In this document: piece by piece, positions 1 through 64,000 of the stretch | Layout: each line of letters opens with the position of its first letter | Numbering within the stretch: the stretch's first letter is position 1 | IMG/VR virus record: IMGVR_UViG_3300029206_000002 | Source: a virus | Direction: 5' to 3' (one strand) | Length of the DNA: 64,000 nucleotides | Notes under the pieces: generated by a model | The model's input: only the letters and a program-made list of their open reading frames with translations | Databases searched by the model: none | What the model was told of the DNA's origin: nothing | Made by a program: the position numbers and the translations under genes

Positions 1-380
1 AATCAGGTAAAGTAGATAAGGTAGAAGGAAAAGAACTATCCAGTAATGACTTTACTGATGCATATAAAACTAAACTGGATGGTATTGCTGCACAAGCAAA
101 TAAATATGTTTTACCAACAGCTACAGCTGAAACTATTGGTGGAGTAAAGGTAGGAACAAATATTTCTTATAGTAATGGTACAATTAGTCTTAGTAAAGCT
201 AATGTGACTGGCGCATTAGGATATACACCTCCTACAGCAGATACTAAAGTGACTATAAATAACACTTTAACAAGTACTAGTACTACAGAAGCTTTAGCTG
301 CTGCTCAAGGTAAAGCTTTAAAAGATTTAATTGACGCATTAACTACAAGAGTTGCTGCATTAGAAACTCCAGCAGCTTAA
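1..380 (+). CDS. Tail fibre protein, C-terminal part of a gene that starts upstream of the window (frame 0). It ends at TAA 378-380.
   Basis: Open frame from the window start to TAA. It carries the repeat motif KANVTGALGYTPPTADTK, which recurs in the next gene, and a coiled-coil/fibre-like composition. Confidence 0.6.
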   Translation, partial: SGKVDKVEGKELSSNDFTDAYKTKLDGIAAQANKYVLPTATAETIGGVKVGTNISYSNGTISLSKANVTGALGYTPPTADTKVTINNTLTSTSTTEALAAAQGKALKDLIDALTTRVAALETPAA

Positions 381-394
381 TATAACAAATACAT

Positions 395-3300
395 ATGGTA
401 ACAAATAGGATAATATTTTTTGCAACATCTGTTCAACCTAATCCAGAAGAAATAGACTATTGGGTTGACTTATCTGATAATCCTTACGGTGGTAGCATTA
501 AATATTTCAATGGAACCGAATGGGTAAGGCTAGCTGCCTCTGGTGGTACACCTGACTTTAGCAACTACTATACTAAAACACAAGTAAACAAATTGCTTAA
601 TGATAAAGCAAACATTAGTGATGTAGATAGTAAAGTAGATGATGAAGAAGTAAAAGATGTAATAAAGGATATACAATTTAATACTTCAAATCCTAATGGC
701 ATTACTATGGTAATGTTTAAGTATGATGGAAGTAATGATTCTATATCTTTACCTATAGCATCTACTGGATCAGCTGGTATTGTCACATCTAAAGACTTCT
801 TAGACTTTGTTAAGCAGCATCAGTTGTAGGAACTTCATACTGAAATGATTGATACCTTTGCTGATATACGTGCAAAGTATTAGAAGAAACTCATTGCAGG
901 TTTAAACATTGAAATTGATCAAGAAACTAATGTAATTAGTGCATCTGGTGATCTAGCTGTACAATGGGATAATATTACTAACAAACCAGACTTTAAACCA
1001 GTAGCTACATCTGGTGATTACAATGATTTGATTAATAAGCTTAAGCCTGGTAAAGATGTTAGTATTAGTGAAGATAATACTATCAGTATTGCTATTGATT
1101 CAGATTCATTAGAACAGTCTTTAGCTACTTTACAAAGTAATATAGATAAGGAAGCTGCTACTGCTCGTGCTGCTGAAACTAAATTAGGCAACGATATAGC
1201 TACTGAGAAGAATAGAGCTGAATCTGCTGAATAGACTATTAGTACTAATTTACAGAATGAAATTAATAGATCTACTCAAGTAGACACGCAACATACTAAT
1301 GCTATAAACAAAGAAGTACAAGATAGAAAAGAAGCTATTGCTACAGAAGTTAGTGATAGAAATGCAGCTATCTTAGTAGAAACTAATAGAGCTAAGGCTA
1401 AAGAAGAAGAACTTGATAATAAGATTACAGATCATACTGCTGCAACTAATGCAGCATTAGCATTAAAAGCAGATAAGTCTGACACTTATACTAAGGCACA
1501 AGTAGATGCTAAATTATCTGGTGCTTATAAAGTAAAAGGATCTAGTACATTTGAAGCTCTACCTAAAGACAACAATGTAGTTGGTGATGTATATAATATT
1601 ACTAATGCGTTTAACTTAGGTGGTAAGCATTATGATGCTGGTACTAACGTAGTATGGACTGAAGATGGTTGGGATGCTTTATCAGGTTCATTTGATACTA
1701 CTGCTATTGAAAGTAGTATTCAAGAAGTAGCTGATGATTTAGCTCAAGAGATATTAGATAGAACTCAAGCTGATACTACTATCAATAACAATGTATCTTC
1801 ATTATCTAACAGAGTAAAAGTGAATGAAGATAAACTTACTATTATTAATGGTAATGAATCTACTACTGGTTCTATAGCTAATGCTATTAAACAGGCTAAA
1901 TCATATACAGATACTACTGTAACAGCTGAATAGACTAGAGCAGAGAAAGCAGAATAGAAACTAACTAGTGATTTAGCTAGTGAAATAACTAGAGCTAAAG
2001 GTGCTGAGTCTGCTAATGCTACAGCTATAGCAAATGAAGTAGAAAGAGCTACTGGTGTAGAAGAAGCTTTAAGAACAGATGTAGAAGATTTAACTGGTTA
2101 GGTATTAGTTCTTGAAAAGACTAAGGTTAATAAAGTTGAAGGTAAAGGTCTTAGTACTAATGATTATACTACTCCTGAAAAGAATAAACTAGCTGCTATA
2201 GAAGCTGAAGCTAATAAGTATGTATTACCTGCTGCTACAGCTAGTGCATTAGGTGGTGTTAAAATAGGTAGTAATATAACATTAGCAGATGGTGGTACTA
2301 TCAGTATAACTAAAGCTAATGTAACTAGTGCGTTAGGTGTAGATCCTACTACTACTTATGTGAAGAAAGCTGGCGATACTATGACTGGTACATTAACATC
2401 TGCATCTACTACTGGATCAATTGTATTTAAAGGCGTTGAAAATAGTGATATAACAAATATATACAAATCTGGTGGTAATTTATCTGAAGGTTTTGGTATG
2501 CATGCCAACGCTGATATCATTAATGGTTTGAGATTCAATTGGTATGATACATTTTGGTATATAGGTAATATTAGAGGTTCTGGTACAGAAAGTTACGGAT
2601 TTGGAATTGTAGATAATAATGATTAGATAGGTTTTAGGGTAACTACTGATGCAGTTTATGCAAATAAATACACATCTAGTGTATCTACCGGTAATGCTCC
2701 TATATCTGTTAAATCTACAACTATGTGTCCAAATCTGAATGCAGATATGGTAGATGGTGTTAATGTTAAAGATATTGAACATACATTATACATATCGTCA
2801 ACTGTTAAAAATTATTTAAAGATTTAGGTTAATCATAAGTATTTCCCCAATAGTTATAAAATTGTTGAATATTATGATGGCTACATTTATGTTTACTAGT
2901 TATTAATAAATGCTTATTCTCCAAAATTTACCGATCTTTAGCTCATTAGTGGAAAAGTACATACTGGAATTAAAACATTTTATGATTTGACTAAATGGTA
3001 TATAGAAACTACAGAATCTGGAATGAACATATACATATATCAACCTGAAAATAGTAATTTCAAAATATATGGAGTTATACATGGAGAACCTCAATCTCCA
3101 AATGTTCAATTTAGTGTTGTTAGTTCATTGCCTAGTAATGTAGTAAGTAGACATATTACATTCAATGTAACATCTTAGAATTTAGAAGAGTTTGATTGGT
3201 ATGGAGTATCTTGGTCAGAAACATCATCTAATCCAGATTGTATCCGTATTGGTAATATGGATATGCATAGATCATTGCCTATATAGAGTATGATGAAACC

Positions 3301-4408
3301 ATTTGCTTTTTAGACACAACCTTTGTATAAAGACTAGTTTGTTCCTTTGAAGGAAAACTTTACTGAAGCAATGTATGGGCATGTAAGTAATGGAGAAGCT
3401 GGATAGGTAGCATCTACAGTAAACGTTATGATTAAGATACCAGAATTTTGGTATGTCGATGATTATACTCCTGGTACAAAAACACACAATTTAAAAATAT
3501 GTCCACACGCTAAACCAGGATGGCATCACCACAAAGAAGCATATGTTAGCGCATATGAAGCATTCAACTTTGGTAATAAAGGTAGATTAATAAGTATGAA
3601 AAGCGTTGTTCCTACTGTTAATTTTACCAGAACTAATGGCAGAACTTGGGCTAGAGCTAATGGATTTGACGGAGAAGCTAAATGGAATCTTTATACATAT
3701 GAAGAACATAGAGCTATATGTCATTTGTTCTTAGTGGAATATGCTACTAGAAATTCACAAAAGGCTGTTAATACTGAACTAACTCCTGAAGGATTTAGAC
3801 AAGGTGGGTTAGGTTCTGGTTGTACTACAGGAACAGCAACTATCAACGGAGCTCAAACTTGGTCGTTTATTCCAACTGGAAGTTCTGATAGTTTAGGTAG
3901 TGGTTCTGGTGAAGTTACAGTAACTATACAATAGACTGATTCATCTGGTTCTAATACTTCTACTATTACACGTAAATGTAATAGATATAGAGGAATTGAA
4001 AATCCATTTGGTCATATATGGAAACACACGGATGATATAATTAGTATATACGAAGGCGACTGGAGAACTTATTATAAGTCTATAAAACCTGATCAATTTG
4101 CCACTAACAAAAATAATAGTTATAAACCTTTAACATCAGCAGCAGTTGTAACTGGTTATAAAACCGAAATTAGAGCTACTCCTACTTGTGATTTCTTCGC
4201 TGAAGCTTGTACTAATGGTTCAGAAACTACATACTGGTGTGATTATAACTGGGATAATACTGATACTTCAGAACACTGTTTGTTAATCGGTGGTGGCTCT
4301 GGCAGTGGCGGCGGGACGGGTCTGTTCGCTCTTCGTTCCGTTGCTGGGGTTGGTTATTCCGATGCTGATATCTGTTCTCGATTAACATATCTCCCGTGGG
4401 CGGAGTAA
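395..4408 (+). CDS. Large tail fibre or tail spike protein of 1,338 codons, read through about 16 in-frame TAG codons.
   Basis: ATG at 395. Track ORFs at 395, 1028, 2360, 2987 and 3428 all share frame 2 and are separated only by TAG. Read by eye, there is no TAA or TGA until 4406-4408. Fibre-type repeats are present (SKANVTSALGVDPTTTYVKKAGDTMTG, coiled-coil EQSLATLQSNIDKEAATARAAE). The C-terminus ends with a Gly-rich linker, GGGSGSGGGTGLFALRSVAGVGYSDADICSRLTYLPWAE. Confidence 0.75.
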
Positions 4409-4550
4409 TGACTTAATTATGCAATACGGTATAGTTAAGTAATACCCACAGGTTGCTTCTCTAGAATTGGGTTGGGTGTGCTTTGTTGGTTTTGGTGGGG
4501 GGGGGTGGGTTGGTGGCGCTGGACTAGCGGTTCGGTGGTGAAGTACTAAC
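4289..4550 (+). repeat. G/T-rich, adenine-depleted island spanning the 3' end of the fibre gene and the downstream spacer. It contains a G9 run at 4497-4505.
   Basis: Read directly from the sequence. The stretch gggttgggtgtgctttgttggttttggtgggggggggtgggttggtggcgctgg contains no A over roughly 55 nt, in a genome that is otherwise about 70% AT. Confidence 0.6.
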
Positions 4551-4571
4551 TACAAATATTATAGAAGAAAA

Positions 4572-4694
4572 ATGGCTAGCTATATAGGGTGGTTTAAACA
4601 CGCTAACTGTTATTCTTTACTTACTAAAACTATTAAACATAAAGAGCTATTAGATTACCTGGATATACGTAAAGGAAATAGAACATACGCATAA
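4572..4694 (+). CDS. Small hypothetical ORF of 40 codons (MASYIGWFKHANCYSLLTKTIKHKELLDYLDIRKGNRTYA).
   Basis: ATG to TAA open frame in a spacer. There is no other support. Confidence 0.2.
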   Translation: MASYIGWFKHANCYSLLTKTIKHKELLDYLDIRKGNRTYA

Positions 4695-4793
4695 TGAGTA
4701 CGTTATAGTTATATAATCGCAGAGACTTTAACATATGCTAGCAGTAATAAATATTGACTAGCATTTTTATTTCAGATAAAATTATTTTAAGTT

Positions 4794-5336
4794 GTGTTGA
4801 GTAGAAGTTTATATATAATGAATCTTGCAAGACGTATATTTGCTAATGGATATCAATCTATAGTAGGTTGGTTAACAGGTATGGCAACTATACTAGCACC
4901 AGCTGCACCATTAATAGGTGTATCGTTTCTATTCATAATATTAGACTTAATCTATGGGTATAAAGTATGTAGACAAGTAACTCACAAGAATTATTTTGAA
5001 TCTGGCAAGTTTTGGTCTACTATTGAGAAACTAGGATTTGCAGCTATAATGATAGCTGGATTTACTTTATTAGATAAGTTTATATTTATGACATATGCCG
5101 ATCTGGTGTTAGCTAAAGTTGCAGCAGGAGCAGTATGTTTTGCAGAAATAATATCATTATTAGAATCTAGGAAAGCATTAAAACCTAATTCATTAGTTAC
5201 AAGACTCTTCACAAAGATTATAAAGTCGAAAGCAGAAAAATATTTAGATGTAGATATAACAGACATCTTAGAAGAACAAAATACTATTACAAATGATACC
5301 AATACTGATAAGTCTAGCAAAAAGATTAACAAGTAA
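4794..5336 (+). CDS. Membrane protein with several transmembrane helices, a holin-like lysis candidate. The start is GTG at 4794 or ATG at 4818.
   Basis: Track ORF with hydrophobic segments (ILAPAAPLIGVSFLFIILDLIYGY, FAAIMIAGFTLL, AAGAVCFAEIISLL) and a charged C-terminal tail. It has no in-frame TAG. Confidence 0.45.
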   Translation: MLSRSLYIMNLARRIFANGYQSIVGWLTGMATILAPAAPLIGVSFLFIILDLIYGYKVCRQVTHKNYFESGKFWSTIEKLGFAAIMIAGFTLLDKFIFMTYADLVLAKVAAGAVCFAEIISLLESRKALKPNSLVTRLFTKIIKSKAEKYLDVDITDILEEQNTITNDTNTDKSSKKINK

Positions 5337-5370
5337 CATTATCGGTTGGTTTAAAAGAAATTACAAAGCA

Positions 5371-5949
5371 ATGGCAGTGATTATCATTATGATTCTCGCT
5401 GCCATTTGTTTTTATTAGAATAACTAGCTAGATAAGAAGAATAGAGAACTAGATAGAGTAACTAATAACTATCTTTACTATGAATAGCTAGCAACATAGT
5501 AGAAGAATGATAATAGAGTTCTATAGCTTACTCTAGATGAATTTAAAGAAACCAAAGATAGCTTAATACAAGAAGTACAAGCTACAGTAAAGAAATTAAA
5601 GATCAAAGAGAAGGAGTTGAAATAGATACAGATATAGGAGTAGAAAGTAGTACACGATACTACAATAGTAGTTAGATCAACTGACTTTAAAGTAGAAATC
5701 AAACCAAACAATTTGACATCAATCATAATAAATAAAAGAGATACGCTCCTAACACATAGTATCGACATTCGCAATACACAATCACTATTTATTCATACTA
5801 AAAAAGAATATAAGCGTAATTATAAGAATTGGTTCTAGCGACTCCTTCACTTTGATTTTAAAAAACGAACTATTTATAAGTACCAAATTGATAACAGTAA
5901 CAAGTTAATCAATGTAGAAAATACTAGAATAATAGATTTATCAAAATGA
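5371..5949 (+). CDS. Protein with an N-terminal transmembrane helix followed by a long coiled coil, possibly spanin-like. It has 12 in-frame TAG codons.
   Basis: Stitched frame 1: MAVIIIMILAAICFY then a Q/K/E-rich heptad region. It stops at TGA 5947-5949, overlapping the next ATG in an ATGA arrangement. Confidence 0.5.
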
Positions 5950-6581
5950 ACTTTATAAGTCGAATAATTAAATCAATTAATGCAATGAGAGAAAGACTGA
6001 AAATAGAGCGTCATGAGGCTATGTATGGTCCACACTTTAATGAAGAATGTGCACTAAAAGCAGTCTCAAAGATGGAAAACGAAGATGGCTCTCGTGGAGA
6101 ACATTGGAGTTTAGAAGAAACTACTTCAATCGCTAACCAGTACGGAATCAATCTGAAAGGTGAGAAATACAACAAGTATGATTGGTACGTTGCTCTCAAT
6201 ATGATACGTTCAGACTATTATCGTGCAGTTGTTACTATGACAAGCAGTGATCACATTAAGTACTTTGTAGAACTAGCAAAAGCTTGGTTGAATGATAAAG
6301 ACATAGAAGAAGGAAAGATGTGGTATTACTATTGCTATATTATGTGTGATAAATTGCGCAAAGAAGCTAAGACGATGTTAATGCTTGAAGACGATGAAGA
6401 TGAAGAGCATGAGTATCGTTACGCTCGTAGTGGTAGAGGACGTGGAAGAGGTAGAGGAGGAAGAATGACTCGCTACGGTTATGACTATGACGAAGACGAT
6501 GAATATTTAGATCGTGAACGTGAAGAGGAAAGAATGCATAGATATGAACCTATGTATGAAAGAAGAATATCAAGATATTAA
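5946..6581 (+). CDS. Hypothetical protein of 211 aa with an RG-repeat and an acidic C-terminus.
   Basis: Intact track ORF ending at TAA. It contains SGRGRGRGRGGR. Confidence 0.5.
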   Translation: MNFISRIIKSINAMRERLKIERHEAMYGPHFNEECALKAVSKMENEDGSRGEHWSLEETTSIANQYGINLKGEKYNKYDWYVALNMIRSDYYRAVVTMTSSDHIKYFVELAKAWLNDKDIEEGKMWYYYCYIMCDKLRKEAKTMLMLEDDEDEEHEYRYARSGRGRGRGRGGRMTRYGYDYDEDDEYLDREREEERMHRYEPMYERRISRY

Positions 6582-6595
6582 TTTAATCAAAATTT

Positions 6596-7522
6596 ATGAG
6601 AACTATGTACGAACCTGAAAAAATTTTAGTACAAAACGCTGGTATAGATCCAGGTGTAGCTGCACTTTTGCAGAATGCAAACAAAGGTAATATGGACCCT
6701 GCTGCTCTTATGGCTATGATGAACAACGGCGGTTTCGGTGGAAACGGCGGTTGGTGGTGGATTTGGATCATCCTAATCTTCTTCTGCTGGGGCGGTTTTG
6801 GAGGCAACGGTTTTGGTAGAGGTAGTGATGATGCTAGTCGTCTTGCTTCTCAGTTAAATACTGATACTAATACAAGTCTGTTAATGCAGGCTATTCAAGG
6901 TAACAAAGATGCAATAAGCACTTTGTCTAATACTTTGAGTTGTGATATTAACGCTGTACAGACAGCTTTAAATACTATTAATACTAGCGTAAGTCAGATT
7001 GCTTGTGATACTAAATTAGCTAGCTGTGAAGTAATTAATGCTATTACTTCTGGTAATGCTAACTTGGCTTCTCAATTAGCTAACTGCTGCTGCCAGACTC
7101 AACGTTCAATTGACTCTGTTAATTTGAACTTGACTCAAATGAATGCAGACAATAGACTGTCTATCTGTCAGCAAACTAATACTTTGCAGAATGCAATCAC
7201 TGGTGGTTTCAATAACTTAATGACAGATAATGCTAGTAAGTTTAATGTAATTGGTGCTAAGATAGATGCGCAGACTCAAATGATTAACGATAAATTCTGT
7301 CAACTTGAAATGCGTGAAATGCAGAATAAGATTGACACATTGCGTGCTGAGAAGTCAGCTCTTGAATTAGGTCTGTCTCAATCTGCTCAAACTGCTAATA
7401 TAGTAAATCAGTTGCGTCCGTGTCCAGTACCTGCTTACTTAACTTGTAACCCATTCGGATGTAACGGTGGATTCACTGGTTACGGATACGGATATAACGA
7501 CGGTTGCGGTTGTAGTTGCTAA
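6596..7522 (+). CDS. Hypothetical membrane or structural protein of 308 aa with a Gly/Trp-rich transmembrane segment and Cys-rich termini.
   Basis: Track ORF containing GGFGGNGGWWWIWIILIFFCWGGFGGNGFG and ending in CNPFGCNGGFTGYGYGYNDGCGCSC. Confidence 0.5.
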   Translation: MRTMYEPEKILVQNAGIDPGVAALLQNANKGNMDPAALMAMMNNGGFGGNGGWWWIWIILIFFCWGGFGGNGFGRGSDDASRLASQLNTDTNTSLLMQAIQGNKDAISTLSNTLSCDINAVQTALNTINTSVSQIACDTKLASCEVINAITSGNANLASQLANCCCQTQRSIDSVNLNLTQMNADNRLSICQQTNTLQNAITGGFNNLMTDNASKFNVIGAKIDAQTQMINDKFCQLEMREMQNKIDTLRAEKSALELGLSQSAQTANIVNQLRPCPVPAYLTCNPFGCNGGFTGYGYGYNDGCGCSC

Positions 7523-7539
7523 TAAGAAAGGAGGTAATT

Positions 7540-7959
7540 ATGTTTAATCCTTTCTTTAACCCTTATCGTGTAAGACGTATTGATCAAGGTGGTATACCAA
7601 CATTAGATACTATATTCTCTAATGTAGATACTACTAACAATACTGTTACTTATGGAATATGTCCATTTCAATGGAGACAATTACCATGCAGAGGTTTAAT
7701 ATTGTTAAATATTAACCATACCGCTACTGGTGCAACAGAAGGATCATTAGTATCTGTAGCTACTTCTGTTAGTTCTAGTTAGGTATCATCTAATCCGACT
7801 AGTGTAAATACTAATAGTGGTAAAGCATTACTAAACGGTTCTGGTGATTAGATGCCAACAGAAGAAATTTCAACGGGTAATAAATATCTAATATACTATG
7901 ATAAACGTACTGGAGTATTTCAGACTGTAAATCATATTGTAGCACCAGCTGCTGCTTAA
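7540..7959 (+). CDS. Hypothetical small virion protein of 140 codons with 2 in-frame TAG.
   Basis: An SD-like aaggagg lies 8 nt upstream of ATG 7540. Frame 1 continues through TAG 7780 and 7849 to TAA 7957-7959. Confidence 0.5.
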
Positions 7960-7968
7960 TAAAAACTT

Positions 7969-7992
7969 AGGGCTACCGTAAAAGGTAGCCCT
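7969..7992 (+). terminator. Perfect 9-bp stem-loop (agggctacc gtaaaa ggtagccct) directly after the stop codon.
   Basis: Inverted repeat read from the sequence. No U-tract follows. Confidence 0.35.
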
Positions 7993-8043
7993 ACTAAAAC
8001 CAATTCAATTATGTTATTTAGTCAATTAAAAATAGGAGATCAC

Positions 8044-8589
8044 GTGCACGTATTGGAAGTTCTAGGAACTTTTAAAAAGACTACTGTTTATAGTCTTGGT
8101 TCTATTACCTAGGTTTCAAATCCTTATGATGAAGCTTTGCCGCAAGGTTAGTTTCCAATACCAGGATAGAACAGACGTAAATTAGTCGATGTATTTATTA
8201 GTTGTAATGGAGAATCTAAGAAACTATCAGTACCAGCTGAACGTTCAATAATCAACGATACTTCTATAGGACTTACTGTTGCTACCAACAAAGAAGAAAT
8301 AGCTAATATGGTTAGATAGAACTACAACGAATTCAAAGCTAAAAAAGAAGCAGCAAGTAAGTACGATGAAGAAATGGAGAAGTGTAAAGATATTCTAGAT
8401 CAACTAGAAGCACAAGTAGAAGTTCCTACAGTAACTAATACTGTTGATAATAGTAAAGAAATAAATGATTTAAAGAATGATGTAGCTGATATTAGGAAGA
8501 TGATAGAAGATGCTAAGAAGATGTTTATGGGAGGATTCCCAAAACCACCAATGCCACCTATGCCTAATGTACCAGCTCCAATGAAATAA
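8044..8589 (+). CDS. Hypothetical protein with a C-terminal Pro/Met-rich tail, 4 in-frame TAG, and a probable GTG start.
   Basis: Frame 1 is open from 8029 to TAA 8587-8589. An aggag motif lies 6 nt upstream of GTG 8044. The track ORF 8374..8589 is the C-terminal piece. Confidence 0.4.
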
Positions 8590-8600
8590 TACTCGGCAAC

Positions 8601-8720
8601 GCTCACAACGTTCGCTCACCTCTACGAGGCTCGCTCACTGTATAGTGGACGAGCTTTTGTTGTTTATGTATGTTAATAATATTTCCTCGCTTCGCTCAGA
8701 GTTCCTTCGCTTCGCTCGGA
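8601..8720 (+). repeat. Cluster of CGCTC-containing short repeats (cgctcac x3, cgcttcgctc x2) in a 260-bp noncoding spacer.
   Basis: Read directly. It is GC-rich relative to the rest of the genome. Confidence 0.5.
8629..8665 (+). terminator. Rho-independent terminator: an imperfect 10-bp GC-rich stem followed by ttttgttgttt.
   Basis: The stem gctcgctcac/gtggacgagc followed by a T-tract, immediately downstream of a gene end. Confidence 0.55.
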
Positions 8721-8852
8721 AAATTATTATAAAGCTTTTTAAGAAAGGCTATTAGTTTCTGTTAAGGAGTGTATCTAAGATACTATAAAAATTTACAGTA
8801 AGTCTTAAAATGCGTTTTATGACTATTATAATTATAATTTAAATATATAGAT

Positions 8853-9518
8853 ATGACATTAAATGAGCTCATTGATGATGTTCTATTAGAAGCTAGAAAC
8901 AACTAGATTGCTGAGAGTGAAAAGCTCAGTAGATACTAGATAATGTTGTGGATTAAAACATATCGAGCTTACCTATTAAAACAGAAGTTAGATAAGGGAG
9001 AGCAATTAGACTAGATCTTCTATTAGACTATACGCATGCATTTGGATAAAATAGAAGAAGATCCAGGTCATGCAGAATACCAAGGAGATAAAGAATTACC
9101 GACTTTACTTGGTACTAAACTTACTACTTCAGTAATAACAGTAAAAGATGCCTATGGTAATATTATTCAATTAGGTTCTGAAACTAAAATGAAATTCTAG
9201 AGATATAGAAAGTATACCTGTAAAGATTATATTGCATATGTTAAAGGTAATAGAATATATGTAGAAGGTGATGCTAACCAACTAGAATATATTGATGTAG
9301 AAATAATTGCTGAAGATCCTACTGAAGATAAACTGTGTTACAATCCTGATAAGGATGAATATCCTTTACCAGCTTATATGTGGGGTACAGTTAAGTAGTT
9401 AATATTTACTAAGGATTTCTTAACTATGAGATAGCAAGTATCTGATACTACTAACGATAGTAAGGATGATACTTAGAATGTAATGAATTAGAATGTTAAC
9501 AGAAGTATAAGACGATGA
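8853..9518 (+). CDS. Hypothetical virion protein of 222 codons with 9 in-frame TAG.
   Basis: ATG 8853. Frame 0 continues through TAGs to TGA 9516-9518, which overlaps the next ATG. Confidence 0.5.
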
Positions 9519-9982
9519 ATGAATTAAATAAATCAGCTAATAAAACGGTATCTTATACTATACCTTCATTCTATAACCATTACTTAAGTAGTATAGAACC
9601 AGATACAGTATACGATATAGATTATATTACTTATAGAAAGATAGTAACAGACTACTTTTATCACTTAAGAGATTAGTTATTAGAAGAAAGTAAAGAAGTT
9701 AAATTACCTTATAGAATGGGTAGTATTCAAATAGTAAAGAAACAACCTAAACATTTAGATGGTAGAAGTCTTAGAATAGATTATAAAGCTACAAAAGAAT
9801 TAGGTAAACTTACTTATTTACTTAACGAACACTCAGGATTCTATAAGTACAGACTTTACTGGAATAAATAGGACATGCTAGTGTCTAACAAAAGTAAGTA
9901 TTAGATTGTACTTACTAGAGCAAATAAAAGACATCTATGTCAATTAATTAAATCTAAATAGAAAGACTATGAAGAAATATAA
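9515..9982 (+). CDS. Hypothetical protein of 156 codons with 4 in-frame TAG.
   Basis: ATG 9515 in frame 2, ending at TAA 9980-9982. Confidence 0.45.
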
Positions 9983-10847
9983 TTTTAAAGAAGTTGATAA
10001 AATTGAAAAAATATCTGGAGTATATCAAATAGTCAACGAACTTAACGGACATAGATATATAGGTAGCTCTAAAAATATCTAGCACAGAATATTAACACAC
10101 AGATCTTCTCTTAGAAGAAATAACCACCATAGTATTTATTTACAGAACGCTTTTAACAAATACGGCGAGGATAAGTTTTATATACAGATTTTAGAAAAGT
10201 GTGAAAATGTTAGAAGCACTATTTTATTTTTAGAGCAAAAGTATTTAGATTTGAATCCTGAATATAATATTAGTGATACAGCTACTTGTCCTATAAATAT
10301 ATTACAAACAGAAGAAGTAAAATAGAAAAGAGCTGAAAAACTCAGAGGACAAAAACGTAATAAATAGCAAAAACAGAGAATTAGCGATGGAGCATTACAA
10401 GCTAAGCGCGGAATTCCAGTAAATTGCTATGATTTAGATGGAAATTATATTCGTACTTTTCATAGTTCTAGAGAAGCAGAACGTAGTTTAAATGGAAAAT
10501 TAAAAGGAGTTACAATAATAGGATGCTGTAAAAATAAAAATAAATCTGCATACGGATTTATGTGGAGATACGACAATGGAGATCATTCCAATATAGATCC
10601 TTATGAAAACAATTCTATTAATGCTATACAACAGTTTAAAAGACCAGTTTTACAATTAGACGATAATTATAATATCATAAATGAATTTGAATCAATATCT
10701 GACGCTTCTAGATATTTAAACAAACCATATGCTATAAGTAATATTGCTAGGTGTGCAAAAGGTTTTGTTAAACATGCTGTTGGATATATATGGAGATATA
10801 AAGATAAATTAAATAATAATATTCACGATTACGAATAGCAGCCATGA
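9969..10847 (+). mobile_element. Freestanding GIY-YIG homing endonuclease gene (I-TevI/Seg-like) with NUMOD-like C-terminal DNA-binding repeats. It has 4 in-frame TAG.
   Basis: The N-terminal motif ISGVYQIVNELNGHRYIGSSKNI-x-HRILTHRSS matches GIY-(10-11)-YIG...R...H. Frame 0 ends at TGA 10845-10847. It overlaps both neighbouring genes. Confidence 0.7.
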
Positions 10848-11773
10848 TATATAAAATGACAAGTAGTAAAGCCGTGATTGCTAAAGTAATTGCGGACTTA
10901 GGTTTAAATGAAACTGAAATACCTATTACAGACATCAAACAATGGATAGGAGAGAGTTTAATGAATATAGGTTCTGTCAATCAATTAGATCACAAAGTAG
11001 AAGTAATACCTATCAATGGTTATTAGGCTAAGTTACCATGTGACCTAGAAAGATTAAATAGTGTAGCTTACTCTACATGTGATTGTGGTGGTTGGATACC
11101 TATGAAAAAGAGTACTGGTACATTCAGTGTATATGATAAGAAAGATAACTGTGATTGTTGTAATATGATTATACACGATGATGTATTAATACCATTAGTA
11201 AAGAACCTTCACAATATTACTAAAGATAAAGACGCATTAGAAATACTTAATAAAGATACTAATACTAGATAGACACTTAGTGCATTAATTAATAATTATA
11301 CAGTTTGTAGCAAAAATGGTAGATTACAGCACACTAGTTTTAATGGTACTAATTTCAGTTATACGCCACAATATGATGTTAAACCAGGATATCTCATCTC
11401 AAACGTTCCAGAAGGATATGCGAAAATCTCATACCATGCTATCTATACTGATGAAGATGGCATGCCGATGATGCCAGATGTATAGTCTTACTTTGAAGCT
11501 TGCTTCTGGTACTGTGCATAGAAAATACTTTATATTAAGTATATAAAAGGAGAAGTACACAGATAGTTGTGGATAGATGCTAAGAACTCTTATAACTTCT
11601 ATAGAAAGCAAGCATATGCTGAATCTTTGATGCCTAATCAAGATGAATTGACTAATATTAAGTATACGTGGAATACATTAGTTCCAGAGATGGATGAAGA
11701 ACGTACTTTCTTTAGTACTACTGGAGATAGACAAGAAATTTATAATTAGAATTATAATAGACTATGGAGATAA
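10844..11773 (+). CDS. Hypothetical Cys-rich structural protein of 310 codons with 5 in-frame TAG.
   Basis: ATG 10844 in frame 2. Track ORFs at 10844 and 11567 are in the same frame. It ends at TAA 11771-11773. Confidence 0.5.
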
Positions 11774-14700
11774 ATAGCCAAGTAAATACATTTCAAGGGG
11801 GTATGAATATCGACAGTGATATTACTATGCTAGCTGATAACTAGTATAGATGGGCTGAGAATATTCGACTACTCACAGATAATGCTGGTACTACAGGTAT
11901 TCTATAGAATATAGAAGATGTAAGATAGTACGAAGGTGGTATTGAAGCATCTGAAAATATACTTGGTACAGCAGTAACTAGGTGGTACAATTCTACTAAG
12001 AAGATAGTAGAAGAATGTGGTATAGTAGTTACTATGGAATTGTATGAAGGAACTTATATTAATAATATATGGGCTATAACTGATTTCAACAGTATTAAAC
12101 CTACTTGGACTTTAGTAGTATCTGCTGTTATGAATCTAGTTAATAAAGTAGCTATCGTTACTAATTATGAGTCAGATAAAGTAAGCAAGATATATATATC
12201 TGATGGCACTTCTTCTATTAAATGCATTAATATATCTGCTCAATATAAGACAGATAAAACTAACCACATAGAAGATGATACTTACTTTGATCTATTACCC
12301 AGTTCTACTATTGCACCGTTTAAGTTTATTGAATTGACATCTGGTAATTTACCAGCTGGTATGATACAATATTGTTATCAGTTATTCAGTGTACATGGTG
12401 GAGAAACATCTACTTCTTCATTAAGTTCTATGATACCTATATCATCTAGCAATTCAAATTCATCTAAAACATTTAAAGGTGATAGACAAGGTGAGAGTAC
12501 AGATAAAGGTTGCATGTTACAAGCTACTTTGTTCAATGATGGTAGATTTGAAAAGATAAGAATTATTAGTATTCAATATACTAGCAATACTCAAACTCCT
12601 AAGATATATGTAATTAATGAATTGGACTTACCTAAATCTGAGGATAATGTAATAACATTTAATTACAATGATGTTGGTAGTAGTTATGTTAACGAATTAA
12701 GTATAGAAGAATTTAACGATCTTGTCCCATTTGAATTTAATGCTAAAAGTATAGCAAAAATGGACAATAGGTTGTTTGCTTCTAATGTGCAGGAATTAAC
12801 TTGGGATGTAGATTATGATGCTAGAGCATATAGATGTAATAGTAATGGTATTATTAAATTAAACTCTAGTATAAGTAATCAAGATATTACTACTACTTTT
12901 CAAGAACTAACTAGTCCAGAAACAGATTTAGTTATACCAGAAGAACACGATTGTATAAACCCAATGAATAGTTCAATGGTGTATCCTAATAATTCAACAG
13001 ATGAATATGCATTTGGATATGATGATAATGGAATTATTAGAGGTGGTAGAGGTTTAAATATTAGTTATAGATTTATTATAACAGATTTAATAGAGTCTGA
13101 CAATACTCCAGTAGTTGACGATGAAGGTGATAAATTTGTACCATATAGTATGAGCTTATCATCATCTAAAAAATCTTATAATACTATTAAGTTAGTATGC
13201 CCTGAAACAAAAGAATTAGTACATACATTTAATAGTGATGGTAAATCTAGAATAAGAAACTATTGTGATCCTTACTATGTATCTAATTTCTTAAGTCATC
13301 AAAGAGATGAAGTATATAGATATGGTATAATATTATATAACAATAAGAATATACCTTCTCCTGTACATTGGATTGGAGATATTAGATTCCCTTCTGCTGA
13401 TGTTGAAGGTTATGAACCTTTTACTTTTGGCGGAACTGTAGACGGATCTGGTAATTACGAATTAGTATCTCATCCACTTGGTATAATGTTCTATGTGAAT
13501 AATCTTCCTACTGATGTAGTAGCCTATGAAATAGTAAGATGTGACAGAACATTAGCAGATAGAACAATAGTTACTTAGGGACTACTAAACAGAACTATTA
13601 GATTCAACGGGTGGTACAATAATACTGAAGATTATAGAGCAGAATACTCTTTAGGTAGCATAGATAGAAGACCTACTATTATGCCTACTTTTAAAGAAGG
13701 CGTAGCTCCAGAATTTGTACAAGGGTTCTATAATTCAAGTAAGAATCTATTTGTACAACAAGATGCTTAGGATTAGAATCCTTTTGATACATATGGTATA
13801 TTTGATTTAGTGACAGCTGATATATGTTTTAATAAAGAGAAATCAGATCAGATTGTTACTAGTGGTATGAGTATTGTGCCATTATATTGTGCACACTCTG
13901 CTACATACTGTAATGACGCTAACAACAAGCATTATAGATTAGGTATACCGTTTACTAAAGTATTAGGAAAAAGTACTAATAATGTACAAAATCCATTTGG
14001 TGGACCTGTAGAATATTCTGAACATACTGGTAATAAACCTAGTGCTTCTTAGGGAGTATTCGATGGTTATGAACAAGATGGTGATATGGTAAGCGGTGGT
14101 ATATGTAAATACTATCAATTCTTTGGTAAGAATTATGCTCACAAAGATAATTCTAATTTGCGTCAATCTTTCCCTATAAAAGATGTAACTAAGCCAACTA
14201 ACATATCTCCATATCAAGAAGCGTTTGATGCCAAACAAATAGTAGATTACATAGACAGATTTGGTTTTGTAAACTATAGTATTGGTTCTAGAGAAGCTCT
14301 TGGTCCTCACGGAGTATGTTTAGCTATTAGTGCTCCAGACGTATACTCTGGTAATTATACTGGAATTCGTACTACCCCTCTATTAAGGAAATATAGACAT
14401 AATGCTGTACTGTTTGTTAATATAAAGAAAAACACTACGTAGTATGGTGGTAATACTTTTATGAGTAGAAGTTATTCTATATATAACAGTACTAATACTT
14501 ATGTTAAAACATCTTGGGAAGGATATGATAAAGCAATGTGCTTTGGTGGTGATACATATTTAGGAGTATTAGACTATACTCATACTATGTTATTTACTAG
14601 AAATGATCCGGATGATAGAAATGGTTTTAAGCGATATGTTGGAGCTTATATTCCACTAGAATCTAGTATAAACCTGTACTATAGAAATGATGAACATTAC

Positions 14701-15942
14701 TCTCAAGATATAGTAGAATCATCTGGAGATGGTCAAACTGGTGAAGCTAATGTTTACTTCCTTACAGATCCAGGATAGATGAACACTCTATATACTTAGA
14801 AAACTCCAATGTATGTATATAATGCTGCTTACTCTAATACTAGTACTAGTAAGAATTATATACAGAAATCTATATATGCTGAAGATGATGTTAAAAGCAT
14901 GAATAGAATTACTTGTTCAGAGTTAAAAACAAACAATGAACAAACAGATAGTTGGACTAAATTTAAATTTGCTAACTATTTAGATACAGATAGTACATAT
15001 GGACCCGTTACTAATCTTAAAGTATTTAAAAACAAATTGTATTTCTTCTAGGATAGTGCTGTAGGTATAGCATCTGTTAACGATAGGTCCTTGATCACTG
15101 ATAATAATGCTGGAGCTTTAACATTAGGTACTGGTGGTATTCTTACCAGATACGATTACTTAGTTACTTTAAATGGTGATAGTATCATTAATGATAAGAG
15201 TATTACTAATTCTGAAACCACTTTGTATTGGTATGATTTAGATAAAAATGTTATATGCTCACTTAGCAATGACTTTAATGAGTTATCTAAAGTAAAACAA
15301 GTATAGACGTATTTAAATAGATTACCAGATAATGCTAGAAAGAATCCAGTATCATTCTATGATAAGAAATATAATGAAGTATGGTTTAGAATATATGACA
15401 GATGTTTAATATTTAATGAACAACTAAATGTATTTACTTCTTTTTATACTCATAATCCAAACTGGTTCTTCCCATTCTCTACTAGATTAGTTACTATTAA
15501 AAACAATAATTGTTATTACTTACATAATATGTATGATGTTAATAGTACTACTAAAGAAGAGAAAATATCTTATGTTAGATTTGTAGTTAATAAAGATATA
15601 GCATATACTAAAGTATTCGATAATCAATGGTTCTCTGCTGAATTTGTAGACATTGGAGATGAAACTAAGCCTACGTTAATATCTGATATACACTTTAATA
15701 CTAAGAATTAGGAAACAGAACCTATTGATTGGAAATAGATAGAATAGAGAGAAGATACATTTAGATTCCCAATAAGTAGAGAGAAACAAAATAATCCAGG
15801 GTAGCAACAATAGACTAATATGTCTTATGCTGGAAGAATGAGAGGAAAATACTTAATCTGTAATTATACATTAGATTGTAATGATAACAGAGAATTTAAG
15901 CTTCCTTATGTTAAAACAACTTATAGATATTCAATGTTATAA
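11764..15942 (+). CDS. Giant structural protein of 1,393 codons with about 12 in-frame TAG.
   Basis: ATG 11764. Track ORFs at 12034, 13810, 14086, 14461, 14809, 15091 and 15529 are all in frame 1 and separated only by TAG. It ends at TAA 15940-15942. Confidence 0.7.
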
Positions 15943-15943
15943 T

Positions 15944-17848
15944 ATGAAAACTAAGAAATTAAAAAGAGTTCCTCAATATGCTTTCGGTGCTGATGCTATT
16001 TCAAACTGGGGTAATATGAGTGGAGTAGATAAAGCGAATGTAGTTACACAAGGAGTTGGTGCTGTAGGTAGTATGATAGGTAATGCTACTAGTGGAAAGA
16101 AACCTACAGCAGCTGGTGTAATAGGTGGAATAGGATCTGGGGCTGCAATGGGCGCTTCTATTGGTGGACCTTGGGGAGCAGTAATAGGTGGAGCTATTGG
16201 TGGTATTACTTCAAGTATAGGTTCTGGCGGTTCTGTTAATGAACAGACTGGTGAGTATGAATTGCCATCAGGAATAGCTAGGCTATTTGGTCATAGTAAA
16301 AGTTATATACGTAATAAAGCTGGTAGAATTAAAAATGGTATTCAAGCTAGACAAATGTCTGAACAAGTAGCAGCTGATTACTATCAAGAAAATGGATATA
16401 ATGAATTAAGTTTATCTAAAGGTGGAGTAGTACCATCTACTATGGCTTACTTAGATGATGGTGAAATGCTGAGAACACCAGATGGAACTATAGGTTCTAT
16501 ACCAGAAGAAGGTAAACCTACGGATTCCAATTTATTAAATGTACCTGTTGGAACTCAAGTATTGAGTGATAAGATTAAAGTTCCAGGAACAAATAAAACA
16601 TTTGCAGAAATGGGAAAGAAGTTAATGAAGAAAAGCAACAAAAAGGCTAATAATATATATGCTGAAAATAGTTAGATGCTAAATGAGAGAAATAATCAGA
16701 TAGCTTATCAAGCATTATTAGATTAGCAAGAAGCTTTGAAAAGTAAAAAAATAAAGAAGAATGCGGCTGCTTATGCAGATGGTACTAGAGGTATTAAACC
16801 ATATGGATATAATCAAAATATGACTGACTTTAAATACTGGGATCCAGATAAAAATAATTATACACAAGATTACTTAAACTGGGTTAATAGTATTACAGAT
16901 CAAGATGTAAAAGATATCTATAGCGGTAAATACGGAGACATGTCTACTTACTTAGGTAAGAATAAAGGAGTTGTACCTACAGTAGAACAAGCTAGATCTT
17001 TAATGACAGATAGAAAGTATGGTGACTGGCATAAGATTGGTCAAGCATATGTAGATAGTAGATCTAATCAGAGTAGTGGACCTATACCTATACCATCATC
17101 TGAAGTAGCAAGTAGATTAGGTATCCCTTATAATATTAATGCTCCTATTGGTAATGTAGATACTGCTAATGCTAGAAGTAGTAAATACTTTAACTATACT
17201 GGTAATCCTGGACAGCTTCCAGTAGGTAATATGTATAGTGCAAATAGTAAAAAGCCAAAAACTCCAAGTGATAATAACTGGTTAGATCTAATAGACAATA
17301 TAGCTGCATTAGCTGGACCCATTGGTAATATATTCTCAGGTAGTCCTGAAAGAGTAGAAACATATACTTATGATCCAGCATATGGTCCTACTGATTATAA
17401 CATAGATCCTATACTTAGAGAAGCTACTCTAAGCGATAGAATTGCTAGATACAATATGGCTAATATTAATCCTAACACAGGAGCTAATATGGCATTTGGT
17501 TTACAATCAGCAGTTAATAGGAATAAAGCTATCGCTAATGCTTATGCTACTAAGAATAATGTTGAAAATCAAATGGCATTTAACAATGCTCAAATAGCTA
17601 ATCAATGGGGACAACAGTATGCTAATGCTAGACATTTAGCTTCTGTAGAACAAGCTCAGAATGATGCAGCTGCTAGAAATATTCGTAGAAAAGGATTTGG
17701 TGATTTATCTACAAGAATATAGTAGATAAGTAGAGATAAACGTTTAACTAAAAGAGACTCTGCTGTACTAGAAGCTATGTTACCTTATTTGGAATATGGT
17801 ATGACATCAGATCAATTAACTAAATTATATAATAATTTGAAAAGATAA
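15944..17848 (+). CDS. Virion protein of 635 codons with a glycine-zipper segment, 2 in-frame TAG.
   Basis: ATG 15944 in frame 2. It contains GVIGGIGSGAAMGASIGGPWGAVIGGAIGGITSSIGSGG. It ends at TAA 17846-17848, overlapping the next ATG as TAATG. Confidence 0.6.
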
Positions 17849-19710
17849 TGGCAACGAATAGATTTGATAAACCAATAGAAAGTGAGTATATTAGTTAGTA
17901 TACACCAATACCCTTTGAATAGTTATATGCCATAGGTAAAGCAAATAACGAAAGAGTAGATAAAGCTTATTAGGATTTAGGTAATCAGTTTACTAAGTGG
18001 TCAGAGTTTAGATCACCATCAGCTGTAGATACCAAGAGATGGTATGATTTAACAGTTGGAGCTGGACAAGATATAGTAAACAAATTAGCAGCTAATCCAG
18101 ATTTGATTAAAACAGCAGAAGGTAGATCCTTAATACAATCGTTTATTAATACTAGACCTTATAATGAATTAAGCTAGTTACAATAGAGCAAAGAAGGATT
18201 ACTTTAGAGATAGAAAGTAAATCAACAACTTATGCTATCTGGTAAGTATAATCCTATGTGGCACGATATTGACTTTACTAATTATAATACTTTAGATAGT
18301 GGAGTATTTAATGATGTTGCTCCATTAGCTTATAAGTCAGAAGTAGATTTAGTAAAGCCTTATGTTGATAATTTGAAACCTGGATTTATTAGACAAGAAG
18401 GTGCTTATGATTGGAGAGGAGTTTCATCTGAAAGAACAGATCAAGAAATAGCTAACAATATTTCTGCTATATATAACACTCCTGAAGCACAGAAACATAT
18501 ACAAGTATTAATACAGCAAGGATATACTCCAGAACAAGCCAATGCTTTATTTGCTAGTCGTATATATAGAGCTGGTAGAGAATTTGCATATGAAGATAGA
18601 GAACTTAATCCTTTATCTAAGATATACGAAGAAGATAGATTAAAGAGGGCTAGAACAGGACAACAAACTGCTCAAAAACCATTTAGATTGACAGAATCTA
18701 TTGCAGCTACTGGTGGAGATGCATTTAAATTAGGAACTCAAGCTTACATAGCTAATAAATATAGAGATCAGATAAATTCTTTAACCGATCAATATAATAA
18801 AGCTGTCGAATCAAATGATACTCTATCTGCAAATATATTTAAGGAACAATTACGAAAAATATATAATGAATCTAATAGTTACACACCAAATAAACTGTTT
18901 AATGAAATATTTAAAGAATATGCTACAGATGGTAAATTAACTAATATAGATTTATCAAACGCTACTAATGATATTTTGAATAGATTTGCAGCTCCATCTC
19001 CCATAGCTTCTGTAAATGATTTATTACAAACTACCATACCAGGTGTTACATCTGAAACAGTTACTACTCCATTAGGTAAATACAGAGTAATAGCTAATCC
19101 TAGACAATTAGATTTAGCTACAGATGTTATATCTGAAATAGCTGGTTATAAACACGTAGAATCTGGAAAGAATAAGTTTAGAGATGCTCTTAAAAATGGT
19201 AAACTAACGAACGTTATTCTTCAATAGGGAGGTAATATTCTTACTTTACCTGTAAATAAAAATGGACAAGTACAGCCTAATTCTAGTTAGGTAATTACAG
19301 TAGCTATACCCCAAAGTCAATTAGATGCGTTAGGTATAACAGACGCAGATATGGTTATATCTGGAGCTAAAAGAATATACGATCGCTCTGGTAAGGTGTC
19401 TATATCTACAGAAATAAAAGAAGGTGATAAACGTAAACTACCATTTCAAAGATATTTAGAAGAAGGAGAGTATAGCAGTAAATATAACTATAAAGGAAAA
19501 GTATCTTACAATGTTCCTACAGAAGATGTATATTGGTAGATAGAATTACTAAATAAACTTCCAGATCCACAAGATAAATTAAATGCTGAATACTTAGATC
19601 AACAAGCATGGAAGCTATCTATGACAGATGCATTTAGATCTGAATTATATCCAAGTACACAACAGGAAGCTTACGGCATTGGTTATTCTGCCGGAGAAGA
19701 AGAAAAATAA
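17848..19710 (+). CDS. Hypothetical structural protein of 621 codons with about 10 in-frame TAG.
   Basis: ATG 17848 in frame 1. Track ORFs at 18232 and 19351 are in the same frame. It ends at TAA 19708-19710. Confidence 0.6.
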
Positions 19711-19756
19711 AATCGCATAAAAAATGGCTAAGAAAAATAAATTTAATTTGAATTCC

Positions 19757-19784
19757 CCCTCACTAGGACAATAGCTAGTGAGGG
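19757..19784 (+). terminator. Perfect 10-bp stem-loop (ccctcactag / ctagtgaggg) between two late genes.
   Basis: Inverted repeat read from the sequence. No clear U-tract follows. Confidence 0.4.
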
Positions 19785-19789
19785 AAGCT

Positions 19790-22700
19790 ATGACTCCGTA
19801 CAGCGAAGGGTTTGATATATCGCAACTACCATAGTCATATGGAATAAATGAATTTACTACAGAACAAGAAGTGCCAGTAGTAGAAGAAGCTAAAGATAAT
19901 AAAAGATCTTTAGCTGAAGATATTGTATGGAATACTGGAAAACTAATAACTAATGTATTAGATAATGCTAATCCATTATATCAGTATATACAAAAAGAAA
20001 GACTTAGTGTTGGATTGTCTAAATTACAAGACAATTTAATGGAAACAGAATCTAAATGGATACCACAGATATAGGAAGCTCAAAACTATTTAGAAGCTAA
20101 GTCTATTGTAGATAATATCTCTAATAATATACTTACAGATGAATAGAAAATGGCAGTACAAACTGTTAATTAGTTAGAACCTAATATAAAAGAGTATGCT
20201 AAATCTAATCCGTACTTAAGAGATTTATTCTACGATACAGATCCTACGAATGTAAATGGTAGTATAGCTATAAACTTTAAAGCTTTGCTAAATGACTTTA
20301 AAGATAATAATATATTCAACGTAAATCCGCTAGATAATATAGCTACAGCGTTAGAAGATAATGCATTAAACTAGGAAGAACAAGATTTCTTATGGAACAA
20401 TAAATAGCAACAAATGTCTGATAAAGAAAGATTAGACGCTATTTAGAAAGTATTATCTGATGCTAATGATGAATACGAAGATAAAACAGCTAAGATAGTA
20501 AAAAGATAGAATACTTTAAAGAAAGGTAATTGGTTGTACGATCCTACTGCTCTTACTAAAGAATTTGAGTAGAGAGTAAATGAATCTGAGTTATCTATTA
20601 CTGATCCTAAATCTTGGTTTTATAATCTAGGTCATATTGGTAGTTCTTTGTCTGAAATAGAAATGATGTTCTTACAAACAGGAACTTCAATATTGGCTAA
20701 TAAAGCAGCTAGAAGTCTAGCTGTTAGAGGTGCTATAACTGCTGTTCCAGGTGTTGGTCAAGCAGCTACAGCAATTGCTTTAGGAGAAGCAGCTTTTAAT
20801 CTTTGGTTAGCTAAATATTACAGGCAATCTGAAACAGCTAGTGAAGTGTTTGACAACTATCAGCAAAGAGTATTGCAAAGTGCTAACGATAATAAGACAG
20901 ATGTAAATAGAGTATTAGAATCTTGGGAACCTAGATTAGGTGAGTTAGGTTATCCTGTAGATTAGATGGACAAAAATGAAAAACTACAAGCTGGTTTAGC
21001 TCAAGGTCTAACTACAGATCAAAAAGATTTTGAAGAAATCAGAAACGATGCTTTTGATGGCTTACAAATGGTTAGAGATGTGAATGACGCTTTAAGTTAT
21101 TCAGATTATTTACAAAGTATGCCGTTTTCCTATGGAGGTAAAATATTATGGAATTAGGCTAGTAAAGCATTAGCAAAAGCTAGAGGTATAGAAAGACCTT
21201 TAGATGAAATACCAAGTGTAGTAGACCAGATTGGTTTGGGTAAAGCTATTGACAGAGGGGTGGAAAATATTCTGAACAAAGCATCTAGACCTGGACAAAA
21301 TATTACTAGGAAACATTTATTAGAAAACATTGGTAAATTCGCTAAAGCTAATGCTATTAATTTTGTATCTGAACGTAGTGAAGAAGGTGTTCAATCTGTA
21401 GTTGGTAGTAGATATCAAAGAGGAGAATACGACTATTTAAAAGACAAAGGAATAAATCCTATATCTGCTGCATACAACGCTGGTCTTCTTGGGTATGAAG
21501 CCAATCTTGCTTACTTTGGTTTATCAAATGATAATTATCTAAATACAGATGATGAATTAAAGAAGGCGATGGATATTGGTGGATTCATAGGTTTAGTAAT
21601 GCCATTTGCTGGTAATGCAGTACAATTGAAAAATGCAGTAAGACAGTATGCTTCAGATAAAGAAGTACAAAAACTTATTGCTAAAGGATATAGTAATGCT
21701 GAACAGGATAACAAAATGGATGTCTTCCTCGATGCTTTACAAGCTGGTAAAGATATTAATTATGTTACAGATTATTTAGAGTCTGCTAAAAAATTGAAAC
21801 AGCCTGGAGTAACAGATGAAATGATAGATGAAGACAAAAATCTAGCTACTAATCTGTGGGCTGAATATCGTAATAAATCTATTGATGAAAATTTAAAAGA
21901 TTTAGGTATTAAGAGAGGCAGCTCTGAGCATAGAAAAATAGTTAAGAACTATCTACATATTAAAGATAGATTGAATGAGGCAGAGCAATCAACTAACGAT
22001 GTAGCCAAAGAGTTAGAAAAGATAATAGAGCAAGGTAAAACTAATAAAGATGATGTGTTCCTACAAAAAGCTAGAGAATCTTATGATGCATTTGTTGAAA
22101 GTAAAAGATAGTCTGATGAAGATTATCAATACAAAATGAACGCTACTCCAGAATATGCAGACGAAATAGAACAAGATTTTTTATCTACTTTACCTACTTT
22201 TGATGAATATTCAAATGCTGTATATGATATTACTTATCTAAAATTATAGAATCAAGCTATAACAGATTTGTATAAAGCTCTTACTAATAGAACTAAAACT
22301 TTACAACAGTTATCAGAGGATACTGGTTTAGATGTAGATCTCAGAAATATAAATAATATGAGAAACTACATTAAAAGAGAAAAAGAAAGAATAGAAAGAA
22401 ACGTTCGACAAATAGTAAGTACATACGGTATACAAAATTTAGATTAGGCTCAAGATCCAGTAAATGCTGAATAGATAAAGAATTATGTAACAGCGTTTGT
22501 AATGAATAAAGCTGTAAGAGATAGATTGAGAGATCAAGCCACAGCTTATATTACTGGTAAACTTAAAGCAGAATCATATTAGGATATCAAAGGATATTTG
22601 TTCAAAGATTTATCTGAAGAGCAATAGGATAATATTATACAAGAATATACAGATAAAGCACTAAGAGAAGGTAAACCTCAACCTAGTAGAAAATCTATTA

Positions 22701-25700
22701 TATCTAAGTATAATCAACAAGCTCAGATGAAGTATAATGATTTACTAGAATTAGCTGATCAGGAACGTGCGTCTAGAATTGTAGCCAATTCGTTATTTGC
22801 TGAACATCTAAGTAAATCAGTTAGATAGGAAAAAGTTGCTAGAAAAGAAAAAGAGGAAGCTGGAGAAGTATTACCACAAGAAGAAATAATAGAAAATCCA
22901 GCAGCTGCTACTGAAGACACTACTAAAAAACAACAAGAAAAAACAGAGGTTAAACCAGAAACTCCAATACAAGAAGGAATACAACAATAGCCTGTAGTAC
23001 AAGAAACTAAAACAGAAACAGTAGAACCTGTAGTACCTGAATCCATGTCTACAGATGTAGATGATATTCTTAGAGAAGAAGAACAAGCTTTACTAAATCA
23101 AAAGGGCAGGCAGTTAGAAATAGAACCTAGTAGCGAAGATGTTCTAGTAGAAAGAGTTATAGAAGAATAGATACAATAGCCTGAAAGAGAAGTACAGGAT
23201 ATTATAGCCAGAGAAGAAAAAGTTGATGTAACTGTAGACGATGTTAGTCACGTAGAAGATAGCACACCTTCTCCACAAGAGCTAGAATAGGAAGATATAC
23301 GTAACAGAACTTTATAGAATCCTGATGAAGTATCTGGTGTTAGTGAACAAACATCTGAAGAAGTACCAGAAATTGCTGTAGCTACAGATGCTCAAGAAGC
23401 AAATGAAGAACAGAACACTAATACAAAAGATAAAAGTAATCCAGTACCACCAACTCCAACTCAAGTAGAAGACAGCAAGCCTGCTCAGGATGCTCCTACT
23501 ATAACTATAGTTGATGGAGGTATATATGTAAATGATGGAACTACTTTTATATCTGATGAAGTATTGGCAGCAGAAGCTAAAATGCTAGAAGATACTTCTA
23601 CTGAAGTATATGGAGAAACTGGCTACGCTAATATGAAACCTGAAACTGTTACTAATAACTCTGATGCATTGAGTAATAGAAAGGTATAGAAAGTAAAACA
23701 TGTTTCTAACACGTTTTTCTTCCAACCAGATGCTGCATCTCCAATGAATATTACTGTGAATGGTAAACCTATTACTTTTACTAATAGTAAAGGAGAAGTA
23801 ATACCTGTATTACCAGGAAAAGAATTATCTAAAAGACTTTTAAAGAACGGTTGGATAAATTCTGTAAATGCTTATTATATAGTAACTAACCATAGATACG
23901 GAGACACTTCTCCATATATGCAAGCTATTCACTTAGTATTAGAAGATACTGATGGAGTAATGATAGCTTCTCTAAGAACTCCAGATTATGTAGATAAAGA
24001 AATAGCATCTGGTAATTATAATTCTGAACAAGTTCAGTAGTTACAAAAGTAGAAAGAAAAGTTAATAGAAATTAGGCAACAGATAGTAAATGCTTACCTT
24101 GGTAGTAATAAAACTATACCTACTACTATTATAAAGTCTGTTAAACCAGCTAAATTAAGAATAAGTAATGGAGAATTTAATAACCAAAAATCTCCAGAAG
24201 GAGCTCCTGTAAGACGTAAACTTACAGAAGTTAATGACTTTGGATTAGAACAAAATAACGTAAGAAAGTTAGATCAACAAGTAAAGGAATTGCAAATTGG
24301 TTATGGTACTGGTTCTGTAGAAGACTTTGTTACTGAACCTTTTGTTATTCGCAAATTAGGGTCTAATGACGAATTAGCGAGTAATGGTGTTGGTAGATCT
24401 GGAGCATTATATATATTCCCAAAAGCAGAACAAACACCTAATGGTTCTATAGCTCCTATTCAATTATCTATACATAAATTAGATTATGATATTTATGGAG
24501 ATGAAGTTGAATTGGGAAAAGACGGTAAAGTAAATTCTTTAGCTGAATTAGCATATAAGTTGTTAATCGGTAAAATAAAACTTGGTGGTGCTGAGCAAGA
24601 TGTACTTAATATAATTGTTAATAATGGACCAAAGACTTTAATAAGTGAAGAAATAGGACAAAAATATCCATTCTTAATGGATAAAATGCTCTATTACTAG
24701 TCTGAAGAAGGTAACACACATGTACAATTTGCTGTAAGAAATTCTAATGGTAAACACATAAAAGTAGAATTTGATCCTAGTAGAGCTTCAGAATCTCAAC
24801 ATAAATTAGCTATAAGAAAAATAGCTAAAGATCTGCATTGGAATACCGATAAGTATGCTTTATTAGAACCTATATCAGATAGTATTATTCGACTAGCTAC
24901 TTCTTACTTTAAACAGTATCCAAACGCTAAACAATTTAAGATAGCAGGTTTAGAGCAATTAGCTTTTACTAGAGAAGACTTAGGAATAGGTACTGATAAA
25001 GGACCAGTGTCTTTACTTACTTGGTTAATTAACACTGGTAAAATTGAAACAGATTTAGGTGATACTATATATAGAGCTCCTTTCATATATACAGATGGAG
25101 TAGCTATACCACAAGTTACTGAAACAGAATTAGCTAGTGCAAGCAAACAATAGCCAGTATAGAAATCAGCATAGAGAAAGGTAGAAGAAACTAACAATAA
25201 ACAAGTAAAATTAGATAATAAACCTATTTCTACTACAGGTATAGAATATGTTTCTACTAATGAGAATTGGTCTGAAGAATAGATTAAAGATTGGATGAAA
25301 ACCAATTCTCCTCAATACAAATATAAAACTGGTAAATGGCAAATAATTCGTAGAAATGGTAAATTGCAAGCTGCTCAGAGATTAGCGAAAAGAGGGTTAA
25401 CTTCACAAGTAAAAGGTGAAGGTAAATTAAATGTAGATGAAGCTAGACAATGGCTACAAGATAAACTAGGCATTGACAAATCAGATGTTGTAACTTCAGA
25501 AGCAGTATTTAGAATGGCTAATGCTCCACAAGTATACGGTGCTTTAAAAGTATGTATGGATAGACTTAGTGGTGATACAGCAGCTAGAATATTCTTATCA
25601 GAACAATCTGGGCAAGGAGTAGAATTCCACGAAGGTTTCCATTATGTAAGTTAGTTATTAATAAACGATAAGCTTAGAGAACAAGTATATCAAGATTATG

Positions 25701-28700
25701 TAAAACAATATCCATATTTAAAAGATGCTTCTAAACAAGAAGTAGAAGAAGCTCTTGCTGAAGAATTCAGACAATATATGCTAAATGAAACCAAACCATC
25801 TATAGCATATAGAATTAAGAAATTATTTAATGCAATACTTAAAGTATTAGGTATTACTAGGAATGGAGATTTAGTAAGAACTTTATTTAATAAAATACGC
25901 AAAGGAGAATTTTCAAAATATAAACCATCTAAGTCCACATTAGAAGATTTTGAAAAAAGATTTGGCGGTACATTGTACTATTACGTTCCAGGAGTAGAGG
26001 ATAAAGAATTAAAGAAAATGGCTTCTATAGCAGATGCTACTACTTTCTATGCAGTAGTAGACTCTTTAAATGCTACAGTAATGGATACATTTAATATTAG
26101 TAGTATAGAAGATTTACAGAGCTTACCTAAAAAGATTAATGATATATTCGATGATATTCTAACTACCAACTTAGAATTAGGAATGTATGATGAATCCCAA
26201 GAACAACTTATCAAAGATGTAATCAACAACAAAGAAGTATTCAAGAAGCAAATAGACGATTACTTAAGAAACTTTAGTATTATTAAAAAGAATACTGAAG
26301 AATCAGAAGAACAAGAAAGAGAAGAAAGAGAACTTGGAGATAATCCTGATAATACTTGGGATAAAGAAAGTTATACAATAAGTAAAAAAGCTAATGTGGC
26401 TTTCAAAGCAAAACTATTCTTTTATTCTATACCTAAAACTAAATATGAATTTGATCCAGAAACAGGTAATAAATACTTAGTAGAAGAGGAGGATGACTTG
26501 TTGATGACTACTAGATCTGAAGATTTTAACGTTGTGTGGAATAAGATATTAGAGAATCTGTGGAATGTTGAAAGTTATTTAGACCTAGTAGATAAGTGCT
26601 ATAATCTTGGTAAGGTAGATCCGTTCTTTATGACTGTATATAATAAGTTAACTTCAAAAGATGATCCTATTGATGAAGTCACTTAGACTCAAATATTAAA
26701 TACAGTTAAAAGTGCAAAAAATAGTTTAACTGCTATAATTGTAGAAAGAAAGTAGATACCTTTTACGTAGAGAGGATCTGATGAACAAATAGAATATGCT
26801 ACACAAGAATATTCTAATAAATTAAAATGGAGAATTCAGAATTCTGATGTATATAGAAAGATAAGTAGATTACCAAAGAAATGGTCGCAATAGTTCTTCT
26901 TGTCAGATTTAATTGATGTTAATGAAGATGGTACTAGAACTATAAATCAAGATAAGTTTCATTCTGCTGTGTGGAAACATAAAATATTAATAGATAATGT
27001 ATTAAAAAAGAAAGATAAAACTTTGGATGATTATATTAAAGTTAGATCTAATTTTATAGATATGTGTAATAATCTATCTATTAATATGGATGATTTAGCA
27101 TTAGACTATTTACTTACTAATGGAACAGGTTAGCCTAACATGCAATCATTTGAGAATTTCTGGAGATCTACAAATGCTAGTACTTCTTTAACTAAAAGTA
27201 TATTAAATAATATTAATATTGCTGCAATCAGAGGTACAAGTAGTATAAAATCTAGAAGTGGAGAAACTGCTAGAACATTTGATAGAATATTTACTAGTAG
27301 AAAACCAGATGCTTAGATAAATCTAATGGCTATAGCTTGGGGTAGAACACACCCATCTCCAGAAGAATTTAGTGTAACTGGAGCGGATGGTAATCTAGTA
27401 TATCCTATTACAGAGAATAATTATATGTCAGACCAAATAAGATGGTTGAAATATAATTTAAATGGTAAGAGAGAATTATTAGGTAAAAATCCTTACTCTG
27501 CAAATTCTTTGTTGTTACAGTCTATAAATAGTAATGCTGATTTAATTAAATTAAATACTTATCTAAACTTAGAAGAGAATCTGCAAAACACTAATCGTGA
27601 TTACTTTGGTATATCTCCTATAGAGGATTACTTATCTAAAATGACATTTGGATTTAATAATCACTTATTTTGTCCTACTATGTCTGATAAAAAGACATGG
27701 CACACTATAAGTGGTATTCAAATGGTCAAGGATTTCTTACCATCTACAGCTATCACTGATTACGAATACAATGAAAACGGAGATATAACTAGAGTTATAT
27801 TTTAGGATCAAAAGAGAAGATTCTCAGATAGAACTTTAAATATATTCAAAGGATATTTAAGAGATGAATATAATGCTATATAGAAGTATTTTGCTACTAA
27901 ACAAAGTGTTATAGATAATCCCAATCTATCTGTTGGTAATTACTATGGTAGTAAAAAAGGTAAATACGCTGATGGTAATGGTGGAAGATTTAGATATTTT
28001 AATAAGATAACCATTAATGGTGATACTTATAATTTAAATGAAATTCTAGCTAAAGCAGAATATTCTAATGACTCACAATCTATACAAGATATTCTTAATG
28101 TAATCAAATAGGCATTAGATAACGATACTGTAATTAAGGAAGCTATCAATGATTTATTAGTAGGTTATGTAAATAATGAAATATCAAAAGCTGTAGAGTT
28201 AGGTGTAATAGGTGAAGACTTAAGTAATAAGTATATACCTATAAACTTTGTAGAAGAATTTGAAAAAATAAGTTCTAAAACTGATAGTAGAGATAAAGGA
28301 ACAGATGTGATATACTCTATCATAGCTTCACATGCCATCAACAGTGCGATTTCTACTATAGAAATAGAGAAATGTTTTACTGGAGATCCAGCATTATATA
28401 AATGGCAAAAAGAACTTATGGTATATAAGCCCAATGATGATTCATTTGTGCCTGTTATATCAGATGAAAGAACATTAGAAGCTTGGATAGATAAACATGA
28501 CCCAGATGGAGATAAATCAAGTTATTCTGCTTATTATATGATAACTGGTAGAGATGTAGATAAAATTAAACGTCTATCTTCAGTATTGTCTACTGGAACA
28601 AACTTGAGAACTAAATGGGGAGATACTAAGGATTAGGAAGATAGAAGTGATTCTAAATTCCAAGTATTATAGTTATCAGATAATGAAATAGGATCTACAG

Positions 28701-31700
28701 TATATGATACATTATATAGTATGTTTAGAAAATCCTTAATAAAGGATATGTTCCAAAAAGAGTTTGGTGTTACTGATTAGCAAGCATTAAATGCCGTTAA
28801 GGACGATCATGCTATAGAAAGTACATTAGGTAGATTACGTAAAAAGAATCCAGATGCTATTAAGTTTATTGAACAACAAGCTAAAAATAGCGCTAAACCA
28901 TATGCTGACGGAGAAATTAATCAAGCAGATGCTGCTGTTTACATCAGACCAGAGTTCTATAAGAGATTGATGAAGTCTTTAGGAGAATGGAGTCCTGAAA
29001 TCGAAGAAGCTTATAATATTATGGAGTCTGATGATAGCTGGTTGAGTGATACTGAGAAGTATCAAAAAGCAATTAAAGCTATCACACAACCTCTTAAAAT
29101 GGTTTACTTTGGTGATCACTTTGATTAGACTCTTGGTATGAATGTAAACACATTTGATAAAATGGCTTTATTCCCACTATTTAAGACTTTTGCTAAAGCT
29201 GATAATAAATATTTATACGATCGTATGAATGATGCTAGTAAAGGTTATATAGACATGGTAGCGTTTGAATCAGCTATTAAAGTTGGTGGTAGAAAGAAGT
29301 TATCATTCTATAAAGATGGTAAAGTAAACTTATCTGAATTAACATCTAATAGTGATATAGACGGCATTTCTGGTAAAGGATTGGCAACATATACTTAGGA
29401 TTTAACTCAAATCAGATTACAGTTAAATACTGATCCACACGAACACCTTGAAAGATCATTTGGTACACAAGCTATTAAAATTGGTTTTGCTAATGTAGTA
29501 GATACTCGTACTTATGGAGAAAATAAAGGATTAGCTGTAAAAGGTTCTGAAATTAAGAAGAACATTATGGATGCTATTAACTCACTATCCAGAATAGGTT
29601 AGAATAAAATAAGAAAAGAGTTCTTTACTAACGGCAAAGTAGATAATCGCAAAATAGTAAATTATCTTTAGAGATAGGCTACAAATTCAGGTATGTCTGC
29701 TGAAATAATTGCCAATTTAACAGTTGATGAAAATGGAAATATTATAGTACCAATTGAAGCTCAAAGTATTAGAGATTGGATTCAAACTAAGATAACTTCT
29801 TTTGTCAATAAAGCAGTAGTAGATGTAAATACTCCCGGTGGTTCTGCTATTCAGATGTCTTCATTTGCATATGAAGCTGTTGGTAGAAGTGTAAAAACTG
29901 ATGCAGAATTAGGTTCAGCTTTTAATCAAGGAAAGAAATTAAAATTCTTAGCTAAAGAAGGTCATATGCAAGTTATACTTAGTGAAAACTTCTTTAGAGA
30001 TATATTACCAGAAGAACTTAAAAGTGCAAGTTTTTATAGTAAACGCAAATGGTTAATTGATAATGGTATAATAGGTAGTAGAATGGTAGACGGTGTAGAA
30101 GTAGAATCTAAACCTTATGGTATAGGATATCGTATTCCTACACAGGGTTTGTCTTCCATGTTCTCATTCCAAGTAGCTGATATTATGCCAACTACTATTG
30201 GTGATACAATCATAGTTCCGGAAGAATTTACAGCTATGACTGGTTCTGACTTCGACGTTGATAAACTTTATCTAGCTACATATACATATAAAGATGGTAA
30301 AAGAGTAAGTTCTGACGAAAAATCGGAACAAGGTTACGTTAATAAGTTGCTAGATAATTACTCATTAGTACTGACTGACTTTACCAATATTGCTGAAACT
30401 AGAGCTTCTATTGATACATTAACAAAGATTCTTCAAAAGCAGATTCTTCCAATAGTTCAGCCAAAAAATACTGTAGAAGTAAATCCTATGTATGAATTAG
30501 CTCCTTCTTTCTAGCTTTCTAGAAAGACAGAGTATACTGGTGGTAAAGCTGGTATTGCTCCATTTGCACTTAACTCTACTAATCATGCGTTAACTCAATT
30601 TACTCACCTATGTATCAATTATTCTAATGCTAATAGATATAACTTAGGTCAGTTAGATTAGGTATATGGAGAAGATGATCAACGTATTATGGACTGGTTG
30701 TCAGCATTGATCAATGCTCACGTGGACGTTGCCAAAGACCCATATATTATGGCTTTGAACGTAAACTCTATTACTTATAATATGACCTCTTTGCTTATCA
30801 GAGGTGGTAAAGGTGAGAATACTTTCTACTTCTTAGCACAACCTGCATTGCGTAGGTTTACTAAAGAAATGTTAGAAAGTAAAGGTATAATAGGTGCAGA
30901 AAAAGGAATAACTGAAAGAGATAAACTTAAATCTATAGCTAAAGAATATATGACTTCTTTGAGAGAAGCGATTGTATCATTAGATGATAGTGATTCTAAT
31001 AAAGCAAAGTATGCACAGTATTATAATAGTTTAGCTAGTGAATATTCACTTCCATCTATAGAAGGATATGATGCTGTTGAGGTCAATTATAATGATGTGT
31101 TTGATAAGAAAGTAGCATCTGAAGCGTTAAAAAAACCAAAAGAAGTCAATGGATTATATCAACAAGTCATATCTATTAGAGCTTATCAAGATTTGTCTTC
31201 AGATACAGAAGTTTTATCAAATTTAGTTCAATTATCATAGATTGATACTAAGAAATTTGGTAATACCTTACCGTTACAGTTAAATTTCAAACGTAGATTA
31301 AATAGATATATAGATAATTATCAAAGTAGGTTCTATATAAATGGAGCTGATAACATAGAAAAACCTATAAACTATTACTTATCTTCTACATTCCTTAAGT
31401 AGAAACTAGATGCTGGTATAAATACTCCTAGAATATTATTAAGCGGTCAAATTATAGAAGCTACAAAAGGATATAAGACAATATTTAATGCTGCATGTGA
31501 CTTCTTTTTAGGTAATTCTTCAGATAAAAATACTGTAGCTGAATTATCAAAAATATTAACTACTTCACTAAGAACTAAAGCTGTAGTAAATGCAGTTGAG
31601 GACTTTAATATTAGTGATAAGAAGTTCCTTAATATGTTAAGAGGACCTAAAAGTATGGCTAAAAGGTTAACTTAGATTAAAAATGATTTAAGAAAACGTA

Positions 31701-33049
31701 ATGATTTACCAGCAATTGCGTTCAATGGTCATATTAAGAATGAGTTACTTAACTATCTACAAGAATATGCATCTGATGGTACTAACTAGAAATATGATAG
31801 AATAGTAACAGCAGATAACGCTTTAACTAATACTGCTACTTATGAAAACAGATTATTGTCAGCATATCAAGATCTACTAGACTGTGAAGATGAAGGTATA
31901 AGAAAGTTTGCTAATAGATTGGGTGTATATGCTTACTTAACTAGTTTCGATAATAGAAGTACTGATTCATTCTTCGATGTAATAACTACTGCTTGGAAGA
32001 AACAAAAAGGTTATTCAGATGCAATTAAAGCTGCTATAGAAATACTTAATAATGATAAATTAGTAGGTATGGATTATTTTGGTTTTAATTCTGAAAACAT
32101 GCAGAATAATAACTTTACAGAGTTATTTACAGAAATAGCTAGAAATGCTTATAGAAATGATAAAATAGTTAAACCATATCAGTTAAGTAATTATGATAAT
32201 AAGTATGGTACTCTAGTTCAAATAAAACCCGAATCTAAGCCAATACCAGCAGTATTTAGTAGTTGGAGAGCTAATCAACCGTTTATTAAGATTCAACTTA
32301 ATCCTAATGACATCAATAGTTATATATTGTATCAGAAAGTAGCAACAGTATATCAAACTGATGAAAATGGTGATCCAGTAAAAAATACAAAACAATCTGT
32401 ATATAAAATTATACCAGCTTTAGGTACTAAAGATGATAGAAAAGTTTACTATGAATATCAAAAACAATCTGGGGAACAATCTGCATTTGAAGAAAATGCT
32501 TTACCTAAAGAAGCTATTTGGAACAATGGACAAATAGAACAATTAGTCTAGAAATTTTTTGAACCTATGACAAATAAAAATCATACCACTTTAGTGTATG
32601 AATCTTCAGATGCTATAGTAATTAATACTGTAGAAAAACAAGAAATAGTTAGCTTTGAAGAGCCAGAAGTTACAACAGTAGGTTCAGATTTAGAAGCATC
32701 TAATGAAATACATAATACAGAAGATACTTAGTCTTCTACTATTTATGGAGAAGTAGACGAACAAATTTCTACAATAACGGTAGGACAAGATGATTCTGTT
32801 ACGTTATCAGATATGCAAGTAGATATGGAAGATGGAACTTAGACTATAATAAGTGACGATGTATTGAATTTTACAGAAATAACTGATGATGTGTTTGGAG
32901 AAAGTCCGTACTTTGATTCTATATTAAATGCTGGTATTACTCAGTATGAATAGGTACAAGATATAATTACAGATATGAATACTGGGACTGATACTGTTCA
33001 AGATATGAAATTTAATGATGAAGCTTATAAAAACTGTAAAGGTAAATAA
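19790..33049 (+). CDS. Giant ORF of 4,420 codons with more than 70 in-frame TAG and no TAA or TGA. It is a candidate multi-domain ejected cargo protein containing a virion RNA-polymerase-like DxDxD motif (DFDVD at 30247-30261) and an HExxH motif (HEGFH at 25627-25641).
   Basis: All 15 track ORFs from 19871 to 31856 are in frame 2. An eye translation across the whole span found only TAG interruptions. It has an acidic disordered linker around 22.8-23.5 kb. The RNAP assignment is an inference from the motif and from how crAss-like phages are organised. Confidence 0.65.
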
Positions 33050-33051
33050 TT

Positions 33052-36000
33052 ATGATTATATGTCCAAATTTTAGTGATAAGAATGTCCTAAAAGAATTTA
33101 ATGAATTAAAAGAATTGGTAGGCGAAATTGGCGCCTACCATATCTGGAACGAAAACAATGGTAATCCTATTGATTAGACAAAAGATGGTAAGCCATCTAA
33201 GCTATTTTCAGACTTACTGTAGTATTATAATGGAGACAGAGCTGCTGCTATAAAAGGAAGAGCTAAAACCTTTACAGAAACGTTTAGTACGTGGTTTGAA
33301 GGATCTACCGCTATAGATGAAAACGGTGAACCTATTATTACAGAATTTGATGGAGATAGAGTGTTTGTTTCTGATCCAGAATATGATTCTACTAAAGAAT
33401 TAACAGAGTTAGATACATCTAAAATTAAATCTGTTGATAATACTGGTTCTTTTTCCGCTTCTGACAGTAGAATAAAAGGATCAGAGCTAGATGAATCATT
33501 GTAGTATTACTTAACTAATAGTCTAGATGAAAGGTATCAACAAGATGTACAAGAATATATAGAAGCATATAGATAGTATTTTGATAAATATGATTATGCT
33601 ACTAAAGAAAATCTTGAGAAAGAATTGGAAAAAGTAATACAGAAAATACACGATGGTCTTAAAGCTAGATTATATACTCTGAATAAAAAAGATACTAATG
33701 TTACAGATGAATTTAAAGCAGCTTTAACATTACAAATATCTGAATTAGAAAATAGAACAGTAGATAGGATTTAGAACATAACTAACTTTATATATAGTAC
33801 TAAATATGATATACTATCTACTATAAGACAAATCAGAGATGTAGTAAATGGAGTGTAGGATAAAATGACACTAAAGTAGTTGTTAGATCTAAAACAAGAT
33901 TTCTTTAATTTCTATTGTCCAATGTTAGATGAATGTGTTAATACTTTATCTGCTACAGAGGAATATAAATATATAGTTGGAGAAAATCTATATAGAAATT
34001 TATTAAAGGAAGCAAAAAGAATGCAGACTATTCTAAATGTAGGAGCTAACAATGTTAATAACATGATTACTAAGTAGTCTGCTGAAGAAATTAGAAGAAT
34101 TGGTATATCTGTTAATAGTCCAACTATAGAAAATTATATATAGGAACATCAAGAAACAGTAGGTAAAGATATATTAGCTATTACCGCTTGGGTAGGAGCT
34201 GGAGATAAAATTAATGACGAAGCTATTAGAGCTTTATTTCATATAACTCAAAATGCAGAATTTGAAGTTAATAGAGCTACTTACGAAAAGTATAATAAAC
34301 TAACAGAACTGTTAAAAAAAGCTGGTACTTTTAATCAAAAAAAATTAGTAGAGCTTGATGAAAATGGTTTACCTACTGGATATCTAGTCAGAAAAAGAAA
34401 CTATGGTAGATTTAATAATGACTATAAACAATTCTTAAAGTAGCTCAGAAGTGATTTAGGCATGTTAGATGTAGATGATTTACGTTCTGTAAATCCCACT
34501 ATACGTACAGAGTATAATAAAAGAAAAAACAAATGGTTATCAGAACATTGTGAAAGAAAATATACTCCTGAATACTATGAACTATTTAACAATCTATCGC
34601 CTTTAGCCGCTGATGCTAGAGAATTAGTACAAATCAAAATACACAAACTACTAGATACTGTAAAAGACGCTAATGGATTCTATGACACAAGTAAGTTATC
34701 AGAAGAAAATCAAAGTAAACTAAAGGATTTATATTTAGAAAAAAAATAGTTAGCTAGTATATATGGTATAGATGGAAAATTAAAACAAGGTGAAGAATAT
34801 GAAATAGCTGTAGAACTAGCTGCATTAAATGATAAGTTGTCTAAAGGTATGGTTTTAAAATCAAATAAAGCATTATTTGATAAAATCAAGGCTGAAAAAA
34901 AAGCAAATTTATCTGAAGCTCAGTATCAAAGATGGTTATAGTATAATTCTAGAGATGAATATACTCAAGAATTCTATGATGATCTTGCTAAAGTAGAAAG
35001 ATCTGAAATAAACAATGAATCAGATAAAAAGCTATATGAATAGTTGCAAGAAAGAAAAAGAGCTATACTTAAACAATTTAGAGATGATAAGACACATGAA
35101 ATTGAAAAGTTAATACCAGGAGTTGCTCAAGCTGAATTAGATAAAATAGATGTAGATTTATATAGGATAAGAAAAAGAAACGGTAAAAAGAAAACTACTG
35201 GATTAAAATTTAACGATATAGCTAAAGTGATACCGTCTAAGCTGTTCTATAAACTTAGAGCTGATGCCATTGCTAATGGAACTTTAGCAGAATTTGAAAT
35301 GACACATTGTAATAGAGATAGTCAAGGTAATATATATCCTAAATCTTATCTTACAACAGTTGTTCCAGTGAAAGAAAAATATATACTTAAAGAACAGCCA
35401 TCTATTTACTTTTCAGAGGTAGATTAGAATTCTCCATTTGTTAATAAGAACTACAAACCAGAAGTTGAAGACTAGGGAGAATACTATTTGCCTAAATTAG
35501 AACTATACGATAATTCAGAAGCATTTAATAAAGTATCTTCAAATGAAGATTTACATGAATTATACAAAGAATGTGTGAATACTCTTAAAGAATCAAATAG
35601 CAAACTTACTAATCTTACTAATTTAAGTTCATATAGATTGCCACAAATATCAGGTTCTATGTGGAGATATGTTAGAGCTAGAGGTTTTGAAGGTTTTAAA
35701 GAATATTGGAAAGATAAAGTATCTACTAGAAATGATGATACTGGTTTAAATGATGAAGTAGTAGATACTGGTACAGATAAATTATATTTTGTTCCACAGA
35801 ATTATGTTAAAAGTCTGGATGATCCTTCTACTATTACAGCTAATACTGTTGGCTCTATAGTAGAGTATTTTAAAATGGCTGAAAACTTTAGAATAAAAAG
35901 TGAACTCAAACCTAAAACAGAAGCTATCCTACAATTTATAGGTAATCGAGACGTCAAAAGTAAGTACAGAGGAAGGAGTAAAAAAGGGCAGGAATCTAAT

Positions 36001-37458
36001 ATATATAAGTTTGCTAAAAGTTTCGTAGAGATGAATATATATGACATTAAGACTAAATCTGCTATATGGGATATCAAAGAAAGAGATTATTCTATACTAG
36101 GATTTAAAGGTCATATAAAACCTAGAAAAGTTAATTTTACTAAATTAATGCTAGGTTTAAAAGCATTAGGAACTACTGTAAATCTAGGTTTAAACATTAT
36201 ATGTGCTACTACGGGTTTTTTTACAGCAGTCTATAATGATATAATTAATTCGCTTTCTGGTAGATATTATAGTTTTAGTGATAGTCTTAATGGTGCTAAA
36301 GCATTAATTGTAGACTTATTTAAAAACAATTTTAGTTTACTTAGTGATTATCATAATAGTACATAGATGAAGCTAATGGAATATTTTCAAGTAGGTGCTG
36401 AAATAAAAACAGATAGACTTAATCTATCTACTTTTCAAAAACAAATAGCTAGAAACTGGGCTTTTGGAGTATACTCTTTAAGTGATTATGTCGTAAAGGG
36501 TCATATACTAAATTCTGTTATGTACAACTATAGATACGTAAATGGAGAGTTTCTTAATAGCGAAGAATTTAAACGTAAATATAGTAACGACGAAGTAATG
36601 TTAAATCAATGGAATACATTTAGATCCTCTAGAGATTTAGTAGAGTATAAAAATGGAAATATCGTAACCAAAGACCCTGCTTATCAAAAAGCCTGGGATG
36701 CTAAAAAAGAAACCATTGGTAACACTGCTAGAAATTTAGCTCAATCTGCTGATGGTTAGCTTACTCCACTATAGAAAACTATGTTAAGTAGTAATATTAT
36801 AGGAAGTTTAGTAATGATGCATAGACAGTTTATGCCTATTATACTTCAAGAAAGATGGGTATAGAATAGACAATGGGATTATAGTTCTCAAAGATATAAA
36901 GAGGCTTTGTTTAGAGTTCCTTTTAGTATTATTTCTGCAATAAGAAGAGATACTAGGAATATTAGTTTATGGTAGAAGTATATGTAGAATTCTACATACG
37001 ATTAGCGTAGAGTAATAAGACAATTATCTTTAGAACTAATAGGTGTACATATATTGCATTTCTTCTTAATGCCAATAGCAAAGGCTTGGGCAGATGATGA
37101 TAAAGATAATATATTAAAACAATTATTAGCTTTTGCTTTAGTAAGAACAGATTTTGAAACTATGATGTCTTCTACCCCTTGGGCAATCCAAGACGCTATC
37201 TCAACTATCAAAACTCCATTCCCTATTTATAGTTATTATGATAACTTTTCTGGATTAATTTCTACTGTACCAGCATGGGTACATAATCTGATTAATAATG
37301 AAGATAAAAAAATAGATAGAGGCGCTTATAAAGGTTTTTCTCCTACTTTTAAATTTGGAATGAAAATAACTCCGTTTAAAAATATATGGGAATTATAGGA
37401 TATACCTTCTAAAAGAAGATATTACGAAACTCAAATTGCAAATAGAGATTCTGATTAA
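33052..37458 (+). CDS. Giant virion protein of 1,469 codons with about 25 in-frame TAG.
   Basis: ATG 33052. Track ORFs at 33880, 34462, 35044, 35488, 36367 and 37054 are all in frame 1. It ends at TAA 37456-37458. Confidence 0.65.
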
Positions 37459-37463
37459 TGTAA

Positions 37464-37496
37464 AAGGCTGGATTATTTCCAGCCTTTTATTTTTAA
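37464..37496. terminator. Bidirectional rho-independent terminator at the convergence of the late and early modules.
   Basis: Perfect 9-bp stem aaggctgga/tccagcctt with loop ttatt, flanked by A/T runs on both sides. It lies between the + gene ending at 37458 and the minus gene ending at 37493. Confidence 0.8.
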
Positions 37497-37930
37497 CAAG
37501 TACAAGTATAATCAGAGCAAAAGTCATTTGACTTAAGCAAATCATCAAATTGATCTAAGTAGTCTTTCCAAATAACAACTAAATCTTTTACATCTAAATA
37601 ACTATCAGTAAATCTACCTTTTTTACAGAATTCTAATTCTTGTATTTTATCTTTACTAACTTTAAATGAAAAGACAATATAAGATTGTTTATTTATAGTA
37701 TAAGGAAACCAGTTATAATATGTTTTATTACAACTGATTTCCTCTATTTTTTTAGATAGTTCATAATGACTACTAAACTTATAAACTAAATATAATTTTC
37801 CTTCAGAATTGTCTCCTTTTAAATTTGTATACATATTTACAAATGCTGGACAATCAAAGTAAGATATCTTCGCTTCTATAAAATCACTTAAAAATATTAA
37901 GCATTTATTATAGTTTTTCAACACCATCAC
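37493..37930 (-). CDS. Hypothetical protein of 145 aa.
   Basis: Intact ORF. Confidence 0.5.
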   Translation of the reverse strand: MMVLKNYNKCLIFLSDFIEAKISYFDCPAFVNMYTNLKGDNSEGKLYLVYKFSSHYELSKKIEEISCNKTYYNWFPYTINKQSYIVFSFKVSKDKIQELEFCKKGRFTDSYLDVKDLVVIWKDYLDQFDDLLKSNDFCSDYTCTC

Positions 37931-38915
37931 CTTCGTAGTATTCTACTGAGTGATCCCATTGATCTGTACTGATATGATATGAAATTTTCTGTAAAGAATT
38001 GTTAATTAAATCAATTTTCTCACTGAGTATTTTATCATTTTTCATGTTAAACACTCTAATTTGATTTTCAGAATCTTTACCTATAGCAATAATATATGCT
38101 TCAAAATCATATTCTTCAGAATTAAGATTTAATATCTCTTGCATATACCATTGAATTGCTAATCCATAATAAGCAATTTGCCTATAATAATCGTATTCTT
38201 CTACTGAATGTGCAAAATCATAGACATTTACAGTAGTCTTTAAGTCAATTAGAATTATCTTCTTATTAACATGATCAAAACATACTCTATCTAGTAAAGA
38301 TTTACATTTAATATTATTGATTCTATTAACTTGCCAGTTAATATGAAATTCATTATGAGTTTCAAAAGTAGATGGTAAATTAAAAAGCAATTCATTTGCT
38401 TTCTTATGATTCTGAATATTTTCCTTAATCTTCTTAAGCATTTGTAAATCAGCAAAGCTAATTATCTTCTTATTATCATCTTTCTTACTCAAGTATTCTA
38501 AGTAATCTTGATAAATCATAATAAGACCTTCAGCTTCTTCAATACATTTCTCATCAGATTTCTTATTACTATAAGCTTTTTTATAAGCAGATAGTTTAAG
38601 CTTATCTTGAGATTCTAATGGATTTACTTGCATAAGTCTATGATACTCATCTAATAAATCCTTTTGCTGTTTTACTTTAGGTGTTGCAAAATCAAGAATA
38701 ATATAATCTTTCCAGAATTCGTCTGGTTGAAGTAAATATTCATGAATCATAGTTCCTTTTTCAAGAAAAGAAAAGTTCATTCCCTCTTCTTTTCCATCAA
38801 GCATATCACGAAAATACCTAGGACCTCTTTTAATAAACCATCCTATTGCAGAATTACTTACTCTGCTATTATCTTCGTAATAAGGAATACTAATATCCAT
38901 CTTATTCTTTAACAT
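37908..38915 (-). CDS. PD-(D/E)xK family nuclease (RecB/YqaJ-like exonuclease candidate).
   Basis: 335-aa ORF. The motif DRVCFDHVNKKIILIDLKTT fits the D...(D/E)xK core. Confidence 0.45.
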   Translation of the reverse strand: MLKNKMDISIPYYEDNSRVSNSAIGWFIKRGPRYFRDMLDGKEEGMNFSFLEKGTMIHEYLLQPDEFWKDYIILDFATPKVKQQKDLLDEYHRLMQVNPLESQDKLKLSAYKKAYSNKKSDEKCIEEAEGLIMIYQDYLEYLSKKDDNKKIISFADLQMLKKIKENIQNHKKANELLFNLPSTFETHNEFHINWQVNRINNIKCKSLLDRVCFDHVNKKIILIDLKTTVNVYDFAHSVEEYDYYRQIAYYGLAIQWYMQEILNLNSEEYDFEAYIIAIGKDSENQIRVFNMKNDKILSEKIDLINNSLQKISYHISTDQWDHSVEYYEGDGVEKL

Positions 38916-39035
38916 ACTCTATAATTACTTTTTCTTCTATAGCTTGTATTTCTATAGTATCATCAATAACATTATTGAACATTGCTTCAATCACAATACG
39001 TTCATTATCTGTAACAATTCCTTCTACTTTCATAT

Positions 39036-39851
39036 TTAATCCTCCATGTCGCTAATTACAGCTGACTCAGGAACTTCTGCCGAAGTATCCCAAACTACTT
39101 CATCTTCTTTATCTTGTTGTAGTTCAACTTCTTTAAATGTCTTAAGCCAATCTGCTACATTATTATTGTATGCTTGACTAATAAGTTTATCTAAGAATGC
39201 TTGTTCTACTTGTTTCTTTTCTTTTTCTGTCATAATATCTAATACTACAAATTCATAATTCTTTTTAAAACTATAACAATTATTCAATCTAGAACAATTG
39301 TATCTTCCAGAATTTACATCACTAGATCCATCATGCCAATGCCCATATAAATGATATTTACTCTTTCCAAAGGAGAAAACATCTAGAGCTTCATTACAAA
39401 ATGGATTATCATGTGTTAGTAGTATATCACACTGTGGTATATCTTCATAAGTATCAAATCTACTAAATGCCCATCTGTCCTCTTGAAATTCAATTGGTTT
39501 AATCCAAGGAGATCCGTAGAATTTAATACCTTCATATATATACATTTCATCTATAAGAAATACTAATTTGCCTTTAGATAAAACTTGCATATAATCTTTA
39601 AAAGAATTCCATTCATTTAATTTATACTTATATTCTAAGTAAAAATCATGATTACCTGGTATGACAACTACCTTCTTACAAGGTAATTTATCTATCCATT
39701 TTATGAATTTTGTTTCCCACCAATGTTTAGATGCTTCAATATTTCTTTGAGCATTTAATGTTACTATATCACCACATATACATAGTACATCACACTCGGG
39801 TATATTCTCAATGAGATTACCATGTATATCACTTATACCGCATATTTTCAT
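39036..39851 (-). CDS. Calcineurin-like metallophosphoesterase.
   Basis: It carries the motifs GISDIHG, CICGDIV and IPGNHD in the canonical order. Confidence 0.7.
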   Translation of the reverse strand: MKICGISDIHGNLIENIPECDVLCICGDIVTLNAQRNIEASKHWWETKFIKWIDKLPCKKVVVIPGNHDFYLEYKYKLNEWNSFKDYMQVLSKGKLVFLIDEMYIYEGIKFYGSPWIKPIEFQEDRWAFSRFDTYEDIPQCDILLTHDNPFCNEALDVFSFGKSKYHLYGHWHDGSSDVNSGRYNCSRLNNCYSFKKNYEFVVLDIMTEKEKKQVEQAFLDKLISQAYNNNVADWLKTFKEVELQQDKEDEVVWDTSAEVPESAVISDMED

Positions 39852-39897
39852 GTTTATATAAGTTAAAAGGCTAGAATATATCTAGCCTTATTTGTTC

Positions 39898-40776
39898 TCA
39901 CGCTGCATTACAACATTCACAATCGTCATATACATCATTACATTCGTCACAGTCATCACATTCATCATCGTATTCTACAGTATCACTAACTTTAGTTGGT
40001 ATGTTTTCAGTAGAGATATTCATAATGTTTATAATTTCCTGAAGGCTAATGTCTTCATCTTCTAGCATTTTGACTTCACTCATGAAAGAAACAATGTTAT
40101 CCATAGAAAGCAGTTTAATATTTTCTTTACAGAATTTTACCACTTCTTCTTTGTTCTTAATACCAAAATCATCAGCTATCATAGGTAAGAATGCAGCATT
40201 TTCATCAGGAGAATATCGACGTAAATAACGAACACGTGAACAACGATCTTGCATATACTGACTAACTTGGCTTAAGTCATTGCAAGTCATAATTACTAGT
40301 TTCTGTGCAGTCTTTTCAACTCCATCTAAGAAATCTAGCATATACTCAGTTTTGAAGTTCTTTTCAACTTCGTCAAACAAAACACATACTGGAGTAGTAA
40401 AGGACTTAAAAAACTTAATAAGTTTACCTTCTGGATAATCAGGATTAACTACAATAATAGGTAAACCTGATTCTTTAGCTAATATTTTTGCCATTACAGT
40501 CTTACCTGTACCTTTAGTACCAGCTAGCATTACACCAGTAGTATTTGTATTTGCTTTATTAAAATAGGTTATAATACGCTTCTTAAATACGTCATCAGTT
40601 TTAGTAGAATAGATTTTCTTTGGTAGATTTAATTCACCATTCTCCTTAAATATAGGTGAATCTTCCCATCTATTCCAACTCAGATCATATACTTTACCAG
40701 GTATCAAATCATAATCAGCACCTTTAGGTTTTGCAATTATCTGTTCTCCTATTTTAATAAATTCATTCTTTGCCAT
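39898..40776 (-). CDS. AAA+ ATPase with a Cys/Asp-rich C-terminal tail.
   Basis: Walker A GTKGTGKT and Walker B VLFDEVE. It ends in DDECDDCDECNDVYDDCECCNAA. Confidence 0.65.
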   Translation of the reverse strand: MAKNEFIKIGEQIIAKPKGADYDLIPGKVYDLSWNRWEDSPIFKENGELNLPKKIYSTKTDDVFKKRIITYFNKANTNTTGVMLAGTKGTGKTVMAKILAKESGLPIIVVNPDYPEGKLIKFFKSFTTPVCVLFDEVEKNFKTEYMLDFLDGVEKTAQKLVIMTCNDLSQVSQYMQDRCSRVRYLRRYSPDENAAFLPMIADDFGIKNKEEVVKFCKENIKLLSMDNIVSFMSEVKMLEDEDISLQEIINIMNISTENIPTKVSDTVEYDDECDDCDECNDVYDDCECCNAA

Positions 40777-40787
40777 AATCTGAAAAT

Positions 40788-41168
40788 TTAAGATTTTAAT
40801 TTGTTGATTAATTCATCAACTTGTTTTTTATTCTTTACTAAGTAAAACTTAGTATCTGGTTCATTCAAGCTTAAATAATACTTGAATAGTTTTTCTCTGT
40901 TTGCCCAAGAATCTGTAGCAAATCCTTTGCATTCTATAACAAAACCATCTCCTACAAAATCTGGTAAATAAGTAATAGCTCTAACTGTAGAGTTATTATA
41001 TATAAACTTAGGAAGTAAAGTATATCTATGCTGTTCATATTCAGCTGATATACCTGCTTCCTTTAGTTTCTAATATGTATAAGCTTCTAATTTAGATCGA
41101 AATACTATTCCATCTATTTCTTGTTTAGTAGCATTACGCACTTTCTTGTTTAAGACTTGTTTTAGCAT
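40788..41168 (-). CDS. Small PD-(D/E)xK nuclease (VRR-NUC/resolvase-like) with one in-frame TAG. Minus-strand coordinates of the TAG are 41072..41070.
   Basis: Eye translation gives MLKQVLNKKVRNATKQEIDGIVFRSKLEAYTY-TAG-KLKEAGISAEYEQHRYTLLPKFIYNNSTVRAITYLPDFVGDGFVIECKGFATDSWANREKLFKYYLSLNEPDTKFYLVKNKKQVDELINKLKS. The PD...ExK core is intact. The ORF track missed it because of the TAG. Confidence 0.5.
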
Positions 41169-41472
41169 AATTAATATAATGTTGCATACTATCACTAGTT
41201 ATTTTAAACGTTTCAATTCTTTCAGAAAAATTACCATTTTCATCTGTAAATCCTACTGAATGTAAGAAAGAATAATCTTTATTATGTTTAAAAGCTTTAA
41301 ACATTTCTTTAATTGAATTTACTATAAACTTACGTTTTTTATTCCATTCAGTAAATTCTCCATGCAACAATACACTCACTAATTTGATTGGAATTAATAA
41401 TAACTTTCCAAGTATTAGAGCTAAATCAAAAGGTAATGCTATTACTTTACCTATAGTTTTTAATAGTTTCAT
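41134..41472 (-). CDS. Small membrane protein of 112 aa.
   Basis: Intact ORF with an N-terminal hydrophobic helix. Confidence 0.45.
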   Translation of the reverse strand: MKLLKTIGKVIALPFDLALILGKLLLIPIKLVSVLLHGEFTEWNKKRKFIVNSIKEMFKAFKHNKDYSFLHSVGFTDENGNFSERIETFKITSDSMQHYINYAKTSLKQESA

Positions 41473-42427
41473 TTAACCAATTTTTTATTTCTTCAAAGCT
41501 ATTTGCTTTAACAGCATCAGATACATCTTTAGCTTTGAATTTTTTGTTAATAAACATTGCTTCTAAGCCTGTTTCTCGGCTTAATTTGCGACTTCTTTTT
41601 ACTCCAGCTACATCTCTATCAAAAAGTATTATAATACGCTTAAAACGCGTCTTAAGTTGCTCTAATACGTCTTTAGGTAGAAATGTACTCTCTGAAGATG
41701 GAGAAACTGCTGGTATACCCATCTCATGCAAACACATAACATCTTTCATGGACTTTGTGATAAATAATATATCACCTTTCTGAGGCAACTGCTCATAGCC
41801 TTGGATATCATAGTCTGTAAGATTGTTTCTCCATTTAGTATATTTATCTGCTAATGGTCTATATATCTTAAAGTTATTATAGACCTTATATGCATACATT
41901 GGATTTTCTCGTTTATAAGTACCCTTTACTATGCCATTACATAAATAATATTTAATACTATTTACATTGAATTTCTTTAGAGTATTTATAGAAATATTGA
42001 ACTGTTTCCAGTAATTGATATCTACATCAGTAAATTCTTGACGTACTACACCAATTACTGTTTCAGTTGGCGGTATATATTGCTTAGAGCTAACGAGTTT
42101 AGTGTTATTAGTAATGTTTAACTTATCTACTATATCAGATAGTATATCATTATATTCTGTCTTACCAGTAAATAATGATACAAATTTAATTACATTACCA
42201 CATTCACCTGTTCCATGATCTTTAAAAAGTAGTTGTTTAGTACGTTTACTATAGTAAATACCAAAGGATGGATTTTTATCCTTCCTAAATGGACTATTGT
42301 ATATCATACCTACTTTAAATTGACCTATATATTTTGCATATATATCATATTCTGTTACTTTAGAAAGTATCCAATCTAGAGTAATGTTATCTGGGAGTTT
42401 TGCTCGCTTTCTACTATACATATGCAA
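41447..42427 (-). CDS. DnaG-like DNA primase with a zinc-ribbon and a TOPRIM domain.
   Basis: NSPFRKDKNPSFGIY...GECGNVIKF resembles the primase zinc-binding region. IIILFDRDVAGVKRSRK resembles a TOPRIM DxD motif. Confidence 0.6.
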   Translation of the reverse strand: MHMYSRKRAKLPDNITLDWILSKVTEYDIYAKYIGQFKVGMIYNSPFRKDKNPSFGIYYSKRTKQLLFKDHGTGECGNVIKFVSLFTGKTEYNDILSDIVDKLNITNNTKLVSSKQYIPPTETVIGVVRQEFTDVDINYWKQFNISINTLKKFNVNSIKYYLCNGIVKGTYKRENPMYAYKVYNNFKIYRPLADKYTKWRNNLTDYDIQGYEQLPQKGDILFITKSMKDVMCLHEMGIPAVSPSSESTFLPKDVLEQLKTRFKRIIILFDRDVAGVKRSRKLSRETGLEAMFINKKFKAKDVSDAVKANSFEEIKNWLNETIKNYR

Positions 42428-42440
42428 TCTGTTTTAGTTT

Positions 42441-42530
42441 GCTACTAGTCGTGGAATCGAACCACGCCTATCCAGAGATAGATTTTTATTTCTGCTGTGC
42501 AGGCTCACGCTTCCATAAATTATCTAATAT
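42441..42530 (-). ncRNA. tRNA-like element with a canonical T-arm (GGCGTGG TTCGATT CCACG) and a 3' acceptor strand. The 5' half cannot be folded by eye.
   Basis: Minus-strand T-loop TTCGATT with a 5-bp stem. A potential aTCTAtc loop (CTA) lies upstream but has no pairing stem. Intergenic between minus-strand genes. Confidence 0.35.
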
Positions 42531-42584
42531 CCTTAAATTGATAGTGCCATATAGGATTGTAACAGATCCTCCTAGTAGTTGAAA

Positions 42585-43382
42585 CTATTCTTCTTTATTA
42601 AATAGTTTCGATATTCTCTTTATAGTTCGTTCTGCATCTTCATCAGTTAAAGCTTCACCTGTCTGAATGTAGATATCAGAAGTTGTTTCTTTCTTCATTG
42701 GTCTAACTGAATGTCCGTATCCCCAATTCATTTTAAATTTAGCATTCCAGAATTTAAACATCCAGTATCTAAAGAACCAAGGAGATATTGCTGTAAGTAT
42801 TTGTCCTTTGATTAAAGGATCTTCAAACTTTTTAATTATAACTTCAACTCCAAGAAATCCTATAGGTTCTCCGTTAAAATAACCAGGATCTTCATTATCT
42901 GCATATGCAGATATTTGAACACGATATCCTTGGGATTCTAGCATATCTATTATTCTCATAGCAGTATATGCACGAATCATAAGATTTTTAGCTGAACACC
43001 AGCAATTCTCACATATAGAAATATGAAGTTTAACGAACTTACCAGTACCTATACCATGTGTAGGTATTCTTTTCTTTAGGCAAGGTAGACCTTCTATGTA
43101 CCGATCAAAGTTCATATCATCTCCATCAGAATCATCGTACTTATATTTATGTTTACGACCTCCTAGATTTATATCCTTTTCTATTTTCTTTAGATTATCT
43201 AAACCTTTGGTATAACTATATTTAGAATCATGTATTTCTGCTGTAGATAATCCTCTAAAACCAGGGTCATCGTGATTTTCAATATTATCTATTTCAGCAG
43301 GATTACCTCCTTCAATATTGTCACATTCTCTGTAAAATTCATCTAATGAATTTATATTAATGTTTAAATTCAGTTTTTTCAT
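42585..43382 (-). CDS. Hypothetical protein of 265 aa.
   Basis: Intact ORF. Confidence 0.5.
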   Translation of the reverse strand: MKKLNLNININSLDEFYRECDNIEGGNPAEIDNIENHDDPGFRGLSTAEIHDSKYSYTKGLDNLKKIEKDINLGGRKHKYKYDDSDGDDMNFDRYIEGLPCLKKRIPTHGIGTGKFVKLHISICENCWCSAKNLMIRAYTAMRIIDMLESQGYRVQISAYADNEDPGYFNGEPIGFLGVEVIIKKFEDPLIKGQILTAISPWFFRYWMFKFWNAKFKMNWGYGHSVRPMKKETTSDIYIQTGEALTDEDAERTIKRISKLFNKEE

Positions 43383-44761
43383 TACGCTGCCGTTTTAAAT
43401 TTTGTTGTTGCAGTAGAATTTAAAAAATCTTTACGTATAGATTCAATTATTGAAGCAGTACTTTGTTTAGTTTTATTTTCTTCTACTTTTTGAATATATT
43501 GTTTTACTATATTCTTTTCAGTATCAGACCAGTTAATAATAAGCATATCTTTCCAGTCTAACATACCTACTTTCTTCATCTTTTCTGCTGCTTGAATCAT
43601 ACGAGTAGATGCAATACGACGTAATGAATTTGTTTTAATGCAATTACGTAGTAAATAAATATAATCTACTACTTCTTGATCAAATTGTGACTCATATTTA
43701 ACAGAGTAATTTACTTCAATTATTGCTCCAGTAAAACGGTCAATTGTTGAAGCATCTAGTTGGTTATTAGCAACATACTGACGGTCTGCTCCATTACCAA
43801 AAGTATTTGATGTAGCAATAATAATACATTCAGGATGTCGTAAGACAGTACCTGTAGTAGTCTCTATTTCACCGTTTGCTAATGCTGCATTAATAACCTG
43901 TGCTACAGATGGATCGAGCGCAGTCATCTCATCTATAAGGATTATTGACTTCTTAGCATAGAATTCAGCAAACTTAGTTGCTTCACGAGTAGGATATTTA
44001 TATCCTGTAAATTCTGTTGCAGAAGTACCAATACCACAAGAAATACATAAGTAAGGAATATCTAGTTCTTTAGCTGTATTACGAGCTATAGTTGATTTGC
44101 CACAACCAGCTGGACCAACCATCCAGATGTTATTCATACCTGCTTTAATTAAACTTTTAAGCTTGTCTTCTGGTTCTAGTGAACTAAATGAGAATTGAAT
44201 TTTCTTTAATTCTTCTTTTTCCTTTTCTTTTTCCTCTTTCTTTTTAAATTCTTCTTTTAATTTGTTAAGCAATTCTTTGATTTCTGTTTTGCTTCCAAAT
44301 TGTTCTAGTGATTTTTTCTCTATTTGTTTCTTTTTTTTGAGATCTGTTATATTAGCTATTTTAATAGCTCCACTACACACTTTGTACTCTTGTCCAGTAC
44401 AATTTGTAATAGTATATTCTCGAGATTGTCCTCTCTTTCCTTTTACTTCTGAAGTTAATACTAAGAAAATACCTTGTTGTGCTTGTTGTTTTCCTTTAGA
44501 ATTATTATATTTTATACTACCATAAAATCTATTTCCAGGCTTTAAATCATGAACATCTGTATTATGATTAACTAAGGTGCTATCTTCATATATATTGTCT
44601 TCTTGATTTTCAATTTGTTCATCATGCTCTGTAGCTTCAGATGCATCAGTATCTTGAGTTTCTGTAGTTAAATCTTTAGGATCTTTTAGCTTCTGTTCTT
44701 TTGCACTAGACTTTGCAGGTTGATCTTTTTCTATATCTTGAATATGTTCTATTTCTACCAT
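43382..44761 (-). CDS. AAA-type ATPase with a long acidic N-terminal region.
   Basis: Walker A GPAGCGKST and Walker B IILIDEM. Confidence 0.6.
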   Translation of the reverse strand: MVEIEHIQDIEKDQPAKSSAKEQKLKDPKDLTTETQDTDASEATEHDEQIENQEDNIYEDSTLVNHNTDVHDLKPGNRFYGSIKYNNSKGKQQAQQGIFLVLTSEVKGKRGQSREYTITNCTGQEYKVCSGAIKIANITDLKKKKQIEKKSLEQFGSKTEIKELLNKLKEEFKKKEEKEKEKEELKKIQFSFSSLEPEDKLKSLIKAGMNNIWMVGPAGCGKSTIARNTAKELDIPYLCISCGIGTSATEFTGYKYPTREATKFAEFYAKKSIILIDEMTALDPSVAQVINAALANGEIETTTGTVLRHPECIIIATSNTFGNGADRQYVANNQLDASTIDRFTGAIIEVNYSVKYESQFDQEVVDYIYLLRNCIKTNSLRRIASTRMIQAAEKMKKVGMLDWKDMLIINWSDTEKNIVKQYIQKVEENKTKQSTASIIESIRKDFLNSTATTKFKTAA

Positions 44762-44841
44762 GATGATTTGTTTTAATGATTAAAAAAGAATAAGGGTAGC
44801 TTTTACACTACCCTTATTTATTAATAATGATCTACTTTATA

Positions 44842-45462
44842 TTAAAATGGTAGATCGTCTGTTTTATCTGTAAAAGCTTGTGTATTAGTAGTAGATGAAG
44901 TTGCACTAAACGGGTTATCGTTTTTTACTTCTTTATCTGCTACAACAGGCTTTGTAAATTGGTCAATATTTAGCATAGTAATAGAAGATGATTGACCTTC
45001 TGGCAATTCCATAGGCTCAATAAAAGTATACTTAGCATAATTAGGCAAAGTAGTATATCCTTTATCATTATATACTATTTTCGCTCTAAGTTTTTTACTC
45101 TTATCTACTTTGTTTAGCATATCAGTAATCCACTGAGCAAACTGTTCAAAGCTTTCTCCATTAAAGTCAAGCTCTTCATCTTTATAGTAACAATTAAGTA
45201 TCTGCAACATACGAGAATACTGCTTATCTATTTTTGTTTGAAGCTGTTCTTCCGTAGTTACAAATCCACCAAGTGTAGGTTTCCATTCTGTATGAGTTAA
45301 TGTTGCTCCATCTTTCTCAAAAACAATTTCTAAGAATTGATTACCATTAGGAGAAACCTCTGTTTTTACACTCTTCAATACTACATTTTCAATAATACCA
45401 GCGGGAATATACTTAATATCACTTTTGCTAATACTTGCTGCACGTTCTTTACTATATGTCAT
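44842..45462 (-). CDS. ssb: Single-stranded DNA-binding protein.
   Basis: 206 aa with the C-terminal acidic tip TDDLPF, matching the SSB DDDIPF tail. Confidence 0.55.
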   Translation of the reverse strand: MTYSKERAASISKSDIKYIPAGIIENVVLKSVKTEVSPNGNQFLEIVFEKDGATLTHTEWKPTLGGFVTTEEQLQTKIDKQYSRMLQILNCYYKDEELDFNGESFEQFAQWITDMLNKVDKSKKLRAKIVYNDKGYTTLPNYAKYTFIEPMELPEGQSSSITMLNIDQFTKPVVADKEVKNDNPFSATSSTTNTQAFTDKTDDLPF

Positions 45463-45488
45463 AATTTCAATATTTTTAAGTTTTTAAA

Positions 45489-46256
45489 TCAGGCTGCACA
45501 CTCGTCTAAATAAATTTTATCCCAGTGAACTTTAATATCATTATTTTCATCGCTTTCTGCGATAACTATCTTCTTACCTCGTAAGTGAGGAGCTCTAGCT
45601 TCTCTTACTGAATTATCTCCACCTTCAAAAGATATAATAGTTTCATTCTTTTTACGATAGACATAACCAACAGCATCTGCTTCACCACATACTATATCAC
45701 CTAGTTTTCCTACTAAATCTAGTGCCATTTCTGATAATTCTTCTCCTTCTTTATTAATCATTTTTTCTTTAGTATGACCAATAAGAATAAAATTATCACA
45801 TAGATTACGAAACATATCTATTACTTTTCTAACTGCCATGCGAAGATACATATATCCACTACCATTTGGTAATGTACGTATATCATCTCCATTATAGGAT
45901 TTACCCATTGGAGTTTGACGATATAATACCTTAGCATAACCTAGACACATTTCTTCTAATCTAGTAGCATTATCTATAGCAATATATTTGTAAGGTTTGT
46001 TACCAGTTTTAGCTGCTTCTTCACCAATTGCTCTAGATATATTACCTAAGTCTTCAATAGTACGAGCTTGAATAGAGAGAGCTTCTAGAAATTCTGAACC
46101 TCCCTCTAAGTCTATAATAAGACAGTTATCAAGCTTTGATAATAAAGTAGTTTTACCTGATTTAGGTCGACCAAACAAGATTAAGAATCTTGGATTGTTA
46201 ACCTTTGGTTTGTTTTTCTCTTTTGGTAGTATTAACATATTAAAATAGGTTAACAC
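45489..46256 (-). CDS. RecA-fold ATPase, Sak4/AAA_24-like recombination or replication protein.
   Basis: Walker A FGRPKSGKTT near the N-terminus, a short IIDLEGG motif, and a size of about 255 aa. Confidence 0.5.
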   Translation of the reverse strand: MLTYFNMLILPKEKNKPKVNNPRFLILFGRPKSGKTTLLSKLDNCLIIDLEGGSEFLEALSIQARTIEDLGNISRAIGEEAAKTGNKPYKYIAIDNATRLEEMCLGYAKVLYRQTPMGKSYNGDDIRTLPNGSGYMYLRMAVRKVIDMFRNLCDNFILIGHTKEKMINKEGEELSEMALDLVGKLGDIVCGEADAVGYVYRKKNETIISFEGGDNSVREARAPHLRGKKIVIAESDENNDIKVHWDKIYLDECAA

Positions 46257-46321
46257 TTTACCTGTGAGATTCTGAAATTATCTGACAAAAACTGAAATTT
46301 TACACAATGTAAAGTTATTCG

Positions 46322-46900
46322 TTATTCATTGTTGAGAATATTGTTAACAGTAGTACTGTTACTAATATTAATAATAACATTTACTATATTATTTTTATCT
46401 GCTTTACGATAGTTATTCAAAAACAGACTAGGATTATCAATAGGAATGATTGTATAACCAATCTGAATAAACTTCTGGTAAATACGTACAGGTTGACCCA
46501 TGTAAGTAAAATCGTAACCACGATCTTCTTCATAGTCTTCCATGATTTTAGCATATTCTGCTAGTCGTTTCAATGCTAAATCAAATTCTGAAATAGCATC
46601 ATATTGACGCAATTTAAATGCTCGATTTGCGAACGGACATGTAAGTGAATTATCATATGAACATGTCGGTCGATAATATTTTTTATTGAATGCAGAGAAA
46701 TGTGCATTTCGATTGCATCCAAAACATAGCAAGTCTTCAGGACCTGCATATGATACACTGTATTCCGGATCTTCCGGAGTGTGAATTCCATACCATTTAG
46801 CAAACGGTAAGCGGTTTTTAACTTCGTTTAATATACGATTTTTCAAAGAACCCTGAGGGTCAATATTTTGTTTCGGAAGTTTAATTGTAAAACCTTTCAT
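46322..46900 (-). CDS. Hypothetical Cys-containing protein of 192 aa.
   Basis: Intact ORF with CFGCN...C...C. Confidence 0.4.
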   Translation of the reverse strand: MKGFTIKLPKQNIDPQGSLKNRILNEVKNRLPFAKWYGIHTPEDPEYSVSYAGPEDLLCFGCNRNAHFSAFNKKYYRPTCSYDNSLTCPFANRAFKLRQYDAISEFDLALKRLAEYAKIMEDYEEDRGYDFTYMGQPVRIYQKFIQIGYTIIPIDNPSLFLNNYRKADKNNIVNVIINISNSTTVNNILNNE

Positions 46901-46902
46901 AA

Positions 46903-47886
46903 TCAGCCTTTTTTAATTTGTTTAAATACTACTTTTTGTTCTTCAGCACTTGCAGTATTTGTTTCAATTAGATTGCCATATTGAAGTTCGTTTTCAAATT
47001 CTAATATACAGGGTTCACCATCTCTTACTTTTAAGAAATGCATATAAACCTTATTTTTTACAGGTAGACGACGTACTCCATATATAGCTAGATTAAGTAT
47101 CTCTGGTCTGTGAACAGCAATAACAAAATCACTAGCTTGAAATATTGCATCAGATGCTGATAAATCACTTCTCATTGGAAAGTGAGTGCTTGGATTATTA
47201 ATTCTATCAGGACTTTCAATATTACGATTCATCTGTGAAAGCTGTATTATACTAGTATTAGAAAGTTTTTTCTTCTGTATAAACATTTTCTGTAAATCGA
47301 CTATTGTACTTCTTTCTCCACCTTCTCCATTTACTAAGAGAACATGGTCTAATACTACTATTAGCCAACGACCGTTAGCTACAGTATTATGAAAGTAATC
47401 TATAGTATTACCTATTTCTTCTACATTACATACTTTATCAACAAAGTATATATTGTATTTCTTAATGGTTTCAGCTGCCGATTCAGCTTTTAATAAGTCT
47501 TCATCACTAAGTGTTTCTACTGAACTATATAATTCAGATACAGTTTTCTTAGTTTTATTACTTATTACACGACCAACATTTCTGTAGTCTACCATTTCTA
47601 AACTAAAGTATAATACTACGATATCCTGATTAGGATTAAGATCAATCAAATCCATTACTAACATATTTGCAACTGAGCTCTTACCACTACCTGATATACC
47701 AGCTATAGTAAATATCATATTTGGTTCAATTCCACCAGTGGCTTTATTGAACTTATCCCATCTGGTTTTTAATGATACTATACTATGATTTTTTCTAGCT
47801 TTAATGTAGTTTATGGATTTATTTGCTACCTGAGATATTGACTCAAAAGGTAGTATTTTAACGGCATTCTGTTCCGTATTCTCCAT
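46903..47886 (-). CDS. DnaB-like replicative helicase (RecA-fold C-terminal domain).
   Basis: Walker A AGISGSGKSS and Walker B LIVVLDH. Confidence 0.6.
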   Translation of the reverse strand: MENTEQNAVKILPFESISQVANKSINYIKARKNHSIVSLKTRWDKFNKATGGIEPNMIFTIAGISGSGKSSVANMLVMDLIDLNPNQDIVVLYFSLEMVDYRNVGRVISNKTKKTVSELYSSVETLSDEDLLKAESAAETIKKYNIYFVDKVCNVEEIGNTIDYFHNTVANGRWLIVVLDHVLLVNGEGGERSTIVDLQKMFIQKKKLSNTSIIQLSQMNRNIESPDRINNPSTHFPMRSDLSASDAIFQASDFVIAVHRPEILNLAIYGVRRLPVKNKVYMHFLKVRDGEPCILEFENELQYGNLIETNTASAEEQKVVFKQIKKG

Positions 47887-48430
47887 AACTTACAGGTGTT
47901 TCAGATTCATAACTCATTTGCTCTTCAATAACCTCCCACTCATGTTGAGTGAGCCATTTCCACATCGTCTTCATATAACCTATTTTACCAGTTATCATTT
48001 TGTTTTCAATTTCATATTGAAGACATTGAAGAAGGTGTTCGTGCATTGCTCTAGATTTACCTACGATACGGTTATATTCTTTACGACATTTATTTATATT
48101 AGATCGTAAAAAACCTTTAGTACCATCTGGTCTTAAAACATACACTGGAAATACTTCATAGAACTCATCAAACCATGTCTTATCTTGTTTTGTACTTGAC
48201 AATAGCTTTTCTGTAGGACTATAAATTTTATTATCTCCTGAAGTAGTAAAGGAGATAAGGTCATTGTCGATTAACTCTTGTATGTCGTTTTCACTTATTC
48301 GGCTGAGAAACTTGTGAACGTCTTGATTATTACTTTGATTATCATTCAACACAAGAGTTAAAAATACTAACTGATTAATTGATATTTCTCCAAAAATATC
48401 TAATAATGTTGTATCTAATTCTAGTATCAT
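47858..48430 (-). CDS. Hypothetical protein of 190 aa.
   Basis: Intact ORF. Confidence 0.45.
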   Translation of the reverse strand: MILELDTTLLDIFGEISINQLVFLTLVLNDNQSNNQDVHKFLSRISENDIQELIDNDLISFTTSGDNKIYSPTEKLLSSTKQDKTWFDEFYEVFPVYVLRPDGTKGFLRSNINKCRKEYNRIVGKSRAMHEHLLQCLQYEIENKMITGKIGYMKTMWKWLTQHEWEVIEEQMSYESETPVSYGEYGTECR

Positions 48431-48478
48431 AATATAGTACTTTATGAACTAACTTTTGATACAATCTGGAAATATTTG

Positions 48479-50632
48479 TTAAAACAACGTTAGTTGTCTT
48501 GGTTTTAATTCTTCAACGATCTTTAACGCTTCCTTTAAATAGTAGCGATAATTGATCTTTCTTTCTTCTATAGGTTTATTATCAAATTTATTTAGTATAG
48601 TAACACCAGATGCAGTAAGTAGATTAGTATAGTCTACTCTAGTACCTTTAGTTATAATCTTTGAACTATAAGGTAATATCTGTTCTACATTAGAATTATA
48701 GTAAAACTGATTTGAATCTGTAGTTATTATACTTTCTCCTGTTTTGAGACATACAAGATATTGCGGTATCTCAACATCTCTATTTACTATTTTACATTTA
48801 TATAAATAAGGACCATTAGTAGATGCATAGAATCTATTGATTCTTTGTATCAGTTCTCCATTATATTCTACAGAGAATTTCTTATCTACTTTCTGGTAAG
48901 TAAGGAACTTCTTAATATCTTTACAATTGTAGATAGTATCTTTTACAGGAATACCATCAACAAAATAATCTCTAATAGCTTCTGGAATAATCTTTGCAGA
49001 CATTCCCTTACCAAGTAAAACCTTAGTAATAAACATACCTTTTTCTTTAATATAATCATCTTTAATCATATCTAAAGAAGTATAAGGCTTCTTTTTTTTA
49101 TTTAGAGCTTTTTCTGGTTCAGTTTCAAACAATTTCTTCATTGCTTGATAACCTTCTTTTACAGCTATATAATCATTAATAGCATACTGATACATAGCTT
49201 CAAAACGATCTTCCTCTAGGGTTAGTCTCGTTTGTTGTTCCCATTCCTTACATATACTTTGTAATTTTTCATACAGATTCTTCTTAAGAAGAACAAATAA
49301 ACCATCTGTATTTGCCTGTACTATTCTACAGCCAATATCAGATAATCTTTCTGCTAACATAAGTAGTAGTAATTGTCCGTTTATTCTAATCTGCATTACT
49401 GCAAATGGACTATAACAGAAATTATGTTCATTCTGTAGATTACCACTAAGACCATTTAATGCTAACTTAAGAGTTTTATCTTTAGTCTTAATACCGTTAT
49501 GTTTTGCTTCTATTCGTTCATCTTTAACTTGATTATAAACTTCTAGAAATTCAGGACCCAAATGTTTTGGGTAGAATTTATACTCTATTATCATACTAGG
49601 ATACAGAGATGCAACATCAATATCTATTAACATTTCATCTTCCCTAGGAACAATTATCTCAGGTTTATTTTCAGAGTGAATACCACCAACTCCTACAGAA
49701 TATTTTAATCCTCTAAATACGAATTTGTTTTCATATCCTTTTCTACCTGGTGATACTATCTGTTTCTTCATATCAGATAGTACATTACGAAGTATAGGAT
49801 CTTTATATTCTATATAAGGCAATATTACTTTGTTTAGGTCTATAACATCTGCTGGGCTTCTTAAATCTTTAATATCCCACCATGATAAACCAGTCTTTTC
49901 AAGATATTTCTGCGTTAGAATTTTCATTCCAATGTTTACTCCATCTTTACTTAGTACTCTTACTTTATATTCATCTTCGATAGCTATTCTTAATTCTATA
50001 TCTTCAGAACACAGATTTAATAATTTTTCAGTAGAATTAACGTCATTCACATTATACTCAATCATCTCTTCTATTCTATCTTCTTCTAGAAACTTATTAA
50101 AGTCTCCATTAAATTCTAGAACATTAGGATATTGCATAGTTACTTGCATTTCCTTCAATCCAACACGCAATTTCTGTGAATATAACATAGTAAGTATATC
50201 AAATGAATCATACCATACTTGATATTTCCATTTTTTCCACGCTTCTATGTTGTCATCTGCTTGAGATGTAGTTATAGTTCTACTTAAGTTAAAAATACTA
50301 TCACATATTCTTAGATATGGTTTATTTTTAAGTATATCATAATAATCTATTATATAGTTAATAATAGGATTATCATAATGTAAATTATTATATCCTGCAA
50401 AGATTTTATTTGAATCAATTTGAGTTTCAGTAGTATAGAGATCTCCAAATTTTAATGGTGCATTAATATTTGGTACACGAAAGAAATCAACTAATTCTGA
50501 TAATTGATCTTTTCTGCTTGATATCTCAAATTTATGAAACTTCCCTGATTCAGTATTCTTTGCTGTGCAATGAAATACATTTGGGAAAACTTCAATATCA
50601 TAGACATATACTGTTTTTCCTCTTATCTTCAT
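48479..50632 (-). CDS. Family B DNA polymerase.
   Basis: Exo I YDIEVFPN, Exo II YNNLHYDNPII, Exo III YNVNDV, motif A DVASLYPS, motif B KLALNGLSG and motif C ANTDG are all present in the canonical order. Confidence 0.8.
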   Translation of the reverse strand: MKIRGKTVYVYDIEVFPNVFHCTAKNTESGKFHKFEISSRKDQLSELVDFFRVPNINAPLKFGDLYTTETQIDSNKIFAGYNNLHYDNPIINYIIDYYDILKNKPYLRICDSIFNLSRTITTSQADDNIEAWKKWKYQVWYDSFDILTMLYSQKLRVGLKEMQVTMQYPNVLEFNGDFNKFLEEDRIEEMIEYNVNDVNSTEKLLNLCSEDIELRIAIEDEYKVRVLSKDGVNIGMKILTQKYLEKTGLSWWDIKDLRSPADVIDLNKVILPYIEYKDPILRNVLSDMKKQIVSPGRKGYENKFVFRGLKYSVGVGGIHSENKPEIIVPREDEMLIDIDVASLYPSMIIEYKFYPKHLGPEFLEVYNQVKDERIEAKHNGIKTKDKTLKLALNGLSGNLQNEHNFCYSPFAVMQIRINGQLLLLMLAERLSDIGCRIVQANTDGLFVLLKKNLYEKLQSICKEWEQQTRLTLEEDRFEAMYQYAINDYIAVKEGYQAMKKLFETEPEKALNKKKKPYTSLDMIKDDYIKEKGMFITKVLLGKGMSAKIIPEAIRDYFVDGIPVKDTIYNCKDIKKFLTYQKVDKKFSVEYNGELIQRINRFYASTNGPYLYKCKIVNRDVEIPQYLVCLKTGESIITTDSNQFYYNSNVEQILPYSSKIITKGTRVDYTNLLTASGVTILNKFDNKPIEERKINYRYYLKEALKIVEELKPRQLTLF

Positions 50633-50647
50633 AGCGTATAAATTTAG

Positions 50648-50760
50648 TGGAGTATATGGGAATCGAACCCATGATGCCGATTGGTTGCAGCACTATAAAT
50701 AGTGTATTAGAGTCTCTCTAATATTCCTCCCTGTACCCTGCGCTTGCCTACTAGCTGAAT
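50648..50760 (-). ncRNA. tRNA-like element with the T-arm ATGGG TTCGATT CCCAT and an acceptor strand ending near CCA. The 5' half is atypical.
   Basis: Canonical T-loop on the minus strand in the polB upstream spacer. The only complementary 5' strand (ggggtat) lies about 115 nt upstream, implying an insertion or an aberrant structure. Confidence 0.3.
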
Positions 50761-50811
50761 ACCCCATGAGGCAGGATTCTTTATAGACTATCCTGCTAAA
50801 AGTCTGTCGCT

Positions 50812-51531
50812 CTACGCTGCTTGCTTTATCTCTGGCAAATGTTTAGCAAAGCATTTCTTTTCTAAAGTTGCTCTATCTACTATTGTAATAGACTCATAAT
50901 TACTATACTTATCAGATAACTTTGTATTTAGTTTAGTAACTACTTCGGTAAGTTGTTCAATGGGTAGATTAGAGTAGCTTGTTTTAAACTCTTTATCGTT
51001 TGTAGTAGCTATAACTACTTTATACGGTCTTTGTTCTAAATACTGTAGCTTCTTAGACATCTTGAACTCTGCAAGTTGTTTAGCTACTTTCTTAATTTTC
51101 TCTTCATGAGCGGCTTTATAAGCTTGTTGTTTAGCAATACGTTCTGCTTTATTGCTACCATATAGATTCTGTACCAGTTCTTTATGGTAACCAGAATAAG
51201 GACGTTCTTCTAATAACTGTTTTTTATCCTTCTTATCAGACACCTGTATAGGTTTCTTAGGAATACTAGCTATACCTTTTTTAGCTTCATGATACTCCTT
51301 TCGTGCATTAGTAGCTTCAGGAGTCCACTTATAAGTATATACTTCTCTACTTACTATCTTATCATGACGACGAGTAGTTACAAATTCCTTTGTCATAGGC
51401 TTAATATTTTCTGACAAAGATATCCCTTTACTACACATAGTTTTATAATCTGAGGACTTAGTTAATCCATAACGTTTCTGTAAGTTTTGCTGGTATTTAG
51501 CATTTTTCTTATTTCTAGTTTCTTGATTCAT
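50812..51531 (-). CDS. Basic hypothetical protein of 239 aa. Its stop codon is TAG.
   Basis: Intact ORF. It terminates at TAG (plus-strand cta at 50812-50814). Confidence 0.5.
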   Translation of the reverse strand: MNQETRNKKNAKYQQNLQKRYGLTKSSDYKTMCSKGISLSENIKPMTKEFVTTRRHDKIVSREVYTYKWTPEATNARKEYHEAKKGIASIPKKPIQVSDKKDKKQLLEERPYSGYHKELVQNLYGSNKAERIAKQQAYKAAHEEKIKKVAKQLAEFKMSKKLQYLEQRPYKVVIATTNDKEFKTSYSNLPIEQLTEVVTKLNTKLSDKYSNYESITIVDRATLEKKCFAKHLPEIKQAA

Positions 51532-51629
51532 AACAATTGATTTTAATAGTTAAAAACTAAAGGAAGCTAAATAGGTTAATATTTTAAGATTTCCCGTACG
51601 TACTCTCCCTATCGCTTCCTTGTTATATT

Positions 51630-52124
51630 TTAAGCAGCTAAGCACATTGGAGCAGCAGAATCATCAAATTCTGTTTCTTCATTGAACTTAGTAAGTTTCT
51701 CTTTTAATTTCAGAATCTCTAAATCGAGTTCTTTTATTCGTGCTTTAACCCAGTTTGAAGTTAAAACTTCAGTCTTATTCAGAGCTTTTTTACCTTTCTT
51801 AGACTTAAGAACAGGGTTCAAAGTTCGTATACGACTTAGATGTACTTTCATTTCTTGCAATTCACATAGCTTAAATACATCCAATTGATTACAATCAGCT
51901 GGCAAATCACTAAATTTCTTTATACCCATATTGATACATAGTATCTTTAATTTAACAATTACTCGATCATCTGTAAGACCTTTAATTGTATTATAAAGTT
52001 CTTTCAAATCGTAAGTACGCTGATAATTACGATTTACTACATTCTCAATAGAAATAATATTCCAATACTTAGTAATATCTGCTGATAGTTTATCACGCTG
52101 TTCAATAAATTTATTTGCTTTCAT
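51630..52124 (-). CDS. Hypothetical protein of 164 aa.
   Basis: Intact ORF. Confidence 0.45.
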   Translation of the reverse strand: MKANKFIEQRDKLSADITKYWNIISIENVVNRNYQRTYDLKELYNTIKGLTDDRVIVKLKILCINMGIKKFSDLPADCNQLDVFKLCELQEMKVHLSRIRTLNPVLKSKKGKKALNKTEVLTSNWVKARIKELDLEILKLKEKLTKFNEETEFDDSAAPMCLAA

Positions 52125-52393
52125 ATATACTTGATTTTAATAATTTGACAATTAGTTAATTACATAGTATATTAGAAAGTCTACCTGTGTAGTTAATAGA
52201 CCGATCAAAGTCTAATAACTTAAAATATCAGCTATCTTCACAGACCGCTGATATGAATAACAATAAAATTAAGAAATAAGACAGACAAGATCAAAGAGTT
52301 AGCGCCTCTGTCACATCTCGATACGGCATCCGATTCTTCTTCTCTCGGCTTTCCAACACTTAGTTACCTTAGTAACATTATCAGAGGCAAGTA

Positions 52394-52437
52394 AGTAAGA
52401 GTATATACGAACCCAACCAAATGTATATACTCTTACT
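52394..52437. promoter_or_regulatory. Perfect 14-bp inverted repeat (agtaagagtatata / tatatactcttact) with a 16-nt loop, overlapping a 26-bp direct repeat (copy 1 at 52405-52430, copy 2 at 52473-52498).
   Basis: Read directly. Located in the spacer between two minus-strand genes. Confidence 0.5.
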
Positions 52438-52501
52438 GATTTTATGTTGATTTTCAATTATTTTCTACTCAATACGAACCCAACCAAATGTATATATTCG
52501 A

Positions 52502-53041
52502 TTATAAATCTCCTTCAACATGTAAACTGACAGGTATTCTTTCATACCCAAAATCTATGCAAGCATTTGCTACCCCAACCATTTTGCGTCGCTTGCTGTT
52601 GTTACCCATATTTTTATCAAAGCCTGGGTCATCTTTTGTAATATCATAGGTCAATTTCAATGGACTGTTTTCATCAAGTAATGTACAGTAATACAATAAT
52701 AACTCGATTACTTTTTCTTTTTCATCTTTCTTAAGTACTTTATCAATTGCTTCTGTCAGAAACCCAACCAAACCTGACTTATCACAATTGTTACTTTCTA
52801 CACCTGTGATGATAAAAGCTATTCTTTGTACTAAACTAAAAAAGTCTATTACATAATAGGAATTAAACCACTTATTTACCCAACCATATTTGTGGCGTCC
52901 TATTAATACTGTTCCATCATATCCAACTTTAATTGTTTTGCTCCCATCCATTAGCAAATTATTTTGAATACGAGGATCAGACATAATTAGCTGTAACATC
53001 TGCAAGTGATATGAATCTATTGGCTTTTTATTTGTTGCCAT
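52502..53041 (-). CDS. Hypothetical protein of 179 aa.
   Basis: Intact ORF. Confidence 0.45.
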   Translation of the reverse strand: MATNKKPIDSYHLQMLQLIMSDPRIQNNLLMDGSKTIKVGYDGTVLIGRHKYGWVNKWFNSYYVIDFFSLVQRIAFIITGVESNNCDKSGLVGFLTEAIDKVLKKDEKEKVIELLLYYCTLLDENSPLKLTYDITKDDPGFDKNMGNNSKRRKMVGVANACIDFGYERIPVSLHVEGDL

Positions 53042-53063
53042 AGCTTTATGTACTTAAGATTAA

Positions 53064-53642
53064 TTACTCGTCAATGCTCTTGTAGTAAGCAGTAGTGTCG
53101 TCCTTAGTAATCTTATTGATTTGTTCCAGAGAAGCTCCCTGATTTGCCAATTCATCAATAAAATTGTTAAGATCAGTCAAATTACTCTGATTCAACTGAG
53201 TGACAACTTCTGTTACCATCTTAACATTCCAGAACGGAGACCGTTCTCCAGTTGCTTCAAACTTCAAGATAGCATCTTGAACATCTTTCGGACCAGCTTT
53301 CAATACGATATCTACATCTGCCCGTAAATCAAACTGCAACTTTTCGTCATTATTAAACATAATAACAATCTTACCATTTGCAGTCCGCACGATATCTACG
53401 TTGAACAAATCAACAGTTTCAATCATATACTTCTTCATCGGATTTGCAAGTACAAGACCCGGCATATCACCAGCTAGTTTCTTCTTGTAATTCAAATCCA
53501 AATAATCACTTACGGGGATTGCCAACCGCCGACCAACTAAAGCACGGCTAAACGCAATTACTTTAGTACGTAACTGAGTAATTTCTTGCTGAGTAAAACC
53601 TTCTGGATTTTTGAACACGCTTTCATATTTTGTTGTTTCCAT
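53064..53642 (-). CDS. Hypothetical protein of 192 aa.
   Basis: Intact ORF. Confidence 0.45.
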   Translation of the reverse strand: METTKYESVFKNPEGFTQQEITQLRTKVIAFSRALVGRRLAIPVSDYLDLNYKKKLAGDMPGLVLANPMKKYMIETVDLFNVDIVRTANGKIVIMFNNDEKLQFDLRADVDIVLKAGPKDVQDAILKFEATGERSPFWNVKMVTEVVTQLNQSNLTDLNNFIDELANQGASLEQINKITKDDTTAYYKSIDE

Positions 53643-55795
53643 AATTTCTCCTTTCTTGATTCCGTGGTTGATTCCACCTATGGAGTAAGTTAATACTAAG
53701 TTAATTTAAAAAGTAAGCTATAGAGTTCTTTTATCTAAGTGGAATAGCATCTAATATCTATTCGTTTATTAAAAACTTAAAAACCACTTCTTGTATTCAA
53801 ACAGTAAAACTCTATAACGAAATTCTGCTAAGATTTGATAAGTAATCTGAAAAACTATAAGATAAGCTTTCGTATTATTAACATTACTACTAGAACGTGA
53901 TGTTATTACTTCACTCGGCATTCCCCGTAGGACTTTACTCATGAGACAGATGAGTCAGCCGTTCTTCATAAAATTATCAATACTAAACTATGAAAAGATA
54001 TGTAATTCGACATCTGAAAATCGAATGCTATGCTAGTTAATACCTAAAAAGGTACAACGGGACTCCAACGGTAGGAGATTTATACCCATCAAATAACATT
54101 ATAACTGAAATTATCTGAAAATCGAATGCTATGCTAGTTTCTGATTGTTTAAAGAGCCTAACAGTAACTATAACGTGCTCTTTTTCCTGTTATAGTAAGG
54201 AGTACTGTATATGGTTCATAACCTACAACTGTTACTTCACTATCGGTAATACTTCTACCGAATTTTATTTTGAGCTGTTTATGTTTCAAAACACCCACTC
54301 TATAGCCTAATAGTTTATTCTAAGGCTGCGTGTACTTACGACTTTGTTCTTATTCTGCACATAACTTTAGGATTTCCACCTATCATCCTTTAATGTAAGG
54401 AATCAGCGTCACTTTACATATATTGTTGCGCAATATACTTTAAATGTTTCAAATGTCAGCAATTATATTGTACAGTCGAGGGTGGCTCGGATTTACTTTC
54501 GTCTTCTTATCACTACTCGTCCTAAAACCTACCATTGAACTTCCTCATTAGTTAAATTAAACATGTTTATTCTCTCGTGAATAGAGACTTCCTAAATAGA
54601 TTTACATTCTGTCACTTCCCGTTAAGACTACTATTTAGTGCAATGCACAGATTTTTCTCCGGTCTGCTTCGTGTCCGTCTCTTAATGTGTCTGCTTCTCT
54701 TCAACCTAGGAGTAGGGCGATGCTCACTTTCACATATACTCTTAAGGATAGAGTATCGCACCTTGTGCAAATTTGATAAAACTCCAGTTATGCTTCTGGA
54801 TAAAATTATTTAGTACTTCTAAGCTTTATGTCTTCCGCTTAGTATTGAAATAGTGTTATTGCGCACTTCATCCGCTAGTTATCTTTATGTTCCTGTTGCA
54901 AAGCACTCTAGGTTTATACTCAGATAAGATAACAACTGAGTTTATTATAATACTACTTGAATTCACATACTCCTTATTTCCTAAAGAGGTCCGTTGCAGG
55001 ATTCCTTATTTATTAATATCGGATCATTGCTACTCAGCCAATAGGCACACAATCTACTACTCACTTTGTCACTCTATCCCTCTATACTGGAGTGTATAGT
55101 AATACAAGCTTAGGATTAGCTATGTACTGATTAACATAACATTGTGCATAGGCTTTACGCCTAATCCAGGTAATCTATCAATATTTTTTCAATAAGTAGT
55201 GCTATAATATTATAATTAAGTACCTTCATATATACTATCTCTAAACTTATTAAGTTACAATATAACTGTTTAGATAAGTATAGAACACTATACTGACATT
55301 TTTATATAGTCTATGCTATAAAGGGGAGTTTGGAGCTACCCTAGAGCGTTATATGCTCGATAATGTTCAGCACGTAGTCTTGGACACTACGATTTGTTGG
55401 GCATCATCGTGTTTATTACTCCTTCTTGATTCAAACTATGATAAGTCTGCGAGTAACTTAAGAGGATTTCGTTCCCCTTGTACTGTTTAATTTTGTAGAC
55501 TGCTCTCTACTAATTGCGTCTTCTGTTTCTGTCTCCAGTCGGTTCTCACCAAAAACAAGAGGGTTGTACACGCTCTCCCTCTATCTTATTGCCTCTTCAG
55601 TTTATAGATAGTATATAAACACAATAAGTTATTATACTTTCAGTAATAGCCTATAGTTGTAGCTATACTCTATTCCTACTAATATTCTGTACTATCTTAA
55701 TTTTAAGAAAGCAATCTAACCATTTACTTTCTAATCCTTTGATTTAGATATCTCTGGATATACACCATTATAGCTCTATAATCGCATTGGCTGTT
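53643..55795 (-). other. 2.15-kb ORF-free region. The plus strand is pyrimidine-rich, so the minus-strand transcript would be purine-rich. Internal 27-bp direct repeats sit at 54012-54038 and 54113-54139. It is a candidate large noncoding RNA or regulatory/origin region.
   Basis: No ORF of 60 aa or more on the minus strand. Eye translation finds all three stop types in every frame. The GC content is higher than in the flanking sequence. Confidence 0.4.
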
Positions 55796-56194
55796 CTAGT
55801 TGCGACTCAGATTTATCTTCTCTGATTGTTGTTGTTTCAGTCTTTGGAGAATATCCGTACAAGTGGTTTTATTCTCTTTAACTGATGGCAGTTCTCTTAC
55901 CTTAATGTATTTAGGTACTTCCTTCTCTACAACAGAAGTTAGATAGATGATACTGTCTTTCTTTTTGATTTCAACATTGATATTTTGTTCTGGGTTGCTT
56001 TGTCCATTTAATTTTATAGCGTTATTGTTCAAATTAATATCAATATTAAAGTCTTTTGTCCGAGGTACATCTGTGAACTTCGGAATCACATACTCGTGTG
56101 CGGTGGCGGTATTTGTATAGTTAGTTACAAATCCTACATATCCACCGAAAGCTAGCATTGCTAGCGTAAACAAAACTGTTGGTTTTTTACTCAT
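55796..56194 (-). CDS. Small secreted or membrane-anchored protein of 132 aa. Its stop codon is TAG.
   Basis: N-terminal hydrophobic segment MSKKPTVLFTLAMLAFGGYVGFV. The stop is TAG. Confidence 0.5.
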   Translation of the reverse strand: MSKKPTVLFTLAMLAFGGYVGFVTNYTNTATAHEYVIPKFTDVPRTKDFNIDINLNNNAIKLNGQSNPEQNINVEIKKKDSIIYLTSVVEKEVPKYIKVRELPSVKENKTTCTDILQRLKQQQSEKINLSRN

Positions 56195-56213
56195 TTTGAT
56201 AATGCGTTAGTTG

Positions 56214-57929
56214 TTACTTTTTAGTAGCATACGCAGATTTCTCAATATAGAAAGTAAGAGGATTCAAAGAGGTTGATGTGTACAAGCTAGATACTTTCTG
56301 CATTACTTGTTTCAACATCTTGTCATTCATTTCTGCTCCATAAGCAATCCGCAGATTGTTTACAGTCTTTATTGCTGAAATGTGTTTACCTTTAAGATTC
56401 AGACCCTTGATTTCTGGATATACAAGTTTGTCTTCATCTTTACCTTCGTTATTAGCAGAAGTAATAATACGATTGATCAGATCGTCATTAGTTCCACTAA
56501 TTAATTGAGAATACCGTTTTGCTTCTTCTTCGTAGTTATTGTTTTTTGCAGTTTCATCAGCAATCTTCTTAGCTAAGAATACTTTCACAACATTAGCAAC
56601 TTGCGCATCGTTGTATGTTGTTAATTGATTCTTAAGCCAAGCATGAGATGCTAAAACTGACAAATTACCAGTTAAATTACCCCAAATAGCATTCGCACAA
56701 CCTTCAAGCAATGTAGCGTTTCGTCCTGCTTCCTTCATCTTAAGTAATACAGTTGCTAATACTTGTGCTGGTTCTGCATCTTTGTCAAGTTTATAGGCTT
56801 CCCGTGCAAATTCAATCATATTTGCTACGTTCTTACCTATACCTCCTGACTTCTGCTTGTGTCGCATGTTCATAATAGTACACATTGCTGCTACTTTCTG
56901 TTCATCTGTGACACATTCTTCAGGTTTTGGCATTTCCTGAGTCTGCGGAACTTTAGCATCTTGTTCTAAAGCTTTTTGCATTTCAGGATTTGTCTTTGCG
57001 ACAGCATCTTTGAAGTTAATCTCGAGCTGTCCATCAGATGTTTTGCTAGGAAGCAAATTAACACCGAGGAACAAAGAAGCTGTTTCATTCAAATATGCAA
57101 ACATTTCTTCGTTCACAGTAAAACCTTGTTCTTTTGCATCATTCTTGAACTGGTCATTCCATTTCTGAATTAATACAAACATCATAAGGTCTGCCTGTTT
57201 TCCTGTTGCTTGATACATTGCCCGATCATCTTTAATCTCTTCACGGCGTTTCAGAATTGCGTTCATCAAATCTACTGAGTGATTTGCATCAATTCTGTCA
57301 CTGTTCTGAGTTACAATGTTGGGCGCAGGAGCTGCGGCTGTTTTAATAGTAGGAGTATTGTTGATGTCAATTTCTTCAGCTTCTACTTCTTCTATCTTCT
57401 CCTTCTTCGACTTCTGCTGTTTAGGTTTCTTTTCAGTAGATGCGGGTTTAGGATCTTCCTTCTTTGGTTCTTCAACTGGTTTAGTTTCAGGAACTTTAGC
57501 AGGAATAGGATTCTTAATTCCTTCCTTAATCCGTTTAACGTCAATTCCGTCTCCCTTCTTTACATTAGATACTGGGAAGAGGACACTAGTAGTTTCACTA
57601 GTTTCGTTGTTCTTCCACTCGGCTTTGATATTTTCAATGCCTTTACTGTCTTTCTCAATCTTAAGAGAAAGTAGACTCATATACGGTGATTTTGTGCACA
57701 ACATATGAGTTTCATATGCTGATTTACCCATTGGAGTCTGATAAACGCCGCCTTTCTTTCGTTCAGCTGGTTTCTCTTCAGGCTTCTTTTCTTCTGGTTT
57801 AGAATCTTCTACTTTTGTTGTTTCTACTTTAGCTGAAGCTTCTACTGCTTCTTTAGCTTTTTTCAAAGCTTCTAAGTTTCTTGCTGCTTTTGCACTTGGA
57901 GTCTTTCCACCTTTATTTCTTTTTGCCAT
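56214..57929 (-). CDS. Hypothetical protein of 571 aa with a Lys/Glu/Pro-rich low-complexity N-terminal half.
   Basis: Intact ORF. Confidence 0.5.
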   Translation of the reverse strand: MAKRNKGGKTPSAKAARNLEALKKAKEAVEASAKVETTKVEDSKPEEKKPEEKPAERKKGGVYQTPMGKSAYETHMLCTKSPYMSLLSLKIEKDSKGIENIKAEWKNNETSETTSVLFPVSNVKKGDGIDVKRIKEGIKNPIPAKVPETKPVEEPKKEDPKPASTEKKPKQQKSKKEKIEEVEAEEIDINNTPTIKTAAAPAPNIVTQNSDRIDANHSVDLMNAILKRREEIKDDRAMYQATGKQADLMMFVLIQKWNDQFKNDAKEQGFTVNEEMFAYLNETASLFLGVNLLPSKTSDGQLEINFKDAVAKTNPEMQKALEQDAKVPQTQEMPKPEECVTDEQKVAAMCTIMNMRHKQKSGGIGKNVANMIEFAREAYKLDKDAEPAQVLATVLLKMKEAGRNATLLEGCANAIWGNLTGNLSVLASHAWLKNQLTTYNDAQVANVVKVFLAKKIADETAKNNNYEEEAKRYSQLISGTNDDLINRIITSANNEGKDEDKLVYPEIKGLNLKGKHISAIKTVNNLRIAYGAEMNDKMLKQVMQKVSSLYTSTSLNPLTFYIEKSAYATKK

Positions 57930-57997
57930 ATTGATTATGTTTTAAATAAATTAATAACTTAACAATTAATACACTCAAATTATGAAATTAAGTGCAG

Positions 57998-58348
57998 TCA
58001 ACTGTCATCTTCTATCTCTGCATTGTTAGGCATGGTAGGTATATCTTCTCTATCGGTTGTTACTAACGTCTCACCTCCGTCTTCCTGACCCATTTCATAA
58101 GATTGGTTATCTACTGTCCCTACAAAAGCAGTAGAACCTTGAGATGTGGGATTAGGAGCCATAGTAACAACTAACTCTTGAGAAGGAGTATCTGAGGTAT
58201 TTGCAACTACCTTTTTTACTCCAGTACCTACAACAAAGCCTAGTAAAAGTACGCATACTAAGAATACGTACAAACTAGCACTTTTACACATTCTAGAAAT
58301 GATAAAAGATGCTAATGCTCCTAAAAGGAGTAAACAAAAACTAGTCAT
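57998..58348 (-). CDS. Small membrane protein of 116 aa.
   Basis: Two hydrophobic helices. Confidence 0.4.
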   Translation of the reverse strand: MTSFCLLLLGALASFIISRMCKSASLYVFLVCVLLLGFVVGTGVKKVVANTSDTPSQELVVTMAPNPTSQGSTAFVGTVDNQSYEMGQEDGGETLVTTDREDIPTMPNNAEIEDDS

Positions 58349-58365
58349 ATTGTTGAAAGTATTTG

Positions 58366-58911
58366 TTAATAATCTGTTTTCTGTTTAAGTTTTTGTCTTG
58401 CTTTGTTTAAATCACCTTTTACAGCTAATTCATTCATTGCAAGCTTACTGGCTATCTCTTTATAAGACATACCATCTATACGAGCATTAATTAAATCTCT
58501 ATATTTCTTCTTAAGAGTAGGTATAGCTTGTAAGACTATATCTAATTTTTCCTTTAGAATTAAATCTTCTTCAGGACTTCTCTCTAAAGCAGATAGTTGA
58601 ATTGGATTTTCATCCTCATCAACATAGTTATTTAATTGCTCTTTTTTGTTTCTACGTATATAGTCTATTGATGCATTAACAGCAATAGTCTTTAACCACA
58701 TATTAAATGAAATATGTTGAGTATACATAGATAATTTCTCATAAGCTTTAGTAAATACTACTGATGTTAAATCATCAGCAACATCTGTATTCTTAACTAC
58801 ACCCATAATAGTGTACCAAATATCAGTTTTATACTTATAGTATAACTTACTAAATGCTTTTTGAGAACCTTGTTTAGCTTGCTCCACTAGATCTATTATT
58901 TCTTGTGTCAT
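58366..58911 (-). CDS. RNA polymerase sigma factor, ECF/sigma-70-like with regions 2 and 4.
   Basis: YYKYKTDIWYTIMGVVKN...DDLTSVVFTKAYEK resembles region 2. YKEIASKLAMNELAVKGDLNKARQKLKQ resembles the region 4 helix-turn-helix. Confidence 0.55.
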   Translation of the reverse strand: MTQEIIDLVEQAKQGSQKAFSKLYYKYKTDIWYTIMGVVKNTDVADDLTSVVFTKAYEKLSMYTQHISFNMWLKTIAVNASIDYIRRNKKEQLNNYVDEDENPIQLSALERSPEEDLILKEKLDIVLQAIPTLKKKYRDLINARIDGMSYKEIASKLAMNELAVKGDLNKARQKLKQKTDY

Positions 58912-58963
58912 ATAGCTAAATTTTAGTGGATTGTAGTTAACCCAATAACTACAATCCTTAAAT

Positions 58964-59410
58964 TCAGAAGGGAAGTTTTATAATTTCTTTGCAATAATAA
59001 TTATTTACTGCTAGACATCTTTTATAGAATACATCTGAGATATGTTCTCTCCATTCTTCTTTCTCTTCTTCATTGAGAGGATATGCCATTTTCAATGACA
59101 TATTAATAGCAATCCTTACTCTTACTAATCTTGTTTGAAGACTTAATATTTTATCTTCTAATAGATTATTAAGAATATCCATCCATAGTCTTCTATTTAT
59201 CCACTTATTGATACTTAGACAAGTGTTACTAGTAACTATCTTAGATTTTAAATCAGGTGGTATATTTGCCCAATCATCTAATACACTATCTGCATATCCT
59301 AATACTTTAGTATCAAAATTAGCAGAAGATACAATCTTGTCTAAAGTAAACCTATAAGGTTCCTCTAATTCAGCATTGAGTGCTTCAATAAGTCTCTTAA
59401 AATCGCTCAT
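58964..59410 (-). CDS. Hypothetical protein of 148 aa.
   Basis: Intact ORF. Confidence 0.4.
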   Translation of the reverse strand: MSDFKRLIEALNAELEEPYRFTLDKIVSSANFDTKVLGYADSVLDDWANIPPDLKSKIVTSNTCLSINKWINRRLWMDILNNLLEDKILSLQTRLVRVRIAINMSLKMAYPLNEEEKEEWREHISDVFYKRCLAVNNYYCKEIIKLPF

Positions 59411-59868
59411 TATGGTTCTCTGTTAAGTGCTTTACAAATTACAGTAAATACATAGTTAGCTTGAGACATTTTCAGGCTGTATTTCTTCTTTAAATGCAGT
59501 CTAGTTCTTACTTTGGCTTGTTCTATACCATATAATGGTAAAGTTGACTTATAATAGGCAATACCTTCTTCGATGATTTTATCTTTTCTAGAATCTTCTC
59601 CTAAGCCCTCTAGAGTTTGTAAATCACCAATACCTACATTATCAACTACTTCAGTAATAGATGGTAATGCGAATGTATACTTTTCAGGATACATCATAAT
59701 ATCTACTACTTCAGGACTGTCTTTAGTAAGATCTTTAGCTTTACCATTCTGTTTAAAGTAATTAAGATCAATTGCACCTACTACTTCTAATAATGGTTCT
59801 ACTCCGCTTAAAAGGAGTAATACATTAGTTTCTGGACCTTGTGCGATCCACATACCTGCTTTTAACAT
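59410..59868 (-). CDS. Hypothetical protein of 152 aa.
   Basis: Intact ORF. Confidence 0.4.
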   Translation of the reverse strand: MLKAGMWIAQGPETNVLLLLSGVEPLLEVVGAIDLNYFKQNGKAKDLTKDSPEVVDIMMYPEKYTFALPSITEVVDNVGIGDLQTLEGLGEDSRKDKIIEEGIAYYKSTLPLYGIEQAKVRTRLHLKKKYSLKMSQANYVFTVICKALNREP

Positions 59869-60065
59869 AATCCTTTTGTTTTAAGTATTTTGATAAATTC
59901 GTTTTTGAATCTTTTTACTACAACTGCTGCATCCATTGGACTAATGTTGAATTCAGAGGCTACTTTTTTTCTAAATTCCATTTCTCCACTGCATTGCTGC
60001 ATTACTTCTTGTAGTCTTTCTCGCTCTCCTGGTTCAGTCCAGCGAACATATTGAACAATTTCCAT
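59862..60065 (-). CDS. Hypothetical small protein of 67 aa.
   Basis: Intact ORF that overlaps its neighbours. Confidence 0.35.
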   Translation of the reverse strand: MEIVQYVRWTEPGERERLQEVMQQCSGEMEFRKKVASEFNISPMDAAVVVKRFKNEFIKILKTKGLC

Positions 60066-60066
60066 G

Positions 60067-60396
60067 TTAATTCATTTGATGTTCAAGATCTTTAATTTTA
60101 TTATAGACGCCTACCCAATATATCAAGCCTTCTTTACTCTTTTCAGCTTGAAACATTTCATAGATTTTGCATCTATTGTATCCGACTGTAATGTTATGTA
60201 CACCACGTCGCCAACCTCTACCTCCCTTCATTACTGATGGAGTTGATTCATATACATACTCAATGAACGCAGTAAGTTTACGTTCTCTTGTAAGAACAAT
60301 TTCCCAAGTCTTGGGCAATTTATTCCTAATAAAACCTCTTAAGCCTTTTTTATTCATGTTTATATTTAAATATTTTTGAATTATTTCCAAATTCAA
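60067..60396 (-). CDS. Hypothetical protein of 109 aa.
   Basis: Intact ORF. Confidence 0.4.
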   Translation of the reverse strand: MNLEIIQKYLNINMNKKGLRGFIRNKLPKTWEIVLTRERKLTAFIEYVYESTPSVMKGGRGWRRGVHNITVGYNRCKIYEMFQAEKSKEGLIYWVGVYNKIKDLEHQMN

Positions 60397-60691
60397 ATCT
60401 AATTGTATAGATCATATTTTTAATAGTTGCTTCATGAAGTGTTATTCTGATTTTACTCATAAAGCGATCAAGATAATACCTAGTATTAATATACCATGCA
60501 ACTATCTCATAATAGTCTCTTTCATCATTAACACTAATACTCGCTTTTGCATAATAATCATGTGTACTACATGCTAATATATCTTCACTTATTGCTAGTA
60601 ATCTATAAAGCTTTTTTTGTATAAAGTCTAAGATTTCTGCTTGAGTATTGAATCCTTTTTCTTTACTCTTTTTATGCCGACCACGATTCAT
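60350..60691 (-). CDS. Hypothetical protein of 113 aa.
   Basis: Intact ORF. Confidence 0.4.
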   Translation of the reverse strand: MNRGRHKKSKEKGFNTQAEILDFIQKKLYRLLAISEDILACSTHDYYAKASISVNDERDYYEIVAWYINTRYYLDRFMSKIRITLHEATIKNMIYTIRFEFGNNSKIFKYKHE

Positions 60692-60875
60692 AAGTAGTTT
60701 CTTTAATTGAAGATCTAAGTCTTTCTATAGCTGCCAACAGTGTATCTATTCTTATTACTACTTCTGTGTCTCTAACAAAATGTTTAATATGTTTCAGATT
60801 AGTAATCATACCAGCTAAAAGCATAAGAGATAGGTTTCTTCTACTTGCCTTTAATTGATTTAAAGTCTTTTTCAT
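60672..60875 (-). CDS. Hypothetical small protein of 67 aa.
   Basis: Intact ORF. Confidence 0.35.
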   Translation of the reverse strand: MKKTLNQLKASRRNLSLMLLAGMITNLKHIKHFVRDTEVVIRIDTLLAAIERLRSSIKETTYESWSA

Positions 60876-61186
60876 CTACAAAATGTTTTTAAGTATTGTT
60901 CATAATATCTTTTTTCATTTATTGAAGCTAAAGCATCTAATTGATTATAATTCTTTTTAGTTAAAGTAAAATCATAATCTAATAATGCTTCTTTTAGACT
61001 GTAAAATACATTATAATCAAACAAATCTCTGTTGCTTATTTTGATTTGTTCAATGAGAGCTGTTTCAAATATAGCTAGTAATCTTAGAATATATTTATTA
61101 TTCTTTTTGACTGCTAGTCATAAACCTTTATCTCCTTTATTATAATCTAAAGGAATAATTGATACCTTGTTATAATCTATTCTCAT
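60872..61186 (-). pseudogene. ORF of about 105 codons interrupted by a single in-frame TGA (plus-strand 61118-61120). Either a gene with readthrough or frameshift, or a pseudogene.
   Basis: ATG at 61186 overlaps the upstream stop as ATGA. There are 22 codons, then TGA, then 81 further open codons with no ATG. The end overlaps the next ATG at 60875 as ATGA. Confidence 0.35.
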
Positions 61187-61734
61187 ACTCTAAAGTTTGT
61201 TTTATAATACTTTTTAATAATTCTTATAGCTTCATCAAATTCTTCTTTATTATCAAAAACATTACAAAAGGTGTAGCCATTCTTGTTTAAGAATATAGGA
61301 TGAAAATAAGCTACAAAGAATGTTTTAAATAATCTACTCTTTTTAATAGGAATTAAATTATCTAAAGTAATATCACTAGTTATACTTACTGTCCAAGCAA
61401 TATTTAGTTCAGGATCTATTTTATAGATTACTCCATAGTGTGCACTTGGACCTATTTTCGCTCTAATGATGTCATATTTTTGTAAAGGTATTTGATCTAT
61501 ACCTTGACCTAATATTTCTGTAGGTAAAACTATATTCTGTTTAGGAACACATGAAGATTGTTCAATTAAACTAGTAGATAAAGATGAACTAAATGCATCT
61601 ACTATACTTATTACATCTAATATTTTATTATCATCTGTATTTTTTAATTTAGAAGATGCTTTAGATCTTACAGAGTTTAAAAAGTTCTCTTTTTCTTCGA
61701 CAGATTTTTCTTTTAATAAATCTAATATGCTCAT
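61183..61734 (-). CDS. Hypothetical protein of 183 aa.
   Basis: Intact ORF. Confidence 0.45.
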   Translation of the reverse strand: MSILDLLKEKSVEEKENFLNSVRSKASSKLKNTDDNKILDVISIVDAFSSSLSTSLIEQSSCVPKQNIVLPTEILGQGIDQIPLQKYDIIRAKIGPSAHYGVIYKIDPELNIAWTVSITSDITLDNLIPIKKSRLFKTFFVAYFHPIFLNKNGYTFCNVFDNKEEFDEAIRIIKKYYKTNFRV

Positions 61735-61762
61735 ACTTTTTGTTTTTAATTTTGATAATTTG

Positions 61763-61836
61763 TAATACTAATAGGACTCGAACCTATAACTCAACCTTAT
61801 CAGTGTTGTGATGTTACCCGTTACATCCATAGTATT
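61763..61836 (-). tRNA. tRNA-Ile (anticodon GAU), 74 nt.
   Basis: A cloverleaf was folded by eye. The acceptor aatacta/tagtatt is a perfect 7 bp. The D-arm is gatg-taacgggtaa-catc with GG. The anticodon loop is ctGATaa. The T-arm is atagg-ttcgagt-cctat. There is one A.G mismatch at the base of the anticodon stem. Confidence 0.7.
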
Positions 61837-62056
61837 TCTTAACCAGCTTTTTACGACATTAGCTTAGCCGTTGACTTATCATATCACGCTGCAATATGAG
61901 TATAGTCTGTTACAAAAGATTTGTCATTTCTGACGTTATTGACCTATTCATTACTGTTTCTGCCAATCAATACATACATACCCCCTTGTTATTATTCTAT
62001 AGTGGAGGTAGAGTCGGCGAAGACTCGTCTTGCTCAGGCATATAATGACCTAACAG

Positions 62057-62443
62057 TCAATATACTTTTATTTCTATAGGATTATCTCCAAAACACATAT
62101 TTCTTTTATCAAATGGTACATAATGAGTATATAAGAATCCTGCATCATTAAATAGTTTAGCCGTACCTATTGGTACACTAATAGAATTATTATGTTTTGG
62201 ATCTATCCACCAACTTCTTTTTGTTGTTTCATGAACATATCTAACAGGTTTATTATAGAATAGATGTTCACCCCACATATCTGCTGCAATATAGCTCATG
62301 ATAAATAATTTTAAGTTGTAAATATAAAGAGTTTTGCACACCTCTGCGCCTTCATATCCTAGCAGACCGGATAACGCCTCAATTAGAGAGATATACATCA
62401 TACACGAGTTTTCATATATCATTGGGTTGATATAATAGTGCAA
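62057..62443 (-). CDS. Hypothetical protein of 128 aa.
   Basis: Intact ORF. Confidence 0.45.
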   Translation of the reverse strand: MHYYINPMIYENSCMMYISLIEALSGLLGYEGAEVCKTLYIYNLKLFIMSYIAADMWGEHLFYNKPVRYVHETTKRSWWIDPKHNNSISVPIGTAKLFNDAGFLYTHYVPFDKRNMCFGDNPIEIKVY

Positions 62444-62529
62444 TATACTCTTTTAGTAGTATAGAGAGTGATCAAACTCTCTATACTTGATATGTAATCC
62501 TAAAGTAATAGTATATACTGTTGATTATG

Positions 62530-62951
62530 AGCATAAAAGCATTAAATCTAGTATATAATAGCATAAAGCTGCTATTACTTTAGAATTTATAGTCTTTGAC
62601 AGAATACATATTATACCAAGTGCTCATCTAGCAAGCTAGAGACTCGATTGAAATATAGACATAAAAGTACTATATGTATATGTATTTTGATATACTTACT
62701 GTTTTTCGTCTATAAGACTATTCTTCAGGATTCTCCCCGAGAATCATTACCCTTGGAGCATAAAGCATACGGGGTGAAGAAACGATCTACTATAGCACAT
62801 GATCAGTAGGCATGTATTCCTATTATTAGCATAAAAGCATTAAATAGAACTGTCAATTCAGTTCGATCTACCCGAACTCCTTAATGCGACAATACGACTT
62901 ATATAGTTTGCGGTTAGACTTTTATTCTATTTTAGCATAAAAGCATTTAGA
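62530..62951. repeat. Array of 5 copies of the motif AGCATAAA(A)GCAT (at about 62530, 62560, 62757, 62828 and 62934) plus a 7-bp perfect palindrome gattctc-ccc-gagaatc at 62729-62745, all in a 520-bp spacer.
   Basis: Read directly from the sequence. Confidence 0.55.
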
Positions 62952-62964
62952 ATACGGATGTTGA

Positions 62965-63414
62965 TTAAAGATAGATATTTTCGTATCTTGAACCAAAGAC
63001 TTCTTCTTTCGCTTTTGCGATAGCGTCATCTTTCTTGTCTGTAAGTTCTGAATACTTTTTGTCCCAAGCTTTGTAATCACCTGTAGATTCAAATTCAGCT
63101 TGAGCTTTCTTCAGTCCTTCAGAAAAGTCTTTCATAATGTTCTTGTGTTTTGATGCAAAACGTCCGTATCTTTCTGCTCTAGAAACAGCTTTTTCACAAT
63201 CCTGAATTCTACGTTTTACTTCACGAGATTCACGTTCAAGTTGTTCTTGTTGGATCTGTTTCTTTGCTTCAGTAACTGCTGATGCTTCAACTTTACCGTC
63301 TTTTTCTTCTTGTTTTTTCATACCAGCTTCAAAGTTGTAATTTTCATCAGTTGCTTTGTCACGTAACATTGCTACACCTAACATAATTGCAGTTAATTTC
63401 ATAAAATTCTTCAT
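62965..63414 (-). CDS. Small secreted or lipoprotein-like coiled-coil protein of 149 aa.
   Basis: N-terminal signal-like sequence MKNFMKLTAIMLGVAML followed by a charged helical region. Confidence 0.45.
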   Translation of the reverse strand: MKNFMKLTAIMLGVAMLRDKATDENYNFEAGMKKQEEKDGKVEASAVTEAKKQIQQEQLERESREVKRRIQDCEKAVSRAERYGRFASKHKNIMKDFSEGLKKAQAEFESTGDYKAWDKKYSELTDKKDDAIAKAKEEVFGSRYENIYL

Positions 63415-64000
63415 AATTTTTTGATTTTTAATTGTTAATAATTGATTTATTTAAGTGAATGAATTAATCTTAAAAAGTATCTAATAAGCTTCTGCGATAG
63501 ATTTCATCTCTTTCTTCTTTGATATCTATTTGCATTTTAATGATAATACTTATTAGTTCTTCTTTTGTTTTCTTTTTTAATTCTTTTTTTGTCCACATAA
63601 TAGTAAAGAAATAGAAAGTTATACTATCTATTCGTACGCCTTATTCGATAGCTAGCCCTTTTCCTTCTCCTGACCTTAAATAAGGTTGACCGTTGTATAG
63701 TCCGTAGGTATTAATCACCTTTAGGGGTCTGGCGTTATAACCTTCTGTGTTGATTGGATTCTATCATAACTACTTAATTAGTAATTCTTAGTTAAACAAT
63801 AGCTCTTTCCCTTTTATACGGTTGCATTTTAGAATGTCTAACTCTCTTTTTAGACTGATATTCAGCTGCTTTTCCTGATTGCTTAGAACCTGGAAAATGA
63901 GATTCTTTATAGGTCTTTCCCATGATTATAACACTCTAATTGCTTGTACTAAAAGGTCAAAGATATAAGCGCATCCCTTTTTGTTGAGATACTCGATTGT

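What the first reader, a model, noticed from the sequence alone, without database searches (positions are those of the whole stretch)
42441..42530. Two tRNA-like elements with perfect T-arms but an unfoldable 5' half. Possible hiding places for the TAG suppressor.
The elements lie at 42441-42530 and 50648-50760, both in spacers between early genes on the minus strand. Each has the T-loop TTCGATT with a 5-bp stem and a 3' acceptor strand, yet no standard cloverleaf closes. The first contains an aTCTAtc heptamer whose CTA anticodon would read UAG. They could be intron-containing or otherwise atypical tRNAs, which would matter for the recoding system, or they could be tRNA-derived regulatory or processing elements.
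Basis: seen in the sequence. Interest (0 to 1): 0.6.

Follow-up and report, generated by a model that had tools for sequence, protein, structure and literature searches.

The report
Anticodon-less tRNA mimics before replication genes
Two tRNA-shaped RNA elements without a working anticodon arm sit just upstream of the primase and DNA polymerase genes of a gut crAss-like phage; they derive from real tRNAs, have most likely been kept for their shape as RNA-processing signals, and are not the phage's stop-codon suppressor.

Summary
In 64 kb, a strict T-arm search finds only three sites: a normal tRNA-Ile, E1 (42441-42529) and E2 (50648-50765). E1 and E2 are not decoding tRNAs. ARAGORN (default and intron modes) and the Rfam tRNA model reject both. 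The CTA heptamer in E1 has no stem and is absent from a relative. A canonical tRNA(CUA) exists elsewhere in the genomes of 98-99% identical phages.

E2 is a host-type tRNA-Ala with an intact acceptor stem (G3·U70, A73), D arm and T arm. Its anticodon arm is replaced by 67 nt. E1 shares its T arm with a tRNA-Val that occupies the same position in another phage.

Across Suoliviridae, the position 13-31 nt upstream of the primase and polymerase start codons holds a tRNA-shaped element in all but one genome examined. It is sometimes a canonical tRNA (Arg, Val, Ser, Leu) and more often an anticodon-less mimic of 43-140 nt. T stems covary, and position 74 is C in 20/20 elements.

Best reading (inferred, untested): these are tRNA-derived processing signals for RNase P and 3' tRNA-end processing that cut the early polycistronic RNA.

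The parts
42441..42529 (-). E1, a tRNA-derived mimic in its 89-nt form. The 5' acceptor strand TATTAGA is at 42529-42523, the discriminator G at 42442 and C74 at 42441.
   Evidence: ARAGORN calls it only at pseudogene threshold. The 5' end and the D-loop remnant align with the tRNA-Val(GAC) in the primase slot of cr124_1.
42450..42466 (-). E1 T arm, CGTGG TTCGATT CCACG.
   Evidence: With its 5' flank it is 20/20 identical to the T-arm region of cr124_1 tRNA-Val in the same slot.
42443..42449 (-). E1 3' acceptor strand, ACTAGTA.
42572..42578 (-). Alternative long-range 5' acceptor strand CTACTAG. It pairs perfectly with CTAGTAG at 42448-42442 and would make E1 138 nt long.
   Evidence: It is conserved in the L102 type but shows no covariation, so the choice between the two closures is unresolved.
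42553..42570 (-). Hairpin AGGAT-CTGTTACA-ATCCT upstream of E1 (89-nt form).
   Evidence: The stem covaries in the L102 type (AGAA..TTCT).
42422..42441 (-). 20-nt A-rich trailer/leader CAAACTAAAACAGATTGCAT between E1 and the primase ATG (42421-42419).
   Evidence: It stays conserved while the element 5' of it is swapped.
42585..42587 (-). TAG stop codon of the ORF upstream of E1. The read-through frame stays open to the TAA at 42488-42486, inside E1.
50648..50765 (-). E2, a 118-nt tRNA-Ala-derived mimic. Acceptor 5' strand 50765-50759, D arm 50756-50741, 67-nt insert 50739-50673, T arm 50672-50656, acceptor 3' strand 50655-50649, discriminator A at 50648.
50673..50739 (-). The 67-nt replacement of the anticodon and variable region. 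Hairpin A (TATTAGAG-AGA-CTCTAATA) is at 50723-50705. Hairpin B (GTGCTG-CAACCAAT-CGGCAT) is at 50693-50674.
   Evidence: A central 59-nt block within it has 2 variable sites in 39 genomes, and its nucleotide diversity (0.0017) is the lowest of the region.
50773..50794 (-). Hairpin (GC)AGGAT-loop-ATCCT(GC) upstream of E2.
50633..50647 (-). 15-nt trailer/leader CTAAATTTATACGCT between E2 and the DNA polymerase ATG (50632-50630).
50812..50814 (-). TAG stop codon of the ORF upstream of E2. The read-through frame has a second TAG and ends at the TAA at 50709-50707, inside E2.
   Evidence: The cr6_1 annotation (gp56) reads through into E2.
61763..61836 (-). A third slot of the same kind. A canonical tRNA-Ile(GAT) lies 28 nt upstream of an ORF start (ATG 61734). 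In cr6_1 and MT835473 it is replaced by a 73-nt tRNA-like element with a 5-nt 'anticodon' loop.

Best explanation
E1 and E2 are tRNA-derived structural mimics, not decoders. They keep the acceptor-stem/T-arm stack of a tRNA (E2 also keeps the D arm and elbow) but have lost the anticodon arm.

They occupy fixed slots in the early, minus-strand gene block, 15-20 nt upstream of the primase and DNA polymerase start codons. In related phages the same slots hold ordinary tRNAs or other anticodon-less mimics.

Proposed mechanism:
1. The element is transcribed as part of the early polycistronic RNA (inferred).
2. Host RNase P cuts at its 5' end, and the tRNA 3'-end machinery cuts after N73/C74 (inferred).
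3. This separates the upstream mRNA, which ends in a hairpin, from a downstream mRNA with a short A/U-rich leader of the kind suited to Shine-Dalgarno-independent initiation in Bacteroidota (inferred).

Because only the shape is needed, the decoding part has been free to decay, be replaced or be expanded.

Shown here: tRNA ancestry, selective retention of the acceptor/T-arm stack (the 'minihelix'), slot conservation, and a 3' flank signature shared with genuine tRNAs. Inferred: co-transcription, cleavage, and any effect on expression.
For: (1) Ancestry. The acceptor stem, A73 and whole T arm of E2 (25/25 nt on the 3' side, 8/8 at the 5' end) are identical to a tRNA-Ala(GGC) of a Bacteroidales metagenome-assembled genome (MAG). 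The D region is a diverged copy, and only the anticodon region is replaced. The T arm of E1 is 20/20 identical to the tRNA-Val(GAC) in the primase slot of cr124_1, and its 5' end and D-loop remnant align with that tRNA.

(2) Slot conservation. All 140 IMG/VR loci fetched through the polymerase or primase protein carry a T arm ending 21-33 nt before the ATG. In GenBank Suoliviridae genomes of several subfamilies, the polymerase slot is occupied in 8/8 and the primase slot in 5/6.

(3) Interchangeability. The same slots hold canonical tRNA-Arg(TCT), Val, Ser or Leu in some genomes. In others they hold mimics of about 43 to 140 nt that ARAGORN does not call. One is a 43-nt minihelix, TAGCCTG-11 nt-TGTAG TTCGATT CTACA-CAGGCTA. 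Between otherwise 90-98% identical polymerase genes, E2 and tRNA-Arg replace each other exactly between conserved flanks.

(4) Selection on shape. Over 21 element types the T stem is 96% paired. There are 37 double-change cells against 11 in shuffles, and the covariation score is 0.91 against at most 0.29 for slid controls. The E2 acceptor stem has two linked haplotypes, A6-U67 (16 loci) and G6-C67 (22 loci). In L143/L144, G2-C71 alternates with A2-U71.

(5) Shared 3' flank. Position 74 is C in 20/20 tRNAs and mimics, where the base frequency of C is 0.15. N73 is A in 17/20 and position 76 is A in 17/20. Mimics and real tRNAs thus present the same 3' flank signature. From established knowledge, C74 is one of the bases read by the L15 loop of bacterial RNase P RNA.

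(6) Position relative to genes. Every element with a canonical TTCGA T loop whose downstream ORF was found, including the suppressor tRNA, is followed by an ORF start 13-31 nt after the discriminator.

(7) No Bacteroides-type promoter consensus lies near E1 or E2. Hairpins lie just 5' of the elements.
Against: - There are no RNA data. Co-transcription and cleavage are untested, and the host and its RNase P and RNase Z are unknown.
- A processing-only role does not explain why the 67-nt insert of E2 is almost invariant. A recent sweep of the cassette could explain it equally well.
- The slot is not indispensable. The primase slot of cr118_1 holds only a hairpin. Steigviridae and Intestiviridae have tight junctions with no element.
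- Some variants weaken the T stem. L102-type elements (6 loci) have a 1-nt deletion, and cr6_1 itself has an A6·C67 mismatch.
- The long-range closure of E1 is not statistically compelling on its own. With G·U pairs allowed, a 7-mer match within 300 nt is expected by chance about half the time. A control scan of reversed sequences gave 2 hits against 9 real ones.
Confidence: 0.5

Rival explanations
1. They are decaying tRNA pseudogenes with no function. Phage tRNA genes are gained and lost quickly. E1 and E2 would then be wrecks of a tRNA-Val-like and a tRNA-Ala gene, left in the intergenic spacers where tRNA genes tend to land.
For: Both are clearly tRNA-derived. E1 looks patchy, with D-loop remnants and no stems. 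Some relatives carry damaged T stems or an empty slot. tRNA finders reject both elements.
Against: Decay should hit the T arm and acceptor stem as often as the anticodon arm. Instead the anticodon arm is lost in many independent types while the T arm is present in 140/140 loci and the T stem is 96% paired with strong covariation. The 5' acceptor end (8/8 nt) and the T arm, 3' acceptor strand and A73 (25/25 nt) of E2 are unchanged relative to a bacterial tRNA-Ala, while its D region carries several substitutions and indels. Acceptor stems show compensatory haplotypes. New 5' strands have repeatedly been recruited to re-close the helix. The spacing to the ATG and C74 are conserved.
Confidence: 0.2
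2. E2, and possibly the G3·U70 element in the cr4_1 primase slot, is a charged but non-decoding tRNA mimic. After tRNA-type processing and CCA addition it would be alanylated by host AlaRS. It would then act in trans as a tmRNA-like tRNA domain, an Ala donor, or a sink or decoy for AlaRS, EF-Tu or tRNA-targeting defences.
For: E2 keeps the acceptor-stem identity set of tRNA-Ala (G1-C72, G2-C71, G3·U70, G4-C69, A73), identical to a Bacteroidales tRNA-Ala. From established knowledge, AlaRS needs only G3·U70 in an acceptor minihelix. G3·U70 is retained in 38 of 39 genomes. A second expanded mimic with GGGATAC/GTATTCC-A also has G3·U70. The 67-nt insert is almost invariant, which suggests a sequence-specific role. 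The architecture, an insert in place of the anticodon arm, resembles tmRNA. Rfam gives a weak tmRNA hit on the T arm (E=0.011).
Against: G3·U70 may simply be inherited, and one genome has A3-U70. Most other mimics lack G3·U70. There is no tag reading frame ending in a tmRNA-type tail and there are no pseudoknots. ARAGORN's tmRNA search and the Rfam gathering thresholds are negative. CCA is not encoded. The insert has no copy elsewhere in the window or in the other loci searched, including all of cr6_1.
Confidence: 0.1
3. They are atypical but functional decoding tRNAs, with E1 as the amber suppressor (CUA), possibly containing introns.
For: The CTA heptamer in E1 lies at canonical spacing from the T arm (7-nt loop, 5 nt, 5 nt, then the T stem). 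The late genes are TAG-recoded. The window itself holds no tRNA(CUA).
Against: There is no anticodon stem (2 Watson-Crick pairs and 1 G·U of 5). The CTAT is absent from the L142 E1-type element. The middle of E1 is replaced wholesale in the L102 type. ARAGORN intron mode and the Rfam tRNA model are negative. Canonical tRNA(CUA) genes exist in cr6_1 and in 28 related contigs, including one 98-99% identical to the window.
Confidence: 0.03
4. They are recombination-junction or cassette modules. The conserved T-loop and flank sequences would serve mainly as microhomology for exchanging gene modules between co-infecting phages.
For: Slot contents are swapped exactly between conserved flanks (E2 versus tRNA-Arg). 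The gene upstream of primase changes together with the element, while the primase protein stays 100% identical. cr6_1 has E2 and the leader at 99% identity but a polymerase only 52% identical.
Against: Recombination does not require a closed acceptor helix, T-stem covariation or C74. The strand and the distance to the ATG are fixed. Mosaicism is compatible with the processing model and could be a by-product of it.
Confidence: 0.07

Closest known systems
Mitochondrial tRNA punctuation and plant-mitochondrial t-elements (own knowledge: Ojala et al. 1981; Forner et al. 2007)
   Same: tRNAs or anticodon-less tRNA-like structures lie directly next to ORFs in polycistronic transcripts. The acceptor/T-arm shape serves as the RNase P/RNase Z cutting signal. 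Real tRNAs and degenerate mimics are used interchangeably.
   Different: Here the setting is a bacterial virus. The elements lie 13-31 nt 5' of start codons, so a short leader remains. Cleavage is not demonstrated.
Viral and cellular tRNA mimics processed by the tRNA machinery: MALAT1 mascRNA, and the tRNA-like parts of murine gammaherpesvirus 68 TMERs (own knowledge)
   Same: tRNA-shaped, non-decoding modules embedded in longer RNAs and released by RNase P and/or RNase Z. The second case is virus-encoded.
   Different: Those are eukaryotic systems (Pol III promoters, miRNA release). The phage elements precede protein-coding genes and are derived from bacterial-type tRNAs.
tRNA-like domain of tmRNA
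   Same: E2 has a G3·U70/A73 alanine-type acceptor stem and a canonical T arm, with a large insert where the anticodon arm should be.
   Different: E2 is 118 nt, keeps a D stem, and has no pseudoknots or tag ORF. It is not detected by ARAGORN's tmRNA search or by the Rfam tmRNA models above threshold.
Canonical phage tRNA genes in the same slots: tRNA-Arg(TCT), Val, Ser, Leu, Ile, and the tRNA(CUA) suppressor
   Same: Same strand, the same distance to the next ATG, the same T-loop consensus and the same N73-C74-W-A trailer.
   Different: E1 and E2 lack a 5-bp/7-nt anticodon arm and are rejected by tRNA detectors.
RNase P substrates in bacterial and phage non-tRNA RNAs (own knowledge): intergenic regions of E. 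coli operon mRNAs (Li & Altman 2003), P1/P7 C4 antisense RNA, P4 CI RNA, and minihelix model substrates (McClain et al. 1987)
   Same: An acceptor/T-arm-like stack is enough for RNase P cleavage, and it is used to process phage regulatory RNAs and operon mRNAs.
   Different: Those sites are individually idiosyncratic. Here a whole phage family shows syntenic, tRNA-derived elements with a canonical T loop.

Membership tests
Canonical tRNA | 7-bp acceptor stem joining the 5' and 3' ends | tested here: met
   E2: GGGGTAT/ATACTCC, 7/7 with one G·U, plus the compensatory haplotype GGGGTGT/ACACTCC. E1: TATTAG/CTAGTA, 6 bp (7 bp in L142), or CTACTAG/CTAGTAG, 7 bp.
Canonical tRNA | T arm with a 5-bp stem, G53-C61 and loop UUCRANY | tested here: met
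   E1: CGTGG TTCGATT CCACG. E2: ATGGG TTCGATT CCCAT. The T stem covaries across 21 types.
Canonical tRNA | D arm with U8, A14, G18G19 and A21 | tested here: inconclusive
   Met in E2 (3 bp plus an A·G, with all named bases present). Not met in E1, which has only a diverged D-loop remnant, GAAGCGTGAGCC.
Canonical tRNA | Anticodon arm with a 5-bp stem and a 7-nt loop containing U33 | tested here: not met
   E2 has 67 nt between the D and T arms. The best local hairpins have 3-nt and 8-nt loops. E1 has no stem around any heptamer.
Canonical tRNA | Passes the tRNA detectors (ARAGORN default, Rfam RF00005) | tested here: not met
   The neighbouring tRNA-Ile scores 52.8 bits. tRNAscan-SE could not be run. 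The deposited cr6_1 record annotates neither element as a tRNA.
Amber suppressor tRNA(CUA) | CUA at positions 34-36 of a stem-closed 7-nt loop, conserved among relatives | tested here: not met
   The heptamer at 42483-42477 has 3 of 5 possible flanking pairs and is absent in L142. A canonical tRNA(CUA) is present elsewhere in related genomes.
Intron-containing tRNA | Removing an insert from the anticodon loop restores a standard anticodon arm | tested here: not met
   ARAGORN -i/-io finds nothing at default stringency. At -ps80 it gives only a poor model for E2 (24-nt 'intron', mismatched stem, anticodon AAT) among 24 noise calls. In alignment with tRNA-Ala, most of the extra sequence falls between the D arm and the anticodon-arm position, not inside the anticodon loop.
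tmRNA | tRNA-like domain with G3·U70, plus a tag reading frame and pseudoknots | tested here: not met
   The TLD-like features are met in E2. There is no tag ORF or pseudoknot, and no ARAGORN or Rfam tmRNA call above threshold.
tRNA-like processing elements (t-elements, mascRNA and similar) | Non-decoding acceptor/T-arm mimic embedded in a longer transcript beside another functional RNA | tested here: met
   Met at the sequence level only. The elements share the strand of the flanking ORFs, lie 15-20 nt before the start codons, and recur in syntenic slots.
tRNA-like processing elements (t-elements, mascRNA and similar) | Cleaved by RNase P at the 5' end and by RNase Z or equivalent at the 3' end | not testable with these tools
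   Only indirect evidence: C74 in 20/20 elements and A73 in 17/20, shared with genuine tRNAs.
Phage attP copy of a host tRNA 3' end | Identity restricted to the 3' part of a host tRNA, next to an integrase | tested here: not met
   E2 also matches the 5' acceptor strand and D region of tRNA-Ala. The T arms differ between relatives but always stay paired. No integrase is annotated in cr6_1.

The most novel reading that the evidence does not exclude
E2 is a phage-encoded, anticodon-less alanine-accepting tRNA mimic. It would be cut out of the early transcript like a tRNA, given a CCA tail and charged by host AlaRS through its intact G3·U70/A73 acceptor stem. Its near-invariant 67-nt insert would give it a trans-acting role, for example a minimal tmRNA-like or decoy function. 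A related possibility: both upstream ORFs end in TAG, and their read-through frames run into the 5' half of E1 and E2. Late expression of the suppressor tRNA could therefore send ribosomes into the mimics and unfold them, coupling primase and polymerase mRNA processing to the genetic-code switch.
Probability: 0.1. Interest if true: 0.85.

Novelty: new variant of a known kind. Interest (0 to 1): 0.6.

Why it matters
- It removes a false lead. The suppressor of this recoded phage is an ordinary tRNA(CUA) elsewhere in the genome. Annotators should not read TAG-terminated early ORFs through into these elements, as the cr6_1 record does for gp56.
- It points to an unreported layer of gene expression in one of the most abundant human-gut phage families. 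Early replication genes appear to be punctuated by tRNA-shaped elements, with real tRNAs and anticodon-less mimics interchangeable at the same slots. If confirmed, this would be a bacterial-virus counterpart of mitochondrial tRNA punctuation. It would also explain why many tRNA-like 'pseudogenes' persist in Crassvirales genomes.
- It offers a natural series of minimal RNase P/RNase Z substrates (43 to about 140 nt). One of them keeps the complete alanine identity set of its host tRNA.
- The exact match of E2 to a Bacteroidales tRNA-Ala is a host clue for an uncultured phage.

Tried and rejected
- ARAGORN in default, intron (-i, -io), relaxed (-ps, -ps90, -ps80) and mitochondrial modes. Only relaxed modes touch E1 or E2, and they do so among many obvious false positives.
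- Rfam at gathering and at E<=10 thresholds on both spacers and on the whole early region. There is no tRNA, tmRNA, ribozyme or other family for E1 or E2.
- tmRNA idea. I looked for tag frames in the 67-nt insert and found none that is tmRNA-like.
- Intron idea. No excision restores an anticodon arm.
- attP idea. Rejected, as set out in the membership test.
- Protein-coding extension through TAG. The read-through frames exist but are frame-shifted in the L102 type. Variation follows RNA pairing rather than codon position.
- Repeated-element idea. The E2 insert and the E1 interior have no other copy in the window or in the other loci searched, including all of cr6_1.
- Promoter idea. There are no Bacteroides-type -33/-7 matches near the elements, and the sigma-70 scan is no better than shuffles.
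- Relaxed T-arm scan for further elements in the window. It gave only noise beyond the three sites.
- Literature searches for crAss-like phages with 'tRNA-like', with RNase P, and for tRNA punctuation in phage found no description of these elements.
Full report
CONTEXT

The window is a crAss-like phage of the family Suoliviridae (Bearivirinae, Afonbuvirus). It is 97% identical to MT835473 and 95% identical to cr6_1 (NC_055894) over 40000-52000. The plus-strand genes at 1-37458 are full of in-frame TAG codons; for example, there are 60 in the ORF at 19721-33049. The minus-strand early block (37493-63450) has essentially none.

THE OBSERVATION

On the minus strand, E1 reads ...TATTAGA-TAATTTATGGAAGCGTGAGCCTGCACAGCAGAAATAAAAATCTATCTCTGGATAGG-CGTGG TTCGATT CCACG-ACTAGTA-G-C... 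(42529-42441). E2 reads GGGGTAT-TC-AGCT AGTAGGCA AGCG-C-[67 nt]-ATGGG TTCGATT CCCAT-ATACTCC-A (50765-50648).

I scanned both strands for a 5-bp stem closed by G-C around a TTCRANN loop. The whole 64 kb gives exactly three hits: E1, E2 and the genuine tRNA-Ile(GAT) at 61763-61836. Relaxing the pattern adds only noise.

- E2 closes a 7-bp acceptor stem and has a tRNA-type D arm (U8, A14, G18G19, A21). 'Unfoldable 5' half' is therefore wrong for E2, and its 5' end is 50765 rather than 50760.
L142 has TATTAGT, which repairs the terminal A·A mismatch. The 89-nt form aligns end to end with a real tRNA. I therefore prefer it, but the choice is not settled.

NOT DECODING tRNAs, NOT THE SUPPRESSOR

- ARAGORN in default and intron modes calls neither element. 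E1 appears as a poor 'tRNA-Cys' at the -ps setting. At -ps80, E2 appears as a poor 'tRNA-Ile with a 24-nt intron', among 24 calls in the window that are mostly noise.
- The Rfam tRNA model gives nothing at E<=10 in either spacer, while tRNA-Ile scores 52.8 bits.
- The ATCTATC heptamer (42483-42477) lies at canonical spacing from the T arm, but only 3 of 5 flanking stem pairs can form. The E1-type element of L142 lacks the CTAT. The middle of E1 is replaced entirely in the L102 type.
- A canonical tRNA(CUA) lies at 25904-25977 of cr6_1, where it is annotated as tRNA-Gln. Its anticodon-arm sequence occurs in 28 IMG/VR contigs, and ARAGORN confirmed tRNA(CUA) in each of the six checked.
- One of these contigs (037816) is 98-99% identical to the window over two stretches of about 6.5 kb. 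Its suppressor-bearing fragment has no match in the window. The suppressor therefore lies in the roughly 36 kb of genome outside the window.

ANCESTRY

An exact search of 185,579 bacterial genomes with the 3' end of E2 hit a Bacteroidales MAG. There the sequence is the 3' end of a normal tRNA-Ala(GGC). In alignment, E2 and this tRNA share GGGGTATT at the 5' end and ATGGGTTCGATTCCCATATACTCCA at the 3' end without a single difference. The D region is a diverged copy. The anticodon and variable region (22 nt in the tRNA) is represented by 67 nt in E2. E2 thus retains the complete AlaRS identity set (G3·U70, A73).

For E1, the 20 nt AGGCGTGGTTCGATTCCACG are identical to the T-arm region of a tRNA-Val(GAC) that occupies the same position, upstream of primase, in cr124_1. 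The 5' end of E1 (TATTAGATAAT against GTATTCCTAAT) and a D-loop remnant also align with that tRNA.

THE SLOTS

I fetched 63 loci through the polymerase N-terminus and 80 through primase.

- Every one of the 140 usable loci has a T arm ending 21-33 nt before the ATG.
- The polymerase slot holds E2 in 39 loci, split into two acceptor haplotypes: A6-U67 in 16 and G6-C67 in 22, with one carrying A3-U70. It also holds canonical tRNA-Arg(TCT) in two sequence families, a 98-nt cloverleaf with a long central arm (fold z = -3.8), a normal-sized tRNA with a 6-nt loop, and a minihelix.
- The primase slot holds E1-type elements, a 43-nt minihelix (in cr6_1 and 22 other loci), a three-arm 60-nt form, and others.
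- In GenBank Suoliviridae genomes of other subfamilies, the primase slot holds tRNA-Leu (cr131_1), two tRNA-Val (cr124_1), unannotated mimics (cr114_1, cr4_1, cr50_1) or only a hairpin (cr118_1).
- In those genomes the polymerase slot is occupied in 8/8. Two occupants are canonical (Val, Ser) and six are mimics that ARAGORN does not call.
- Steigviridae and Intestiviridae have no such slot upstream of primase.
- A third slot exists in the window itself. The tRNA-Ile, 28 nt before an ORF, is replaced in cr6_1 and MT835473 by a 73-nt tRNA-like element with a 5-nt loop.

EVIDENCE FOR SELECTION ON SHAPE

- Across 21 element types the T stem is 96% paired. There are 37 double-change cells against 11.1 in shuffles. 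The covariation score is 0.91, against 0.21 for shuffles and at most 0.29 for slid partners. G53-C61 and the loop bases TTCG are invariant.
- Acceptor stems covary within types.
- Between genomes with 90-98% identical polymerases, E2 and tRNA-Arg replace each other exactly between conserved flanks (...CCTGCCTC | element | CTA(C)AAATTTATACGCTATG).
- Position 74 is C in 20/20 tRNAs and mimics (C makes up 15% of the window). N73 is A in 17/20 and position 76 is A in 17/20. The six further polymerase-slot elements with a recognisable T arm also have C74.
- Every element with a canonical T loop whose downstream ORF was found, including the suppressor tRNA, is followed by an ORF start 13-31 nt after the discriminator.
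- Nucleotide diversity across 39 E2-type genomes is lowest over the upstream hairpin and the centre of E2 (0.002-0.003). It is 0.02-0.06 in the upstream gene and 0.004-0.044 in the polymerase gene.

MECHANISM (INFERRED)

The part that is always kept is the acceptor-stem/T-arm stack with a canonical T loop and an A73-C74 trailer. From established knowledge, this is what bacterial RNase P, RNase Z and the CCA-adding enzyme recognise. The decoding part is dispensable.

I therefore propose that the elements act as punctuation. RNase P would cut at the 5' end of the element, leaving the upstream mRNA ending in the AGGAT...ATCCT hairpin (42570-42553; 50794-50773). The 3' processing would release a downstream mRNA with a 15-20-nt A/U-rich leader.

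No Bacteroides-type promoter lies near the elements. In cr6_1 a terminator-like hairpin directly abuts the minihelix. Both points are consistent with read-through transcription. None of these steps has been observed, so my confidence in the function is about 0.5. My confidence that E1 and E2 are tRNA-derived, non-decoding mimics under selection for the acceptor/T-arm stack is much higher.

WHAT REMAINS UNEXPLAINED

- The near-invariance of the 67-nt insert of E2.
- The retention of G3·U70. It is also present in the expanded mimic of cr4_1.
- The loop hexamer AACCAA, shared by hairpin B of E2 and by the odd tRNA of L063 in the same slot.
- Two of the only three early ORFs that end in TAG are the ORFs directly upstream of E1 and E2. 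Their read-through frames end at TAA inside the elements.

These points keep open a charged, tmRNA-like or decoy role for E2, and a possible coupling of processing to the late code switch.

NOVELTY

tRNA-like processing signals are known: mitochondrial punctuation and t-elements, mascRNA, MHV68 TMERs and RNase P sites in operon mRNAs. I found no description of them in Crassvirales or as a syntenic, family-wide feature of a phage. I rate the finding a new variant of a known kind.

Noticed in passing
window 62326-62453 (-) and 63612-63757 (-): Strong Rfam matches to RAGATH-7-assoc (139.6 bits) and RAGATH-9 (122.6 bits) in the same early block as the tRNA mimics. These are structured RNAs of unknown function, named for their association with hammerhead and twister ribozyme genes.
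   Followed up: no
window 53943-55795: A 1.85-kb stretch with no ORF over 78 aa on either strand, inside the early gene block. It contains a perfect 27-nt direct repeat (54012 and 54113). The homologous region of cr6_1 (about 45796-47875) is also unannotated.
   Followed up: partly
window 61763-61836; L146 39678-39750 (cr6_1); L148 5639-5711 (MT835473): The window's tRNA-Ile(GAT) slot is occupied in the two closest GenBank relatives by a 73-nt tRNA-like element (TTACGGA...GCGGG TTCGAGT CCCGC TCCGTAA). Its 'anticodon' loop has 5 nt, and ARAGORN does not call it.
   Followed up: partly
window 42553-42570, 50773-50794, also 42265, 43991, 54369, 9352, 13769: The hairpin motif AGGAT-N4-14-ATCCT occurs 7 times against 0.95 expected. 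Two copies lie immediately upstream of E1 and E2.
   Followed up: partly
window 42585-42587, 50812-50814, 55796-55798: Only 3 of 33 early minus-strand ORFs end in TAG. Two of them are the ORFs directly upstream of E1 and E2, and their TAG read-through frames terminate at TAA inside the elements.
   Followed up: partly
L001 11706-12530 (cr6_1 gp56, YP_010112691.1): The deposited cr6_1 annotation reads this early ORF through TAG codons into E2, adding about 35 codons. This is probably an artefact of applying the TAG=Gln code to an early gene.
   Followed up: yes
window 48479-50632 versus cr6_1 50889-52739: The cr6_1 polymerase N-terminus is only 52% identical to the window's (616 aa against 717 aa), although E2 and the leader are 99% identical. 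A mosaic junction therefore lies at or just inside the polymerase start. Likewise, the gene upstream of primase differs between genomes with 100% identical primases.
   Followed up: partly
L189 (NZ_SSXV01000076.1, 'Thauera sp. 2A1', 2.4 kb, coverage 1): This contig of a Thauera genome assembly is crAss-like phage DNA. It carries E2 and the start of the polymerase gene, so it is almost certainly a contaminant.
   Followed up: no
L128/L143/L144/L178, about 40 nt upstream of the primase-slot element: A conserved hairpin, TATCCTATAG-loop-CTATAGGATA, directly abuts the tRNA mimic. Further conserved structured-looking sequence lies upstream (for example GATAGGTGTGAGTCCTATGATAC). These were not analysed.
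   Followed up: no
window 50686-50679 (E2 hairpin B loop) and L063, about 2935-2945: The loop hexamer AACCAA is shared by the anticodon-arm equivalents of two very different polymerase-slot elements, in phages whose polymerases are 50% identical.
   Followed up: no

Follow-up and report, generated by a model that had tools for sequence, protein, structure and literature searches.

What does a tightly packed phage genome keep in a stretch of about 2 kb, 2% of its length, that is devoid of open reading frames? The question was raised by a window of 64,000 nucleotides, the whole stretch of DNA analysed here, from the IMG/VR virus record IMGVR_UViG_3300029206_000002. The interval 53643-55795 and its flanks share approximately 98% identity with "uncultured phage cr6_1" (NC_055894; Crassvirales, Suoliviridae, Bearivirinae), a phage of human faeces. 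No viruses of the human gut outnumber the Crassvirales, whose biology is mostly unknown. An original prediction, made from the letters of the window, had pictured an ORF-free island that could be either a giant non-coding RNA or a replication or regulatory locus.

The lack of reading frames was confirmed. ORF coverage of the window is 0.896 overall, and its two largest ORF-free stretches are the two halves of this gap, divided by a chance plus-strand ORF of 78 aa that is the longest on both strands between 53643 and 55795. Stop codons of all three kinds, as predicted, occur in all six frames of that interval, at 43-64 per frame, with TAA, TAG and TGA each appearing 7-34 times per frame (TAA 23-34). 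Reassignment of stop codons, single or double, never opens more than 537 nt of it, and the gaps in relatives are likewise ORF-free under every code tested. A recoded gene was rejected, since all single and double reassignments leave the region closed; the gap is non-coding under any code and displays the want of coding potential expected of a structured non-coding RNA.

The chance that an unrecognised coding sequence hides here, by way of an unusual code, a gene split by an intron or frameshift, or a multitude of small ORFs, is very remote. Such a sequence could be imagined in a phage whose late genes read through TAG and whose crAss-like kin carry introns (PMC7886860), but it would have to coexist with the stop codon counts given above, with adjoining minus-strand genes in standard code, with the absence of group I and group II intron matches at E <= 10 and with a population diversity that has no 3-nt periodicity. 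TAG is recoded in late genes of the window phage, cr4_1 and cr7_1, and the plus-strand half of the window (1-37000) is open only with TAG readthrough; the minus-strand half, inclusive of the element, follows the standard code. An obligatory tie between the element and TAG recoding is disfavoured, as the element also occurs in cr55_1, a phage of standard code with zero in-frame TAG in eight large late genes.

The features of the locus are collected in Table 1. Public records leave the element unannotated or wrongly assign small ORFs to it. The flanking ORFs are complete and separate genes in all relatives. On one side of the gap every relative encodes an ECF-type sigma factor and proteins of approximately 120 aa, 460-570 aa and approximately 130 aa, and on the other side two proteins of approximately 180 aa followed by the DNA polymerase; the element in Suoliviridae is placed between a sigma-factor/transcription-factor block and the replication genes. 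Comparison of the flanking proteins with Pfam, PHROGs and PDB sequences returned zero matches except for the ECF-type sigma factor further upstream, and the upstream 571-aa protein as query retrieved near-identical sequences as its sole matches.

Table 1 Coordinates of the element, its conserved parts, predicted hairpins and neighbouring genes within the window
Feature	Position	Strand	Description
Upstream 132-aa gene	55796..56194	-	Same syntenic place in all relatives
Whole ORF-free element	53643..55795	-	2153 nt, from stop of upstream 132-aa gene to ATG of downstream 192-aa gene
Conserved core, ~1.4 kb	54281..55700	-	Collinear conserved blocks with variable hairpins between them
Hairpin GAGGG-(AGAGCGUGUACAA)-CCCUC	55559..55581	-	Conserved loop; 4/5 pairs changed on both sides
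YGAGAACCG block	55540..55548	-	Near-invariant
Hairpin GGGGA-AACGAAAU-UCCUC	55462..55477	-	Cross-clade covariation; 5 pairs, 4 covarying
Module copy 1	55405..55460	-	UUACUC, AUCA-loop inner hairpin, AAUCAAGAA, GGAGUA, AAACACG(A/G/U)UG
Hairpin CGUAGU-GUCCAAG-ACUACG	55373..55391	-	Compensatory CGUGGU/ACCACG within the window's own clade
Hairpin with conserved CUCCAAA loop	55323..55341	-	AGCGGG/CUCGCU, ACCGGU/AUCGGU, UGGGGG/CUCGCA
Sub-domain R1	54398..54550	-	Most conserved; nested GGGAAGUYCAAUGRYAG...GAGYCACCC helices, CGCAA hairpin, ACGCUGA
8-bp hairpin with invariant CGCAA loop	54418..54438	-	Stem sequence wholly replaced between clades
Hairpin UAGG-UGGAAAU-CCUA	54368..54382	-	Pair types UA/GC, AU/GC, GC/UA
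101-nt tandem duplication with two exact 27-bp repeats	54012..54139	-	Window's clade only; least conserved part
Block J, 3' conserved island	53840..53969	-	77-85% identity with Uncouvirinae; contains hairpin ACUCAU...AUGAGU
Module copy 2	53640..53691	-	Architecture of copy 1; ends at ATG of 192-aa gene
Downstream 192-aa gene	53064..53642	-	Possible protein partner; its family occurs only in these phages

ORF-free gaps of 1.85-2.5 kb occupy the same position in every Suoliviridae genome examined. They extend over the subfamilies Bearivirinae, Uncouvirinae (cr114_1, cr125_1, cr115_1, cr118_1), Loutivirinae (cr4_1, cr60_1), Boorivirinae (cr55_1, cr10_1) and Oafivirinae (as spelled in records; cr7_1, cr130_1 from macaque and cr273_1 from pig), in phages from human, macaque, pig and rabbit. 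Protein genes at this position, of which the sequence of the element might have been a decayed copy as the original prediction allowed, were encountered in none of them. Approximately ten collinear nucleotide blocks are common to the gaps at 72-85% identity (blastn) and keep their order and spacing over 1.4 kb across subfamilies, between which the flanking proteins share only about 26% identity. By an nhmmer profile, the gaps of Boorivirinae and of Oafivirinae are likewise linked to this element; in cr118 the gap is present and its sequence similarity to the element is marginal. Conservation in a 23-sequence alignment amounts to 0.55-0.8 over the core (55700-54280) versus 0.3-0.5 in the flanking CDS.

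Beyond the reference genomes, an IMG/VR scan with a 17-nt motif returned at least 120 loci, and the element is present at 97 of 120 loci among the matches listed. Among GTDB genomes it was found on crAss-like contigs of approximately 98-100 kb mis-binned in unrelated MAGs, some of them from rabbit gut. Two short contigs (3.6 and 7.8 kb) carry it as well, but it was never seen in a bacterial chromosome. The element is conserved family-wide at one genomic spot in Suoliviridae.

Selection on the locus was gauged from 50 close relatives, 90-99.6% identical. Nucleotide diversity (pi) of the 1420-nt core is 0.020 and, taken by position (0.0199, 0.0188, 0.0215), shows no codon periodicity. The flanking genes display the expected codon periodicity, one of them with pi of 0.019, 0.006 and 0.069 by codon position, and their third-position values of 0.035-0.09 lie 2-4 times above the core. 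Since core diversity is both low and aperiodic, the core is non-coding and constrained by purifying selection, which excludes a pseudogene or a spacer. The supposition of a junk spacer or of protein genes decayed to a remnant is therefore largely refuted and exceedingly improbable, even if copy 1 of the module resembles a translation-initiation region, is followed by NTG and an open frame of 6-10 codons, and could descend from a paralogue of the downstream gene that has since been lost. A remnant would hardly be more conserved than the genes that flank it, less diverse than their third positions, stable in size and position across five subfamilies and richer in covarying helices than genuine coding DNA. 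Family-wide presence, a length of about 2 kb, purifying selection and the share of a packed genome that is devoted to it together indicate that the element matters to the phage.

The check for covariation across related phages, proposed at the outset, yielded stacked covarying helices beyond the controls. A prediction-free statistic was used, counting runs of at least four stacked column pairs with a canonical share of 95% or more and at least three pairs changed on both sides; the same count in parallel orientation, where no helix can form, served as internal null. The Loutivirinae element (10 genomes) contains nine antiparallel runs versus zero parallel, and the coding flanks of the same genomes contain 1 versus 1 upstream and 1 versus 2 downstream. 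With all 22 Loutivirinae the count is 16 antiparallel runs (85 pairs) versus 1 parallel. The Uncouvirinae element gives 7 versus 1 (flanks 1 versus 0 and 0 versus 1), and across clades 8 antiparallel runs of at least four pairs were obtained versus 1 parallel. Cross-clade runs of three pairs, 16 antiparallel versus 14 parallel, were discarded as evidence because only runs of at least four discriminate. RNAalifold predicted many hairpins with compensatory changes; its compensatory-pair counts were discarded as well, the coding flanks of the same genomes being similar. Forward/reverse energy asymmetry was likewise set aside as composition-driven and equally present in coding flanks, and column-shuffle z-scores as uninformative, their null collapsing to approximately zero energy.

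A curated structure of 22 pairs (54550-54398) has 95.6% of its cells paired, versus 76.4% in shuffled alignments (0/500 reach the observed value) and 27-48% when slid, and its covariation score of 0.47 compares with 0.17 shuffled and 0.02-0.10 slid. Within its nested GGGAAGUYCAAUGRYAG...GAGYCACCC helices, one pair divides the distinct sequences evenly, 16 having G-C and 16 A-U. The model of this sub-domain finds matches in Boorivirinae and Oafivirinae. Covariation of this kind, exceeding parallel, coding-flank, shuffle and slide controls, is what a structured non-coding RNA would be expected to exhibit. Individual hairpins repeat the pattern: that at 55559..55581 (A2 columns 22-26/40-44) occurs with pair types GC/AU/UA and GU/UA/AU/CG, all five inner pairs of the CGCAA-loop stem are changed on both sides, and the CGUGGU/ACCACG variant was recorded in rows L019, L053 and L058. 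Beyond a span of 150 nt, covarying helices were nowhere convincing, in MAFFT alignments of approximately 20 sequences that have little power for long-range pairs. A dense series of local hairpins and sub-domains, rather than one global fold, is supported.

The strand was approached through the exceptions in Watson-Crick-defined helices. Read in the minus-strand sense, these are G·U in 36 column pairs versus A·C in 14, a preference that disappears in the window's own low-diversity clade (Bearivirinae; 8 versus 8), and 30 of 32 sequences keep one U·G wobble. This moderate signal leans towards an RNA of the minus strand, running the same way as the adjoining genes, from which we infer that the element would be transcribed in that direction. 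Two compositional cues that had pointed to the locus proved not to be distinctive: GC content is 0.338 versus 0.322 and 0.347 in the flanking genes, and the purine fraction behind the supposedly pyrimidine-rich plus strand is 0.444 versus 0.437 and 0.422. Consensus scans of the region for promoters and terminators permit no assignment. Five of the six terminator-like matches lie on the plus strand, some of the six coincide with structural hairpins of the element, and the hairpin at 54160-54196 formerly described as terminator-like received no terminator call on either strand.

Helices that covary could also be those of DNA, and covariation alone cannot separate DNA from RNA hairpins. An origin, a site for packaging, or a region dense in promoters and operators, forming cruciforms or single-stranded hairpins, might suit the place of the element directly upstream of the replication module and the plus-strand majority of terminator-like matches; it is nonetheless decidedly improbable. 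GC skew is monotonic across the element and changes sign only at approximately 37-38 kb, where gene orientation flips. Iterons and tandem arrays are absent, TRF reporting only a 16-nt repeat; no DnaA-box-like repeats and no AT-rich unwinding element were seen, the GC content of the element not falling below that of its flanks. The two 27-bp direct repeats noted earlier are indeed exact (54012-54038 and 54113-54139, 101-nt spacing), but they are clade-specific and no iteron: they belong to a tandem duplication whose 101-nt unit is present in three copies in the relative L040. The replication-origin or iteron reading is not sustained by these observations. Furthermore, the excess of G·U over A·C exceptions, like the conserved U·G wobble, would not be expected of duplex DNA, and known origins measure a few hundred bp rather than filling 1.4-2 kb with conserved-loop hairpins.

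Membership in a known RNA family was examined with cmscan and all 4227 families of Rfam 15 over 53300-56100. Nothing reached the gathering score, and at E <= 10 only the chance-level hits TtnuCD26 (21.9 bits) and IMES-1 (14.6 bits) appeared. The element matched none of the models of GOLLD, ROOL, OLE, HEARO and raiA, nor did Intron_gpI or the group II models produce a match at E <= 10, and the kinship with GOLLD, ROOL, HEARO or introns contemplated in the original prediction is not borne out. A hidden suppressor tRNA at T-arm-like sites was considered and rejected, as only T-arm fragments are present. Other RNAs nearby in the window are RAGATH-7-assoc, RAGATH-9 and tRNA-Ile. A full-text search of the crAss-like phage literature retrieved no description of the region, and long non-coding regions are not described in Yutin et al. 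2021, its preprint or a 2023 review. On these comparisons the element appears to be no described RNA family.

Taken together, the gap is probably a large structured non-coding RNA element, with a core of approximately 1.4 kb and an extent of up to approximately 2.1 kb on the minus strand. The original prediction of a giant non-coding RNA gains support from conservation in five subfamilies, from non-periodic purifying selection and from covarying helices that pass controls. Its transcription would follow the minus strand, as in the neighbouring genes, and the RNA would be made up of numerous local hairpins whose loops are conserved, with conserved single-stranded linkers between them. It is rather unlikely that the gap holds, in place of one folded RNA molecule with its own function, a giant leader acting in cis or a row of independent local elements (several small RNAs, riboregulators or protein-binding hairpins). 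Supported helices all span less than approximately 150 nt, as such a row would have it; copy 2 of the module overlaps the downstream start codon, so that at least the 3' end belongs to that mRNA; and lineage-specific hairpin insertions are tolerated, as is the 101-nt duplication. The order and spacing of the blocks, kept over 1.4 kb, the single minus-strand terminator-like site within the gap and the conserved single-stranded linkers, typical of large-RNA junctions, speak instead for one RNA, and the weakness of the alignments for long-range pairs tempers the argument from helix span.

Further insight comes from the module that the element carries twice. The outer helix of copy 1 is 100% canonical, with the variants UACUC/GAGUA, UAUCC/GGGAU and CAUUC/GGAAU. 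A covariance model, R2, trained on core copies (copy 1) only, finds copy 2 at the very 3' margin of the gap in 6/6 genomes (17-38 bits) and in 3/3 Oafivirinae (approximately 27 bits), that is, in nine of nine genomes at identical position. Taken singly, the match to copy 2 in the window is weak (17.3 bits, E = 0.21); chance cannot explain its recurrence at one and the same place in nine genomes. Between subfamilies copy 2 is 91-93% identical over approximately 44 nt. The motif is absent from other gene leaders of this phage, which are A-rich and lack GGAG. All nine genomes therefore present a core-like putative operator at the initiation region of the gene it may regulate, as RNA mimicry would entail.

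The recurrence of copy 2 at a start codon suggests a protein partner and autoregulation. From the likeness to ribosomal-protein operon control, it is proposed that both modules are bound by a phage protein. This protein, perhaps the 192-aa product itself, would bind the module within the RNA; in excess, it would bind the look-alike module on its own mRNA, and binding at copy 2 would repress translation of its own gene. The 192-aa protein yields a confident model of a fold without assignment, is acidic-rich and is devoid of a recognisable RNA-binding fold. Its identification as a LAGLIDADG protein or group I intron maturase was rejected, for the alpha-beta-beta-alpha-beta-beta-alpha fold was not found. 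The most far-reaching reading, in which Suoliviridae would build a ribonucleoprotein on an RNA of approximately 1.5-2 kb and couple it by mimicry to translation of the replication module's first gene, is speculative and unlikely in its entirety.

Were it true, no larger class of non-ribosomal structured RNA would be known from bacteria or their viruses, and the RNA would be a phage-specific machine or scaffold at the switch from early/middle transcription to genome replication. If the element is a single RNA, it would push the sizes reached by non-ribosomal structured RNAs of bacteria and phages well past GOLLD, and it would offer a good target for cryo-EM and, given a system for culturing Suoliviridae on Prevotella/Segatella, for functional work. 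The module shared between core and start site provides a concrete testable hypothesis, and the conserved blocks could serve as family-specific markers.

Among known systems, the closest for comparison are GOLLD, approximately 800 nt long, and ROOL, approximately 580 nt. Both are large, ornate non-coding RNAs carried by phages and prophages, with conserved structure, variable insertions and unknown function (PMC12286853, PMC5737381). The element resembles them in being large, non-coding and phage-borne, with a conserved secondary structure that accommodates variable insertions; it differs in giving no match to their models at E <= 10 and in being 2-3 times longer. GOLLD and ROOL adjoin tRNAs, whereas the element is fixed between the transcription and replication modules; moreover, the helices supported so far are local, and one module is duplicated on the start site of a neighbouring gene. 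RAGATH motifs, discovered by comparative genomics, are gut-phage orphans of 130-170 nt and unknown function (PMC5737381). They lie in the same genome and also on the minus strand, but the element is more than ten times larger and absent from Rfam 15.

ColE1 RNA II, the T7 and T4 origin transcripts and phi29 packaging RNA are structured RNAs of replication or packaging, and in this they recall an element that heads the replication module; they measure 120-550 nt, however, and the element has neither an origin signature nor Rfam similarity. In ribosomal-protein operons, the operator on the mRNA imitates the site at which the protein binds rRNA. These operons, and the operators of T4 gp32, gp43 and RegA, are akin to the present case in that an element of the initiation region resembles a site in an adjoining large RNA. 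In the ribosomal-protein operons the RNA mimicked is rRNA, whereas here it would be a phage-specific orphan RNA to which binding is proposed.

The ORF-free element is best read as a large structured non-coding RNA. At window ~55412-55385 (minus strand), immediately 3' of module copy 1, a structured segment of the core, an NTG triplet lies at a fixed position. Bearivirinae and Loutivirinae have ATG there, Uncouvirinae have GTG and cr55 has TTG; an open frame of 6–10 codons follows, whose sequence is not conserved (the window's reads MMPNKS*). The triplet and its short frame may represent either a start-stop mini-ORF or what is left of an initiation region. At the element's border, the upstream gene is 132 aa long in the window as against 157 aa as annotated in cr6_1 (window 55723-55795; L001 8324-8794), so its 3' end differs among near-identical genomes, and the 95 nt adjoining it hint at codon phasing (diversity by codon phase 0.006, 0.025 and 0.031). 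Within the variable part of the element, the 101-nt unit carrying the 27-bp repeat is a copy-number polymorphism, present twice in the window and three times in a close relative (L040 5404-5632).

The small "hypothetical protein" ORFs annotated within the element in public records (see table) overlap conserved RNA blocks, one of them, in cr7_1, running antisense, and are probably spurious. Contigs of GTDB genomes (L191-L199) include complete crAss-like genomes of ~98–100 kb inside MAGs labeled Gastranaerophilaceae, Bacilli (rabbit), Sphaerochaeta and Clostridium, and a Thauera isolate assembly contains a 3.6-kb crAss-like contig at 1.2x coverage; these look like mis-binning and contamination of public genomes.

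Coordinates of non-coding RNA motifs, T-arm-like sites and annotated small ORFs
Feature	Position	Strand	Detail
RAGATH-7-assoc orphan RNA motif	62326-62453	-	139.6 bits
RAGATH-9 orphan RNA motif	63612-63757	-	122.6 bits
T-arm-like site 1	~50656-50673	-	leader of 717-aa ORF (48479-50632)
T-arm-like site 2	~42440-42470	-	leader of ORF 41447-42427
Small ORF within element	L201 12403-12885		public record
Small ORF within element	L002 6596-6757		public record
Small ORF within element	L190 3607-3792		public record

Non-coding RNAs are abundant in Suoliviridae genomes around the RAGATH/tRNA-Ile part. Both RAGATH motifs lie upstream of the element on its strand, close to tRNA-Ile (GAT; 61762-61836), the sole tRNA detected within the 64-kb window, and a tmRNA is annotated in the corresponding neighborhood of the related phages cr114, cr7, cr130 and cr273. 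The late and structural genes (window 1-37000, plus strand) are open solely under TAG read-through, which lengthens the open frame in 2-kb bins, for example from ~500 nt to ~2000 nt, and no suppressor tRNA was detected within the 64-kb window. The same recoding is found in cr4_1 and cr7_1 but is absent in cr55_1. Separately, cr55_1 has an annotated reverse transcriptase gene amid its tail genes (L205 37750-39075), possibly a component of a diversity-generating retroelement and bearing no relation to the element.

The tRNA T-arm-like sequence GGTTCGATTCC occurs in two gene leaders. Neither ARAGORN nor Rfam gave a complete tRNA at either site; the first carries an 18-nt Rfam match to the tmRNA/tRNA T-arm (E = 0.006), while the second is without any Rfam match. 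In cr115_1 (Uncouvirinae), the equivalent position, beside the DNA polymerase gene, holds a tRNA-Arg.
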